64,000 nucleotides of DNA from Octopus sinensis (lineage: Eukaryota). The notes under the pieces are model-generated. The model saw only the letters and a program-made list of their open reading frames with translations. It had not been told where the DNA came from and did not search any database. The stretch spans positions 1-64,000 of the forward strand of contig NW_021833069.1 of NCBI RefSeq assembly GCF_006345805.1. The letters run 5' to 3'. The number at the start of each line of letters is the position of its first letter. The stretch's first letter is position 1. Of the stretch, positions 1 through 64,000 are shown in pieces. A program made the translations under genes and the position numbers.

Positions 1-322
1 GAGCTTATATTTATAGAAACAAGGAAAAGATGTTCCCCCAGCCCTTGCAGTGCACTATTTTACTGAATTGGCCCAATCAAAGTCGCTCGTTCTTATGCAG
101 GGGCACTATTCCACGGCCTGTCTGGTATTTTTCGATTACTCACTTTGGAGTGCTGAGCAGGCTTGCATGCTGGCCAATCAGTTCAAAATGTACTACGGTG
201 CTTATAGTGGGGACAGAATTGGGCTACTTAGGGTTTTTAATTACTCTCCACATTTGTTTTCTGTTACTGATTTGATTAAGGAACTACAAATAGAAGCTAC
301 AAGAGTTGTTGATAATAAATAA
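1..322 (+). CDS. ATPAF1: 3' part of ATP synthase F1 assembly factor 1 (ATP11); same sequence as 62317-62638
   Basis: Bases 1-16 are the 3' end of an intron (..tttatag). The exon then reads KQGKDVPPALAVHYFTELAQSKSLVLMQG..AEQACMLANQFKMYY..LLRVFNYSPHLFSVTDLIKEL, matching the ATP11 C-terminal pattern (HYxEL..KGIVLM..AQCxANQ..FY..FN). Confidence 0.85.
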
Positions 323-359
323 TAATTTTTAATAATATTATTTTTAATACATTTTTGAT

Positions 360-906
360 TCATTTTGTGATGTGTGGCACATTTAGGTCCGGTAGTTTGT
401 TTGACATCGAAGAGGCTTCACCGGTTAAAAGATGGAGTTCTTTCACTTTGAATGGCTCGAGAGTTTATATTTGATTTTACTTTATTAAGGCGATTCATGC
501 TCCCCACGAAATAGATTTATCCTGTGTATTTTCTAAAATCAACGCTTTACCATCAAATAATGAAGTTAATATGAAAATGAAATATAAATTCAAAAAGTAT
601 TAATCCACATCTATGTTGAGAGGTGAGTTGGCCTCTCGACTGGTTTTCCTCCGTCACAAACAAAACTCTATCAGGTCTCTCAACTTCAGTAAAGTCGATA
701 AGAAAATCTTCAATGTCGAAAAAGTCAAAAAGGATAATTTTTTGTTTGTTCTTTGCCGAGATTTATTTTCAAACCAAAACCGAGCAATTGTAATTCTCTC
801 GGAAGATGCTATTTCTATCACTTCTGGATTTGAGCTTACCATTTTTTACCCTTGGTTTGTTGCTGCTCAGTTGATTTAGGGACATGTGCATAGTTGGGGA
901 TATCAT
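360..906 (-). CDS. Possible small intron-containing gene of unknown function
   Basis: An ATG at 906 opens a frame continued by plausible 25-30 nt GT-AG introns. I could not resolve the central exon structure and recognised no family motif. Confidence 0.3.
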
Positions 907-1012
907 TTACTACTTCAACTTAAGCAAATTGAGTTATAAGAATGTTTTAATGTGAGTGTACTAAATGTTGGTGTTTATAAAAGAGTCAAACAATTTATTT
1001 TAACCAAGAGTA

Positions 1013-2474
1013 TTAGTAAATGGCATCGGGGTATGTGGCACTTAGTTTTTGAAGAAAACTGTTTAAATGGTCTCTGTCCTGGGTCTCTACAACGCATTTT
1101 ATCTTGATTATAGGGAACATAGGCTTACTCTTGTCTTGAAGACGTCCTCTTTGACCCAGGCTCTTTCATGGAGAATGTCCTTAATACTAACAGTGAGTGG
1201 AAAGCCAACCTCACATTGCAACTGGCTATTAGATTGCACAGGCCTAGCACTCCTCCCACTCGGTCACTCACTGTCACAGAAAATTTAGACAGACGTCCGT
1301 CGGTGGCTAACCCACGGTCGATGCAGCGTCCGACGATCGACATGTCTATGTTTCCCCCGCATAGCGGAATGACGACCCTTCGTTTAGTTAACAATGTCAG
1401 TCTACGTTTTGCCACTCAACTCGGGGACTAGTCCTTGGCAGATCGCAGCCAGTCCTACGGCCCCTCCTCCTTCCACCAAAAATTTTTCATTCTCCAGCAA
1501 CCTCAGGATAGCCAGAGAAATGTTTTCTTCCCTACAGAATAAACTAGACAAACCATACAAAACACATAAATTTTTGTCTACATTTTTAGAGGCGATTTGA
1601 AAGGCCGTCTCTCCTACTGTAGGTACTGCCAGACCTAAATTCAGTTATGCAAGTCCTGCCATCTGCTAGAGTTGATTTAGGCTCGCAGTAGACTGGCTTT
1701 CCATGCTTCAATGCTTCGTGGAAGCTGGGACATTGAACTGACTCGATCCCCTGATAATTTAGGGGCTGTTATTACGTAAATGAGGACATTTGGATTGTTG
1801 AACTTAATACAGCTGGAAATTCCCGCGATTAATCCTGCTCCCCCCACGGGGACCAACACAGCATCGACATTGGGGACATCCTCCATGATTTCAATTCCAA
1901 GAGTGCCTTGCCCGATTATGATGTCTCTGTCGTTGTACCTCGAGTAGACAGGACAAAGATACCCATTGATGTAGCAGTACCCCTCAGAAGTCACCAGTTT
2001 CATCGCATGCATCATAGATTCAGCGATATTTGATCCCCAGATAATCACCTTAGCGCCCTGTTGTCGGCATTGATTGACTTTGACGTAGGGGGCGACTGTT
2101 GGCATTACCACGGTCACCATAATGTTCATTCTACTCCCGTGGTACGATAATGCTAGCGCGTGATTTCCAGCACTAGCGGTGATAACCCCAATTTTCTTGC
2201 ATTCCTAAGATTAAACTTTTTGTGTGGAACGTCGGAAAGCATTTCGAGTCTATATCGGGCACCTCTCTCTTTAAAACTGGAATAACTGTGGTTACAGACC
2301 TGCCAGTGAATTGCATAAAATCTAGTTTTAAGAAAATGTTAATTCCGTAAATATCTGACAGGTGAGATCTCTAGAAGGAACAAATTTTGGAAATACTATG
2401 CAAGGAGTCCGGTAGACACTTCCCTTTATGGTTTGGGCTGCGTGTACAAAGTCTTTCTGGGTTAGTTCCGTCAT
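1013..2474 (-). CDS. L-threonine/serine dehydratase (PLP-dependent, TdcB-like, C-terminal ACT domain)
   Basis: Spliced frame gives TGSFKERGA (PLP lysine), SAGNHA, GQGTLG, VPVGGAGL, TLADGLAVP, LCGGNID and DRVGGV (ACT domain). About 10 introns of 23-28 nt, one with a GC donor (1659-1635). ATG at 2474, TAA at 1013. Confidence 0.92.
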
Positions 2475-2724
2475 TTAAATTGCGACTGAAAATAATCTAT
2501 TATAGTGACGAGCAAACGCCAATAAATTGAAATTGAATTATTTGATTTTCCGTAAGTTACGCCTAAATCGGGGAGAATAAAATATTTTAAAATTGATTTT
2601 TTACGACGTGTCACGATCGATCGCCAATTTAATTAAGTTAATATGCACCGTCTGGTCTGATAATTATGAATTTTACTGATTATGAAAATAAGAAATTTTT
2701 TTAACAGTCAAATTAATTTATCCT

Positions 2725-2836
2725 CTTATCCTCTGCTGCTAATTAAATACTAAATAACAGATTTTATTAAACATAAATACATTAAAAAAAAAAGTCAAAT
2801 TAATTATTTAGTATTTGATTAGCAGCAGAGGATAAG
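2725..2836. repeat. 33-bp inverted repeat with 46-bp loop (MITE remnant or hairpin)
   Basis: cttatcctctgctgctaattaaatactaaataa (2725-2757) is the reverse complement of 2804-2836 with one mismatch. Confidence 0.8.
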
Positions 2837-3230
2837 ATAGAATGACAATTCAAATGAGAAATTGTATCAGAACAAATTATTTATGTGATAATTAAATATT
2901 TATTAATCCGCTGGAAATTACTCTCCTCCTTTTAAAGGAGGAAGTAACCAACACCACTCCTTTATCCTCTGCCTCCAAATCAGTTACGACTTTCTTTTCC
3001 ACACTATCCACATTTTCTTCATACTAATAACTTGCCTTAATTATGAGGCTACTGGCTGAATTTATCTCTTTTTCAGTGATTTTTATCCTGTGACTAACCT
3101 CAACCATCTAACTCTCCAGTGTTTTTTTCAATACGACTGACATTATGTAAAACGGTTGTATCTTAATTATCGCTAACCACTGATTATCTTAATTTTTGTT
3201 ATCTATTTTATCAATTATTCATTCATATTA

Positions 3231-3560
3231 CAGAGTTTCCCGAGCTTTAACGTCAAAAGCGTATGCACTAGTGTTTACCCTTCAACCATTAAAGTTGACC
3301 CTTAAATCTTTTGTGTTGATGTTTCAAGCATTCGTGTTGAGCTTTAAAGATTAGCGTTTAAACAGCATATAAGCAAATTTTTCGGAAATTATGCGTTAGA
3401 CTAAGAGCTGTATAAACAAAAAATACAATATCTCTTTCAAAAAAATGATTGTTGAACATTCAATTAATAGAAAATCTAACACCGAAATAAGCGACTATCT
3501 AAATATGCCTCGATTCTCCATAAGTCAAACACTTTCTCAACGGAGAAAATCCCAAGATAT
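3231..3560 (+). mobile_element. 5' fragment of a DNA transposon (Tc1-like HTH start); related copy at about 34960-35200
   Basis: The two loci share ..ctgtaacgtc(a/g)aaagcg..gcatataagcaa..aaataag(c/t)ga(c/t)tatctaaatatg. The short reading SNTEISDYLNMPRFSISQ resembles a Tc1 HTH. Confidence 0.45.
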
Positions 3561-3779
3561 TAAGAGCGAAGATTATTTTTTAATTAAATGATTTACACTA
3601 GTGGTCTTTAACATTTTTGTTTTAAGGGTCAAATAAATATTTAATTTTTTTCACAGGCTTGAAAGGACCCCAGGCTTGAAGGGACCTACCCTAATTAGAT
3701 ATTTCATACACTTAATAATACAAATACCCAATAGGGGGTATCCTATATACTAAGGGTCAAATAAATATTTAATTTTTAA

Positions 3780-4265
3780 CAATTCAATGAGAAGTGGCGA
3801 AACTTCCGAAAACTCGGAGCTCTTCTTGGCGATTCCGAAGATATTACCAGACGAAAAATATTATCAACAATTGCACTTAAAAAACTTCAATCTATCTGGA
3901 TGAGAAAATCTAACTGTGGGCCTATAAGTCTAAATATACTTGAAACCCGCTGGCGCCTGTTTGGACATATTTTACGAATGAAGAAAGAAACACCTTGCAA
4001 TATGGCCATGGAAAAATTTTTCGGCCATGAATACTCTAAATATAGAGGACGTCCAAGAGACTGTCTTCCGGGAATACTTACGAAGGAATATGCTATGATC
4101 GGAGGCCGATTGATGGATGCAAACGATCTGGACGAAATCGGAAAGAGGGCAAGACGACGGAAGGGATGGAAGGGGCTAACGACAAGAATAGTTAAAAAAA
4201 TGGCACAAGCGAAACCATAAACTTTGTTTACTGGCAACGCGAACGTGCATTAACTAACTAACTAA
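3780..4265 (+). mobile_element. 3' fragment of an RTE-like non-LTR retrotransposon
   Basis: ORF 3900-4220 reads RWRLFGHILRM..RGRPR (RTE C-terminus) and is followed by a (CTAA)n tail. Confidence 0.75.
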
Positions 4266-4439
4266 TTCCATGCCAGCTCATAACAACAAGGACAATCATC
4301 ACCTTCGCGCGGTTGATCGTTTCCAGATTTGCCGGGAAATCGTATTTGTGGAACTTTTCCACTTCTACCTGTTTGAGACAATTTTGTGAAGTGATCCCAT
4401 CTCGATAAGTGATGACAATGACAATTTATTTATTTTACT

Positions 4440-5740
4440 AGTTAGGAAGACAGGAAAAACTAGCCATTATCGACGACGGGAAATTTTTTCAAAAGAATGA
4501 GGCACCGGAGTGTCCTTACTGAGCAGCATATTTCCCTGATAGACACTTTAGATATCTGACGTCCATTACAAAACAACCGGGCTTTCTCCAGGACGGACTG
4601 TATTTTGGGGACGCAGGATACATAAGAGTTATTCAATTTTTCTTTGAGATCGAGACCGTAGGCCAACTTAATGGTGTAACGCTTCGTTTTCTCGAGTTTG
4701 TTGATTAGACAAACCCTCTCACCTGTGTCATACCAGCTCTCAAACTCGTAAGTGAGAATCGGTTGTACACATGTCTTGTATATGTAGATGTACGTTTCTG
4801 GGCTCGCGGGCTCAGTATAGAACCCTGAGGGACACCTCTTTTGAGATCCACACAGTCCGATAGTCGGTTTCCGCACCGTACATAAGATTTCCTCTCGTTG
4901 AGATAACTCTTTAGCCATTTGAATGTTTTTTCACCTGCACCAGTCTCCAAAACTTTTTCCAGAAGTCCAAGGTGCCAGACGCAGTCAAAAGCCTTAGATA
5001 AATCCAAGCACACAGCGGTCGTGCAGGATTTATTGCGTATCGCCCAAGAAAGTTTCCTTTCTAGTACCTTCAGGCAGTTTCCCGTGGATTTGCCAGGACG
5101 AAAACCCCATTGTACATCGGAAAGAAGATTATTCTTTTCAACATGTAATGAGAGTCTTTCAAAAATTATTTTCTCCATAATCTTCAAAAAAGCGCAGATC
5201 AGGCTTATAGGCCTATAGTTTTCTGCTAGGAGACTTGTTTTCCCGGGTTTCGGGATCATACGAACGACTGTGCACTTCCAGGTGGGTGGAAGATAACCAA
5301 GGGTAAAACTAGCGTTGAAAAGCATAGTTAGAGCCCGTAGGAGGATCTTCGGAGTCTTCTTAAGAAGTAACACAGGTATGTAGTCGAATCCAGGGGCCTT
5401 GTTTTTCAGCCCTGCTATCGCTTCTTGTGTCTCTTTTTCGGTAATAGCCTCTCATAGAGGTCCATCCACAAGATTTAGAGATTCTAGCCTTGAAGTGACT
5501 TTCTCAAAGGTCTTCTATGGAATAATTGATTCAGGTTCGACTTCTTGGGTTTTTCCCAGCTGCCTTCTTAGTTCATTCGGGACAAGATCGGAGGGGATAT
5601 ACTTTCCATCTTGCCCCTTTAATACGATATTATCGATATTGGAGTTGCTGCGTTCCTTTATACTCTCGTCGACATAATTCTTTCCTATTCTGTAAGTTTT
5701 TGGTATATTTCGTATTTAGACAGTCAATGTTAACTTTAAC
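4440..5740 (-). mobile_element. Internally deleted CR1/Jockey-type LINE reverse transcriptase
   Basis: ORF 4705-5373 has IPKPGK, YRPISL, QWGFRPGKST, DLSKAFDCVWH and GVPQGSILSP. It then jumps directly to the C-terminal YKTCVQPILTY segment. Confidence 0.85.
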
Positions 5741-5860
5741 ATAGAACAGGATTTTTCAACGACTCATTTTAGTAACCGTTGAAATATACACTTTGGTATG
5801 ATGAGGCATTATAAATCAAATTCCCGTAAAGAAAGTAGAAAATGCGGTTTATTAAGTATA

Positions 5861-6127
5861 TCACAAATTGTGAGTTCCATTAACTACATCGACAGCAACA
5901 TAAGCGAATTCTGAGAAAATGGGTTCCTTCATATATTTCTTTAAGAGGTCGTGTGCTGTAGCGAGTTCACAGTCGTTTATTTCGTGCAAAATTTTAGCCA
6001 AATGTTTATTTCTGATCATTTGACCAATAGCAGAGGAAGTTTCTAATAATTAAATAAAATATTAACTTAATAATTCCAACTTTTCTAGAGGAATTGAATT
6101 GACTGAATCATGATCCATAAGCCACAT
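5861..6127 (-). CDS. ZNHIT3/Hit1-like C-terminal domain protein lacking the HIT zinc finger
   Basis: Two exons with a 24-nt intron (6066-6043) give ..NSIPLEKLELLKTSSAIGQMIRNKHLAKILHEI..KKYMKEPIFSEFAYVAVDVV. This parallels the ZNHIT3 C-terminal pattern (L..LLxNPHL..L..M.EPLF.EFA). Not present in the ORF track. Confidence 0.6.
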
Positions 6128-6200
6128 GAAATCAACTAAAATATATTATGTTATTAAATAAAAACTGTTTTAATTACATAAAAATAAATCTTAGCAACAA

Positions 6201-7220
6201 ATGGAGGAAATTACAAAGATTGTCGAGCAATTAAAAATGATGAAAACATTCCTGTCACAAATCACTAATCAATTTGTGGATTTTCAATCCAAGTTTGTTG
6301 TCAAAAAGTATTAGATATAACGACATTTATAACGAAAACATTCTTCTCAAAAATCAACTCAAAGATTTTTCTACCAATTCTCAGGTAGTTGTAGGCAATC
6401 ACATTTAAGGATCCTCGATGCTTGTTGCAGGACAATGTCCCTACGAATTACGGAAGTCCCGACTGTTTAGAAGCCAAAGAAGAACATGGCCCAATCGAGA
6501 ATTCAAGAAATGTGTCTCCTGAGCGATTATTAAATGGAGCATCTGGAAACGAGTTTTTTGACGGGCAGAAAAAAAATGTTTTTGAGAATTCTCAATTTAA
6601 ATTCTCAAAACTTACCCGAAATGAAAGCACGGGAGTTTCCATTGCCGAAACATGGTTTGAATGATAAAATGACTCCAGCAAATTCGGGGATGTTTTCATC
6701 TCCGACATTGACGAGTCGGGGAGATTTGTGAAAATAACAAATTCATCCCGATCGACAGTTTTAGACATTTTTTGACTATTTGTGAGGTTGTTGATGTTGG
6801 AAGCTTCATTCTACAAGAAGTAGTCTGTGGAAAATTAGTTTTTTTGTTCACTCTCCCCGCTGGTATCAAACTGTATCCAATGAGCTCTTTGCGGATTTGG
6901 GCCAACATCGAGGGTCTCCCAGAATGTGAAGATTGCGTCAACGAAGCCATTACCCGATGGATTGCTTGCATTGATTCAGTCTTCATTATCTGCCGACCTG
7001 ACGGGAAGGTAATTATGAAAGATAATTCTAGGCCATGTCCTGGGCTGTGGGCCCCGAATGTAACGTGAGAAAAACAGAAAGTGCTCATGATCAACATTCA
7101 AAGTTAAAAAATCATATGTATTTAGAAATGCGTATAAACCTGTTTTCAGCCGTCCCCAGAGTGCTATCGTGCGCTTATCTTACGAAAGAAACAAGTAGTA
7201 ACTCATTGAATATCAGATGA
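6201..7220 (+). CDS. Lamin-tail-domain (LTD) protein with short N-terminal coiled coil
   Basis: Spliced frame GDVFISDIDESGRFVKITNSS..DVGSFILQ..FTLPAGIKLYPMSSLRIWA..IICRPDGK matches the LTD immunoglobulin-like fold pattern. Introns are 23-29 nt. Confidence 0.65.
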
Positions 7221-7483
7221 ATTCTAACACAATAATTCTCATTAAACCTTTAAGACATGGTTTATGCATTTTAAAATTCAATAACTATTTTTCTCTCTGA
7301 TATTAAATTCATTTCAATTTCCCTTATTGATTACTTTGGTCATTCCTGCCTTTTTATGGATTACTCAAAAAAATATAAGGAGATAAATAGATTGCTATTT
7401 TTATTATATAAATTAATTGTAATTTTTTTATAATCTGGCTAACTCAATCTAGGACAACAATACATTTTATAAGAGAATTCATT

Positions 7484-8268
7484 ATGGAACTAAAAAATGG
7501 GTCAAGTTTTATTATAGTCACGACTATAATTCTCAGCGTTTGTCTTTTCTGCCATTTCTCAGATTTTCTCCTTGATTGCATTTTGCTATGCCATACTTTG
7601 TGGAAAAGATTTTCTGAAAATTTCCCATAACCTGGATGTCCACAAATTCCCACTAACGTTTCTTCCCTACTGTATGTTTGTGAGTCTGTTAATTGTGTTC
7701 ATCATCACTACGTTATTTGGATTTTCTGCCATCCCAAATAATCTCCTTGTCAGGAAAACGGTTTATTTTGTGACTCATGCTACAGTTCTTAATATTCTTC
7801 GTACTGGCCGCTGTGTTCGCGATTTTAATTGTAATCATTGGGTTTATCCGTTATCAAGAGGTACTTCTTTGCTAATTCAAGTTTCCCACCCAATCCGTTA
7901 AGTTCATGCGTTATTCCATTCGCCACTACAACGTGACAGCTAAAGAAACAGACTTTATCCAACATTTGGTATTTTTTTTTATTACAATCTAGTTGAGTTG
8001 CTGTGGTGTGGATGGACCTTTTGATTGGACAAAAGTTGATTACCCCATCCCTTCAAGTTGCTGTCCCCAAACTGTGAAAGTATGTCGTTTCAAAGATATT
8101 TTTACCGATGGTTGTAAAAAAGTTATTCATTCGACATATTACAAATATTTAAAAGCCGCGAGAGGTTTATGCATTTCTTTTGCCTTATTTGCCGTCATTG
8201 TCTCCCTCTCTACCGGCTATCTTGTCAGAAAACAGCCCGATCTTTACGTAAAATATGACCAATTCTGA
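7484..8268 (+). CDS. Tetraspanin
   Basis: Hydrophobic segments plus large extracellular loop motifs LSCCGVDGPFDW and IPSSCC, then a final TM helix. Micro-introns, for example gtttgtcttttctgccatttctcag. Confidence 0.85.
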
Positions 8269-8480
8269 TTTAATTTCCTATCTAATATTACTAACATCTC
8301 TAGCTAAATAAAATTAAACTGGACTAAGCCCAAATAAACAGTTAGTGCATCGAAGCGTTTAATATTAGAGGACTTTTTTGCTTTCTATATAAAAATGGAA
8401 CCTATCTAGCATGGTCTTGTTTTGAATTGGAATTACGTAAGCATTTCCTTGTATAAGTAATCTGTTTCCGGTTTGTACAA

Positions 8481-10651
8481 ATGAGCGACTACTACAAAAG
8501 ACTTGCCAGCTCTGATTTCTACAAAAAAACACCTCAAGAACTTAAACAAGTAAAAATAATACATTCAAAAGTAGAGGAATATCCTCAGATGTAAGGATCT
8601 GAGCCCGACGGAACTAATGACTGTGATGGACAACTCGTTTCATCATTTGGTAGGATCACTGTTCTGACTCTTAGATCAACTGGGTCGAAGGGGAACCCTT
8701 CAGTTCTTCGATACTCTCGAACATGTACTTAGCTGACATTTCAATCATTGACGACAATATTCTCCGAAAATTTTTTCTAGGCTATTTAAAATTGATGCGA
8801 ATCATCGAGAAATGGGCATTTATTGGCAATTTCTGTCAGGTTTTCTGAACACTGTCATTCCAGAACGAAATAGACTCTGTGAATTTGGCCTTCACCTGGG
8901 TCGATGATATCCCAACGCCGAATATACTTGGTTCCATGACAGACATTATGGACAGTATGTTTGAGCACAAAACTGACTCACTAAGCTGGCAACAAGTCTT
9001 TAGTCGATTCACCGTGATTATGGAAATGATAAAAACTATTGACCTGGTTTTGTTTATATGGAATTCAAGGAATCTCAACCTATGGAATACACGGAACTCA
9101 TAGCCAGCGTCGAAACTATTTTGGACGATTTTCGCTCCCAACATGACATTCCTCATGACAGTATAACATCTTTTTACATTTCAGTGGTCTTTGTCGGTTT
9201 TGACCGGAGAGTAAACGGAATTCCGACCCTCCCTGACCAAACGCTTGAGTCCACTCAATATCGATGTTATGATGTAATCTATACAGCCTACGCATCACTC
9301 GAAGAAATTCAAAAGGAAACCGTAATCCAGACATGTTGGGGAATATTAGTACTTAATTGTGTTTCCATTTGTAGCAATATGTCACTCACTTAATTTTTGA
9401 CTATGATGACAGCATTGCACTATTTCGGATTATTGCCGAGGTTTATTCGCGTGTTTACTCCACAGTTCAAAATACGGCGGTACACCTCCATCAAGAAGAA
9501 TTCTTTGGTTTTGAAATCACCATTAATGACGATCGTCGACAATATTTTCAAATTAAGTACATCTACAAGCAGACCTGTTGTGAGCTGGAACAACTTTTAC
9601 TTGCGCAAAATAAACAAAATCTTTAAAAAGTACTTCAGAAACATTCTGAGCAATTCACACATGATTTTTATGAGAATGCGATCCCTCGTCTACGAAATAC
9701 AGGATTCGATCGAAAATGTAGACTGGCATGCTTATTTTTTAGGAAATATCAGTGATTGCTCAAGGAACTGCCCTGATCTACAGTCATTTTTTGCCGGAGA
9801 CTAACATCTTATTCTTCCCTCACAAGACATTTCTGATTTATATCAAAAACCTAGTCGTGTTGACGACCCTCCGAGTATTCAACAACGATAATCTGGGGGA
9901 ATTCAGCGACGTGGTGGCAATTCTGTGGTATTCTACTCGACTGACAACTCAGGATTGCTGCCACTAATATTTTTCCCCAACTCGAATCGTGCTGTATATT
10001 GCTCAGACTATACATCCTCAATACCGAACGGAGTCCTCAAACTAATTCAGAGACCTCTCGATTATCCTCAATGATACAGAATGAAATCCTCTTTTTTCGA
10101 GCTCAGAAAATTAGCAGTTTTGTTTCATTCATGGTCATAAATTGTGCTAAGTCTGCAGTTGCTAATCCATTGTCTTCAATTCGAGACCTTTGATTCCGAA
10201 TTGGGAATAATGAGCTGGGAAAGAAGAATCTATCATCGATTTTCTCACACAATGCCACTCCTGACCTCCTCTACAATGTACAGCGACATGAAGGTTGAAA
10301 CAAGTTAATCTTAGACTAGTCCGAAATACAGAGGATTCAAAGTTTATGCAAAGATGATCAAAATGAAACATCCCTCTATTCCATGGCTTTCCAAATGCTT
10401 CAGGGCTCTCTGAATATGATGCAGGCCTGCAATATAAATGATATGACGATCGACGTTGTGCTGACTGTGTGTTTTAGATGGTTGAATACCAATTTATGCT
10501 CAAAGAACTATGTGAGAATGTCGACAATTTGAGGCAAAAGAAGGTGCAAATTGTTGAGTATTTTGTTACTCAATTTTAGGACAAGCACCTGCCATTTTAT
10601 GTTTTTGACAAGTACGCGTACTTTGTCAGAATTAACACTAAAAAAATTTAA
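8481..10651 (+). CDS. NAA35: NatC auxiliary subunit (Mak10/NAA35)
   Basis: Spliced N-terminal part DLSPTELMTVMDNSFHHLINWVEGEPFSSSILSNMYL..LRKFFLGYLKL follows the Mak10 pattern (ELIGIMD..LITWLEGHSLAQTVFTCLY). Later VGFDRRVN and EEFFGFE also fit. I did not trace every 3' intron. Confidence 0.75.
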
Positions 10652-10802
10652 TTTTTAAAAATATTTCTTTATTTTAATTAAAAATAAACAAACACATTTT
10701 GTGATGACTTCTGATTCAGAGGTACCACAAGAGACAGTTTTTTCGATATTCTCTCAGGGACCATCCATACCGTGCACGTTTATCCACGAAGATGATCTAG
10801 TA

Positions 10803-11639
10803 CAGCGGTTCTCAACCTTTTTTAGACTGGGGACCACTTTTGCACTATAAAATTTTGTGGGGACCACCTTAAATAAAATAAACATTTTTTGGTATTAGCG
10901 CACAATTTTTGGCCTCGTCAGGGCCAGGTTTAGACATGTTCGAATATTTATTATAAAAATAACATGAACATTATGAAAATAACAGAAAATTTAATAGTAA
11001 TTTAGTGAGATTTCTGATCTTGTTTGCTCAGAATAATTTTACTTATATCAGGCTCTATGTTCGACAAAGCTACTCGCATATCATCTTGTACCCGTAGTCT
11101 ATTTCTATATTTTGTTTTTAGAAAAGTCAGACACGACATCGCCATTTCACAGTGATAAGTAGTGGGGAATGCAAGTATTGATTCCAATGCAGTTTTACTC
11201 AAAATGGGGAATTCTTTCGCCATCTGACACCTAACAATAAAAAGTAATTATTAATAGGAATACCAAAAATTTAATAATGAAGTACATTTGAAAATAATCT
11301 GAGCAGACTGATTACATTGAAGTTCAATCAAGCTCTGCTGAAAATTGAGTTCCTGATATTCTTTAAATGAGGTCAAGAAAGGTTGAACGATCCAGTTTGG
11401 AATTGGGTCTTCAACAGGAAAATAATCATCAAATTTTGTCTTGAGATTTTCCAGATGTTTGATTATCAGACTTAGAAGAACATTATCCGGTGGGTTGTGT
11501 CCGAGACCGCTTGATTAATTTCAATGTTTTTGATTTATACTTAATTGTACAATTAGTTTTAACTTTAATATATTTTTATTTTTCGAGAATTCCTGGGGAC
11601 CACTAAAAATTTTCTGGGGACCACGTTTGAGAACCGCTG
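10803..11639 (-). mobile_element. Non-autonomous hAT (Buster-type) element, both ends intact
   Basis: TIRs CAGCGGTTCTCAA / TTGAGAACCGCTG and a perfect 8-bp TSD ATCTAGTA (nnnTAnnn). Carries the transposase dimerisation tail (FPTTYHCEMAMS..KTKYRNRL) with a 33-nt intron (11263-11231). Confidence 0.92.
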
Positions 11640-11794
11640 ATCTAGTAATATGTTTGTTAAAAAAATTATTAAAAAACAATTATTATAAATTGTTAAAATG
11701 GATTGAGGCTTTGTAGTTTACATTATGCTTGTCTCCATCGTACTTTTATTTTAATTTGGGATAACTTTTGTTTTAAAATTATTGAGCAATTATT

Positions 11795-12381
11795 GAACTT
11801 TTTTTAAATTTATTAATGGAACTTGTTAAAAAAATCTAGCTATTAATTACTGGCTCGCAGAATTGAAAGACAATTCTCGCGTAAAACAGCCAGCGAGATC
11901 CTATGAATAAGGAATATAAATTCCCTGGGATCTCTGGAGCGATAGGTGCACAGACGGCCAAGTTTCTTAACATGAGCAAGCGTCTTGGCCCCAAAAACAC
12001 AGGAAGTCTCAACGGCAATTGCCCAAAAGCAAAATCGATCGCGCAAATCCTCTTATTTCGTCAGTTTCGTGAATTCGACCGACGAACCGGGTAGACAAGG
12101 TGTAGAATTCAAGGTTCCCTTGGCGAAAGAGTGGGCACAGATGACGTCCCAAACGAGCTGCTTCCCGGATTCCAAAGCGAAAAGTGTACAGCCGTCTGGA
12201 CGTTTTGCATCTCCAAGGACAAGGCCCGTCGGTTCCAGAACTGAAGGGAAACCAGCTCTTTCCAGAGCTTGATGAATTAGATTGTTAATTTCAGTGTGCC
12301 GAGGAAATCGGCCGGCGCTCATTCGACAAGACAGAGGATGTAGCCCAAAGGCGTCTTTATCCGCACAACTACAGGGGAAAA
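11795..12381 (-). mobile_element. 5'-truncated CRE-clade non-LTR element (CCHC finger plus restriction-like endonuclease)
   Basis: GLHPLSC..RH, LEPTGL..RPDG..WD, AVETS and RISLAVLR motifs. Probable 12-bp TSD tgagcaa(t/a)tatt at 11783 and 12382. Confidence 0.8.
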
Positions 12382-12744
12382 TGAGCAAATATTTTTTAAT
12401 GCATTAACAGAATAGAAAAAAGTATTCACGTTTTATTAAAATCAAATTATTTATTAAAGACCAAACACGGGCAAAGCCAGTTAATTATAGTTATTCCCGT
12501 GATGGTCTTTAAAAAAATAAAATAAAAAATAAAAAAAATTAAAATCAAATCTAATTCCTAATTGAAAATAATGAAAATGATCCTTTTTAAGACCTAATCT
12601 TGATTGAAGAGAGCTGAAATCGGCAGACGACATCGAACTCATGAGGGAACTATCGACGAACAGAGGGAATTGGAAGCTATTAACAAATCCTGGAGAAAGT
12701 GGCACAAGCGAGATAAATTCACTAAAGTTTTTTGCGGTTTTCTA

Positions 12745-13200
12745 ATTTTATTTATTTATTTAACCGCCAAGACCACGATAAGAGTCAAACAAAAGTCACG
12801 TGATCCCGATGCACTCGACCAGGGACCTCATCTTCGCTCGGTGATCTTTCCACGAGCCCACACAAGATCGCACCGGGCGGCAGGCCGCTTTTGACGGAGC
12901 ATTTGGTGACGGACCGAGATTCAGCTTGATAAGGTCTTCCAGAGAAGCTGGACCGGGGCGTTGGCTATCATGCGACCAACGATCGGTTAATCTGAGAGCC
13001 CTTTGTTGGGCCTCCTCGATTCGCCTCCTGTTGGACCACGATAACCGCGGACCTCATGATCCGCAAACGTAGGCAATACAAGGTTCGAAGTATTCGCCAG
13101 TACCGGGTGCGAACCGTTTTTCCATATACCGGATAGAGTTCAGAGGATGTTCACTTTTTTCGCATTTGCGAAGGAGGTTATCTGCATTTATTTATTAAAG
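12745..13200 (-). mobile_element. 3' fragment of a CR1/Jockey-type LINE
   Basis: Reads FEPCIAY..RRIEEAQQRALRL and ends in an (AAAT)n tail. Shares gcccacacaagatcg with the fragment at about 52490-52639. Confidence 0.55.
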
Positions 13201-13381
13201 GAGGTTGTCTGCATGTGGGGAGAAACAGAGGTCTTATTAATAATAAATAAAATTTTTAATTGTTTTTCTTTTTTTCAAAAATATTTTCTTTAAAACATAA
13301 TTAAGTATTTTGTAAATAAATAAAACTTTATTAATCTGCTTCCTTTCTGTGCGCATAATGAACTTTACTTTGCTGTAATAA

Positions 13382-15703
<2,322 letters not shown>

Positions 15704-16126
15704 TTTTTGGATATATTTATACATAAAATAAAGAATCAATATTTTAACAGACTCGCTTTATTGGCCAGTTCTAGAATATTATTCCCATTTTTATTGTTCA
15801 TTGCTCTCAGGTTGTATAGGTCCTTGTTCGCCCTCTCTCAATTCATGTCAGTTTGATTATGACACTTTTCTTTATTGGAGTTAAAATCTTACTCATATGA
15901 TCATATCATTTCCGGGGTGTTTCTTGGCGCGACGCTTTCCAGACCTTTCCTTTTGGTTTTTTTATTTCTAAAGTACAGTAATTATAAGGGCAGGCTTTGT
16001 ATAAGTTTCACATAGTTTTAAATGGGGATAAAAGTTATAATTAGTTTTAAATTAATCAGTTATAAAATTTATAAATTAATTTATTGGTTGCTGTTACGTT
16101 GTGTGTGGTTACTTAAGTAAGAATAG

Positions 16127-16572
16127 ATGGACAGCTTAGAAGAAATAAGAAAGAAGCGTTTGGCTGAATTGAGGGCAGAGGTTATATTCTTATTCTTCAA
16201 TTTGCAGTATGGTCCTCAAACTTCAAAATCTCTAACTCCCGAGCAAAAGCAGGAACAGCAACAGAAAGAGGCGGAAATGCGTCATTCGATTCTCGTACAG
16301 ATCCTCGACCAGAGCGCCCGGGCGAGATGTTGATATTTTCCACATTATTTAGTGAGCACAATTGCTGCCGCCGACCCTGAGCGAGGCCAGAAAATACAGG
16401 ATTTCCTGATCCAGTTGTGTCGGCAGAATAGAATTCAGTCTAGACTGACAGATGATGACCTTAAAAAGCTGTTATCTCAAATCTCTTTTCAATCCAAGGG
16501 CACTGACAAAGTCGAGGTACACTGTTATCCTCGACGACTTAGTTTGACCGAAGGAGAGCTATGATCGACTAA
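16127..16572 (+). CDS. PDCD5: Programmed cell death protein 5
   Basis: Four exons (introns of 27, 24 and 26 nt) give MDSLEEIRKKRLAEL..EMRHSILVQILDQSARARLSTI..FDRRRAMID. Confidence 0.92.
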
Positions 16573-16849
16573 AACTTATTTGATAAATTTTGGAAATTTG
16601 TTTTGTTCCTTTTCTGGGAAGTCTTGTAAGTCACAACAGTCATTTTTGGTAGTAATGTGATGACTCTTGTTTTCCATGTTTGTGGCCACTGGTTATTTAG
16701 TAGATGCAATCCTCCTTTTTATCTTATGAGGATAAAAGTTCGATTTTAAGACTTAAAAAAGGGATAAAAGTGTATACCAAAAAATAGGATTATAATATTT
16801 GTCCTTAACTGATTGTAGGCAATTAAGTGGACTTATCCAGTTAGACTCG

Positions 16850-17020
16850 CCGTCACCTGCAAGTTTGGCAATGGAGGAATACTTTGCCGCAATTAGAAAA
16901 AATATCGGAGGCGGCCGCGTATTACACTAGCGGAGGTGGCTGATGCGGATCTAAATTAACCCAACGAAGCCTTAAAAATGGAGAGGATCTGGATAAATAA
17001 GGAGTTTAGAATGGAACATG
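16850..17020 (+). mobile_element. Short degenerate RTE-like 3' fragment
   Basis: MEEYF..YRRRPRITLAEVADADLN parallels the C-terminus of the copies at 3900 and 18981. Confidence 0.45.
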
Positions 17021-17221
17021 GGAGGATGGAAAAGGATTGTTTGAAGTCCCGCATGTGTGGAAATTTAACTAATATGTTTCTACGCCACCTGCCAATAATA
17101 ATATGCTCTTCTTATATAAGATTAGTAAGGAGTGGTGTTATGAGGAAAAGTAATAATGAATGATATATTAAAATGTGCTATCGGAAGGACTGGATTAGTG
17201 GTGTTAGTAATGTGTAAGTGT

Positions 17222-18460
17222 TCAGCTCATTGATACGCGACGAGAAAACTCCTCATCCATCTGGGCCATCGAACTTCCCCTGGAGTAGATGTGGTCGTTA
17301 TTGCGGAGAGGAATACTACTCCCTAAAAACTTACTCTCTCATCACAACCAATGCCCAATCCTTGCAAAAAATACTGAAAGCTTTCGGCGAATTTGTGAGG
17401 CTGCAAATATCAGGACACACTCACCGCCTGTTCGCAAACATTGGCTACGTCGGAGATAGGCAGATACTCAATCTGGCGTCTCCCAGCCAATGTGTTCCTG
17501 GATGACAACAGATTTTCGTAGAGAGTTTGAACAGTGTGGTTGTGTGAAGCCAGTGTGCCTGTCACCACAAGCACATTGCACGCCATCAAGTGCAGTCGGT
17601 CTTTCAGACAAGTCCGTCTGCCATTATTAGACAGAAGATCACCTCATGAACGACAAAATAAACTTGCTCAAATTCCGTGAATTCACTGACTTGTACAATT
17701 CACGGCAAAAATTATCGACCACCTCAGAGTTGGAGTTGTCTGAAGTCTGAAATAAGCAAAACAGGAAAACAGTGCCAAATCTGTGCCAGACGAGGTAGGC
17801 CTCTGCTCGTTTGTTCATTCCCTCTCCTCTGAGCTTCCAATTTATAATCTGACGGGATGAGAAGAAGGAAATACCCGGTCATTCATGGTCTCTGCGAATC
17901 CGGCAGTGGTCGACGTACAGTGAATCAGACAGACTCCGATAACGTAATCAGGGAATAGGAACTGCACTTAGGATTCTTAGACTAACCGCAAATCTGGCGA
18001 GAATGTTGGAGCCCGCGCCCTCTCCCAGACACACACAGCTTTGAATCTTTAAAAATTGAACGACGCAGGAAAGCTCGATTCCCATTTCCTCCATGGAAGG
18101 GAATTGGAAGCTCAAATATGAATTGACCTTACTTCTCTGGGAGGTCGGTGTCTCTGTAACCCTGGCCAGGCACTTCAACGTGGATCCAGCAGACTTGGTC
18201 GGTTATTTGGCTCATCGAGGGATGAGACACGAAGCTATGCCAGTTGGTGTCTATAATGGTAGTGAAAAATATCCATACGGTTACACCCAAGGTCGTGGAT
18301 GGTCATTATTTTGTCACGTCGGTCAAGGGAGCCCTGCATTTTTTTAGATTCTTTTGACCTGGATGTAGACGTTGAAGCTCCAGTCACGACTTGTCTTTAT
18401 TTCATATTTCTAAAATATATGTATTCGAGAATATACAGTCTCGTAAATATTGTGCGACAT
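17222..18460 (-). CDS. NDRG: NDRG/Ndr-family alpha/beta-hydrolase-fold protein
   Basis: Spliced frame: MTIHDLGCNH, IHVEVPGQ, FPSMEEM, LGEGAGSNILARFA, GVCLIHCT, PHKFAESFQYFLQGLG. ATG at 18460, TGA at 17222. The paralogue number cannot be assigned. Confidence 0.88.
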
Positions 18461-18592
18461 GATCGCGATCGATCAGCTAGCTTCAATAATTTAATTTTTG
18501 GTTTTGCATTATAAAAAGATTTTTTAATCAAAAAAAATAATTCTGATTAACAGAATATGCAGATATGTTATTATTAGCTATGGATGTTGGAT

Positions 18593-19373
18593 TTTATTAT
18601 TGAGATTATTATTAACTTATAAACAACACATTGAATGTCTATTGAAAAACCTGGACATGGCTCAAGAAAAAACTGATCTTGTGGAAGTAACAAGATCAAA
18701 TGACAAAATCGATGAAAGATGGCGCCATGTACAAAAACTTGGCTCTCTTCTGGGAGACAGTGAGGATATTGCAAGGAGAAAAATGCTGGCATCTGCAGCA
18801 ATGCACAAACTGGAAGGAATGGCTATCATATGGATCAGCGAATGTTCAACTCAAGACAAGGCTTTACAATGCCTTTGTGAGACCCGTGTTAATGTATAAC
18901 TCCTGCACTTTGGGTTGCACAGATACGGAACTGACACGTCTTAACAGTTTCCACATAGGACTATTGAGAAAACTGTTCAAATGCAGTGGCCCTATAGAAT
19001 ATCTCGGGAGTCGTTATACAGAAAGTGTTCTACAAGGCCACTTTGCATTGACATTGCTGAATCCCGCTGGAAGCTATTTGGACACATACTGCAAATGGAC
19101 CACTCCGCACCCGTAAATACGGTGATGGAGGATTACTTCCAATGGGACAAACCACGGTTCTGGGGGCCCCCTACGCACTACGTTACCTGTCGTTCTGAAC
19201 GCGGACCTCGCCCAAATCAAATCCTGTCTCAAGACCGGTGATGACTTGGACAGACTGCGGCTCACAGCGCTTAACCGATGAAAATGGAGGAGACTCGTGA
19301 CTAGCATTATTTTGGGTGTTGCACAGGTGGAACTATAATTATTATGGCCCTACAATAAGTGCATTAATAATAA
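18593..19373 (+). mobile_element. 5'-truncated RTE-like LINE with (TAA)n tail and 14-bp TSD
   Basis: TSD TATGGATGTTGGAT at 18579-18592 and 19374-19387. Reads LGSLLGDSEDIARRK, YNAFVRPVLMY and SRWKLFGHIL. Confidence 0.88.
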
Positions 19374-19739
19374 TATGGATGTTGGATCAGGGCCGTCGTG
19401 GGTTCGATTCCAAAAGAGGCTACTCTCCAGCTGGGGGTCAATTCTCGTCAACGTTCCCTTGCCCGTGAGGCGACGAGTCGTTCTGGCACGACAAAGTTTC
19501 AAATGGGAATCTCTTATTTTCCGGATGTTAGCGTGGCGTTATATGGTCCACCATGTCAGTTGGAACTTCCAATTGGATATGTAACGCTCAGGGGGCACCT
19601 AATCCCTATCGAAAAAGGACTTCTATAATCGACCCCAGGGGAAATCGTCGTTCCAGATCGATTATCGTGGGCAGGATTGAACCTTTCCAGAGGATCTCCA
19701 TCGCTTGCAAAGTGCATTGGAGATCTCGGAAATTATAAT

Positions 19740-21850
19740 TAACTGGTTTACCCTGGTTCTTTGATCATTAATAAATGTTTAAAATGTTTTTAAAATTAAC
19801 ACATCTGCAACAATAAGTTGTACAGACGCACATATACGGAGTTTGAGAGATGCCCGTAACTCAGCCATTTCGATTTTAGCCTCTTCAGTGCTAATGTTAA
19901 CAACATCTTTCTTTGTTGGACATCTTCCCAGATACCGAGCAGTGACCCAACTTTTCTTAATCTCCTCTATATTACTTTCTAAGTTGACTGTGATGAACTC
20001 GGTCTTTTGTTTGTTCATTTTCAAGAACCACTCTCCTAGTATTCCAGAAGCGTGGTGAAGTGCCATTTAGGTCCTCTGAAACAAAATCTATGTCGTCTGC
20101 ATATATTAATTTCATGATAGAGGTCGGGCCAATTTTAGCTCTCAGATATTCTATCAGCCTCACGCAGAGCAGCTTCCAGGTAAATAACGAATAGAATCGG
20201 AGATAAAGAGTCGCCTTGGGGAGTGCCAATGTGTTGAATTTACGAGAGTGCTCTGAACCAACCCACATTTCCAATTCAGTGTTTGCGAATAGGACACGTA
20301 CCGTTTTCAAAATTTCCTCACCCAACTATGTTCCTAATAGCTGAATAAGTTTTCCTCTGCAAACATTGTCAAACGCTCTTGATAAATCTATCCCAAATAT
20401 GTGAACTGCCTTCCTGAACCTCTGTGTCATAGCACACACCCATATGTCTGTCCAAACAATATTTGCCGTAGACCTCCCTCTTCTGAACCCACTTTGTCCC
20501 ACAGACAAGAATTTGTCCACGGTAGGAGATATTCTGTGAAGAACAATCAGCCAAAGTAGTTTTCATAGAGATGTTAAGAGACTTCTCGGTCTGAGATTTT
20601 CTACCGGTCCAACCGGCTTCCCTGGTTTATGTACAGGAATTTGCACTTCTTGTCCAAGTGGAACGTCTGTATATGTCATAAACATCCCGTTTACTGATGA
20701 CCGAGTGAGCTAGTCGAGTATTTTGAACGTTCTCCATTAATTCCATCAATATTCTGTGAAAAACAATCAGCCAAAGCAGCTTGCATCTCTGTGATAGTAA
20801 TTGGAATAGTTAAACATATATGATCTCCAACCAACTGATGTATCTGCTCATTCTCATTTCTGAAGAGGGATTCAAAGTAGACAGCAATTTTATCGGCCAT
20901 CTCTTTTTATCAAGCATTCTTCTTACATAGTCATCATGTAGAATTAACTCTTTAGGCCCGTCCATTCTGGTTAGCAATCGAATAGCTCGAAACATTTTTG
21001 GGCCATAATTGAGTTGTTAAACTCCTTTGGCATACTGTGCAAGTGATCTTTGATGGAGCAGGCGTACTCAACTTTTTATATCCTGTAGAATGAAATTCCT
21101 CTTATATTTTAGTTTTCATATTTTTATGCTTTTTATTCTTTATACGAAGTCGAAGGTTTTTCTGTGTTCTCGATAGAATATCAATTTTTTCCCATATAGA
21201 CGGGCAGTTTTCGGCTTTCTTGAAACATCTTTTAGCAACGACCTTGCAATTTTTTTAATTCTGTTCTAAATTGAAGTCCGGATTTATATTAGGGATTCAA
21301 TTTTAGGCCAAATTTTTCGACTTTCTTACTGAATGTATTACGCATAGCATCGTTAGCATGTAAGTTTTTTACGGAGTGTTTCACGTTTTTTCTTTCGATT
21401 ACATTCTGACGTAAATGATGTTTAAATCGAGAGAAAACAGCTTTATTCTGACTCAATAGAAGTGTGCCTCCGTAAGATCGTGAGTCCATCAACATCCATT
21501 TGAGATTACCTCCACAGATGATGTAATCAATTTAATTGTAAATAAGTACAATCTCCCCATTCTGGTTCTGTCATTACCCCACCCACGTCGTCATATGTCT
21601 TGTCGGATGTTGCATCCCAGTCATCTGTAAGGAAGGTGAGCGGAGAAGCACGTACATCGCCTATAGCCATGGCGAGATTTGAGTAAAACTTCTTCAAGAC
21701 ATTTCATTGCTATACCCATGTGCGTTAATAACCGTCAGAAGCGTTTTCTCATGTAAGACTAATATCTTGTCAATGATTCTCCGGCAATTAAGTTGGTATA
21801 GCGCTTATTGATTCCAGATCCATGTCCATAGTGTCTACATTCAGGTTTTT
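19740..21850 (-). mobile_element. Degenerate RTE-like LINE (APE endonuclease plus RT remnants)
   Basis: Frameshifted motifs QSGFRRGRST, IDLSRAFDNV and YADDIDF, with APE-like residues near 21500-21800. Confidence 0.8.
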
Positions 21851-22472
21851 CATTTTGATAAAAGAATGACTTTATTCTTTTCAACATTTTCAAAGCCTCT
21901 TCTGAATTCACATGAGATTCGTCATTATGAGTATCTTCATCGTTATATTTTTGTGGGAATCTCCAGCAATATTAAGGTAATCTTCAATTTCATCTATTTC
22001 GGTAAATTCATGATTCATGATTAATAGTTCGGTGTCAATAACAGAATAAGTTAAGTTAGATAATCTCTTCTTATTGGAGAAAATAGGATCAGTAGACATT
22101 ATTTTCTCTTTTCCAAATCTTAAATCATTCACAGCCCTTCAAGATATTTTTTTCTTCAAAACAGAAGAAAAAATGTAAGCTATACGGTCCATCGTGAGAC
22201 CTTTGTTCTCCTCCATGTACGCAATAATGTTTTTCATTAAAAGACAATCTTGTGCACTTACGCATGTTGAATTTAGATTGGTTGAAATATTTTATATAAA
22301 AAATAGTTTGACCAAAAAAAATATTTTTAAAAATTAATGGCAAAATTTAGAAAATGGCCAGCAATAGAATATATTTTTTAAATTTACTAGAAATTTTTAA
22401 TTTTTTGAAAAATATGTGGCGAGCAATAGTGGTGGCGAGTAACAGAGGTGGCCAGCACCAGAGGTTTTACTG
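21850..22472 (-). mobile_element. pogo/Tigger-like deletion derivative with one terminus
   Basis: Terminus ..gaggttttactg|TA and GGCGAGTAA subterminal repeats resemble the element at 54636-56137. Confidence 0.55.
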
Positions 22473-22571
22473 TAATAAAGTCCTTCTTTAGATTCAACAC
22501 TTTTTATTTTGAAGTGACGTTTCTAAAATAAAATAAATTACTTTTTAATTAATTTTTATATTATATAATAA

Positions 22572-23046
22572 ATGTTTGAACAAGTTGTTTTTTGTTTGTA
22601 AAAACTAAGATTGATCAACTATTATCAAGAGGAGTTTCACCTGGAGACGCTTCAATGACGTTTTTTCTGATTGAGCACATTAAGAATAGTAATTCTCTTC
22701 CTTTGAGTTTCAGGTCAGAAGTGGGACTTTATCGACTTGGACGTCATCACTTCTCGAACATATGTGCAAGCCAGATTAAAAACAGACATGGAACTGTATT
22801 CCATAACTCCTATTTCATCCAACACTTCCATATTAGTAGAATCTCTCTTTGAAATCGCCACCTCTCCATCAAAATACAAGTTCAGGAATGTGGGTTATCT
22901 GTAGGTGTGGTCTCGCGTTTGTCGATAGCTATGCTGATATTAATTTTTTTTATATTACTGATCAATTCTGTAGTGCCGAGATAGTTTATAAAAAATGTGG
23001 CGAAAACAAATACAGAACTATAAGGAATCTTTTGCACAGATTGTAA
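22572..23046 (+). CDS. TSEN15: tRNA-splicing endonuclease subunit Sen15-like
   Basis: Three introns of 25-26 nt give ..HIKNSQKWDF..LYSITPISSNTSILVESLFEI..CGLAFVDSYADINFFYITDQF, paralleling the Sen15 C-terminus (TLAIVESDSTIVYY..TDGF). Confidence 0.6.
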
Positions 23047-24014
23047 AAGACATAAATTCCTTCTACAGTCCTGGAATTTGGATGCCGCGTACTAAAAATG
23101 ACTAAATTGGTTAAATAAATTTTTAAATAATTTTAATAACCATTTAAATTATTGATAGAGGGTTATAAATTAAATAATCTATTTTTCACTAAAAAAATTA
23201 ATTAATTTTAATTATCTTCTAAAAAAACTGCGACCACTTCGACAAAAGTACCGAAATTTCTATAAATATTCCATTGCTTTTTAAAAATTTTTTAAGAGGC
23301 TAAACTTACAGGGTCTTCGGAGGTTAAATGGATAATTTCTATAAGAGAATTGCAGTTCCTAAAATTGAATTTAACCCCATTCCACTCTGAATTGGATGGG
23401 AATGTGGCATGAAGAAAACCGACAGAGCTCTTATGGTCACATCATAGGTCAAGGATAGAGTTAATCTTGTATAATTTTTTTAAGGCGGCGAGGTTAGGGT
23501 TAGGGGTTTTGACGGTGTGAACAGAAACCCTTGACGATCAATCTACGGGGACTATTAAAAGAAAACACAAAAATACGGTAGATAATATGGTCCATGATGT
23601 GCTTGGGGCACAAGAAATGGTTAATTGTGACCTCTCAGTTCATCTTCTATCGCTTCATGGCTTAATTGACAAAGTTAACAGTGAAGATTGGAAACAATGG
23701 GCTTGTGATCCCGCCGGATCCACAAAGTCCAGATTCAAGGAATGGATCGTCACTTATTACCCAGTACTTCGGAACATCAAAATCGGTAGCTAACCTCAGG
23801 ATCTTGCTTTCGACTAGAGGTGCTGAAGATCCAATGTGTGGCCACCTGAACAATCTCAGAAGGCTGAAATTGCCATTTTTGGAAAATGTTTTATTGAGTT
23901 GTGCTTTCAAAATTGGCAAATACGTACAACCGGAAGGAGCCCAACCAGGAAAATTCCTTGGCAATTGCTGAAAAGAAGTAATTTAAATGGAGTCAGCGCA
24001 TCAATAAAACAATA

Positions 24015-24950
24015 TGTCACCGTCCAGACCGGCCGGGCGCCAGATCGGTCAGGTCAATTATCTAAATACAAAACAAATATTTTTCCTACAAAACATTTCA
24101 TTGCAAAAAAATATTGATAATAAAAAAATAAAATCTTATTAATAAAAAAGTTCTAAAAAGTTGAAAAGATTAGCATTAATTAATGGTTTTAGTTGAATTA
24201 ACTCGAGACACCCTCGAAAAAATTAGGGAGTATTTGGAATCAGGCCACCTTGATGATTCCTTGAGTTCGGAAGAAAGGGCACGAATACGGAGATATGCCA
24301 AAAATTTAGTTTCAAGGAGAACAACACCTACATTTCTAAAAATGGCTCAAAGTTGCGTTTTTTTTGTATCGAAGACACTGAACTTAAGTTAAAATTCATT
24401 GAAGTAGTCGAGGTCGTGAAAAAAGGAAAAAAGCCCTTGAAAATATTGTAAAATCGGGAGAAAAAATGAAAAGGCGGAGAAAATGGAAATATGATGAAGT
24501 TGAAAGTGGCGATGAAATTTTAATACGCCATGATGGGGATGCAAACCCGGGTTATAGAAAATACCCAATATACGACGAGATATCTGCACAAAAATATATT
24601 GTGAAAAATAGGGATCGAGAACTTGTAACGATAATTAATGAAGAGGATGAAAAAGATCAAACGATACATATTAGCAGAGTAAAAAAACTTTAACTGCAAA
24701 TATTCATGGGGTTCGTTCTGTGTTTTTTCTCGTGCCATATTTACTTAATTGTGAAATAATTGTGCCATTGTTACAAATTCGACGCGGCCGAAGTCCGCAT
24801 AGGGAAAAATATTCACATTGAATCATCCAAAAATAATATTAAAATCAACAAAAGAATGAACAGAAAAAGAAAATAACTTCCGAAAGGTAGTTTTTATTAA
24901 AAATTTTATACATAACCGATCTGGCGCCCCGACCTATCTAGACGGTGACA
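24015..24950 (+). mobile_element. Non-autonomous Ginger-like element (TGTC..GACA ends, 5-bp TSD CAATA)
   Basis: Imperfect TIRs of about 35 bp (TGTCACCGTC..GGCGCCAGATCGGT). CAATA lies at 24010-24014 and 24951-24955. Retains integrase C-terminal remnants shared with 58480-58560. Confidence 0.85.
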
Positions 24951-25973
24951 CAATATTTTGCAAAAATTTAAATATCAACGATATTATCAATGCTATCTAT
25001 GTAGGACAGTGTGCATATGAAAACTTTACCAACAATACCAGGCCTAAGAGTATCTGGGAAGAAATAATGAAGGGAAAACTCACTAAAATTGAAACTACAG
25101 TTGAGTAAATTCAAACTTCTGGCGAAATGATGATGAAGAAGAAACTCACTAATGAAAAGCGTGACACCTTGTGCTCATATGGCTTCAAAAATTGAAAAAT
25201 GAGAGTTCGAGAGAGTTTTCTCTTTACTTCGGGATGAGTTCAAAATCGTGGAAAATAAATTGAGGAAATAAACTACAACTTAAGGAAGACATTCAGAAAA
25301 GCGAATTGGCCTTATGAACTAAATAGAAGACGGTTCTATTGATCTGTCAGTGGAAATAATGAGAGGGCGGTAATTAATTTTAGTCAAGAGGAATGCTTTC
25401 CGTTCTGCACCAACATCTGGAGTAAAAATAAACAGAAGAAAAGTATTTTCCTGTTACGAAAAGAGTCACTGGGTCTGAAAATACTTTTGCCGAGTTCCAA
25501 AGCGAAGGAATTATTGATATTATAAAAGTTCTTAAAAATTTAAAATCAAGCGGCTGCGATTGAGTTCATAACTTTTTTCATAAAAAGCTTTACTGCTATC
25601 TATGGAGGAGATACGGAAAATAAAAGATGAATATACGTCCGAAGATTGGTTTTACCCCGGAATTACGTATCTTATGCCAAAAATGGATGTATGTATTTCA
25701 CCCATGAATCCTAGACCAATTACGTGGATGCCCAACCTGTATAAACTGATGACAAGGTGTGAACAAACTATCGGTTTATGGCCTCGTTAGCGACAATCAA
25801 CTCGGAACACGGAGAAGGAGGAACAGACAATTGTTAATCAGTGTATCAACCAGTAAAATGGGAATAAGTTATCTTGTATGTGAGGAAAGGATTTGACTCA
25901 GTCGACCATGAATTCTTAGTCCAGACTCTCCAAAACTCTGGTTCCCGTGTTTGATCGTAATTTTTATCCAGAA

Positions 25974-28912
25974 CTAGCTCAGCAGTTCGCTTCGCTCACT
26001 GCGAGCTAGCTCCTGCGGAGCCCTGCTCGCTACGCTCGCAGTTTCCTTAAATAACTATAAATTTATGTAGATATATAAATGCGACCTGCTTTGATATAAC
26101 CTTATTCTAAGGCCTGTGGATAAACGATGTTTGCAGTCCGTCCATCCTTGGCAAATATAAATAAATTTCTCTTCTACCTACCCTTGAGCACCCCACATAC
26201 AGCTGGCCATGTGAAAAGCACTCGTTCTCTAAAAATAAGCCTACTACCTTTAAAGACTGTCCCTGGCCTTGTTTATTGTCATAGCAAAACTTATCTTCAG
26301 CGGAAATTGTAGTCTCTTAAATCTATCGCAGGCCCTTTCATGGTCCATAATAACGTCGACCGATTTATATATTCTTTCTCTGCCAGGGATTTTCATTAAT
26401 AAATCTAAATTTATATTAAGTACCTCATCATTAAGTGGAGCTAATATAGCTCGTTCACGCAGCCAGTCGAAATTCACGTAGTGTTCAGATAGTTCGGAAT
26501 AGACGGCATTCAATAATTCTTCTGCTGTTTCTACGAAAATACATAATTCTTCCGGTAGCCTAATTTTCTGGTCGTGCATTTCTGAAGTGATTGCCCCATT
26601 TCCAATATCTAGAAGGATTTGTGGGAATATGCTATTAACGCCTTGTAAATGTGCATGTACATTTACATCTAAGCTTACCTTTTTCACGTGTGTCCACAAA
26701 TATGACGATTTGAGGCAGGCATTCAATTCATCCGCAGGCGTCCCTCTTTGAATAATTGGCAGCGTCTGTCTAAAATCACCTGCCAATACAACTAATGCTC
26801 CCCCAAACAAATCGTCGCTACAATTCTTGATATCTCTATATGTTCGGTCAACTGCTTGAATGCGCCTTTATGAGCCATCGTACATTCATCCCAAACAATT
26901 AACCTAGAATGCATAATTCTATTACCCGTAGTTTAACAAAAACGCAGAAAATAATTTTTTTTTAATTTTTTGGCTTGAAGGTTTTGAGGGACCACATCAT
27001 GTGAGTCGAGGACTTCTTGTTGTTCATTTTAACAAAAACGCAGAAAATAATTTTTTTTAATTTTTTGGCTTGAAGGTTTTGAGGGACCACATCATGTGAG
27101 TCGAGGACTTTCTTGTTGTTCATTTTAACAAAAACGCAGAAAATAATTTTTTTTAATTTTTTGGCTTGAAGGTTTTGGGGGACCACATCATGTGAGTCGA
27201 GGACTTTCTTGTTGTTTATTTTAACAAAAACGCAGAAAATAATTTTTTTAATTTTTTGGCTTGAAAGTTTTGGGGGACCACATCATGTGAGTCGAGGACT
27301 TTCTTGTTGTTCATTTTAACAAAAACGCAGAAAATAATTTTTTTAAATTTTTACCTTGAAGGTTTTGGGGGACCACATCATGTGAGTCGAGGACTTTTGT
27401 TGTTCATTTTAACAAAAACGCAGAAAATAATTTTTTTAATTTTTTACCTTGAAGGTTTTGGGGGACCACATCATGTGAGTCGAGGACTTTCTTGTTGTTC
27501 ATTTTAACAAAAACGCAGAAAATAATTTTTTTAATTTTTTAGCTTGAAGATTTTGGGGGACCACATCATGTGAGTCGAGGACTTTCTGTTGTTCATTTTA
27601 ACAAAAACGCAGAAAATAATTTTTTTTAATTTTTTGGCTTGAAGGTTTTGGGGGACCACATCATGTGAGTCGAGGACTTTCTTGTTGTTCATTTTAACAA
27701 AAACGCAAAAAATAATTTTTTTAATTTTTTAGCTTGAAGGTTTTGGGGGACCACATCATGTGAGTCGAGGACTTTCTTGTTGTTCATTTTAACAAAAACG
27801 CAGAAAATAATTTTTTTAATTTTTTGGCTTGAAGGTTTTGGGGGACCACATCATGTGAGTCGAGGACTTTCTTGTTGTTCATTTTAACAAAAACGCAGAA
27901 AATAATTTTTTTTAATTTTTTGGCTTGAAGGTTTTGGGGGACCACATCATGTGAGTCGAGGACTTTCTTGTTGGTCATTTTAACAAAAACGCAGAAAATA
28001 ATTTTGTTAATTTTTTAGCTTGAAGGTTTTGGGGGACCACATCATGTGAGTCGAGGACTTTCTTGTTGTTCATTTTAACAAAAACGCAGAAAATAATTTT
28101 TTTTAATTTTTTGGCTTGAAGGTTTTGGGGGACCACATCATGTGAGTCGAGGACTTTCTTGTTGTTCATTTTAACAAAAACGCAGAAAATAATTTTTTTT
28201 ATTTTTTTTGGCTTGAAGGTTTTGGGGGACCACATCATGTGAGTCGAGGACTTTCTTGTTGTTCATTTTAACAAAAACGCAGAAAATAATTTTTTTTAAT
28301 TTTTTGGCTTGAAGGTTTTGGGGGACCACATCATGTGAGTCGAGGACTTTCTTGTTGTTCATTTTAACAAAAACGCAGAAAAAAATTTTTTTTAATTTTT
28401 TGGCTTGAAGGTTTTGGGGGACCACATCATGTGAGTCGAGGACTTTCTTGTTGTTCATTTTAACAAAAACGCAGAAAATAATTTTTTTTAATTTTTTGGC
28501 TTGAAGGTTTTGGGGGACCACATCATGTGAGTCGAGGACTTTCTTGTTGTTCATTTTAACAAAAACGCAGAAAATAATTTTTTTTAATTTTTTGGCTTGA
28601 AGGTTTTGGGGGACCACATCATGTGAGTCGAGGACTTTCTTGTTGTTCATTTTAACAAAAACGCAGAAAATTGACTTGAAGGTTTTGGGGACCTCATCAT
28701 CGAGGATATTCTTTCTTATTAAAATTTTTTGACAGGAAGGTTCTTAGAGGATATCAACCTTTTATTGTGCCTCATTATCGAATAACTACAAAAGGGAAGG
28801 TTTTGACAATTTGATCTGGTTTGTAACAATTTGAATGTGGGTGTGCACAGACAGACAGACAGACACACAGACAGACAGACAGACAACACACCATACCATT
28901 TTATTATTAAGA
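25974..28912 (-). mobile_element. Helitron (deletion derivative) with Pif1 helicase C-terminus
   Basis: Minus strand: 5'-TC at 28912, a (CTGT)n microsatellite, helicase motifs GDFRQTLP, RAILAP, FAMTINK and QLYVGCSRV, a GCGAAGC hairpin, and 3'-CTAG at 25974. Confidence 0.88.
26935..28710. repeat. Tandem array of about 95-96 bp, about 18 units, inside the Helitron
   Basis: Unit aaaacgcagaaaataatt(t)n..cttgaaggttttgggggaccacatcatgtgagtcgaggactttcttgttgttcattttaac. Units vary mainly in poly-T length. Confidence 0.95.
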
Positions 28913-29714
28913 CTTACTACCAAATGGAAAATTAGCATCAATTTGAAACAGAACACTGGGAGAAGTTAAAATCAATCAAGGCATACTGCAAGGATATTTT
29001 CTTTTATCTCTGATTTTTGTGTTGTTAATAAACTTTCTGAGCTGAATTCTCAGCGAAAAATTCCCGAAAGCAATGATGGGAAACTTATCCAGGGGAACCC
29101 GCATATGCCACTAACCACCTCCTATTTATGGACGATATAAAGCTGTTTTCTTATCATAATGACGTAATATAAATTGTGGTGAAAGAAGTTGAATTATTTT
29201 TTGACCTAGCCGGGTTAAAAAAAAACGTTGAAAAATCTGCGACAAATTTAAAGTCTTGTCTATGAAAGCTTGCTTACTCGATAGGCTGGATGGATACCGA
29301 TATCGGGAGGTCATCGAAGATAAGAATAGCAACGTTCTATAAAATAAAGTTATGGTGAAAATCTATGAAAAAGCATTGAAGAGGATTAAATACTCGAGCC
29401 AAAATGAATTAAACTCAGTAAATTTGCTCAAGCCTATAAACGAACATTGAATCTTTATAATTATTACGTTAAAGAATTGATATTGAACCCGGAGAGTTTG
29501 AGCAGATTGATAAGAATATTCGAAACGCTTGTAAGGATGACGGGTTCTGTGTTCCACGTTAAAGCATGCTGGCAACACGCCAGACCCTTGGATCCTCGTC
29601 TAATCAGAAGATGCGTCGGATTTCTGGCTGAACACAGAGAAGATTCTTAATTTGATTTAGAATGTCGGGATCACCTAACCGATTTTGTTCTGGGTATGAC
29701 GGTGTTTTTGGTTT

Positions 29715-31000
29715 AAATAATAATAAATAAATTATTTATTCGTCGTACATAAGCGTACCGAATGAACTCCATGGAAATGCGTGAGTCCTGTATCCTCACG
29801 TGTTATGCCCCAGATAGCAAACAGACAAGACGGTGTTGGTTCAAATTTCCCTTCAGGTCATCAACGATAGTCTTGGATGATATTGCGTCCCAACAATTCT
29901 GTCTCGAGACATTATCCGGAATCGAAAGTCCCGCTTCCTTCCACTGCAAGTAAAATTATTTGTCCAAGGAAAGTCTAGTAGTGTAACGTAGGATTTCCCG
30001 GACTAGATGACTGCAGCTTAATAACAAATATGCCGGGAATGTAAAATTCAGCGCCGACCTAAGACTTGTGCCTCCGATGCATGTAGGAAGCTTGCATTGA
30101 TTCCAACCAGGTTTGTCAGAGTGGATGTTCAACAGCGATTCAGCTGGATTTCTCAGAGTCCAATAACTTTAGGATGTCCCCAAGTCCCAACCAGGGAGAA
30201 CAAAGGAGAGAGTATTGGAGTTTAGAGAAGCCAATGCTATCTTTCAAAAAGAAGAATGCAGTATGAGCATTGAGTAAGGAGAGTTTCCCCGTAACTCTAG
30301 AAAGTTCCTTGTTTTTTCTAGTAGATGATACCGCACTTTTTTCCCCAAGTGGGCACCCAAGAAAGTCTGCCCTCTCCCCACTTAAGACAGTAATCCCAAA
30401 TAATATTGAGTTTAAAGACTTATCACTTGTGACAGGACGTCAAAAACTTTTCTCTACGGCCCTCAATCATGGCATCATCAAGATACCAGAATTGCAGTTC
30501 CGAAAACCGCACCTTCAGGTTTTTCAAGGTCAGTAGATTGTGGTACAAAGAAGCTCCCTTGTGATAGAAAGAATTGTGTGAAAATCGGTGTTGCACAACG
30601 CTTGGCTCTTGAGGTTTGTCAGGAACACAGATGTGGGTGTGGAGGATAGTTGATTTTAAAGGACTACATCCTTTGTCTTGTAAAAGGAGTGTATGCCGAA
30701 ATAAGTGGGGGTAGCAAAGATGGATTCCGAGTCGTGAACAGGTACCGAGTCAAACTGACTTATCGTCCAAGAGTAAACCGGCTAAGGGTATTGGTAAGGC
30801 ATTAAACCAGTCCCCTGAGTGTGGTTGCGTAGCTGCATTTATTGAGATGAGTTTGATTTGATTGGCCCTTGTTTTCAGGCATTTCACGATTTCTTTACAG
30901 CAAATGAAGTCTCAACTTTTTTGCAAATAATCTAACTTGGGAATGACAAGATCAAATGCAGTTCAAACTTCGAAGGCAGAAAAAAATTTAGTCATTTCGA
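29715..31000 (-). mobile_element. Degenerate APE-type LINE remnant
   Basis: (TTA)n tail at about 29715 and an LISAYTP-like endonuclease motif near 30700. Heavily decayed. Confidence 0.45.
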
Positions 31001-31299
31001 AAAAGAACAGAATTAACAACATTTTTCGATGCCAAAAGCGAAAATAGGTAGCAAGGGAGAGAAATATCTATGCACGAGCGGATACCAATACCAACAAATC
31101 GTAGAGATAAACATTTCACGAGAAAGTTGGTCTTCGGAGAAGTCAACATTGAGTAATTTCTTGACTGATTTTAAAATAATAAAATTCAGGTCAGACAACA
31201 TATCGAGTTTCCGGAAGGCGGGTGTCGAGACAAAAGAGAATTTGTCGAAACGACAAGCCTGACAGCACCGCGAACATCACCATCTATAAGTTTACTATT

Positions 31300-31860
31300 T
31301 ACTTTTCTGTAAAGGTAGTCGTCATCATTCGCCATGTAGGCGTATTATGGGAAGTTGAGCCGGAGGGAGGGTCTGGATTTGTAGAATAGGCCTGCAGCCT
31401 GCAAAAAGAAGAACAGTTTTGGCTGTACAAGATCAGTTTATGTTTGTCGACCGTAGTTAACGATGGAATGAATGTTTTATTACGGACTTTGGATGTGAGA
31501 AAACTGAAGCCAATGGATGCAAAGCAGAATAACTTAAGCCAATCAGATTGCCTATCGGAAGCCAAAGCATCATTAATTAGAGTGGAAAAAAAGGAAGCTG
31601 TTAGGATACGCGCAATTTTAGGAATTATAGGCGGGATTTGCCGGAAATGGCAAAGGAGTTTGATGGATTTGAGAAAGAAGGAAATAGAATGGGTCCCAGG
31701 GATAGAATCAGAGAATGGGAAGGAATCTGGGGAATGGTAAGGGCCAGGAATCGAGTATAAAAATAGTAGACATTCTTTTTCAGCAATCATTTTCAGCTTG
31801 TTTTCGGTGCGTTCATTAGTGCTTGTTCCTTTAAGCCTTGGCATTTCTTTCGAGCTCACA
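31300..31860 (-). mobile_element. Probable N-terminal part of a CRE-type element ORF
   Basis: IPKIARILTA..LINDAL..WLKLFCFA resembles the pre-RT region of CRE elements (recognised by eye). Confidence 0.4.
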
Positions 31861-31879
31861 GCTGCTTATCTAAAAGAAT

Positions 31880-32200
31880 GTTTAACGCTTCAATATAGTC
31901 TTTAAGTGTCGGATTTGTACATTTAATGACAAATTTATACAATATATAGATGGAGGTAATCGGCCTAAAATCATTAGGAAAATGCTTTTTTACTTTTTGG
32001 AATGAGATATATTACCCCTGTGTATAACCACTCTGCAGGACAGTGACCTCATTGTACCGATGGCCATGAAAAGCCTCAATCTATTTGATCAAGAATCCAT
32101 AAACTCCGCCATACCCCGCAGCTTTCCAATTGGATACACACTAGGTAAAACTCTGTATTAACTCAGTTTCCACGTCTTTTCGAGACTCTTCAGCTTTAGA
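31880..32200 (-). mobile_element. Small fragment of the R4/NeSL-like family
   Basis: EWLYTGVIYLIPK, homologous to DWFYPGITYLMPK at about 25625. Confidence 0.5.
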
Positions 32201-32416
32201 AACCCGCTTATCAACTATGGTTTTATGAGGATTCTCCTCTTTTTTAGACTCCTTCCCAAAAAAAAGACATTCACATTATTTTTTATAAATATTAACTTTT
32301 TATAAGTTTATCTTTTTGCGAGTTTTACGAATTCTGTGGTATTGTACGAGGCTTGTATATTTAGTCTCGTTCTCTTTGTTTTTAATTTTCTTTGTATTGT
32401 TCAAAATCGAGCGGAA

Positions 32417-34270
32417 ATGAAATACATCCTCATTACTGGCGACAATAAAACTTCCAGAGTAGAGGTCACCTGCAGTATTGGATTACTACTTAAGTCATCA
32501 ATGATCACTTTAATTCACATTGATGCTATTCCAAGAGAAATTAAATGTAATTTTTTCACTCTACTTAGACTATGAAAAGACAGTATTGAACGATGGAACG
32601 GTTTGCACAGGTGCTGTCGGGAAATTTGAACGGTTTCTTGACATTGAACTCACGGGTGCACATGTGATCGGCACAAATCAGATATACTGTAAAAATAACC
32701 ACGCTACGTCTACTTTTGACTCTGTTTTTGAAGTCCAAGAGCATGTTGTACAACGACTATTGGACACACCCCATACGCCCGGGAATGGATTAGTACCAGA
32801 AATATGTCTCATTGATGTAATATACCATGTTCAACGTAGTGCGCTGGAGAATTGAAAAATGGAAACGAATTGGGACAGTTCTCCCTTGATAAGTTTGTCT
32901 CTAAAATCGGAAATCAAAGCATTTTCCACATACATGTGTGGAATGATGAGGTGGTTTTATGATTTGATGTTAAGGCCGACGACAATGACTTGAGGCAACT
33001 TGAAAGTTTGGTTGAGAAGTTTAAAGAATTTGGTTTATCACCTGATGTGGTAACTGTTCTTCCGCATCTTAGATTATTAGCAAACACTCGGAAAGGGAAG
33101 TAACAAATTTAGAATCACCCAAAGTACTGTTCTAAAGACTTTGTAGGTCCTTTCTTACAATGGAGACTTTTTTAAAATGCCTCAGTCTTTGGTAGAACAG
33201 AACCTTATGTCTCTGATACAACAGAAGGTTACATCTGTAGACAAGCCTATGATTGATATTACAGCCCAATTGTTCGCGGAATATGCGTATTGCAGTGCAT
33301 TTTAATAAAAGTGACAAATTGGAGGCAGACGGTCTGATGGTCGCAGTTGTGTGCGAATTCACCGAATACTACCAATACGACGCAGTCCAAGAGGCCTTCC
33401 AGCATGCAATCATTTGGTTGGACAGTCCCTTTAAACTGAAAGTTGGCGGGTTCGTTATTATTTGCAGAAAATCAAGTCATCGGATTTGGAAGATCGAGAA
33501 AGTCCTGAATATACGTCTTCTTGGAATTTATTGAAGTCGTGTCGGTTAGAAAATGACCGGTCATTTACAGGGGAATTATGTGTGCTGGAGGGGCAGGCGT
33601 GAAGGGTGCCGAAGGAAGAGGACTTGCTGCGGGATATGCTAGACTAAACAAAATTCCGTTTTTAGGTAAATGTTGGTGTCAATGCTTCCAGGGGTCTGCT
33701 ACGGAATGCAATTTGCCATAATCGAGTTTGCACGGAATGTTTGTGGAATGGACTCTGCCAACACGACGGAGGTCGATCCAACTACACCATTTCCCGTGGT
33801 ATGTCCCTTGTTTCAACTCGAGGTTTCCAGGATCAAAAATGAGGTTGGGGAATCGAGCATGGATTATGGTTCTAAAGAGGTTCTCATCTCATCGACCGTT
33901 TCCCTCACCAGTATGACTTTTTTACAACAAACACAATTATCACGTAATATATTTAACAGGCGGAATATTTGAGACCGATCGCATTTACGAACGACACTTT
34001 AATAATTATGAGGTTGTTGTAATGTGGGCCAATAGTAGTTTAATAGGCAATATATCGAACTCTTCTCGTCGAAGGGAATGAAGTTTGTTGGGTTCTCGGC
34101 GATCCGGATGAGTGTGGCGATAGTTGAGATCGAATGTTGTATTTTTTTGTGAATTTCAAGACCATCCTTTTTTTGTAGCCACTCAATTCCACCCAGAATT
34201 TAATTCAAGATTCGGTTCTCCGTCTGCATTCTACACTTCTTTTCTGCGAGCAGTGAAATATGCCCGATAA
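32417..34270 (+). CDS. CTPS: CTP synthase-like protein: degenerate synthetase domain, intact glutamine amidotransferase triad
   Basis: 14 exons and 13 GT-AG introns (22-26 nt, one 49 nt) give an uninterrupted frame from MKYILITG to ..RAVKYAR-stop. Landmarks: [37 protein letters not shown] and [13 protein letters not shown]. Confidence 0.9.
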
Positions 34271-35239
34271 TCATTTCCTTACTAATAGTTTTCTTTAATT
34301 TATTGGATATCCTATATGTCGACATTAATATTGAGAAAATAGTATTGTTTAGATGCGTGTGTAACACAAATTCGCGTACTACTTTGCTTGTATTTGAATA
34401 CTATTTCATGTTAAAAAACCGACTGTCCAATTTTGTTGCTAATTAATTCCTTATATTAATTTTGGCTTGATAATTGGGAATTTTGTGATAGTGTTTATCG
34501 CTCAATTTCTTCACTATCGTGCGCGGGAACGCGCAAGCAATCCGTTCGGCTGGGTTAATTTAGTTAACTGACAATTGTTTTGTTATTCCTCAGAAAATTA
34601 AAAAAAAATTTCTTCACTTTCACGTTGTTATTTAATCATTTTATCAATAAATCAATTCATGGCAAGTCTTGAAGAAAACCAAAAAGTAATAAAAATGACA
34701 AATAGAAAAAACAAAAACTGTTCACATGCTACCATTAAAAGTCTAATGGGAAGTATCAGAACAACCAATTATGAAAAACTTAGATATTTTTTTAATTTCG
34801 AAAATTGATGTTTTAAGAACAAGAAGTATCGAAAAGAACAATTTCTAGAGAGTTTTTATTTGCTACAAATTAAAGAAAGTTTTTATTTGCTAGACAGCTT
34901 TTACAGAAAACTGCAAGATAACATCTATAAATGTTAATTCGTTCAAGGATCTTATTATAGGGTTTTTCGAGCTGTAACGTCGAAAGCGCAATCATTAGTG
35001 TTGACCCTTCAAGCATCAGTGTTCGCGCACCAAGCATTAATGTCGAAGCTTTAAAAATTGGTTTTTAAAACGCATATAAGCAAGTATTTTTTGAACATTC
35101 AAATAAGTGCAAATCTAGCAAAGAAATAAGTGATTATCTAAATATGAAAATGAAGAAAATCCGGAGAAATTGATAGCATATTTCGTGTTAGAAATTATTC
35201 TTCCAAATTGAATGATTTACACGAACAAATATGGATTTA

Positions 35240-35820
35240 TTTTCCATGAAATTTTTAATTTTTCTTTAAATAGGAAAACTAACAACATCCAGAAAATGGA
35301 AAAAATACAATCCTTTAACTCTTGTGCGCAAAGATTTCTTTTTATTAGGCACTTCCAATCTATTCTGCTGTCTGTTAAACAAATAAGATTTCCTGAGTTT
35401 TTTCCATATTTCAGTTTTACCCGAGTCTATTAGTTTGACTTCTATAACTTCAAGTTTTGTCGTATTCATTGTCCATTGCCTGTAAGGTAGATTCGAGATA
35501 TATTGCGAATAGCATAAGAAATAGTGAATAACCTTAAATTTGGTGCAATTCGTCAAAAATTTTATACTCCCTTAATTTAGTATATCTGCATGGTACTCCC
35601 TTTCTCTAAAAAGTCAATCCTATGCTTTTCATGCAATTTAAGCAACCTGAGGAAGAACGGTTGCCTGTATTCCACGCCACAAGGAAGTTTTTCTTGCCTC
35701 ACAAGATCGACAAAACAATTCTTGTCTTTTTATCGAAATAGACTTGGATAATGCTTTTAACTGTATGCTTCGTGACACTTTTTTTTAAATCTGTTACCCT
35801 TCTCTGTCCAGCAATTTCCT
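35240..35820 (-). mobile_element. Possible IS630/Tc1-like transposase N-terminal remnant
   Basis: A degenerate reading ends in ..FHFLDVVSF, like the first catalytic xLDExGF motif. Many stops. Confidence 0.35.
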
Positions 35821-35829
35821 GTCTCGTCG

Positions 35830-37010
35830 TCTTGGCCTACGATCACCCCAGCCTTCTCATTGTTGATAATCAGACAATCGCGTCCTGTAATGAAGTATAG
35901 CAAGGTAACCCTCTGGACCCTCTCCTTTTCGCTTTAGCTATGGATAATGTTGCCAGGAATGTGTCATCCAAATTACATGTTTGGTACTTAGACACCGCTA
36001 TAGGTGCTGCATCTGAATCCGTCCTTGATGACTTGAGAATCTTAATCCCTTATTTGCACGCCACTGATCTCGAAGTCAATTCCCATAAATTTGAAATTAT
36101 AAACATCAGTTATGACTCGCACCATTTTTCAATATTCTCGTCCCTTCAACTAGCTTCTATCCATTATTTAAGTCACCACGCCATCGAATCTCAAGATTTG
36201 GGACTCTCCCATATTCAACAAAAGAGTGAATCAAACACTGTCCGAAAAAACCTCTAATCTCATGTCCATATTCAGTAAACTTAAGGTAATCGATTCCCAT
36301 TCGGCCTTATTTTTATCGAAGAGCTGCATTGGAATTCCCAAGTTATTGTTTACCCTTAGAAGTGGGCCTTTGAAGGTTCGACTGTACTCCTAGGTCATGC
36401 CTCGAAACAAACTGTAATCCCACTTTTAACGACCTTGACTGGGAAAAAGACATTCTCCCGGTTAGCCACAATGGTATCGGTGTGCGCTTTGCCACCGATC
36501 TTTCCTTTCGTGTGTTCAGGCCACCAGCTCTTTTGTCTATGAGATTCTCCAATCTGTTATTAAATCGTCCGCAAACTCTGTGTTCTTTTTGGCTGTCAGA
36601 TCAGGAACCTGTTTGACAGCTATCCCAATGGCATCAGTCGGGACATTGGTATGACAACATTTCCCTTCGATCACGGAAAATTCCTCATCTGAAAAGCGAC
36701 ATGCTCCGACACATTCTCTGCACGTAATCTGATCTTATCAATTGCTAAGTCTGGCTCGGCGGCAAAACACGGGAAGCTCACAAAGACATAGAAATACTCA
36801 TTTTTGGCCAAAAATCACATATTTGTACCAATAGCCGTTGAGACATAAGGGATCATCGGCCTGGAAACGCTTTCTTTTTTTTTCGACTGAGGACGAAAAT
36901 TGCTAAGCAAATAGGGATCCCAATAAGACCCGTCATCTTTTCCAACGAGTTTCGTTGGCGATCGTACGAGGTAACTGCCAGGCCAGCTTATGTGCAGGCA
37001 GTTCAAAATA
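35830..37010. mobile_element. Degenerate CRE-type fragments (RT on plus strand, endonuclease tail on minus strand)
   Basis: QGNPLDPLLFALA and VWYLD on + (35900-36000). An IPYVSTAIG-like endonuclease tail lies on - near 36830. Confidence 0.6.
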
Positions 37011-37405
37011 ATTTTTGTCTATGTTTATTTTTTCGTTAAATAAAGTGTTTTTCGTTTCCAAGTTATTCGTCAAGTCTCTCTTTGACTTTCGTCTCTTGAG
37101 ATAGTGGACTGGATCTTGTTCCATTTAAGCTTTGCATTGAATATTATATTAATGAATCAAATGAAATCATTCGAACGCGTATGCGACTAAAGTACAAGAG
37201 TGAAAAGTCTGAACCACAACCAAAAGCATCCTACCCCAGTTTCTAGAAAAAAGCGAATATACGTAGGTTTACAAAATTACTTATTTTGACACATTCAAGT
37301 GATCGCTTAATTCGCTACTTTAGTAAATGGATTGAAGACCATAAATCAACTAGAATTCTAAATTTCTCCTCAACAGAAATGCTGTCTTGGAGGATGAAAT
37401 AATTA

Positions 37406-38019
37406 TTAAAAGCCCTTCAATGTCATGAATTGAGAAACTTTGGAACAACAGTCCCCGTATATTCGAAGTAGCTGAGACACTTCATGAACTTGGATTCGCA
37501 CCGGGAACTTCGCTTCCTCGCCTAAATATTTCTTCAAGTCGTCCCTCATTTTCTATCAATACAAAACACTGACCCACCCAAATGTCCCCCTCAATTTTCT
37601 TGATGATCGTGAATTTTCGACCTCCGTTAAGTCTCTGCTCCAAAAAGACTGGGAAATTATGGAAACGAGTTCTTTTAACAACATAAGGAGACTCAGAAAG
37701 TGAAATGACTACATCAAGTTAATTGTGTTTGGTACTTCGAGGAGGAAACCAGCCAGACGGTGTGGTTCGGTCAATGTTAGATGGCATTTTGGGTACCGTT
37801 TTGACTTTGGCCAGTCTTTGTGCCCATTTAAATTCATCTGTCGATATCTCATATTCGCTAAGTGTTCCCAACTTTGGTTTGCTCTGGATTTGCCCGACCT
37901 TAAACCTCAGATTTTCAGTAGGCGTTATAAATATTTTCTCAGAGTTTGAATACAACCGTTTTCCGTATTCTTTCTACCAAATAAATCAATTAAACTAAAA
38001 CACAAAATCTGGCAAGCAT
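37406..38019 (-). CDS. MRPL49: Mitochondrial ribosomal protein L49
   Basis: Four exons give MLARFCK..EYEISTDEFKWAQRL..TPSGWFPP..PYVVKRTRFHNFPVF..TIIKKIEGDIW..QVHEV..LRIYG..LKGF-stop. Confidence 0.9.
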
Positions 38020-38781
38020 CAGTCCACAATAACAAAATTCTTATTCTTAATATATTTTTAATTAAATATTGTTTTACTGTAATTTTAATTCGTAACTTAT
38101 TCCAGGACAAATACTCACCAGTGAATCTTGCTGAAATCATTGCATACATTCTGATTAAAGCATTTGAGCAGAACAACCAGCTGAACCTCGACAAAGGATG
38201 GTTAAGTCCACTACAGAAACCCGGAAAACAAAAAGGACCTTTACTCAACTTAAGACCTTTTATTCTCGGAAAACACTATCACTGCTTGCACTGGAGAGGA
38301 TAAGAATCAAGGTGGAAAATTATCTGTCTCCGGGGCAAAGTGGATTCAGAACTGGAAGGTCCACTGCTGATGTTATCTGGACGCACAGATGGACCGCTGC
38401 TTTATGTCAAAAATATAAACGGTGTACTGAGATTCTCGGAATTGATATGTCCAGAGCATTCGACTCTGTTCATAGAACCAAACTTGTGGATGTACTTTCG
38501 AGCTTTCTAAATCAAGACGATGTCAGAATCATCATAAAGCTACTACAAGGCACCCAATTGGCAACCAAACTTGGCAAAACTGAGTCAAATTACTTCTACA
38601 CTTCACGGAGCATATCACAGGGTGACTTGATATCCCCAGTTCTGTTTATCGTCTACCTAGAAGCAGCACTCAGAGACCTCAGGCCTCTTTTGACAATAGC
38701 AAATATAATGAAATAATATATGCCGACGATGTCGACTTCGTTTTTGAAGACGCTGAAACCCTTCAGTATATTATTGAAACA

Positions 38782-41099
38782 CTAGCTCGGCAGCTCGCTT
38801 CGCTCACCGCGACCTAGCTCCTGCGAAGGGCCTGTTTCATCAACAACTATAAGTTTATGTAGATGTATAAAACTACCTGGTTTAATGTAACCCTATTCTA
38901 TCGCCTGTTGATAAACGATGTTTGTCGTCCGTCCTTCCTTGGCATATATGAATAAATTTTCTCTTCTGCCTACCCTCGAGCATCCCACATACAGCTGTCC
39001 ATGTGAAAAGCACTCACTCTCTAAAAATAACCCAACTACCTTTAATGACTGTCCCTGGGCCTTGTTTATTGTCATTGCAAAACTCATCCTCAAAGGAAAT
39101 TGCAGCCTTTTAAATGGTAATTCATCAGAAATTATCGGAATTCCTGGAATATAAACATCCTCACCTCTATACTTACCTGTTAATATCGTCGCCTCTATTA
39201 CGTTAGCCATCAAATTTTTGATAACTAACCTCGTTCCGTTGCATAATTTAGGTGGCGCAAGATTTCGTAATAAAACCACTGGAACGCCTATCTTTAACTT
39301 TAAAAGATGATTCGGCATTCCAGAGGGATCTAAGGAGTTTAAAAATTCAATCCGGTTGAATTTTTAGAAAATAACAAAAAAATAAAAAAAAACAAATAAA
39401 AAAACTTTAAAAATTTGTAAAATAGTATAAACAAAAAAAATCTCTGCCGCCACGGCAACAACCTGTCTAACTTTTTTAACAGCCAATTAAGATAATGCTT
39501 AAGAGCCTTTATAGTCCGGAGATTTAGCTTAGTGACCTTGATTAGACAAACCACTGGCGGAATGGGGCAGACGGAAATGGGGAGGCGGAGATACGGCAGG
39601 AAGAGTAGCAGCAGCCAAAAAAGCGACACACAAAAAAGATTTAATTAATTACCTTAAGCTGACCGTTTTTTCTTCAGCTTCGTTTTTCCTCCTTCGGTTA
39701 TCTATTGAAAAAATTATTTTTGAATAATAAAAAAGTTTAGGAAAAGAGGCATACCGAAAATAAATTCTATCTTTACGAAAAACTTAACTAAATAGTTAAT
39801 ATTTTTACGTAAATTCTTCTGATTGCGCTGTCAATTGGTGGTAAATTGTGTTAATGATTGTGCTAATGTGGTTTCAACTATCAAAGTGTTTTTCAAAATC
39901 TGTTAATTGCACACTCTATTCAAGGTCGTGCAATCTGTAATTGCACATTCTGTCAAAGTCAAATATGATAATAGCTTTAATTTGATTCATGTCGATAATG
40001 ATATATGCATTTAATTTTAAAGAGAAAAACATAGGATGAATTGAATTTCTTTCTCGCGAATAATTAGGAGTTCATCAGTGTTAATATTCTCGCTGTCGTT
40101 TTCATCAAGGATATTCTTAATACGTGAGATTTTTGCCTCGAAGGTTTTAATGGACCTCATCATGAATGTCGAGGACATTAACGTTGTTCATTTTAATCAA
40201 ATGCAGAAAATAATTTTTTGATTTTTTGGCGGGAAGGTTTCAAGGACCTCATCATGTAAGTCGAGGACATCGTAGTTGTTCATTTTAACCAAAATGCAGA
40301 AAATTTTTTTTTAATTTTTTTTGGGGAAGGTTTTAAGGACCCCATCATGTAAGTCGAGGACTTCGTAGTTGTTCATTTTAACCAAACTGCAGAAAATTTT
40401 TTTTTAATTTTTTTTGGGGAAGGTTTTAAGGACCTCATCATGTAAGTCGAGGACATCGTAGTTGTTCATTTTAACCAAAATGCAGAAAATTTTTTTTTAA
40501 TTTTTTGTGGGGGAAGGTTTTAAGAACCTCATCATGTAAGTCGAGGACATCGTAGTTGTTCATTTTAACCAAAATGCAGAAAATTTTTTTTTAATTTTTT
40601 TTGGGGGGGGGGAAGGTTTTAAGGACCTCATTATGTAAGTCGAGGACATCGTAGTTGTTCATTTTAACCAAAATGCAGAAAATTTTTTTTTAATTTTTTT
40701 TGGGGGGAAGGTTTTAAGGACCTCATCATGAATGTCGAGGACATTAACGTTGTTCATTTTAATCAAATGCAGAAAATAATTTTTTGATTTTTTGGGGGGA
40801 AGGTTTTAAGGACCTCATCATGTAAGTCGAGGACATCGTGGTTGTTCATTTTAACCAAAATGCAGAAATTTTTTTTAATTTTTTTGGGGGGAAGGTTTTA
40901 AGGACCTCATCATGTAAGTCGAGGACATCGTAGGGTGGAAGATTCTTGGAGGAGTTCATGATTTTAAGCTTGTTCCCCATTATTGGCTAATTATAAGGGG
41001 GAAAGATTTTGACAATTTATCTGTACTTTGCCAATTTGAAGTTGGTGTGCACACACAGACAGACAGACAGACACACACCATACCATTTTATTATTAAGA
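38782..41099 (-). mobile_element. Helitron (second copy), precise A|T insertion
   Basis: Minus strand: 5'-TC at 41099, a (CTGT)n tract, helicase ORF 38893-39318 ([41 protein letters not shown]), a hairpin, and CTAG at 38782. No TSD. Confidence 0.92.
40135..40935. repeat. About 8 diverged copies of the 95-bp Helitron repeat unit
   Basis: gaaggttttaaggacctcatcatgtaagtcgaggacatcgtagttgttcattttaaccaaaatgcagaaa(t)n, homologous to the 26935-28710 array. Confidence 0.9.
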
Positions 41100-41596
41100 T
41101 TACCACATATATTTTCAAAATGGTTTCTAACAGTCAATCATAATAAAACGGAATACACAAAAATTGTTCGTGTTGAACGCACCCATGATGAGCCCTGGAG
41201 AAAGCATAAAAAAGTCGGATCACTCCTGGGTGACTCTGAAGATATCACCCATAGAAAGATATTATCGATCGCTGCGTATAACAAATTTTTGAACATTTGG
41301 AGATTAAGGAAACTGAATACAAAGACAAAACTAAAGATATATAACACGTTTATTGTTCCTGTCTTGACGTATAACGGATCGACATGGGGAATCACCAAAG
41401 CTGATATGAACAGTTTGAACCAATTTCATCGAAATCAACTGAGAAGAATTATGAACATACAATTCCCAAGAAAAATATCCAACTCGGCCTTATACAAGAG
41501 ATCTACTCGATACCGATCTCCATGGACATCCTGGAATCCAGATGGAGATTTTTTGGGCACATATTGAGACTGGACAACCTCGCTCCGCCAAACATC

Positions 41597-42005
41597 GGTA
41601 AATTGTGTTAATGATTGTGCTAATGTGGTTTCAACTATCAAAGTGTTTTTCAAAATCTGTTAATTGCACACTCTATTCAAGGTCGTGCAATCTGTAATTG
41701 CACATTCTGTCAAAGTCAAATATGATAATAGCTTTAATTTTGATTCATGTCGATAATGATATATGCATTTAATTTTAAAGAGAAAAACATAGGATGAATT
41801 GAATTTCTTTATCGCGAATAATTGGGAGTTCATCATTGTTAATATTCTCGCTGTCGTTTTCATCAAGGATATTCTTAATACGTGAGATTTTTGCCTTGAA
41901 GGTTTTAATGGACCTCATCATGAATGTCGAGGACATTCGCGTTGTTAATTTTAATCAAAATGCAGAAAATAATTTTTGATTTTTGGGGGAAAGGTTTAAG
42001 GACTT
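41597..42005. repeat. Near-identical duplicate of Helitron internal segment 39840-40190 plus one 95-bp unit
   Basis: ggtaaattgtgttaatgattgtgctaatgtgg.. occurs at both 39840 and 41597. Confidence 0.85.
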
Positions 42006-43965
42006 CATCTAATCTCAATTTATTACCTAATCTCAAGTACCCTTTTTTCCTCATATCTAGGAACCTCTCCAAATTGCACAATATATTACATAATTTATTA
42101 AATAATCTCAAAGTACCCTTGTTTTCTCATATCTAGGAACCTATCCAAATTGCATAATATATTACGTAATTTATTACATAATCTCAAGTATCCTCGTATC
42201 TACACATTTAGGCACCTCTTAAAATTGCATAATATATTACGCAATTTATTACCTAATCTCAAGTACCCTTTTTTTCTCATATCTAGGAACCTCTCCAAAT
42301 TGCATAATATATTACGTAATTTATTACATAATCTCAAGTATCCTCGTATCTACACATTTAGGCACCTCTTAAAATTGCATAATATATTACGCAATTTATT
42401 ACCTAATCTCAAGTACCCTTGTTTCCTCATATCTAGGAACCTCTCCAAATTGCATAATATATAACGTAATTTATTACTTAATCTCAAGTATCCTCGTATC
42501 TACACATTTAGGCTCCTCTTAAAATTGCATAATATATTACGCAATTTATTACCTAATCTCAAGTACCCTTGTTTCCTCATTTCTAGAAACTTCTCCAAAT
42601 TGCATAATATATTACGTAATTATTACATAATCTCAAGTATCCTCGTATCTACATATTTAGGAACCTCCCCAAATTGCATAATATATTACGCAATTTATTA
42701 CCTAATCTCAAGTACCCTTGTTTCCTCATTTCTAGAAACTTCTCCAAATTGCATAATATATTACGTAATTATTACATAATCTCAAGTATCCTCGTATCTA
42801 CATATTTAGGAACCTCCCCAAATTGCATAATATATTACGCAATTTATTACCTAATCTCAAGTACCCTTGTTTCCTCATATCTAGGAACCTCTCCAAATTG
42901 CATAATATATTACGTAATTTATTACATAATCTCAGTATCCTCGTATCTACACATTTAGGCACCTCTTAAAATTGCATTATATATTACGCAATTTATTACC
43001 TAATCTCAAGTACCCTTGTTTCCTCATTTCTAGAAACCTCTCCAAATTGCATAATATATTACGTAATTTATTACATAATCTCAAGTATCCTCGTATCTAC
43101 ACATTTAGGCACCTCTTAAAATTGCATAATATATTACGCAATTTATTACCTAATCTCAAGTACCCTTGTTTCCTCATATCTAGGAACCTCTCCAAATTGC
43201 ATAATATATTACGTAATTTATTACATAATCTCAAGTATCCTCGTATCTACACATTTAGGCACCTCTTAAAATTGCATAATATATTACGCAATTTATTACC
43301 TAATCTCAAGTACCCTTGTTTCCTCATATCTAGGAACCTCTCCAAATTGCATAATATATTACGTAATTTATTACATAATCTCAAGTATCCTCGTATCTAC
43401 ACATTTAGGCACCTCTTAAAATTGCATAATATATTACGCAATTTATTACCTAATCTCAAGTACCCTTGTTTCCTCATATCTAGGAACCTCTCCAAATTGC
43501 ATAATATATTACGTAATTTATTACATAATCTCAAGTATCCTCGTATCTACACATTTAGGCACCTCTTAAAATTGCATAATATATTACGCAATTTATTACC
43601 TAATCTCAAGTACCCTTGTTTCCTCATATCTAGGAACCTCTCCAAATTGCACAATATATTACGTAATTTATTATCTAATCTCGAGTACCCTTGTTTCCTC
43701 ATATCTAGGAACTTCTCCAAATTGCAAAATATATTACGTAATTTATTACTTAATCTCAAGTATCCTCGTATCTACACATTTAGTCACCTCTTAAAATTGC
43801 ATAATATATTACGCAATTTATTACCTAATCTCAAGTACCCTTGTTTCCTCATTTCTAGAAACTTCTCCAAATTGCATAATATATTACGTAATTATTACAT
43901 AATCTCAAGTATCCTCGTATTTACATATTTAGGCACCTCCCAAAATTGCATAATATATTACGCAA
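42005..43965. repeat. 75-bp monomer / 150-bp dimer higher-order satellite, about 26 monomers
   Basis: Alternating A (..gtatcctcgtatctacacatttaggcacctctta) and B (..gtacccttgtttcctcatatctaggaacctctcc) monomers. Each carries the near-palindrome AATTGCATAATATATTACG(C/T)AATT. Confidence 0.95.
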
Positions 43966-44059
43966 TTAATTAGGCAATGTATTATTATTTATTTAATGGG
44001 AGTCAATAAAAAATAAGAATTAATTCGTATAAAAAAATTCAAAATCTTAATCAAATTTT

Positions 44060-45240
44060 TTTAATCTACGGAGCACAGTCAATGTCAGGAAATAAATCTG
44101 GTCTTCAAGCTCTTGTAAAAAACAGAGCACCAGAAATTATCTGGACGCACTGCATGCTGCACAGATCAGCACTTGTCTCAAAGAATATGAGTCCAGAACT
44201 GAACGATATTTTTGCGCAAATTACAAAAGTTATAACTACATAAAACACAGTCCTTTAAGAGCTAAGCTTTTTGCAAAGCTGTGTGAAGATATGGATTCAA
44301 AATATACATCGCTTTTATACTATTGTGAGGTACGCTGGCTATCTCGTGCAAAAGTGATTAGAAGGGTGTTTGAACTCAAAGATCAAGTTGCAGATTTTCT
44401 TGATGAAAATGATATTGAAGATGCAAAGTTGTTCAGGGATGATGACTTTATTGTCAAATTTGCCTATTTAGTTGACATTTTTGGGAAATTGAGTATATTG
44501 AATAAATCAATGCAGGGACCACAACTACATTTATTCTCTCAAAAGGACAAAATAAAAGCATTTATGAAAAAATTGGTATTATGGAAATCAAATATACAAA
44601 AAAATATCTATGACATGTTTCCACTTTTAAACACCTTTTGCGCCATAGTGAACATTGAAGCAAACAAAGACATATTTGCTGAACATTTGGATTGTTTGTT
44701 GAAGCATTTTGCTCACTATTTTAAAGATCTCGACTGTAAAATGTTCGAATGGATACAGAATCCATTTATTGATGAAGAAGATAATCAATTTGCATTGACA
44801 ACTTTTGAAAAAGAAAAATTGATAGAATTGTCATGCGATACATTATTGAAACAAAAATTTGAGAGAGAACCGCTAATTTCTTTTTGGTTGAATGTAAGAA
44901 CGGAATATGAAATTTTGTCGAATAAAGCAATGAAAGTTTTGTTGCCATTTGCTACTTCATATTTATGCGAAACTGGATTTTCTGCACTAGCTGCAATTAA
45001 ATCTAAATATCGAACTCGTTTAGTAGTGACTAATGAGCTAAGAGTAGCACTCTCTGCGATGACACCAAGATTTGAAAAACTTTGCGCCAAGATGGAAAAA
45101 AAATTATCTCATTAACTTTTTGTTTTAAAAAATTGTTTTTGATAAAATAATAATTGTATTATATTATGGAATATAAAGGGAGGCGCAAGATTGTACTTTT
45201 TCTCTAAGGGAGGCGCGTAAAAAAAAGCTTGGAAACTCTG
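44060..45240 (+). mobile_element. hAT (Buster/ZBED5-like) transposase 3' half with right terminus
   Basis: HCMLHR, YCEVRWLSRAKV, FATSYLCETGFS and KSKYRTRL. Ends TTGGAAACTCTG followed by the nnnTAnnn flank TCTTAGAG. The left part is missing. Confidence 0.88.
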
Positions 45241-46360
45241 TCTTAGAGTTTGGATCATTGAAGATCCAATGTTTTCAATATACTCAAGATTTTCTATATT
45301 AAAGAATTCTTCTTGATTATAGAACTCTTTTAATTTTTTTTTAAGCGATAAAATCCACGTTAATGGTAACAACTTTCTGACTTTGTTCACACGGTTCTTC
45401 GCTAATTTCTTGTTCTATTTTTTCTGAATTATTTAATTCAAGTTCTTCACTTTCATTATATTCAATCTCAATATAAAGACTTTCTTCTAACGGATCAATA
45501 ATATCCATTTTTTCCAGAATATTATCATAATTTTCAATTAAGGGATTTTCATAATTAATATTTTCATTGTTTTGAGTCCATTTTGCATGAATGAAACAAT
45601 TTAAAATTAAGGAACTTTCTATTTTGTTCCAAGCATAATATGTAAATAATATTGAATCTTTTATGCTTAGTTGTTTGTGTGCAACATAGGGGTTTGTCCC
45701 AGCTTCAATTTTTTGAATTATATTAGAAAATTTTAGAGAATTGAATTTACATTTATACGATTTAATTATGCCCTGATCCATGGGCTGTAAAAAAGATGTT
45801 GATTTTATTTTTGATTAATTCAATGAAATCTGATACTAAATTAGGGTCAAAATTTGGAGTTGCAGATTCTTCAGTAATCCCGAGATTCAATGCAAAGGCT
45901 TTTGCTTTCTCAGTAATAATCCTATCATTTAAAATGGCTCCTTTAAGATCCATTGAATTGACCCAAGCAATAGTATTATCATCGATTTCAGCAAACTTTA
46001 AATATTGTTTGCGGGAAATGTCAGATCTTAGGTTATGAAACATAATGTTAGATCAAACTTCAAAATCTCAATTTTTTGATTGTTTTTTAGTCTTGTACAG
46101 TTACGTTTCATTAATACAACAACAAAGACAGATGTAACGTGTTAATAAATTGATTATATACCAGTAAATTTAATTAAAAAAATTATTTAAAATTAGGACA
46201 CATGGCGGATTCATTATAAAAAATATGGCGGATTCGAGAATTTGGCGGATTCGAGAATTTTTTCTAGGAAAAATGGCGGATAAGAGAATTTATTAATTAT
46301 AATTGGCGGATTCGAGGGTATGGCGGATTCGAGAGTCGGCGGATTCGAGAGACTTTACTG
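45241..46360 (-). mobile_element. pogo/Tigger-like deletion derivative
   Basis: CENP-B-type HTH (IITEKAKAFALNLG), MDQGIIKSYK..AWNKI..CF, GGCGGATTCGAGA subterminal repeats, and terminus ..tttactg|TA at 46360. Confidence 0.75.
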
Positions 46361-47258
46361 TAATTCGAATTTGACTCATCACTTAGTTCTGCATTTGTTC
46401 CGTCGAACATTAACAATGCATTTATTTGATCTTCTGTTTTCTCCGAATCTCTTTTATCCCCCATAAAAATTTTGAAGGGCGCCCATTTCGTAGTTTCATG
46501 TTGTGTAGTGTTATATTTGTATACAATTTCTTGATAAAATTCCTTGAATTTCCCTAGCATTCCGTTGTATGCACTTGTAGAGCTAATCCATCTTTTAATT
46601 GATTGATTAAACCTACAAATAAATTGACTATAAGGAACCACTCCACTTGCCCCTGAACCCAGGGTGCTCTAGGTCGTCCACATATATAAGTGATGTTTAG
46701 TAATTCGGAGCACATTAATTCCATGCATTTATTCTTGAACTAAAATTTGGATTCTGGAAGTTTTACCACTGCAAATTTGGAAAAGGAGTCGATTACAACA
46801 ACCAACTATGACTTTTTTTTGATTTTTTATCTGTTACTATGACTTATTCAAAAAAAGACCCATCCATAATTGCTGTTAAGGTTTGAATATCTCCTTAGAT
46901 CCACTAAATCTGCAATATACCGATCTCTAGGTCCTCTTGCAATTATGTGGGTGATAGTTGGATTTGTTGCCATGAAATTTTTCGACTAACACTGATTAAC
47001 AACATTACTTGGCAATAGACACATTTTGCTATCACACTACAAATTTCTTCCCTTGTTACTGTATATATTTGGTCTCTTAGTTTATTAATAAAAAGTTGTA
47101 GTTTTCACGCTAAAATATTTAAAAAAAAGAACAATAAATTATTAAAATAATTAAGAAAATTATTATTTCCAATGAAATTAAATATATAAAAATATTATTA
47201 TTATAAAATATGGCAGTAGGTGGGTTATCCAACCCAGTGGGCTATAAAACCGGTGACA
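46361..47258 (-). mobile_element. Ginger-like integrase fragment with 5' terminus
   Basis: PRDRYIADLVDL, VIDSFSKFA, GRPRAPWVQGQVE and FNQSIKRW. The GTGACA end is at 47258. The 3' part is cut by the pogo element. Confidence 0.8.
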
Positions 47259-47288
47259 AAGGTTATAATTAGTTTTAAATTAATCAGT

Positions 47289-47878
47289 GGAGGAATAGTC
47301 GATTCCAAAGGACTACACCCTTTGTCTTGCAAGAGGAGTGCAGGTCGCGCTCCCCGCCATGCCGCACTCAACGACATAATACGACGGGCCCTCGAGAGCG
47401 CAGGATTTCCAGCACACCTGGAACCCATCGGGCTTGACCGGGGAGATGGCAGAAGGCCCGATGGGATAACTCTTTTCCCGTACTCCCAGGGAAAATCACT
47501 CGCATGGGATGCGACGTGCGTAGACACGTTCTCCCAGTCCATGATTCTTCGGAATATTCATTCGCCCGGTTGGGCTGCTAATGCAGCAGAAAAGGCGAAG
47601 ATATATAAGTATTTGGAGATCGGAAAACTTTTCCGTTTTGTCCCAATCTCGATAGAGACGTCTGGTGTAGTGGGATCCAAAACCGCGGAATTTCTCAAGG
47701 AAATTGGGGCGATGCTGGCTAAACGAAGGAGGGACAGTCGCGAGGGGTATTGGCTTCGCCAACGTATCGGAATTGCAGTTCTTCGTGGCAACACGCACGC
47801 GATACTGGCTGCCGGAGCGTGACGATTTATAATATAAAACTAATCTAGCTTCGTTTTGGTTAATAAAATTAAATTTTC
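47289..47878 (+). mobile_element. 5'-truncated CRE-clade element with 11-bp TSD
   Basis: GLHPLSC..RHAALND, LEPIGL..RRPDG..AWDATCVDT and IETSG motifs. TSD AATTAATCAGT at 47278-47288 and 47879-47889. Confidence 0.88.
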
Positions 47879-48105
47879 AATTAATCAGTTATAAAATTTA
47901 TAACTTTATATATTGTATCGGATCCACCCAACGGAAACGACACGCCCTTGCAACAACAGCTATCCCCATAGTCTCCCATATCTTAAGCATTTCGGTCTTT
48001 TGCTGGGTACCCTACTTTGTCAGTCCGTGCAGCCGCCGATAGAACACCCTTCGTTTAAACTTAAACAGGGTGTTTTCTCCCCTGCGTGATACCGAGACTT
48101 ATAAG

Positions 48106-50597
48106 TAGGGCGATTTTTCTTAACCTGAAAAATAAAAATTTTAACCTAAAAACTTTAACTTTATTATGTCGCGAGCGCAGCGCGCGACCGAGCGCTAGAC
48201 GCGACTTTGACAGCTAACAAGCCTGTCATCAACAAATATATTTATTAAATTATTTAAAATTTTAACATGATTTAAAATTAAAATTGAAATAACTTAAGTT
48301 TTCCATTGAATCCCATAAAATAATTTATAAGTAGACCTTAATAGAAAAAGTAAAATCAATGAATACTGAACGCTAATTTGGTTTAGGTTGTGAGGGGGGT
48401 AATAATTTGACAGATCTCATTGCTATTTTTTCGTTTTAATCTCTAAAATTAGGTCTTCTAATCAAAAATGAACTGTGCAGACAGGCTTGCTCCTTCAGAA
48501 GATTCTTGTTTTGACATTTTAATAAATTATGAAGCATTTAGATTTTTTCTCATTATTCTAAAATATCAATTATAAATTTTAAAATATTATTTTTATTTTA
48601 TGAAATCGGTTTTAAAGCTTATTCTGCTTTGGCATCGATTTTAATTTTTGTTATCGAATATATTTAAACCCAAATACCAGCCCGTGTATTTGTCAATTTA
48701 TAGATTTGTTGATTGATCGGATCTAGAAATTGAGTGGTCGCTCGCTGCGCTCGGTCGCTCGCTGCGCTCGCGACATATTAACCTAAAAACTAAAAAAATT
48801 AACCCAAAAATTTAACTTTATAAATAAACAATAAAAACACTAAAACTGTTTGTTGCACATACAAATTACATAATTTTCTAAATTTTCTTGTAGAAAATTT
48901 CGGTTGGATCTTAGAAAACTCTTTATTAGAGAGAAAGTTCTTTCAACCGAGCACGAGGTCGGCTGACAATTCAGAAGTAATGCATACTCGGCAGGAGATA
49001 TTTGTAAATTAGTCATTCTAATTATGTCCGAAATATCGTTTGTTTTAATCCTTTTAATTATGTATTCTTTGATAAATTTGTCGTCATTCCCAAATTCCAA
49101 CGATTCTAAACAATAATATGCCTGTTCAATTGTGAAGCGCGTACTTTCAAACTTCGTAATAATATCTGCAATAGCGACATTTACTCGAAAACCTGGAATG
49201 TTTGAATAGCTTCGGATAAGGTCACATAGACTGCTCACTAATACATGGTTTCGAAGACTTTCTTTGGCTGTTCGAACTAGATATCCATCATCCGCGAATG
49301 ATTCGAAAATATTTTGTACTCCGGTCAGATTTTCTGAATAGTAAGTAGCGGGCTTAAGCCAACTCCCCCATCTTGTCAAATGCACACGATGTGGAATGGC
49401 GATGTTTCTGTCTTTAAATATTCGTTTTATTGTATTGTTCTTGTTAATTGCTGCTTGTACAGTAGCAATCATCAAATCAATTTCCGGATAGGAGGCTTTT
49501 ATTTTCTCACAACAATTGTGTAATAGATGAACAGTACATGTGATATGGAATAACTTGGGGTACAGATTTTTAAGTATTTTGCCAGCTAAAACTTAAACAT
49601 AAAATTTTACCCGATTTCATATAATTTGCGGCATCCGAAATTAACAAAAGGAAATTTTCCCTTTGAACCAAATTATTCCGAAGTACATCGTCGACTATTT
49701 GAGCAATGATGTTCTTGTTAGGAGCAGATTCTACCGGCTTAAACGATATCAGATATGTTGTTTCAGGAGAATTTAACAATCTAATCATCACAGCAACGTA
49801 TCTTTGGCCACGAATTTGTGTTTCATCAGCAATAGCAAAAACCTTTTGATCGCTACGAAATAAAGTAAATTTTTATACGCAATTTTTTGTTGAATTATCA
49901 ATTTTTGATCAATTGCGATTTGATTGACACAGCTTCTAGCCTTCAATGGTGAGGGTACTCGCACAGAACCTCCGTAAAACAATTCTCTAAGCCATGGCAT
50001 AGATAGTTTGTTTAGCTGAATGTCGGATTTAATGAATGCTCTGGTTACCTGTAGAGCCCAATCATCATTTTTGGCATATTGGTCAATATTTGTTTGGTGT
50101 GATGTGGTCAGATAATCTACAAAAAAAAATTTTTGTTTCGAATAAACTCAATGAATTTTGATGTTTCTGTGAGGATCGATGAAAATTTACAAAATGCCTT
50201 TTTTCGCATTTAATATTACACAAACAGAGACGACAATATAATACACCATCCTCAAGAATCATAAATTCTTCCGGATAATCCTTAACAATGGCTTTAGCTT
50301 TGATTTGATACGATTTTGCTATCTTAGGCATGTCAACCAAAAATTTTTGTTACAAAATGTATTATTTATTTATTTTATTTATTATTTAAAGACCAATACG
50401 GGCAAAAAATTAATAAATTATATCAAAAATTATAAGGTTAAAATAATTTTAACCTTATAATTTTAAATTTTAACTTTTTAACCTAATAATAATGTTTAAT
50501 ATGCATTTATTTATAATAAAATATAGTTAAAAAATCATTTAAATTATTATTTATTTACTATTATTAAATTTTAACTTTTTTAACTTAGTTCGCCCTA
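48106..50597 (-). mobile_element. hAT-superfamily element (CGGBP1-like transposase, decayed), both ends intact
   Basis: TAGGGCGA..TCGCCCTA termini and an 8-bp TSD CTTATAAG. BED-like finger (LYCRLC..HRSSQKH), LLISDAANYM, LTRWGSW and PTSCSVERTFS. The ORF is broken. Confidence 0.85.
48167..48775. mobile_element. TGTC..GACA MITE nested in the hAT end, 5-bp TSD TATTA
   Basis: TIR TGTCGCGAGCGCAGCG. TATTA lies at 48162-48166 and 48776-48780. Confidence 0.85.
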
Positions 50598-50639
50598 CTT
50601 ATAAGTATAAAGCTTTATCTGATAAAGGATATACAAATA

Positions 50640-51165
50640 GAGCCTTACGCACGATCCCATAAGATATTGCATAATACGATAACTAATACAAGTTGGTTTA
50701 TCTACGATAACTAATACATTGCGCAAACAAGGAATTCATAAAAGGAGGGCACGACATATTCCTCTACTAAGAAAAGTCCATATATCAGCGCGACTAAAAT
50801 TCGCTCAGAATATTATAAATAAAGATTTAAAATATATATAATGAACATATTATGGTCAGATGAAACCAAAATTGAACTTTTTGGCCTCAATTATAACAAA
50901 TATATTTGGAGGAAAAAAAATCAATAATATGACAAAAAATGTACCATACCGAAGGTTAAGCATGGAGGAGGCAGCATAATGTTTTGGGCGTGTTTTTCGT
51001 CTCAAGGAGTGGGTTAACTATTTTTCATAGATGGAATATTGAATGCCTAGATGTACGTCGAAATTTTGGAAAATTTTTTAGTTACGTCCATCAATAAATT
51101 AAAGCTAAGAAGCAATTGGACGTTTCAACACAACAACGATCCCAAACATTAAGCTAAAATAACTA
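50640..51165 (+). mobile_element. Tc1-like transposase remnant
   Basis: LWSDETKIELFG, KHGGGSIMFWACFS and FQHNNDPKH, with in-frame stops. Confidence 0.85.
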
Positions 51166-51169
51166 CGTC

Positions 51170-52110
51170 GTATTATTGCTCGAACTATGTTTGGTCATAA
51201 ATATGAACAAAAAATAATGAAGATACCTTTGTCAGATAACACTGTTTCTCGTCGGATTTGTGCTTTGTCGGAAAATATTGAAAAAAGTGTCTCATTTTCT
51301 ATTAAAGAAACTCGATTTTCATTACAACTTGACGAAGCCACTGATATTTCGGGAATGGCACATTTGTTGGCATATATACGATTTGTTTATTCTGGGAAAA
51401 TTACAGAACAATTCTTGTTTTGCAAGCCTCTTTTAACTACTACTCGAGCAATTGATATGTTCACGATATTAAACGATTATTTCAATATCAATAATATTTC
51501 ATTTGCCAATTGTATTGGTATATGTACAGATGGAGCCCCGTACATGTCTGGTCGTATTAATGGACTTGTTTCATTAGTTGAATCTAAAAATAATAAGATA
51601 ATATCATCACATTGTTTTTTGCATCGAGAAGTATTGGTTGTAAAAACATTACCTATGAATTTAAAATCTGTCTTGGATGATATTATCCGAATGATTAATG
51701 ATATAAAAAGTCGACCCAAAAAATCTCGCATTTTTACTACTATTTGTGATGAAATGGGGTCAAACTTTACAAATTTGTTACTTCATACCGAAATTCGATG
51801 GCTATCAAGGGGTAAAGCATCAACGAGGGTTTTTGAAGTAAAGGACGAAATGTATGAGTTTTTTAAATTGGAGGGACATTCTGAATTTGTTGAAAAAATT
51901 CAGAATCCAATTTGGTCTTTAAAACTTGCGTATTTATCTGACATTTTACAAATATTAAACGAGGTTAATGCAAGTATGCAAGGACGTTCTGAGACTATTT
52001 TATCGTCGACGGACAAATTAAATTCTTTGAAAATGAAAATCAGTTTTTGGAGAAAAAGGGTTTTAGATGGCGATTATAGTATGTTTCCTAATACAAATGG
52101 TTAGTTATAT
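51170..52110 (+). mobile_element. hAT (ZBED5/Buster-like) transposase central fragment
   Basis: ORF 51187-52104: PLSDNTVSRRI, LQLDEATD, CTDGAPYM, HCFLHRE and TEIRWLSRGK. Confidence 0.9.
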
Positions 52111-52639
52111 ATTTTAATTATGTGTGGTGCTGTTCATGTCCGCTTTTCTCGATAAGAAGAAAATGAATCCCATGGGCCCTCCTGCAGAAGTAAATTATAA
52201 AAAAGATATGGTGGATGCAGGAACGATGTCTCTGGGGCTGGATAATGCCACAAGAGCTAGTATAAACAATAACCCTACGTTTGGAAGTCGTGTTGCCAAT
52301 ACTAACTTTCACACTCTTTCTGCCATTATTGAGGATGTCAATTGTGTCTCTAAGAATGAATAGGTGTCACAGGCTGTTCATGCCACCAAACAAAGACTGG
52401 GGAGAATACCCAGAGGTGGCTGGAGTTTTATCCTTGAAAAGTTCAACGTGAAATTTTCTGAGAGTACGAGTCTAACCAGATTGAAATCAAATCAAATCAA
52501 AATTTATTCCAAAGACCACCGTTAACCAAAAAAAACTAACTAGGTGATCCCGACGAATTTGATCATTGCTCTCAGCTTCGCTCTGTGCTGCTCTCTTAAG
52601 CCCACACAAGATCGTTGAGGGCGGGTCGTTCCTTTATAC

Positions 52640-54635
52640 CAGGGGTCGGCAAATCGCGGCCCGCGGGCCAAATTAGGCCCAGGAAGATTTAAAAATGGCC
52701 CGCGAACAAATTTTATAATACTAAGGGAAATTGGCCCGCCGACAAATTTTTCCAACTAACATGGCCCGCGGGCAAATTTAGTAAAGTACTAGACTTTTAG
52801 TAATATAGATTTATACATACGTTTTATCTATTATTAAAAATTAAATAAATTTATAAACGTGTTAATAATTTTGTGTGGTGAATTTGAATGCCGAATTGTT
52901 CGAAAAGAACTAAAGATCTTCAAACCCGTACGTTTAATCCAGATTGGACTCATGAATATTTCTTTATTGAGGATTATGGAAAACCTATATGCTTAATATG
53001 TTTCGAAAAAGTTGCTGTCAAAAAACTTTATAACATCAAGCGACATTATGAAACTCGACATTACGAAAAATTCAGCAAGTTTACAGGAGAATCTCGCTTA
53101 AAGGAAATTAAGAGACTCGAACAAAATTACCAAAAGCAAACAACATTTTGTATAATTTGAGTTGTGAAAAAGATGATATCACACGTACAAGTTACGAAAT
53201 TTCAAAGATAATTGCGAAACGAATGAAACCATTTTCAGACGGAGAATTTATAAAAGAATGCTTAATGGCAGTAGCTGAAAATCTATTTCCTACAAAAAGA
53301 AACATTTTTGAATCTATCTGTTTATCTCCAAGAACGGTAACAAGAAGAGTAGAAGAAATGTCATTCGATTTAAATAACTCTTTAAAAAACATTTTTGGGA
53401 ATTTCAAATATTTTTCTATCGCATTGGATACTAGTACTGACAGAAGAGATACTTCTCAGCTTGTCATATTTGTTCGAGGGATAACTGAAACATACCAAAT
53501 TTTTGAAGAATTTGTCAAAGTTATTCCAATTATGGGTACAGTGACAGGAACCGACGTTTTCTTGCATTTAATGGAACTTTTAACAGAATTAAATCTTCCA
53601 CTTGCAAAATTAGTTGGAATTACAACAGACGGGGCTCCATCTATGGTTGGGAACAAAAAGGGAACTATTACATTACTCCAAAATGAAATGGAAAAATTTG
53701 GAATCGAGCACAATTTGGTTAAGATTCACTGTATTGTTCATCAAGAGGCGTTAGTTGCCAAATCAGTCAGGTTACGTGAGACAATGGATGCTGTTGTTAA
53801 TGCAGTAAATTTTATTTTATCCCGCGGCTTGAATCATCGGCAGTTCAGGCAATTTTTAATCGACACTGAAGCAGAATATGGGGATCTTTTATATTTTTGT
53901 AATGTCAGATGGCTTAGTAGAGGATCAATGCTCAAAAGGTTTTTTCATATACGGGAAGATGTTATAATTTTTCTTGAAGAAAAGAATTATGATGCTTCAT
54001 ATTTCCGAAATACTGATAATATTTCCAAATTGGCATTTTTTGTAGACATAACTTCACATCTAAATGACTTAAATTTGAAACTGCAGGGAAGTAATAAATT
54101 TATACACCAAATGTATGCCGAAATCACTGCTTTTGAAAATAAATTGAAGTTGTGGGAATTACAGTTACAAAAAGGAAACATGACGCATTTTGTGAATTTT
54201 CTTTCTACGAATCCGACTGATGTTCCGGAATATGCAAACATAGTTATGGAATTGAGATCAGAATTTTCATCACTTTTTATGGATTTAAGAGTAAAATGCG
54301 CATATATAATTTTTTAGGCTCATAAAAATCTTTTCAACATTTTTTCAATCCCATTTGATGTTGAAACTGAGACAGTACCAGGGTGTTATCAAATGGAATT
54401 ACTTGAAATTCAATGCGTCAGTACACTTAAATCAAAATATTTTTCTGAAATGGATATTTTGTGCTTCTACAAAAATTTTGTATGTGTCAGAAAATATCCG
54501 CAATTAACCGACAATGCTATGAAAATGGCTTGTATATTTGGAAGCACATTTTTATGTGAACAGTTATTCTCTAAAATGAATAATGTAAAAAATTGTCTGA
54601 GAACGAGGATTACCGATTCACATCTTAACGATATA
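52640..54635 (+). mobile_element. SPIN/GTF2IRD2-like hAT transposon, left end intact, right end lost
   Basis: Left TIR CAGGGGTCGGCAAA after the flank CTTTATAC. Has a zinc finger (CLIC..RHYETRH), TTDGAPSM, HCIVHQE, VRWLSRG and FGSTFLCEQLFS. One frameshift near 53155 and a 27-nt intron at 54291-54317. Confidence 0.9.
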
Positions 54636-56137
54636 CAGTCAAACCCCGTTTACTCGCCAAATTTGGGACCAAGCCAAAAATGGCGAGTAACTGAATTTGG
54701 CGAGTAACTGAATAATCAATATCAAATTTTAATCAAATTTTATATTCACAAAATTAAAAATAATTAAATTAAATAATAAAAAAATCATTATTTCGAAAAT
54801 AAAGAGTCAAATTACGAATTTAGACTAAAATGATCGTTCAATGTTGTTTTTTTAGTAAACATCGTATCTTCGATTAATTGATTGATCATTTGAATTGCGT
54901 TAATATTAAAAGTATCGTCTTGAGTATAGTACTTTTTTTATATTATGCAACATTTTAAACGCATCTTCATGATTTATTTCATTTGCAGGTGTTTTCTCTT
55001 CAAAAATACCACGTGGTTGTTTCTCATTTACGTCATCATCGTTTTCGAGGGATTCTTCCACTTCGTCTATTTCAGTGTACGTGTAATCAAGAAAATCTGA
55101 TTGTTCCATTGGATCCAAAATATTCAATTGCTTTATTGTGTCCTCATATTTCTCAATCGTATAGTTAGAAGATTGAATTTGCTCTTCACATGGAATCCAC
55201 TTAGCATGCCTGAAACAATTTTTGATAGTTTCTTCGGTGACTTCATTCCAACCAAAATAGGTAAATAAAACTCCATCTTTAAGTGTTAAATTTTTGTATG
55301 ATTAATGAATGCCATATCCGCATTCAATTTTCTGAAGAATTTCATTAAATTTGAACTTATTGAATTTAGTTTTAAAGGAACGAATTATTCCTTGATCCAT
55401 CGGCTGCAATATTGTTGAGGTGTTCGGAGGAAGAAAAAGAATTTCAATAAATTTTAATTCGATTAATATTTTATGTGATGGGCATTGGTCAATAATTAAA
55501 AGAATTTTTCTTTTTTTCTTTTTTAATTCAATATCCCAATGATAAAGCCATTCATTAAAAATTTGTTTGAGTCATCCATGCATTTGAGGAATGACAGTAT
55601 TTTAAATATTTCTCAATTTTAATGTTTTTAAAACATCTTGGTTTCTGATATTTTTCAATCATTAATGGAATTTTCTTATCTGACCCCGCCATATTTGTAC
55701 ACAGAAATAGCGAAAATCTACTAATGATTAATAAAGTTTCAACCGATCTTTAAGCATTTTATTTCCAGGTCGAATTTTTGAGCAAATGCTTTTTGAAGGA
55801 ACATTTTTATAAAAAACACCAGTTTCGTCACCATTGTAAACATTTTCACGATCATATTGTTGTAATTTCGTAGATAAAATTATTTGAAATTTTTCAATTT
55901 GCTCATTTAGATTTTCAGTTATTGAGCCAGATTCTCCATGGAATAATCTTAATTTTAAATTGTTTCTCTTTTTGAATCTGGAAAGTCATCCATTGCTTCC
56001 CATAAAATCAGTTATTTCATGTAATCTTGCAATACTTTTTGCTTTTAATAAAATTGAAAATTTGATTTTTCGTTAAAAAAGTGGCGACTAACTGAGGTGG
56101 CGAGTAAGTGGGGTGGCGACTAACCGGGGTTTGACTG
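54636..56137 (-). mobile_element. pogo/Tigger-like element, TA-flanked, decayed DDE transposase
   Basis: TIRs CAGTCAAACCCC / GGGGTTTGACTG with TA on both sides. NGDETG, LIIDQCPSH and LQPMDQG remnants. Confidence 0.9.
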
Positions 56138-57448
56138 TATCTAATTCCTAAAAAGAACGAACGTGAGACCCCGAAAGATTTACGGCCTATAACATGCATG
56201 TCGACACTTTATAAGTTAGTTACCAAGTGTGTTAATGGAAAACTGTCTGAGTTCATGGATGTATTTGGCTTAATTTCAGACAATCAACTTGGTACGAGGA
56301 GACGGTGTCAGGGTGCTAAAGAACAGGCCCTTATTAACCAATGCCTAAATAAAGAGTATGGAAATGGGCTATACTCTGCATGGATTGATGTCAAGAAGGC
56401 TTTCGATTCTGTTGACCACGACTTTTTATTTCATGTGTTGGAGTGTCCTGGGATACCTGTATGGATTGTTAACTTTGTTAAAAGGACTGTACGAATGTGG
56501 ACTGTAAAGCTCCATGTTGACGGAAGGAGAATTGGTTCTGTAAAGTTGACCCGAGGGATTTTACAAGGAGACTCGTTATCTCCGCAACTGTTTGTTATGG
56601 TGATGGACCCACTAAGCAGGATTCTTAATGCCATGTTTCCAAAGGTTCAGATTAATCAACAGGACCCAAATATGTTGACCTATTCTACTAATCATTTGTT
56701 CTTCATTGACGACCTAAAGATATTCGCTCTTAAAGAAGATGTAGTAATTAAAATGATGGAAGCTGTTGATGGATTCTTTAAAACTGTTGGCTTGGAGATG
56801 AATTCAGAAAAGTCAGCATCAAATGTCAAATCTTTATCTTGTTGTGAGATTTTGGAAGGAGTCAAAGGATATCGCTACTTGGGTGTACTTGAAGATGCAG
56901 GAAGTAATGTTCTTAAGAGTAAAGTAATGGATTCTATCCTTGGAAATGTAAAGGAAAGGATAACCATGCTTTCAAAGACGAAATTAAATGCGGTAAATTT
57001 ATTCCACGCTATAAATGAATATGCCATTTCTCTATATAATTATTACATCGGACTTATTAATATTGAACCTCATGAATTTGATTGTATTGACCGTCAAATA
57101 CGACAACTTCTTACGACTCTCAGACTCCATCTCAAACCTGCAAATAAAGAGAGGTTATATTTAAATTGGAAATCTCTTGGGAGAGGACTTGCTTCAGTCT
57201 CTTTCAGAAGTGAACTGATACTTTTCCAGTTCATGAAAAGTTTAGAAAGACAGTCGACAGTATGCTTACGGAGATCGGGAATCCTGCGTGTGATACAAAC
57301 AAATAAATGGCATATGGCCACAATTGCAGGACTTCTCGCCTCCAAGTATGCAATTCTCGACATAGAGAATTTGGGTGTTGAGTTTATCAAAGATGCTCAA
57401 AGAAAATATTTGCTTAAGAACATCAATTTTGCAGACGAAATTTTGTAG
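56138..57448 (+). mobile_element. R4/Dong- or NeSL-like non-LTR reverse transcriptase; open frame, truncated at both ends
   Basis: YLIPK..RPITCMSTLYKL, WIDVKKAFDSV, GILQGDSLSP, HLFFIDDLK, YRYLG and ERLYL..GRGL. Confidence 0.9.
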
Positions 57449-57554
57449 ACCCGAAGACCAATGCACATACCCAGACTGTTGAGAGGTTTTTTACGACTTT
57501 TCACGATCGATCGCCTTGCAAGATGAATTTATTGGTATTTTTTATCATATTATT

Positions 57555-58866
57555 TGTCACCGGCTGGATAATGCCCCCTCAACGTTATTTTAAAAAAATA
57601 AATATTTTTTCAAATTAATTTTGATTAGATTTATTGATTTTCTTAATTATTTTAGTAATTTATGATAGTTTTTTTTCAAATTAATCTACCGTGCAAATTT
57701 ATTTTGGTTATCTAAGTTTTCCAATTAAAATATATATTTCAAATCAAAAGAGAAATAGTCATTGGCAGATAGCCAGAGTATTGCCTCTGACTATGGCTAT
57801 AGATATTCTTTCGATTAAATACCGGTGCTCACACGGGTCGCCGGTAACCCTTTCGATTAATGAGGCAATGCGCTGGAGTAGGGTCCGAGTAGAAGGCCCC
57901 TGTATTCCTGACGTCTCAACAGCCAGGGGGAAAAACACTCTCCCGTTCCCAATTCCAGCGTATTTCTCAGCTTTTCTCTTCTCAGCCCGTTCAGACGGGG
58001 CTCCAGGATTCTGGATGCATAATTTGGTAAAACTTGCCAGGCGGAAATCAGCGGAGGAAATTACTAGAAAATTAAAGAATATTTTTTACATGATTGGTCC
58101 CCATTTATTCTACAGACGGATAATGGGAAAGAATTTAATTTGTAAATTTATCTTTAGATTCAATCAATCGATCAAAAGGTGGGTTAGCTCAACTAGTGCC
58201 TCAAATGGGTCTTTTGGAAGCTATAAAGACTTCTTTCAAGAAATCGTTTATAAATATAACATGGCGAAGCATGACACGACCAAGAGGACACCTTTCGAAA
58301 TTTTTATGGAAGGAAATCATTTAATCCCGGAGAAAATAAGTTCGGCGTTATTGTCATTCGATGGAAATGAAGCGGTTGAATCAAGTCAATCGGAGATAAT
58401 TGGATCTGATTATTTCGAAAACGAGGACGATTGTTTGAATCAACGAAGTGTGTATGAAAGCCATGTTTTCGCCGGAGAAAAAATGAAAAGGAGGCGGAAA
58501 TAGAAATTTAATGAAGATTTAGCCGTAGGATATAATGTCCTACTGAGACATGATATTGATGCAAATCCAAATAATTTTTTATATAATAAAAATTCATGAA
58601 TTTTTAATATTTGTTTTTAAATGATAGACCTAAAAAATTGTATAATTATAATAAAAAACGTTATTGATTCGGGAAAATTGGTGATGCCGGTTTTTGCCGA
58701 CTCTTGGAAAAATTCATTCAATCAAAAAATTGATAAAAAATTGAATAAATCGACTTAATTTCATTATCAAGTTATTTTTAATTAATTATCAGGTTATTTT
58801 CGTTTGATTTTAATAAAATTTTTAAGGGGGTATTATCCAACCCTGGGCATTATCCAGCCTGTGACA
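57555..58866 (+). mobile_element. Ginger-like element, 22-bp TIR, 5-bp TSD TTATT
   Basis: TGTCAC(C/A)GGCTGGATAATGCCC at both ends. Integrase remnants KSAEEI and RFNQSIKRW..YN..HDTTKRTPFEIF. Confidence 0.85.
57690..58018 (-). mobile_element. CRE 3' fragment inserted antisense in the Ginger element
   Basis: The minus strand reads AERAEKRKAEKY..FFPLAVETSG..RISIAIVRGN. Confidence 0.75.
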
Positions 58867-59152
58867 TTATTTTTTATAGAAATTAAATATAATTATTCTT
58901 ACAAGATTTTGTTTGAAAGCCAGGATTTGTCTACCTTTTGGCAAAAAAAGCAATTTAAAGACAAATTTCCAAAGATTTGGGAACAAATAATTAAAATTTT
59001 ATTATGTTTTCCAACAACATATCTTGTGGAATCAGGATTCAGCGTAATAAACAGAATATTGAGCGATGAACGTAACAAGCTTGATATTTGCTCGCGAGGA
59101 GATGTCAGATTATTTTTAACACGCTTGGACCCTGATATTCATGAACTAATTA

Positions 59153-60696
59153 TGTCACGAGCCTAGGATGTTACCGAGCCTAGGTCGTTACACTTATGGA
59201 CTTGGAAAAAAATTCAAAAAAATATTTGAATTCAATTTCAAAATCGACTTTGTCAAAATAAATATTATAAAATGACAAATACTTAACGAACGAACAGATT
59301 TTATTGACTTAGCAACCGAAAGAGAAGAGTTATATGAAAAGGTTTTATTAAAATCGAGACACCGAAAGCCTCCTCCTTGCTTTCCTTTTCACTTCTCATG
59401 CCCTTTGCAATGAGCAGAGGACTTGCCGAATGTTTTGAGTTTGTTCATCTAGCTCTCTGGGGAGATCCTGATCAAGCCGTAGCTTATACGCCAGTTTAAT
59501 CGCAAGCGCCTTGTTTTCTCCAGTTTGGTGATTATGCGATTTCTCTCGTCTGTAGGGTACCACCTTCATGTCCATAGATAAGGACTGGTTCTACAGTCGC
59601 CTTATAGATGAAGAGAAAGGTGTCTGGGGAGAGATGGAAGCGTATAAGGCTTCTCAGGATCCCGGAACATTTCCTTCTTCTAGATTCCACGAACTTAAGG
59701 AACGATCCGTCAGCCCCGATCGTTACCCCAAGGTAGCGTAGGTCGTCAGAGATTCTTAGTCCCATTGTCTCCAGAAGTGGTTCTCTTCCTTTCCGAGTTT
59801 TAGAAACCCACGTGATGGTGGACTTGTCTCGTGCTAAGGAGAGGGCTTTCTCCGTAGCCCAAGACTCAACCCTCGCTATATATTCCCTCAGCCTTTTCCA
59901 AGACAAATACTTAAAATGGAATTGGATGCCAATATTTTCGATGATAAAATTTAAAATTAATGCCAACTAGTCTGTGCTTTAAAATCGATTTCCTAACTAA
60001 AAATAATATTTTAATTTATGAATTGCTATTTTGTTCAAATAAGAAAAATTCAAAATGCTTCAAATAAAAAAATACGCAGAAAATGTTATTTTATTCGAAA
60101 ATTTTGTCTATTTGAATGTTCGGCTATAAATGTTTCTCTGCTAATTAGGATTTAAATTTTTTTTTAACAAAACAATCAAGACAAATTATGTTATTTAAAT
60201 TTTTTAATTCTTTTCATAAGCGTCTTCTTAGTAGTTCCATCGTCCATTTCAACTCTGACCATATTATGCGGGAGGATTTCACTTATTGTACAAACTTCTC
60301 CGTATGGACTTTCGAATTTCTTGAGTGCAAGTGAAGGATTGGTACCATAGTCCTTTTGAATCCTTATCTACAATTTAGAATAATTTGAGTTTACCTTATC
60401 TCCAATTTTAAATGAATGTTTTGACTGATGAACACCCATGAACACGCAATCGATACCCATCCATATCTCTTACAAAAGAACGCGACATAAGTAACACAGA
60501 AGAAACACGCCTTTATATATATATTACAATTACAGATGTATGGTTATCCGGATATTTTTGTTTCAATATTTAATAGATTAATTTTAAATATTAAGAATAA
60601 TTTTATTAGGATTAGGGATAAATTAATTTTTAATCTTTATAGAAAAATAAGCGAAATGTCACGACCTAGGCTCGGTAACAACCTAGGCTCGTGACA
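59153..60696 (-). mobile_element. Ginger-like element, TIR of about 39 bp, 5-bp TSD AATTA
   Basis: TGTCACGAGCCTAGG(A/T)TGTTACCGAGCCTAGGTCG at both ends. AATTA lies at 59148-59152 and 60697-60701. The integrase tail contains a 27-nt intron (60394-60368). Confidence 0.88.
59330..59970 (-). mobile_element. CR1/Jockey-type LINE 3' fragment nested in the Ginger element
   Basis: LRYLGVTI and IYKATVEPVLIYG. Confidence 0.7.
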
Positions 60697-61674
60697 AATT
60701 AAAATGCATGAAAACCAAAGCTCTCATTAAATAGTTTAAAAAAGATTTTAAGTCAATAAAATTAATTAAAAAATTAAATAAGTCTTTGTTTCTTTGGTAC
60801 CGAAATAACTTGGTTTGGTACACTGACGTTTTTTTTGGTACGCCAAAAAAAAAGGTTGAGAATCACTGATTTGAAGTCAGTTAAGTTGAAAAACTTCATA
60901 AATAGTCTTCTCCCACGCTCGTCCCATCAGGTACCTTATTTTAATTAGTCAGATGGTCTGCTTTGGGGGCAGTTTATTGGGAAGAATTATCCAAGTCCTC
61001 GATCAGCATTGGGTCTTTGTTCTATTGGTTTTGGTCGTGTTGCTGTTTTTGGCGGTTCGGGGAGCGAGGTGAGTAACAATCCGCAATCAACATCTATGAC
61101 GCCGTCATATAATCAAATTGATTATATTTTGTGTAAGCAGTCATAGAAGAGATTATTATTTGACTCCCGTTTGTATGGAGGAGCTTTGGCAAATAGAAAT
61201 CATAAGATGTTAGCAGATTAAATGCAAATCATGCACATGCTAGAAAAACGAAAAACATTAGGGACAAGGAACTAATAAATAATCCTGCAATCATCACGAA
61301 ATACTAGCAGCATTTGTATCATTATCTTTCTGATATTCCCATGGATGGCTTACCTCACATAATGTGAAAAAAACTCCGGACGCTATACTAATGGCTACCA
61401 AAAAAACTGTTGGGATTCACGAAACTACTATAAAAGGAAAAAATAAAGGAGCATATAACTCGATAGTCAATAAATTGTCTATACGTCAACGAGATTTAAG
61501 ACTCCAAATTGAAATTTGTGATCTTAACAAAAATACAAATTAAGAAAACTGCGGAACAAAATCAAACACGAAATAAAAAGGAACTAACCAAATAACACTT
61601 TGAAATAATTTTTTTACAAAAATCTTTTTAGCTATTTAAAATGTTATTTTTATACACTTGTACTTACGTGGATC

Positions 61675-62638
61675 ATGATTCTAACTAACTCTTGCAGCAT
61701 TCATTTTTTACAAGAAATAAAAACATTTTACTGTTCAATGAGCAAAAAGGGGATAGAATTGAATCCATTTTATTCTAAATATGCCGAAAAGATTAAAAAG
61801 TATAAGCATTCGTATAAATTCCAGTATATCTAAAAAAGTGGTTCAACCACAAGAAACACTCCTGGACACACCGGGATGTAAACCCCGACAAAAACTAGTG
61901 ATTTGATTGATTACAAAAATTTAGAAATTAAGTGACATCATGAAAACCGAAATGATTGAGGACAAGAACGCTCGAGAAATAGTGAAGGAAAGCTTTTGGT
62001 GTTAATAAATAGATTTGGGAAGAGTACCACGCAAAGAGACAGTGCTCCCTCTACTCTACGATTCCTGTTTGCATTCCCTACTTTATAAACTAAGTCTTCG
62101 GTGTTCGAACTTATTCAAGAGCGTGCCACGCTGTGTCCTCATGTGTGTTTTAAATTTTATTAAAAATATTGATTAACTGAATTAATATTTTTAATTAATA
62201 AATTCTATAGTTCGTGCTACCTGTGGCTCGATTGAATGGGTACGAGTTCTTTTACCTCAACTACTACGACAATTCAGTCATCTTCTATCCATTAGAGGCT
62301 TACCGAGTACATTTATGAGCTTATATTTATAGAAACAAGGAAAAGATGTTCCCCCAGCCCTTGCAGTGCACTATTTTACTGAATTGGCCCAATCAAAGTC
62401 GCTCGTTCTTATGCAGGGGCACTATTCCACGGCCTGTCTGGTATTTTTCGATTACTCACTTTGGAGTGCTGAGCAGGCTTGCATGCTGGCCAATCAGTTC
62501 AAAATGTACTACGGTGCTTATAGTGGGGACAGAATTGGGCTACTTAGGGTTTTTAATTACTCTCCACATTTGTTTTCTGTTACTGATTTGATTAAGGAAC
62601 TACAAATAGAAGCTACAAGAGTTGTTGATAATAAATAA
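61675..62638 (+). CDS. ATPAF1: ATP synthase mitochondrial F1 complex assembly factor 1 (ATP11), complete
   Basis: Spliced frame: NPFYSKYAEKI..LSDIMKTEMIEDK..IWEEYH..IP..FELIQERATLCPHFVLPVARLNGYEFF..HYFTELA..LVLM..LANQFKMYY. The start codon is tentative. Confidence 0.88.
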
Positions 62639-64000
62639 TAATTTTTAATAATATTATTTTTAATACATTTTTGATTCATTTTGTGATGTGTGGCACATTT
62701 AGGTCCGGTAGTTTGTTTGACATCGAAGAGGCTTCACCGGTTAAAAGATGGAGTTCTTTCACTTTGAATGGCTCGAGAGTTTATATTTGATTTTACTTTA
62801 TTAAGGCGATTCATGCTCCCCACGAAATAGATTTATCCTGTGTATTTTCTAAAATCAACGCTTTACCATCAAATAATGAAGTTAATATGAAAATGAAATA
62901 TAAATTCAAAAAGTATTAATCCACATCTATGTTGAGAGGTGAGTTGGCCTCTCGACTGGTTTTCCTCCGTCACAAACAAAACTCTATCAGGTCTCTCAAC
63001 TTCAGTAAAGTCGATAAGAAAATCTTCAATGTCGAAAAAGTCAAAAAGGATAATTTTTTGTTTGTTCTTTGCCGAGATTTATTTTCAAACCAAAACCGAG
63101 CAATTGTAATTCTCTCGGAAGATGCTATTTCTATCACTTCTGGATTTGAGCTTACCATTTTTTACCCTTGGTTTGTTGCTGCTCAGTTGATTTAGGGACA
63201 TGTGCATAGTTGGGGATATCATTTACTACTTCAACTTAAGCAAATTGAGTTATAAGAATGTTTTAATGTGAGTGTACTAAATGTTGGTGTTTATAAAAGA
63301 GTCAAACAATTTATTTTAACCAAGAGTATTAGTAAATGGCATCGGGGTATGTGGCACTTAGTTTTTGAAGAAAACTGTTTAAATGGTCTCTGTCCTGGGT
63401 CTCTACAACGCATTTTATCTTGATTATAGGGAACATAGGCTTACTCTTGTCTTGAAGACGTCCTCTTTGACCCAGGCTCTTTCATGGAGAATGTCCTTAA
63501 TACTAACAGTGAGTGGAAAGCCAACCTCACATTGCAACTGGCTATTAGATTGCACAGGCCTAGCACTCCTCCCACTCGGTCACTCACTGTCACAGAAAAT
63601 TTAGACAGACGTCCGTCGGTGGCTAACCCACGGTCGATGCAGCGTCCGACGATCGACATGTCTATGTTTCCCCCGCATAGCGGAATGACGACCCTTCGTT
63701 TAGTTAACAATGTCAGTCTACGTTTTGCCACTCAACTCGGGGACTAGTCCTTGGCAGATCGCAGCCAGTCCTACGGCCCCTCCTCCTTCCACCAAAAATT
63801 TTTCATTCTCCAGCAACCTCAGGATAGCCAGAGAAATGTTTTCTTCCCTACAGAATAAACTAGACAAACCATACAAAACACATAAATTTTTGTCTACATT
63901 TTTAGAGGCGATTTGAAAGGCCGTCTCTCCTACTGTAGGTACTGCCAGACCTAAATTCAGTTATGCAAGTCCTGCCATCTGCTAGAGTTGATTTAGGCTC
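62317..64000. repeat. Direct repeat of window positions 1-1684 (offset 62,316 bp)
   Basis: All ORFs in 1-1684 recur with identical translations at +62316. I saw no nucleotide difference by eye. Confidence 0.97.
63329..64000 (-). CDS. Repeat of the 3' half of the threonine dehydratase gene
   Basis: Same sequence as 1013-1684. Confidence 0.9.

Follow-up and report, generated by a model that had tools for sequence, protein, structure and literature searches.

CTP synthase (CTPS) is, to our knowledge, present in essentially all free-living cells, and few enzymes of nucleotide metabolism are as well conserved. Its dimerisation and tetramerisation run through the N-terminal amidoligase (ALase) domain, the tetramers assembling around bound ATP and UTP. 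Glutamine is hydrolysed by the class I triad GATase fold, as in PdxT, HisH and TrpG. Real CTPS hydrolyses glutamine only weakly when GTP is absent, and for efficient turnover it relies on elements of the GTP site, lid L11 and wing L13 (PMC9138612); the exchange K16A or K38A alone dramatically lowers the activity of the Drosophila enzyme (PMC8325340). Parasite genes that are intact but code for proteins without catalytic residues are exemplified by the AdoMetDC prozyme and the dead deoxyhypusine synthase paralogue of Trypanosoma (PMC3663545, PMC5201418); a full-text literature search for a CTPS pseudoenzyme returned nothing relevant. A copy of CTPS with erased nucleotide sites and a spared glutaminase core would amount to an uncoupling experiment done by nature on a textbook example of a tunnelling enzyme, and would allow the residues that serve coupling only to be told apart.

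The candidate described here is encoded in the stretch of 64,000 nt that was analysed (the window), which corresponds to positions 1-64000 of a contig in the Octopus sinensis assembly. Of its 13 introns, 12 are 22-26 nt long, intron 11 (49 nt) being the sole exception. Within the animals, only Dicyema and myxobolid myxozoans are known to have introns of this size (PMC13644364), which points to a dicyemid parasite as contaminant of the octopus assembly. The gene thus apparently stems from a dicyemid whose DNA was assembled together with that of its host, in agreement with the guess of the earlier note that the source is a parasite, and a 116-kb contig of a public Octopus sinensis assembly would be parasite DNA. 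Dicyemid sequences are characterized by very fast evolution (PMC6736024, PMC6543705). The region around the CTPS-like gene is rich in transposons and satellites, with PIF1-like fragments and related satellites flanking the gene on both sides. Capture of the gene by a Helitron found no support, long bracketing repeats being absent from a self-comparison. A repeat of 62.3 kb was also noted, which may reflect a real duplication, a circular molecule or an artefact of assembly. Exact look-ups of four ORFs of the window gave no match (the PALP ORF alone is on record).

The CTPS-like gene occupies 32417..34270 on the + strand, from the start ATG (32417-32419) to the stop TAA (34268-34270). The homology-guided model comprises 14 exons and 13 GT-AG introns, with an open frame and a coding sequence of 1509 nt (502 codons, 502-aa protein); all 26 splice dinucleotides are present. 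Introns 1 to 9 were located at 32547-32568 (22 nt), 32817-32839 (23 nt), 32951-32974 (24 nt, with an in-frame TGA inside), 33047-33072 (26 nt), 33124-33146 (23 nt), 33287-33311 (25 nt), 33442-33467 (26 nt), 33545-33570 (26 nt) and 33666-33691 (26 nt), and introns 12 and 13 at 34013-34038 (26 nt) and 34136-34160 (25 nt). Intron 10 (33799..33822, 24 nt, GTATGT...CGAG) is in frame and stop-free, so that its retention would add eight codons, and its removal is favoured by alignment length only. For intron 11 (33911..33959, 49 nt), an alternative donor at 33944 would shorten the intron to 16 nt and add 11 codons; the frame is kept either way, and the MRLG-to-ERH spacing of other CTPS matches the 49-nt version. 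The description of the gene as splicing cleanly through 13 canonical introns stands as far as the GT-AG borders and the full frame are concerned, but intactness is partly by construction in a model guided by homology, and the forms given for introns 10 and 11 are tentative. A path with 12 introns, obtained from a minimum-intron search, was rejected as wrong at four places by homology, including a 37-nt “intron” in exon 6. When dinucleotide shuffles were threaded with introns of 20-50 nt, none of 200 could be threaded with 12 introns or fewer, and 152 of the 200 were unthreadable.

Among solved structures, the protein matched human CTPS1 best (5u03, E 3.7e-56, residues 1-496; 194 bits), followed by the enzymes of Drosophila (180 bits) and E. 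coli (126 bits). Pfam profiles and the full-length alignment both gave the two-domain layout of an N-terminal ALase and a C-terminal class I GATase domain; PF00117 (GATase) scored 71 bits (cut-off 23), and PF06418 (CTP_synth_N) scored 36 bits (cut-off 26), where a real CTPS is expected far above 36 bits. The metazoan-specific insert is partly present. In a search against 5.8 billion proteins, the whole protein retrieved canonical CTPS only, with 26-32% identity over the full length and 36-39% in three partial matches, and the ALase domain alone retrieved no match at E <= 0.001. Exon 2 alone, compared with 1.84 billion representatives, gave spurious matches to repetitive proteins only and no true relative. 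The supplements of two Dicyema papers contain no CTP synthase entry, and no second CTPS copy was found in the 64,000-nt window; weak tblastn matches near 27.0 and 27.6 kb, which involve CTPS residues 210-247, fall inside a 96-bp satellite and were dismissed as chance.

In the ALase domain, a recognisable fold-level signature remains, and all motif replacements listed in the earlier note were seen in the alignment with CTPS. Exon 1 (32417..32546) starts with MKYILITG, which is followed by a degenerate P-loop segment of ten residues (32438-32467); GGVISGIGKG is replaced by GD--NKTSRV, two residues shorter, with K16 changed to R. In the region of the catalytic K38, IHIDA (32513-32527) stands in place of IKIDP, and the alignment IKIDPY...EHGE to IHIDAIP(9-residue deletion)REIKYYEK places H or D at position 38, depending on the alignment, and the deletion in the tunnel/gate segment. 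H55 is changed to Y, and the ammonia-gate residues P52/H55/V58 as well as E66 are replaced or deleted. Exon 2 (32569..32816) shows TGAVG (32607-32621) where DLDLG, with the Mg/phosphoryl residue D70, is expected in CTPS; a different ten-residue segment stands for DLDLGNYERF, and D70 is changed to A. The L4 loop KERxGDYLG has shrunk to 12 residues (32688-32726); the KERxGDYLGxTVQ segment, previously reported as absent, is shorter and no longer recognisable. In exon 3 (32840..32950), ten residues replace LGGTVGDIE (11 where ELGGTVGDIE is aligned), with E146 changed to D, T150 to E, D153 to N and E155 to N, so that the contacts T150, D153 and E155 are gone. Exon 4 (32975..33046) opens with a ten-residue segment (32975-33004) in place of GEQKTKPTQ, the UTP/CTP triphosphate site; it aligns as ADDNDLRQL, K193, T194, K195 and Q198 being replaced, and GLSPD is retained in the same exon. 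The 17 residues of exon 5 (33073..33123) include the change R217 to H, and exon 6 (33147..33286) encodes the last part of the ALase domain together with the interdomain linker.

The protein thus lacks the ATP/phosphoryl-transfer set (GxGKG with K16, K38, D70, E146, R217), the UTP/CTP set (K193, T194, K195, Q198, T150, D153, E155, H55) and the GTP/ammonia-gate set (L4, 306-310, F373, R376, R449, R479, R481, E66, P52/H55/V58). With K16, K38, D70, E146 and K193/T194/K195 all replaced, the view that the gene codes for a CTPS homologue of full length but devoid of amidoligase chemistry was borne out. Since all ATP, Mg, UTP/CTP and ammonia-gate residues have disappeared, the sequence firmly predicts that the protein would be unable to turn UTP into CTP. 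Residues essential to the ancestral reaction have been lost, as in a pseudoenzyme.

The GATase domain, which starts in exon 7 (33312..33441), presents a different picture. Its triad was located as noted before, with the nucleophile Cys354 (33697-33699) and Q358 in the GVCYGMQ motif of exon 10 (33692..33798), which also contains ANTTEV (33757-33774) with E378, and with His477 (34190-34192) and Glu479 (34196-34198) in a 13-residue segment of exon 14 (34161..34270), the exon that also contains the stop TAA. The glutamine-hydrolysis residues C354, H477, E479, G327, G329, Q358 and E378 are all kept; they comprise the triad, the oxyanion glycines and the Gln and Glu of the glutamine pocket (Q403 and E423 in human numbering). 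Together with a PF00117 match above threshold, the Cys-His-Glu triad, the oxyanion glycines and the pocket Gln/Glu identify a class I triad GATase by sequence. Exon 9 (33571..33665) encodes the oxyanion strand and lid L11 (12 residues at 33584-33619), and exon 13 (34039..34135) a segment of 32 residues.

The whole GTP-activator site is gone from this domain, a point overlooked by the earlier reading. Residues lost are, in human numbering, K306, Y307, F373, R376 (K), R449, R479, H480 and R481. In exon 7, CEF (33352-33360) replaces GKY in the GTP-contacting region 306-310 (PMC8325340). The glycines of lid L11 are kept, and F373 is changed to A and R376 to K. In exon 11 (33823..33910), MDYG (33859-33870) stands for MRLG, the wing L13 residue R449 (E. 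coli R440) being changed to D (PMC9138612). Exon 12 (33960..34012) has ERHFNNYE (33989-34012) for ERHRHRYE, R481 being changed to N, and thereby lacks R479 and R481, which correspond to the GTP purine contacts R468/R470 of E. coli (PMC9138612; PMC8325340). The term “intact glutaminase” holds for the triad, the oxyanion glycines, Q403 and E423; it is overstated with regard to the GTP site and parts of lid L11 and wing L13, which real CTPS needs. The glutaminase activity of the CTPS-like protein is therefore uncertain, and the retained triad could be nearly inactive or act on another substrate.

Relative to a reference set of 117 diverse CTP synthases, in which columns conserved to >=95% were taken as near-invariant, the protein keeps 18 of 57 such columns in the ALase but 36 of 52 in the GATase domain (Fisher p = 1.1e-4). 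Identity to CTPS amounts to 20-25% in the ALase and 36-41% in the GATase domain, and about 75% of the ALase residues differ from every CTPS. The corresponding values for frog versus clam CTPS are 80% and 68%; normal CTPS usually has the better conserved ALase domain, hence domain conservation is reversed here. Within the ALase domain, ligand, tunnel and GTP contact columns were lost in 14 of 14 cases, as compared to 25 of 43 other conserved columns (p = 0.0025). Likewise, all seven GTP-site columns of the GATase domain were lost versus 9 of 45 other conserved columns (p = 8.6e-5). The glutamine-hydrolysis columns are kept in 7 of 7 cases, which alone is only marginally non-random (p = 0.085). 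The residue classes come from PMC8325340 and PMC9138612, and they were assigned at a stage when the losses were already known. The losses appear to be targeted at ligand sites rather than scattered.

In a simulation of neutral decay, the proportion of copies with an intact 14-exon model fell to 7% at 1% divergence, to 0.5% at 2% and to zero at >=5%. As decay breaks the model this fast, the divergence probably arose while selection acted on the frame and the splice sites, which argues against an old pseudogene. The gene model is free of stops within the frame, of frameshifts and of damaged splice sites, and the shuffles and the simulation agree with the previous statement that it does not look decayed. 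In a neighbouring gene of this contig, PALP (threonine dehydratase-like), the motifs are preserved, and one exon scores 80 bits (E 1.5e-21) against a solved L-threonine dehydratase, suggesting that the divergence of the CTPS-like gene does not merely reflect a fast-evolving genome. A search with the PALP protein found no relative above 56% identity. None of the searches gave a relative close enough to be dicyemid, and for this reason a missing transcript-derived CTPS-like protein says nothing on expression. Selective retention of the gene is indirectly supported by the neutral simulation, the domain asymmetry and the site-focused losses.

With moderate confidence, we consider the locus a selectively kept dicyemid gene derived from an animal CTP synthase and now coding for a half-pseudoenzyme, for which a nucleotide-independent glutaminase is the most likely mechanism. 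The GTP activator site that couples the GATase to the synthetase has been lost from the sequence. The presumed reaction would be that of a glutaminase, or of a thioester-forming amidohydrolase related to it, and would not require nucleotides; ammonia and glutamate would be released to the solvent, with no passage of ammonia down a tunnel, and the dead N-terminal domain would provide a structural platform for packing of the GATase and possibly for oligomerisation.

It is unlikely, though worth weighing, that the protein instead is a prozyme-like regulatory subunit. It would then bind, by way of interfaces derived from the ALase domain, to a canonical CTPS whose gene lies elsewhere in the dicyemid genome, and would tune the activity or polymerisation of that enzyme. 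ALase segments with a structural and not a catalytic role (30 residues) are retained together with 18 of 43 non-contact conserved columns, CTPS is known to oligomerise through this domain, and the parasite prozymes provide a precedent (PMC3663545, PMC5201418). However, the ATP and UTP sites around which CTPS tetramers form are both destroyed, the 64,000-nt window holds no canonical CTPS, and a regulatory role leaves the near-complete retention of the glutaminase triad and glutamine pocket unexplained. The metazoan-specific filament contact YHxxW, represented by YTSSW (33510-33524) in exon 8 (33468..33544), supplies an argument to either side, as Trp358 is retained but His355 is changed to Thr; the proposal of a filament-forming partner is weakened by this change.

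Somewhat less probable still is a protein with two inert domains and a structural or moonlighting role, in which the triad survives only as part of a folded core. Loss of the GTP site, the lid L11 Phe and the wing Arg, which promote glutamine hydrolysis in CTPS (PMC9138612), would be in line with such a role, as would the marginal significance of triad retention (p = 0.085). On the other hand, Cys, His, Glu, Q403, E423 and both oxyanion glycines are kept, though 16 of the 52 near-invariant GATase columns are replaced. We give slightly less weight again to a very recently silenced or never-expressed pseudogene, which had long been a pseudoenzyme and lost its last function too late for stops or frameshifts to appear. 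The position in a transposon- and satellite-rich region and the 7% of simulated copies that survive 1% neutral divergence would accommodate it; the intact frame with 26 of 26 splice dinucleotides speaks against it, and domain-asymmetric, site-focused conservation is not a product of neutral decay. A highly divergent yet active CTP synthase with an unusual active site, which the full-length two-domain architecture and the fast evolution of dicyemid sequences (PMC6736024, PMC6543705) might suggest, is hardly credible given that K16, K38, D70, E146, T150, K193, T194, K195, Q198 and R217 are all replaced, that the P-loop is two residues short and the tunnel/gate segment has a deletion of nine residues, that either K16A or K38A suffices to impair the Drosophila enzyme (PMC8325340), and that the ALase domain matches none of 5.8 billion proteins at E <= 0.001.

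An extension of the glutaminase reading, rather unlikely, is that this gene is the sole CTPS homologue of the dicyemid, which may have abandoned de novo CTP synthesis, may draw on cytidine or CTP precursors from octopus urine, and may have re-used the GATase half as a free-standing, nucleotide-blind glutaminase. Should it be the sole copy, dicyemids would depend metabolically on their cephalopod host, and would be one of the rare cases of an animal that has lost de novo CTP synthesis.

Compared with metazoan CTPS1/CTPS2 (EC 6.3.4.2; PF06418 + PF00117), the CTPS-like protein shares domain order, length, the N-terminus MKYIL.TG, the class I GATase triad, the glutamine pocket and part of the metazoan insert with Trp358. 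It differs in being devoid of the ATP P-loop, the catalytic lysines, the Mg-binding aspartate and the UTP/CTP motif, and also of the ammonia gate (P52, H55, V58), the L4 loop and the GTP site. It resembles the trypanosomatid prozymes as an intact parasite gene product without catalytic residues; however, those are wholly dead and serve only as activators of an active paralogue, whereas here one of two fused domains is dead. With the glutaminases or glutaminase subunits PdxT, HisH and TrpG it has the GATase fold with its Cys-His-Glu triad in common, as indicated by the PF00117 match, but docking to a live synthase is what activates those proteins, while the domain fused to the GATase here no longer has an active site that could take up ammonia.

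The CTP synthase (CTPS) homologue at 32417–34270 (+) begins with ATG and ends with TAA, and in three-frame translation its CTPS-like segments switch frame every 50–250 nt. A homology-guided model joins 14 exons across 13 GT-AG introns (22, 23, 24, 26, 23, 25, 26, 26, 26, 24, 49, 26 and 25 nt for introns 1–13) to a protein of 502 aa; a 12-intron frame, obtained by minimizing the number of introns, was rejected because it missed or misread four segments homologous to canonical CTPS. Intron 10 (33799–33822), which is in frame and free of stops, and intron 11 (33911–33959), for which a 16-nt alternative exists, are uncertain, but under either option the frame is kept and the functional motifs are unaltered. 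With introns of 20–50 nt allowed, none of 200 dinucleotide shuffles of the region could be threaded with 12 introns or fewer, and 152 of the 200 could not be threaded at all.

Pfam recognizes a class I glutaminase (GATase) domain in the protein with 71 bits, but the N-terminal CTP synthase domain with only 36 bits. Among solved structures, the top matches are human CTPS1 (E 3.7e-56), Drosophila CTPS and human CTPS2, with archaeal, yeast and bacterial CTPS ranking below; the protein descends from metazoan CTPS. No close relative was found among 5.8 billion proteins, where the full-length matches were canonical CTPS of only 26–32% identity and three partial matches reached 36–39%.

A set of 117 CTPS from bacteria, archaea and eukaryotes, against which the protein was compared, has 110 near-invariant columns (conserved to at least 95%). 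The N-terminal synthetase (amidoligase, ALase) domain keeps 18 of 57 such columns and is 20–25% identical to canonical CTPS, versus 36 of 52 and 36–41% for the GATase (Fisher p = 1.1e-4 for the kept columns). In normal CTPS the pattern is usually reversed, the ALase being the more conserved domain (frog versus clam: ALase 80%, GATase 68%). All motif replacements listed in the earlier note, which had described an apparently dead synthetase and an intact glutaminase triad, reappeared in the alignment, and the note places the Cys, His and Glu codons correctly. With residue roles taken from a cryo-EM study of the Drosophila enzyme (PMC8325340) and a review of GTP regulation (PMC9138612), residue-class tests, which are supportive and not blind because the classes were assigned after the list of changes had been seen, indicated that all 14 conserved ALase contacts to ATP, Mg, UTP, the tunnel or GTP are replaced, compared with 25 of the 43 remaining conserved columns (p = 0.0025), and that the same holds for all seven conserved GTP-site columns of the GATase (K306, Y307, F373, R376, R449, R479, R481), compared with 9 of 45 others (p = 8.6e-5). 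The seven conserved columns for glutamine hydrolysis (G372, G374, C399, Q403, E423, H526 and E528 in human numbering) are all kept, a retention which taken alone is only marginally non-random (p = 0.085). Loss of the GTP site was not part of the earlier description; it matters because GTP, together with lid and wing elements, promotes glutamine hydrolysis in real CTPS (PMC9138612).

Judged from its residues, the protein is predicted to be unable to make CTP, because the catalytic lysines and acidic residues are gone, and binding of ATP, UTP/CTP and GTP in the ancestral mode would be impossible. In the sequence, the ammonia gate is deleted or replaced along with a portion of the tunnel wall. 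The hydrolysis apparatus survives complete although one in three of the remaining near-invariant positions in the GATase is replaced, so this domain probably still forms the glutamyl-thioester and acts as an uncoupled glutaminase or related amidohydrolase. The dead ALase would be retained as a structural platform for GATase packing; being upstream of the GATase, the ALase must remain open in frame. Alternatively, the protein could regulate a canonical CTPS in the manner of a prozyme, a reading that requires a second copy; no second CTPS-like locus occurs within the 64-kb window. The related proposal of a filament-forming partner is weakened, since a Thr takes the place of His355 in the metazoan His355/Trp358 contact. 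Another alternative to a surviving glutaminase is a fully inert scaffold.

Neutral decay was simulated on the gene model by random substitutions plus indels at one tenth of the substitution rate. The model stayed intact in 7% of the copies at 1% divergence, in 0.5% at 2% and in 0% at 5% or more, in agreement with the earlier view that the gene is not a decayed pseudogene. Since neutral copies break early and about three quarters of the ALase residues are unlike every known CTPS, the divergence most likely accrued under selection on the frame and the 26 splice dinucleotides; the domain asymmetry and the site-focused losses are likewise unlike the outcome of neutral decay. Another alternative is silencing so recent that no more than about 1% divergence has followed it. 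A CTPS that is still active, however bizarre, is very unlikely in view of the missing catalytic residues. Fast genome-wide evolution is an insufficient explanation for the losses, because a PALP-family (threonine dehydratase/serine racemase-like) gene on the same contig (about 1400–2600, minus; long exon ORF 1677–2129), our baseline for conservation of an ordinary enzyme in this genome, has well-preserved SAGNHA and GGAGL motifs, one exon matching a solved L-threonine dehydratase with 80 bits (E 1.5e-21).

The long PALP ORF, which contains an in-frame 24-nt GT-AG intron (GTATCTTTGTCCTGTCTACTCGAG), is a recorded gene call on contig VCDQ01013367.1 (116,224 bp; assembly GCA_006345805.1, Octopus sinensis), positions 1–64000 of which are the window. 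Introns of 22–26 nt occur in both host-type genes of the contig, the CTPS-like and the PALP gene. Such introns are not expected in octopus genes. Among animals, introns so short are reported only from Dicyema japonicum and myxobolid myxozoans (PMC13644364). D. japonicum inhabits the renal sac of O. sinensis, and its genome has a GC content of 36.7% and 49% repeats (PMC6736024); the window has about 36% GC, and transposon ORFs and satellites predominate. Given these likenesses in intron size, GC and repeat content, the contig most likely represents DNA of a dicyemid parasite, co-assembled with the host and labelled as octopus, so that the earlier term "parasite" holds despite the label. The contig also repeats itself in direct orientation every 62,316 bp: positions 62317–64000 are identical (100%) to 1–1684, and 62317–67445 of the record match 1–5130 at 99.98% identity. 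The 116-kb contig therefore comprises about 1.87 copies of one unit, which could stem from duplication in tandem, from reading twice through a circular molecule or from misassembly; the CTPS-like gene should recur in near-identical form at around 94.7 kb of the record.

The CTPS-like gene occupies part of a unique stretch of about 9.5 kb, bounded by a 96-bp satellite (26932–28671, 18 copies) and by reverse-transcriptase and PIF1-like fragments (38.2–39.3 kb). A related 93-bp satellite (40140–40933, 8.5 copies) is located on the other side, and the two arrays adjoin PIF1/Helitron-like helicase fragments at 26250–26810 (minus) and 38893–39318 (minus), respectively. Capture of the gene by a transposon is unsupported, as no long repeats bracketing it were found in the window. 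The 96-bp array reads as a repetitive ORF of 159 aa, and a 150-bp satellite (75-bp half-unit; 42017–43972, 13 copies) with very strong GC skew (−0.48, 42–44 kb bin) as one of 333 aa. Long intron-less mobile-element ORFs, a large share of the window and consistent with the repeat content of D. japonicum (PMC6736024), encode reverse-transcriptase domains (4705–5373, minus; 38198–38716, +) and a weak match to the hAT dimerisation domain (44291–45115, +), or by eye resemble a reverse transcriptase (56198–57448, +) and hAT-type transposases (51187–52104 and 53148–54317, both +). Two ORFs without Pfam match (12053–12388, minus; 47220–47822, +) share the segment GLHPLSC..SAGR.PRH...I..AL..AGFP..LEP.GL and probably encode an uncharacterised protein that belongs to a repeated element. 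Rfam families had no matches anywhere in the window.

Three of the four functional features that define CTPS are absent from the protein, while its sequence has the characteristics of a class I triad GATase. A literature search for CTPS pseudoenzymes returned nothing relevant. In kind, the protein is comparable to paralogues of parasite enzymes that are catalytically dead (PMC3663545, PMC5201418), but it differs from these because only one of its two fused domains appears to be dead.

What the first reader, a model, noticed from the sequence alone, without database searches (positions are those of the whole stretch)
61675..64000. 62,316-bp periodicity with a seamless join inside a gene: circular molecule or large tandem unit
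Seen in sequence: 1-1684 equals 62317-64000. The join (62316/62317) lies inside a 26-nt ATP11 intron (62307-62332, gtacatttatgagcttatatttatag) whose flanking exons join in frame (..LEAYR|KQGKD..). The end-to-start continuity is therefore biologically coherent rather than arbitrary padding of a linear contig. Inference: a 62.3-kb circle carrying about 12 intact nuclear genes, a very recent tandem segmental duplication, or an assembler-circularised collapse of such a duplication. I found no telomeric array.
Basis: partly seen in the sequence, partly recalled or inferred. Interest (0 to 1): 0.7.

Follow-up and report, generated by a model that had tools for sequence, protein, structure and literature searches.

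The report
Direct 11.7-kb repeat, not a circle
The apparent 62-kb "period" is the start of an 11.7-kb stretch that occurs twice, 62,316 bases apart, in a 116-kb linear contig of a dicyemid-like parasite sitting in an octopus genome assembly; it is an ordinary large duplication (real or made by the assembler), and nothing shows a circular molecule.

Summary
In detail: window 1-1684 equals 62317-64000 exactly, and the ATP11 gene with its 26-nt intron is as described. The window is not padded or wrapped. It is bases 1-64,000 of a 116,224-bp linear record, contig VCDQ01013367.1 of the Octopus sinensis assembly GCA_006345805.1. So 62316/62317 is ordinary contiguous DNA, not a junction.

Reading on to record position 74,445 shows that the second copy matches window 1-11,714 only. 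There are no substitutions and two 1-bp indels over 10,972 bp, then about 1.1% substitutions plus four indels over the last 742 bp. After that, at least 441 bp match nothing in the window. The real novel adjacency is therefore at 11,714/11,715, in transposon-rich DNA beside a small hAT element.

A wrapped circle is not supported. The likeliest reading is a recent direct duplication, probably tandem with a 62.3-kb unit, whose first copy is cut off by the contig start. An assembly-made duplicate is the main rival. Record positions 74,446-116,224 could not be read, which leaves tandem, multi-lap and dispersed layouts open.

The DNA is not octopus. Introns are 22-31 nt, GC is 36%, and LINE and hAT elements are abundant, which points to a dicyemid kidney parasite. 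Some of its ORFs are annotated as octopus proteins.

The parts
1..1684 (.). Part of repeat copy 1 whose twin is visible inside the window. It is also the very start of the source contig.
   Evidence: Identical to 62317-64000. Window coordinates equal record coordinates of VCDQ01013367.1.
62317..64000 (.). Beginning of repeat copy 2. It continues outside the window to record position ~74,004.
   Evidence: L001 (record 53993-74445) contains window 53993-64000 exactly and runs on.
1..10972 (.). Near-perfect part of copy 1. Against record 62317-73286 it has 0 substitutions and only two 1-bp deletions, at unit positions 2784 (in an A run) and 6034.
   Evidence: Global alignment. blastn gave 99.86% identity over 11,677 columns.
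10973..11714 (.). Diverged tail of the repeat: 8 substituted bases, two 1-bp indels, and indels of 12 and 11 bp in 742 bp. Differences become denser toward the breakpoint.
   Evidence: Heterogeneity against the first 10,972 bp gives Fisher p=2.5e-10.
11714..11715 (.). End of homology between the copies. This is the only candidate novel adjacency (copy 1 joined to the 50.6-kb spacer). Copy 2 instead continues at record 74,005 into unrelated transposon-like sequence.
   Evidence: No nucleotide hit for record 74,005-74,445 anywhere in the window.
10803..11639 (.). Small internally deleted hAT transposon with terminal inverted repeats CAGCGGTTCTCAA and a perfect 8-bp target-site duplication ATCTAGTA. 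It is present in both copies, and the switch from identity to divergence lies inside it.
61738..62638 (+). Intact ATP11 (mitochondrial F1-ATPase assembly factor) gene with 7 exons. Its 26-nt intron at 62307-62332 contains the point that corresponds to the contig start.
17..322 (+). Last exon of ATP11 in copy 1. The upstream exons are missing only because the contig begins at position 1.
   Evidence: Coordinates 62333-62638 minus 62316.
836..2474 (-). L-threonine ammonia-lyase (PLP enzyme) gene inside the repeat. Introns are about 22-27 nt, and two in-frame introns are left unspliced in the largest ORF.
   Evidence: Pfam PALP E=3.5e-35. Best homologues are 44-46% identical at 98-99% coverage. 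Exon chain by tblastn and blastp. The ORF 1677-2129 occurs twice in the contig.
7356..8268 (+). Tetraspanin gene inside the repeat.
   Evidence: Pfam PF00335 E=1.6e-13. This is a rough gene model.
8617..10193 (+). Mak10/NAA35-like gene inside the repeat (weak match).
   Evidence: Pfam PF04112 E=3e-4, below the curated cut-off.
11715..62316 (.). 50.6-kb spacer between the two copies. It holds a MARK/KA1 kinase (~13.4-15.7 kb), PDCD5 (~16.0-16.6 kb), a CTP-synthase-like gene (~32.4-34 kb) and the ATP11 5' part. It also holds LINE reverse transcriptases, FAM200-type hAT genes, PIF1/Helitron fragments and three satellite arrays.

Best explanation
The window is the first 64 kb of a linear 116-kb long-read contig. 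The contig carries a direct repeat of about 11.7 kb whose copies start 62,316 bp apart. The layout is A (1-11,714), B (11,715-62,316), A' (62,317-74,004), then C (74,005 onward).

My preferred reading is a recent tandem duplication of a 62.3-kb chromosomal segment (unit = B + A) in the nuclear genome of a dicyemid-like parasite.
- The duplication junction would be at 11,714/11,715, in transposon-rich intergenic DNA, so no gene is broken and about 7 to 8 genes are doubled.
- The left-hand unit is represented only by its last ~11.7 kb. That is what I would expect, from general knowledge of how long-read assemblers behave, if reads anchored on the junction reach only about one read length into sequence identical to the other copy.
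- C would be the unique right flank.
- The 1-1.5% differences in the last 742 bp may be allelic. Dicyema japonicum heterozygosity is 1.24%.

Shown: the coordinates, the identities, the breakpoint, the linear record, and the intact ATP11 gene.
Inferred: that the missing left part of unit 1 exists, that the A-to-B junction is present in real molecules, and that the organism is a dicyemid.
For: - The window equals record 1-64,000 of the 116,224-bp contig VCDQ01013367.1.
- Copy 2 aligns to window 1-11,714: 0 substitutions in 10,972 bp, then a diverged 742 bp, then no homology.
- The A-to-B and B-to-A' adjacencies are both continuous sequence without gaps or N. B is therefore flanked by A on both sides, as in a head-to-tail duplication.
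- Copy 1 starts exactly at the contig end and is about 11.7 kb long.
- Both copies share the same hAT insertion with the same target-site duplication and 75 bp of right flank. They are therefore copies of one locus, not independent transposon insertions.
- True substitution-type differences (A>C, G>A, T>G) link H1 to B and H2 to C. This argues for two real DNA versions rather than consensus noise.
- C-left still has 21-24-nt introns, so the contig is not a parasite/host chimera at that point.
Against: - Record 74,446-116,224 could not be read, so I have not shown that C is unique. It could be an insertion followed by a second copy of B.
- The left unit's B is not in the record, so tandem arrangement is inferred, not seen.
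- The sharp change from 0% to about 1.1% divergence inside the repeat is not what a simple recent duplication predicts and needs an extra assumption (allelic differences, recombination between older paralogues, or error-prone repair).
- A duplicate sitting exactly at a contig end, of about one read length, is also the signature of an assembly spur.
- No read depth or read-level evidence is available.
Confidence: 0.45

Rival explanations
1. Assembly-made duplicate. The real genome has one copy of A. The first 11.7 kb of the contig is a spur attached to B through a false overlap in a repeated segment (the hAT region or a paralogue of it). Alternatively the assembler walked a repeat-induced loop, using reads of the two haplotypes for two passes.
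For: - Copy 1 lies exactly at the contig start and is about one long-read length.
- The only differences over 11 kb are two 1-bp indels typical of long-read consensus.
- The identity switch lies inside a transposon.
- The DNA is a minor contaminant of a 2.7-Gb host assembly, so coverage may be low (and inference).
- Differences become denser toward the breakpoint, as expected where polishing reads thin out.
Against: - A false overlap needs an unobserved third copy of the hAT-plus-flank segment exactly at the left edge of B, together with a coverage gap there.
- No other copy of 9.5-12.5 kb exists in the window.
- Known false duplications usually sit side by side or across scaffold gaps, not 50 kb apart inside one gap-free contig (my own knowledge).
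- A random chimeric read would far more likely join parasite DNA to octopus DNA than to a point 50 kb away in the same orientation (inference).
Confidence: 0.25
2. Multi-lap contig of a circular 62-kb molecule (eccDNA) or of a longer tandem array. C would be a copy-specific or haplotype-specific transposon insertion followed by a second, slightly different copy of B. The contig (1.865 units) would then be nearly two laps.
For: - The record length is 1.865 units and it starts inside the unit.
- Perfect identity for 11 kb followed by about 1% divergence is what a switch to another haplotype or copy during a second lap would give.
- C-left starts with transposon-like sequence: a LINE-like N-terminal fragment and IS1595/ISXO2-like exons, identified by eye and by a tblastx E=7e-7 match to a LINE region.
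- Dicyemids are reported to make extrachromosomal circular DNA (Noto et al. 2003, as cited in PMC6543705).
Against: - At least 441 bp after the breakpoint have no counterpart in the unit.
- The 305-aa hAT gene at 51187-52104 has no second exact place in the contig and no cluster mate at 90% identity or above. This is weak evidence, because an insertion over 1.8 kb would push the copy off the contig.
- Reported dicyemid circles are short, median about 700 bp among those above 500 bp. Conserved domains on them were only those of mitochondrial genes, and the non-mitochondrial circles are described as non-coding (PMC6543705).
- The unit looks like ordinary gene- and transposon-bearing chromosomal DNA, with no replication or partition genes.
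Confidence: 0.15
3. Dispersed (non-tandem) segmental duplication. A block of at least 11.7 kb was copied and inserted about 50 kb away. What lies left of copy 1 is not the end of B.
For: - Only the 11.7-kb block is seen twice.
- The right-hand neighbours of the two copies differ completely.
Against: - Copy 1 begins inside an ATP11 intron only because the contig starts there, so its true left edge is unknown.
- Uneven divergence (0 against about 1.1%) is not explained.
- Direct orientation with the spacer running straight into copy 2 is what a tandem event gives.
Confidence: 0.1

Closest known systems
Recent tandem segmental duplication (copy-number gain by unequal crossing-over or replicative repair)
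   Same: - Two direct copies with near-100% identity.
- The spacer runs head-to-tail into the second copy.
- The breakpoint lies in transposon-rich intergenic DNA.
- Whole genes are doubled without disruption.
   Different: - Only the last 11.7 kb of the presumed first unit is in the record.
- Divergence is concentrated in the 742 bp next to the breakpoint.
- No depth or read evidence is available.
False duplications and end-spurs in long-read assemblies (from my own knowledge, e.g. work on false gene gains caused by duplication errors)
   Same: The duplicate sits at the extreme end of a contig, is about one read long, and differs from its twin mainly by 1-bp indels.
   Different: The twins are 50 kb apart inside one gap-free contig rather than adjacent or across a scaffold gap. 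Substitution-type differences link each version to its own flank.
Over-long (multi-lap) contigs of circular molecules such as plasmids, mitochondria and eccDNA
   Same: The record is longer than one unit (1.865x) and starts at an arbitrary point inside a gene.
   Different: Periodicity is not maintained: unrelated sequence follows after 11.7 kb of the second lap. The content is ordinary nuclear genes and transposons.
Dicyemid extrachromosomal circular DNAs (Noto et al. 2003; Zverkov et al. 2019, PMC6543705)
   Same: Probably the same group of organisms. Circles there are also inferred from terminal repeats of assembly contigs.
   Different: Those circles are small (the pool above 500 bp has a median length of 702 bp). 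Apart from the mitochondrial mini-circles they are described as non-coding. This unit is 62 kb with about 7 to 8 nuclear genes, and its record is not terminally redundant.

Membership tests
Circular molecule / wrapped circular record | The source record is circular, or the window was completed by wrapping its end to its start. | tested here: not met
   The window is record positions 1-64,000 of a 116,224-bp contig. L001 reads straight through 64,000 to 74,445.
Circular molecule / wrapped circular record | Periodicity is kept for as far as the sequence extends, with only unit-to-unit junctions. | tested here: not met
   Homology ends at unit position 11,714 (record 74,004). The next 441 bp have no match in the unit. 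Record 74,446-116,224 could not be read.
Circular molecule / wrapped circular record | Physical evidence of circularity: junction-only reads, exonuclease resistance, excess depth. | not testable with these tools
   No reads or depth data are available.
Tandem segmental duplication | Two direct copies of high identity. | tested here: met
   11,714 bp against record 62,317-74,004 gives 99.86% identity overall, with 0 substitutions in the first 10,972 bp.
Tandem segmental duplication | Head-to-tail arrangement of complete units. | tested here: inconclusive
   A-B-A' is continuous, so one complete unit plus the tail of another is seen. The rest of the first unit would lie left of the contig start.
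Tandem segmental duplication | Unique flank beyond the last unit. | tested here: inconclusive
   441 bp of non-unit sequence follow copy 2.
Tandem segmental duplication | Doubled read depth and reads spanning the junction. | not testable with these tools
   No read data are available.
Assembly false duplication | The duplicate lies at a contig end, is of read-length size, and differs by consensus-type errors. | tested here: met
   Copy 1 is bases 1-11,714 of the contig. There are two 1-bp indels in 10,972 bp. This fits a real junction equally well.
Assembly false duplication | No real molecule carries the junction, and depth is halved over the twins. | not testable with these tools
   No read data are available.
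Dicyemid (Dicyemida) nuclear genome | Extremely short spliceosomal introns (median 27 bp; PMC6543705). | tested here: met
   ATP11 introns are 25, 27, 31, 28, 68 and 26 nt, validated by a continuous Pfam match. Threonine ammonia-lyase introns are about 22-27 nt. C-left introns are 24 and 21 nt.
Dicyemid (Dicyemida) nuclear genome | Composition and repeat content like D. japonicum (GC 36.7%, 49% repeats, LINE-rich; PMC6736024), and a matching host. | tested here: met
   Window GC is 36.2%. It holds several LINE reverse transcriptases, hAT elements, PIF1 fragments and satellites. The record comes from Octopus sinensis, the host from which D. japonicum was collected.
Dicyemid (Dicyemida) nuclear genome | Direct sequence match to a Dicyema reference. 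| not testable with these tools
   No dicyemid genome is searchable here. The protein search found no relative above 46% identity and no octopus orthologue, so the attribution remains an inference.
hAT DNA transposon (element at 10803-11639) | Terminal inverted repeats and an 8-bp target-site duplication. | tested here: met
   The arms CAGCGGTTCTCAA match in reverse complement, and ATCTAGTA is present on both sides.

The most novel reading that the evidence does not exclude
The A-to-B junction comes from a real 62.3-kb extrachromosomal circle, or a somatically amplified tandem array, excised from a dicyemid chromosome and carrying about 7 to 8 intact nuclear genes. It would coexist with the chromosomal copy that runs on into C. 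This would extend the developmentally regulated circular-DNA formation reported for dicyemids from sub-2-kb non-coding circles to large gene-bearing ones.
Probability: 0.08. Interest if true: 0.65.

Novelty: new member of a known kind. Interest (0 to 1): 0.2.

Why it matters
For the finding itself, little. A window-truncated view of a large direct repeat looked like a 62-kb period, and the 'seamless join inside a gene' is simply contiguous DNA. This is a useful caution for the scan: a match between the two ends of a fixed-length window defines a repeat spacing, not a topology.

Two side results have practical value.
- Contigs of 100 kb and more, apparently from a dicyemid kidney parasite, sit in the Octopus sinensis reference assembly. 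Some of their ORFs are in RefSeq/UniRef as octopus proteins. This can mislead work on cephalopod gene families and horizontal transfer.
- These same contigs are long-read dicyemid sequence that could be mined.

If the duplication is real, it doubles a block of housekeeping genes in an otherwise strongly reduced genome.

Tried and rejected
**Rejected hypotheses**
- Wrap-around padding of a 62,316-bp contig. The source record is 116,224 bp and the window is its first 64 kb.
- Perfect 62.3-kb tandem periodicity. Homology ends after 11.7 kb.
- Ciliate or other non-standard genetic code. ORF counts under alternative stop sets were uninformative, and gene models built with standard stops align full-length to homologues.
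- Octopus origin. Introns are 22-31 nt, and no octopus or cephalopod protein appeared among the 120 best relatives of the threonine ammonia-lyase model, which peak at 46% identity.

**Searches that found nothing**
- The junction probe in viral contigs.
- tRNAs and Rfam families.
- Homologue search with the ATP11 product.
- Homologue search with the first exons of region C.

**Attempts to read record 74,446-116,224, all unsuccessful**
- Exact look-ups of four window ORFs.
- Ten further ORFs tested for presence in the collection, none present.
- Clusters of the three annotated proteins, which showed no second copy on this contig.

**Other**
- The Octopus sinensis genome paper is not held, so the assembler and the tissue are unknown to me.
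- The automatic exon-chaining models are rough. The CTP synthase and kinase models contain errors and serve only for domain identification.

Full report
**1. The observation**

Window 1-1684 is identical to 62317-64000, with 0 mismatches. A 52-nt probe across 62316/62317 is unique in the window.

ATP11 spans 61738-62638 on the + strand and has six introns of 25, 27, 31, 28, 68 and 26 nt. The last intron is at 62307-62332. The spliced 231-aa product matches Pfam ATP11 at E=6.9e-32 in a single stretch that runs across the position in question.

**2. Where the window comes from**

Exact look-ups of window ORFs returned one record: NCBI GCA_006345805.1, contig VCDQ01013367.1, 116,224 bp. The fetched stretches show that window coordinates equal record coordinates:
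- L002 is record 1-12,129 and equals window 1-12,129.
- L003 is record 41,187-62,104 and equals the same window range.
- L001 is record 53,993-74,445 and contains window 53,993-64,000.

The window is therefore not padded or wrapped. Position 62316/62317 is ordinary internal DNA, so the in-frame ATP11 exons say nothing about topology. In any fixed-length window, a match between its two ends only gives the spacing of a direct repeat.

**3. How far the repeat goes**

L001 let me read copy 2 up to record position 74,445.
- It aligns to window 1-11,714 (99.86% over 11,677 columns).
- Over the first 10,972 bp there is no substitution and only two 1-bp deletions, one of them in an A run.
- Over the last 742 bp there are 8 substituted bases, two 1-bp indels, and indels of 12 and 11 bp. 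These become denser toward the end. The contrast with the first 10,972 bp gives Fisher p=2.5e-10.
- After unit position 11,714 (record 74,004) the two copies are unrelated. Record 74,005-74,445 has no nucleotide match anywhere in the window, even with 7-nt words.

The contig therefore reads A (1-11,714), B (11,715-62,316), A' (62,317-74,004), C (74,005-116,224). The record is 1.865 units long.

I could not read record 74,446-116,224. The only tool that reaches this record needs an annotated protein as a handle, and none was found there.

**4. The breakpoint region**

A small hAT element lies at 10,803-11,639. It has terminal inverted repeats CAGCGGTTCTCAA and a perfect 8-bp target-site duplication ATCTAGTA. 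Both copies carry this same insertion and 75 bp of its right flank, so they are copies of one locus. The switch from identity to divergence, at 10,973, lies inside the element.

To the right, copy 1 runs into transposon-rich DNA. By eye, a LINE-type endonuclease-like ORF lies on the minus strand at 12,012-12,403. Copy 2 runs into a LINE-like fragment (tblastx E=7e-7), followed by exons that I read by eye as IS1595/ISXO2-like transposase, with 24- and 21-nt introns. No cellular gene crosses the breakpoint.

**5. Gene content**

The repeat A holds:
- the last ATP11 exon (17-322);
- an ORF without a family match (613-~870);
- an L-threonine ammonia-lyase gene (836-2474, minus strand; Pfam PALP E=3.5e-35; best relatives 44-46% identical over 98-99% of the model);
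- a LINE reverse transcriptase (4705-5373, minus strand);
- a tetraspanin gene (7356-8268);
- a weak Mak10/NAA35-like gene (8617-10193).

The spacer B holds:
- a MARK-type kinase with a KA1 domain, PDCD5 and a CTP-synthase-like gene;
- ATP11 exons 1-6;
- several reverse transcriptases, FAM200-type hAT genes and PIF1/Helitron fragments;
- three satellite arrays.

That makes about 7 to 8 cellular genes, not 12.

**6. Whose DNA it is**

GCA_006345805.1 is the PacBio/Hi-C assembly of Octopus sinensis. The sequence is not octopus-like.
- Introns are 22-31 nt in ATP11 and in the threonine ammonia-lyase gene.
- The standard genetic code applies.
- No octopus protein appears among the 120 best relatives of the threonine ammonia-lyase model, and the best relative of any kind is 46% identical.

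Dicyemids have a median intron length of 27 bp (PMC6543705). Dicyema japonicum has 36.7% GC, 49% repeats and many LINEs, and was collected from O. sinensis renal sacs (PMC6736024). The window has 36.2% GC. I therefore attribute the contig to a dicyemid parasite. This is an inference, because no dicyemid reference could be searched.

**7. Explanations**

Shown: a direct repeat of 11.7 kb with 62,316-bp spacing in a linear, gap-free contig. Copy 1 is at the contig start, and the two copies have different right-hand neighbours.

*Preferred reading (0.45): a recent tandem duplication of a 62.3-kb unit.* The junction would be at 11,714/11,715. The first unit is represented only by the roughly one read length that junction-anchored reads can reach into sequence identical to the other copy. 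C would be the unique right flank. The clustered differences may be allelic, since heterozygosity is 1.24% in D. japonicum. Other possible causes are recombination between older paralogues or error-prone repair near the junction.

*Main rival (0.25): an assembly spur or loop.* The position and size of copy 1 fit this. However, it needs an unseen third copy of the hAT segment exactly at the left edge of B. No such copy is in the window.

*Multi-lap contig of a circle or longer array (0.15).* This would explain 11 kb of identity followed by about 1% divergence as a haplotype or copy switch. It requires C to be an insertion followed by a second copy of B, which I could not check.

*Dispersed duplication (0.10).* This cannot be excluded, because the left edge of copy 1 is cut by the contig start.

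**8. Comparison with known things**

This is an instance of a common kind, a large recent direct duplication or its assembly equivalent. It fails the two sequence-level tests for a circular record: the record is not wrapped, and periodicity is not maintained. The dicyemid circular DNAs in the literature are small, with a median of about 700 bp among those above 500 bp. Apart from the mitochondrial mini-circles they are described as non-coding. They are a lead, not a match.

**9. Verdict**

The circle reading is not supported. Whether the duplication is real or assembler-made is undecided without reads. Interest is low (0.2). The most useful by-product is that parasite contigs of 116, 169 and 251 kb sit in the octopus reference and carry proteins named as octopus proteins.

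Noticed in passing
window 1677-2129 (-), 51187-52104 (+), 53265-54317 (+); L004 = VCDQ01011782.1 38652-59704: Three ORFs of this dicyemid-like contig are held in NCBI/UniRef as proteins. The cluster mates of one of them are XP_029656044.1 and XP_029655550.1, named 'GTF2IRD2-like [Octopus ...]', on two further contigs of 250,969 and 169,060 bp; the first was confirmed to belong to this assembly (VCDQ01011782.1), the second was not looked up. L004 shares a 2-kb hAT copy at 97.2% identity with window 52635-54635. Parasite DNA seems to be annotated as host genes in the Octopus sinensis reference.
   Followed up: partly
window 26932-28671 and 40140-40933: There is a 96-bp satellite (18 copies, 97% matches) and a related 93-bp array (8.5 copies). 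Each lies next to a minus-strand PIF1/Helitron helicase fragment (26250-26867 and 38896-39363). These may be Helitron-associated tandem arrays.
   Followed up: no
window 42017-43972: A 75/150-bp satellite with 26 and 13 copies has a very strong strand asymmetry (GC skew -0.48 over 42-44 kb). It creates a spurious 333-aa ORF.
   Followed up: no
window 22416-22465, 46222-46351, 54681-54713, 56081-56130: Short arrays of 16-17-bp units share the core TGGCGA. One sits just upstream of the reverse-transcriptase ORF at 56198. They may be terminal sub-repeats of a retroelement family.
   Followed up: no
window 1677-2129 (-): The largest exon-ORF of the threonine ammonia-lyase gene reads through an in-frame 24-nt intron, giving 8 extra residues against homologues. 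A second in-frame 27-nt intron is retained further on. ORF-based or vertebrate-tuned gene callers therefore mis-annotate these genes.
   Followed up: partly
window 32417-34446 (+): The CTP-synthase-like gene scores unusually low for such a conserved enzyme (N-terminal domain 31 bits, GATase 22 bits). Either my exon model is poor or the gene is degenerate.
   Followed up: no
L001, record 74,005-74,445 (outside the window): The sequence just after copy 2 encodes what looks by eye like a zinc-ribbon plus IS1595/ISXO2-type transposase segment, interrupted by 24- and 21-nt introns. It could be a transposase-derived gene or a Merlin-type element with host-style introns. No relative was found by the word-based protein search.
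   Followed up: partly
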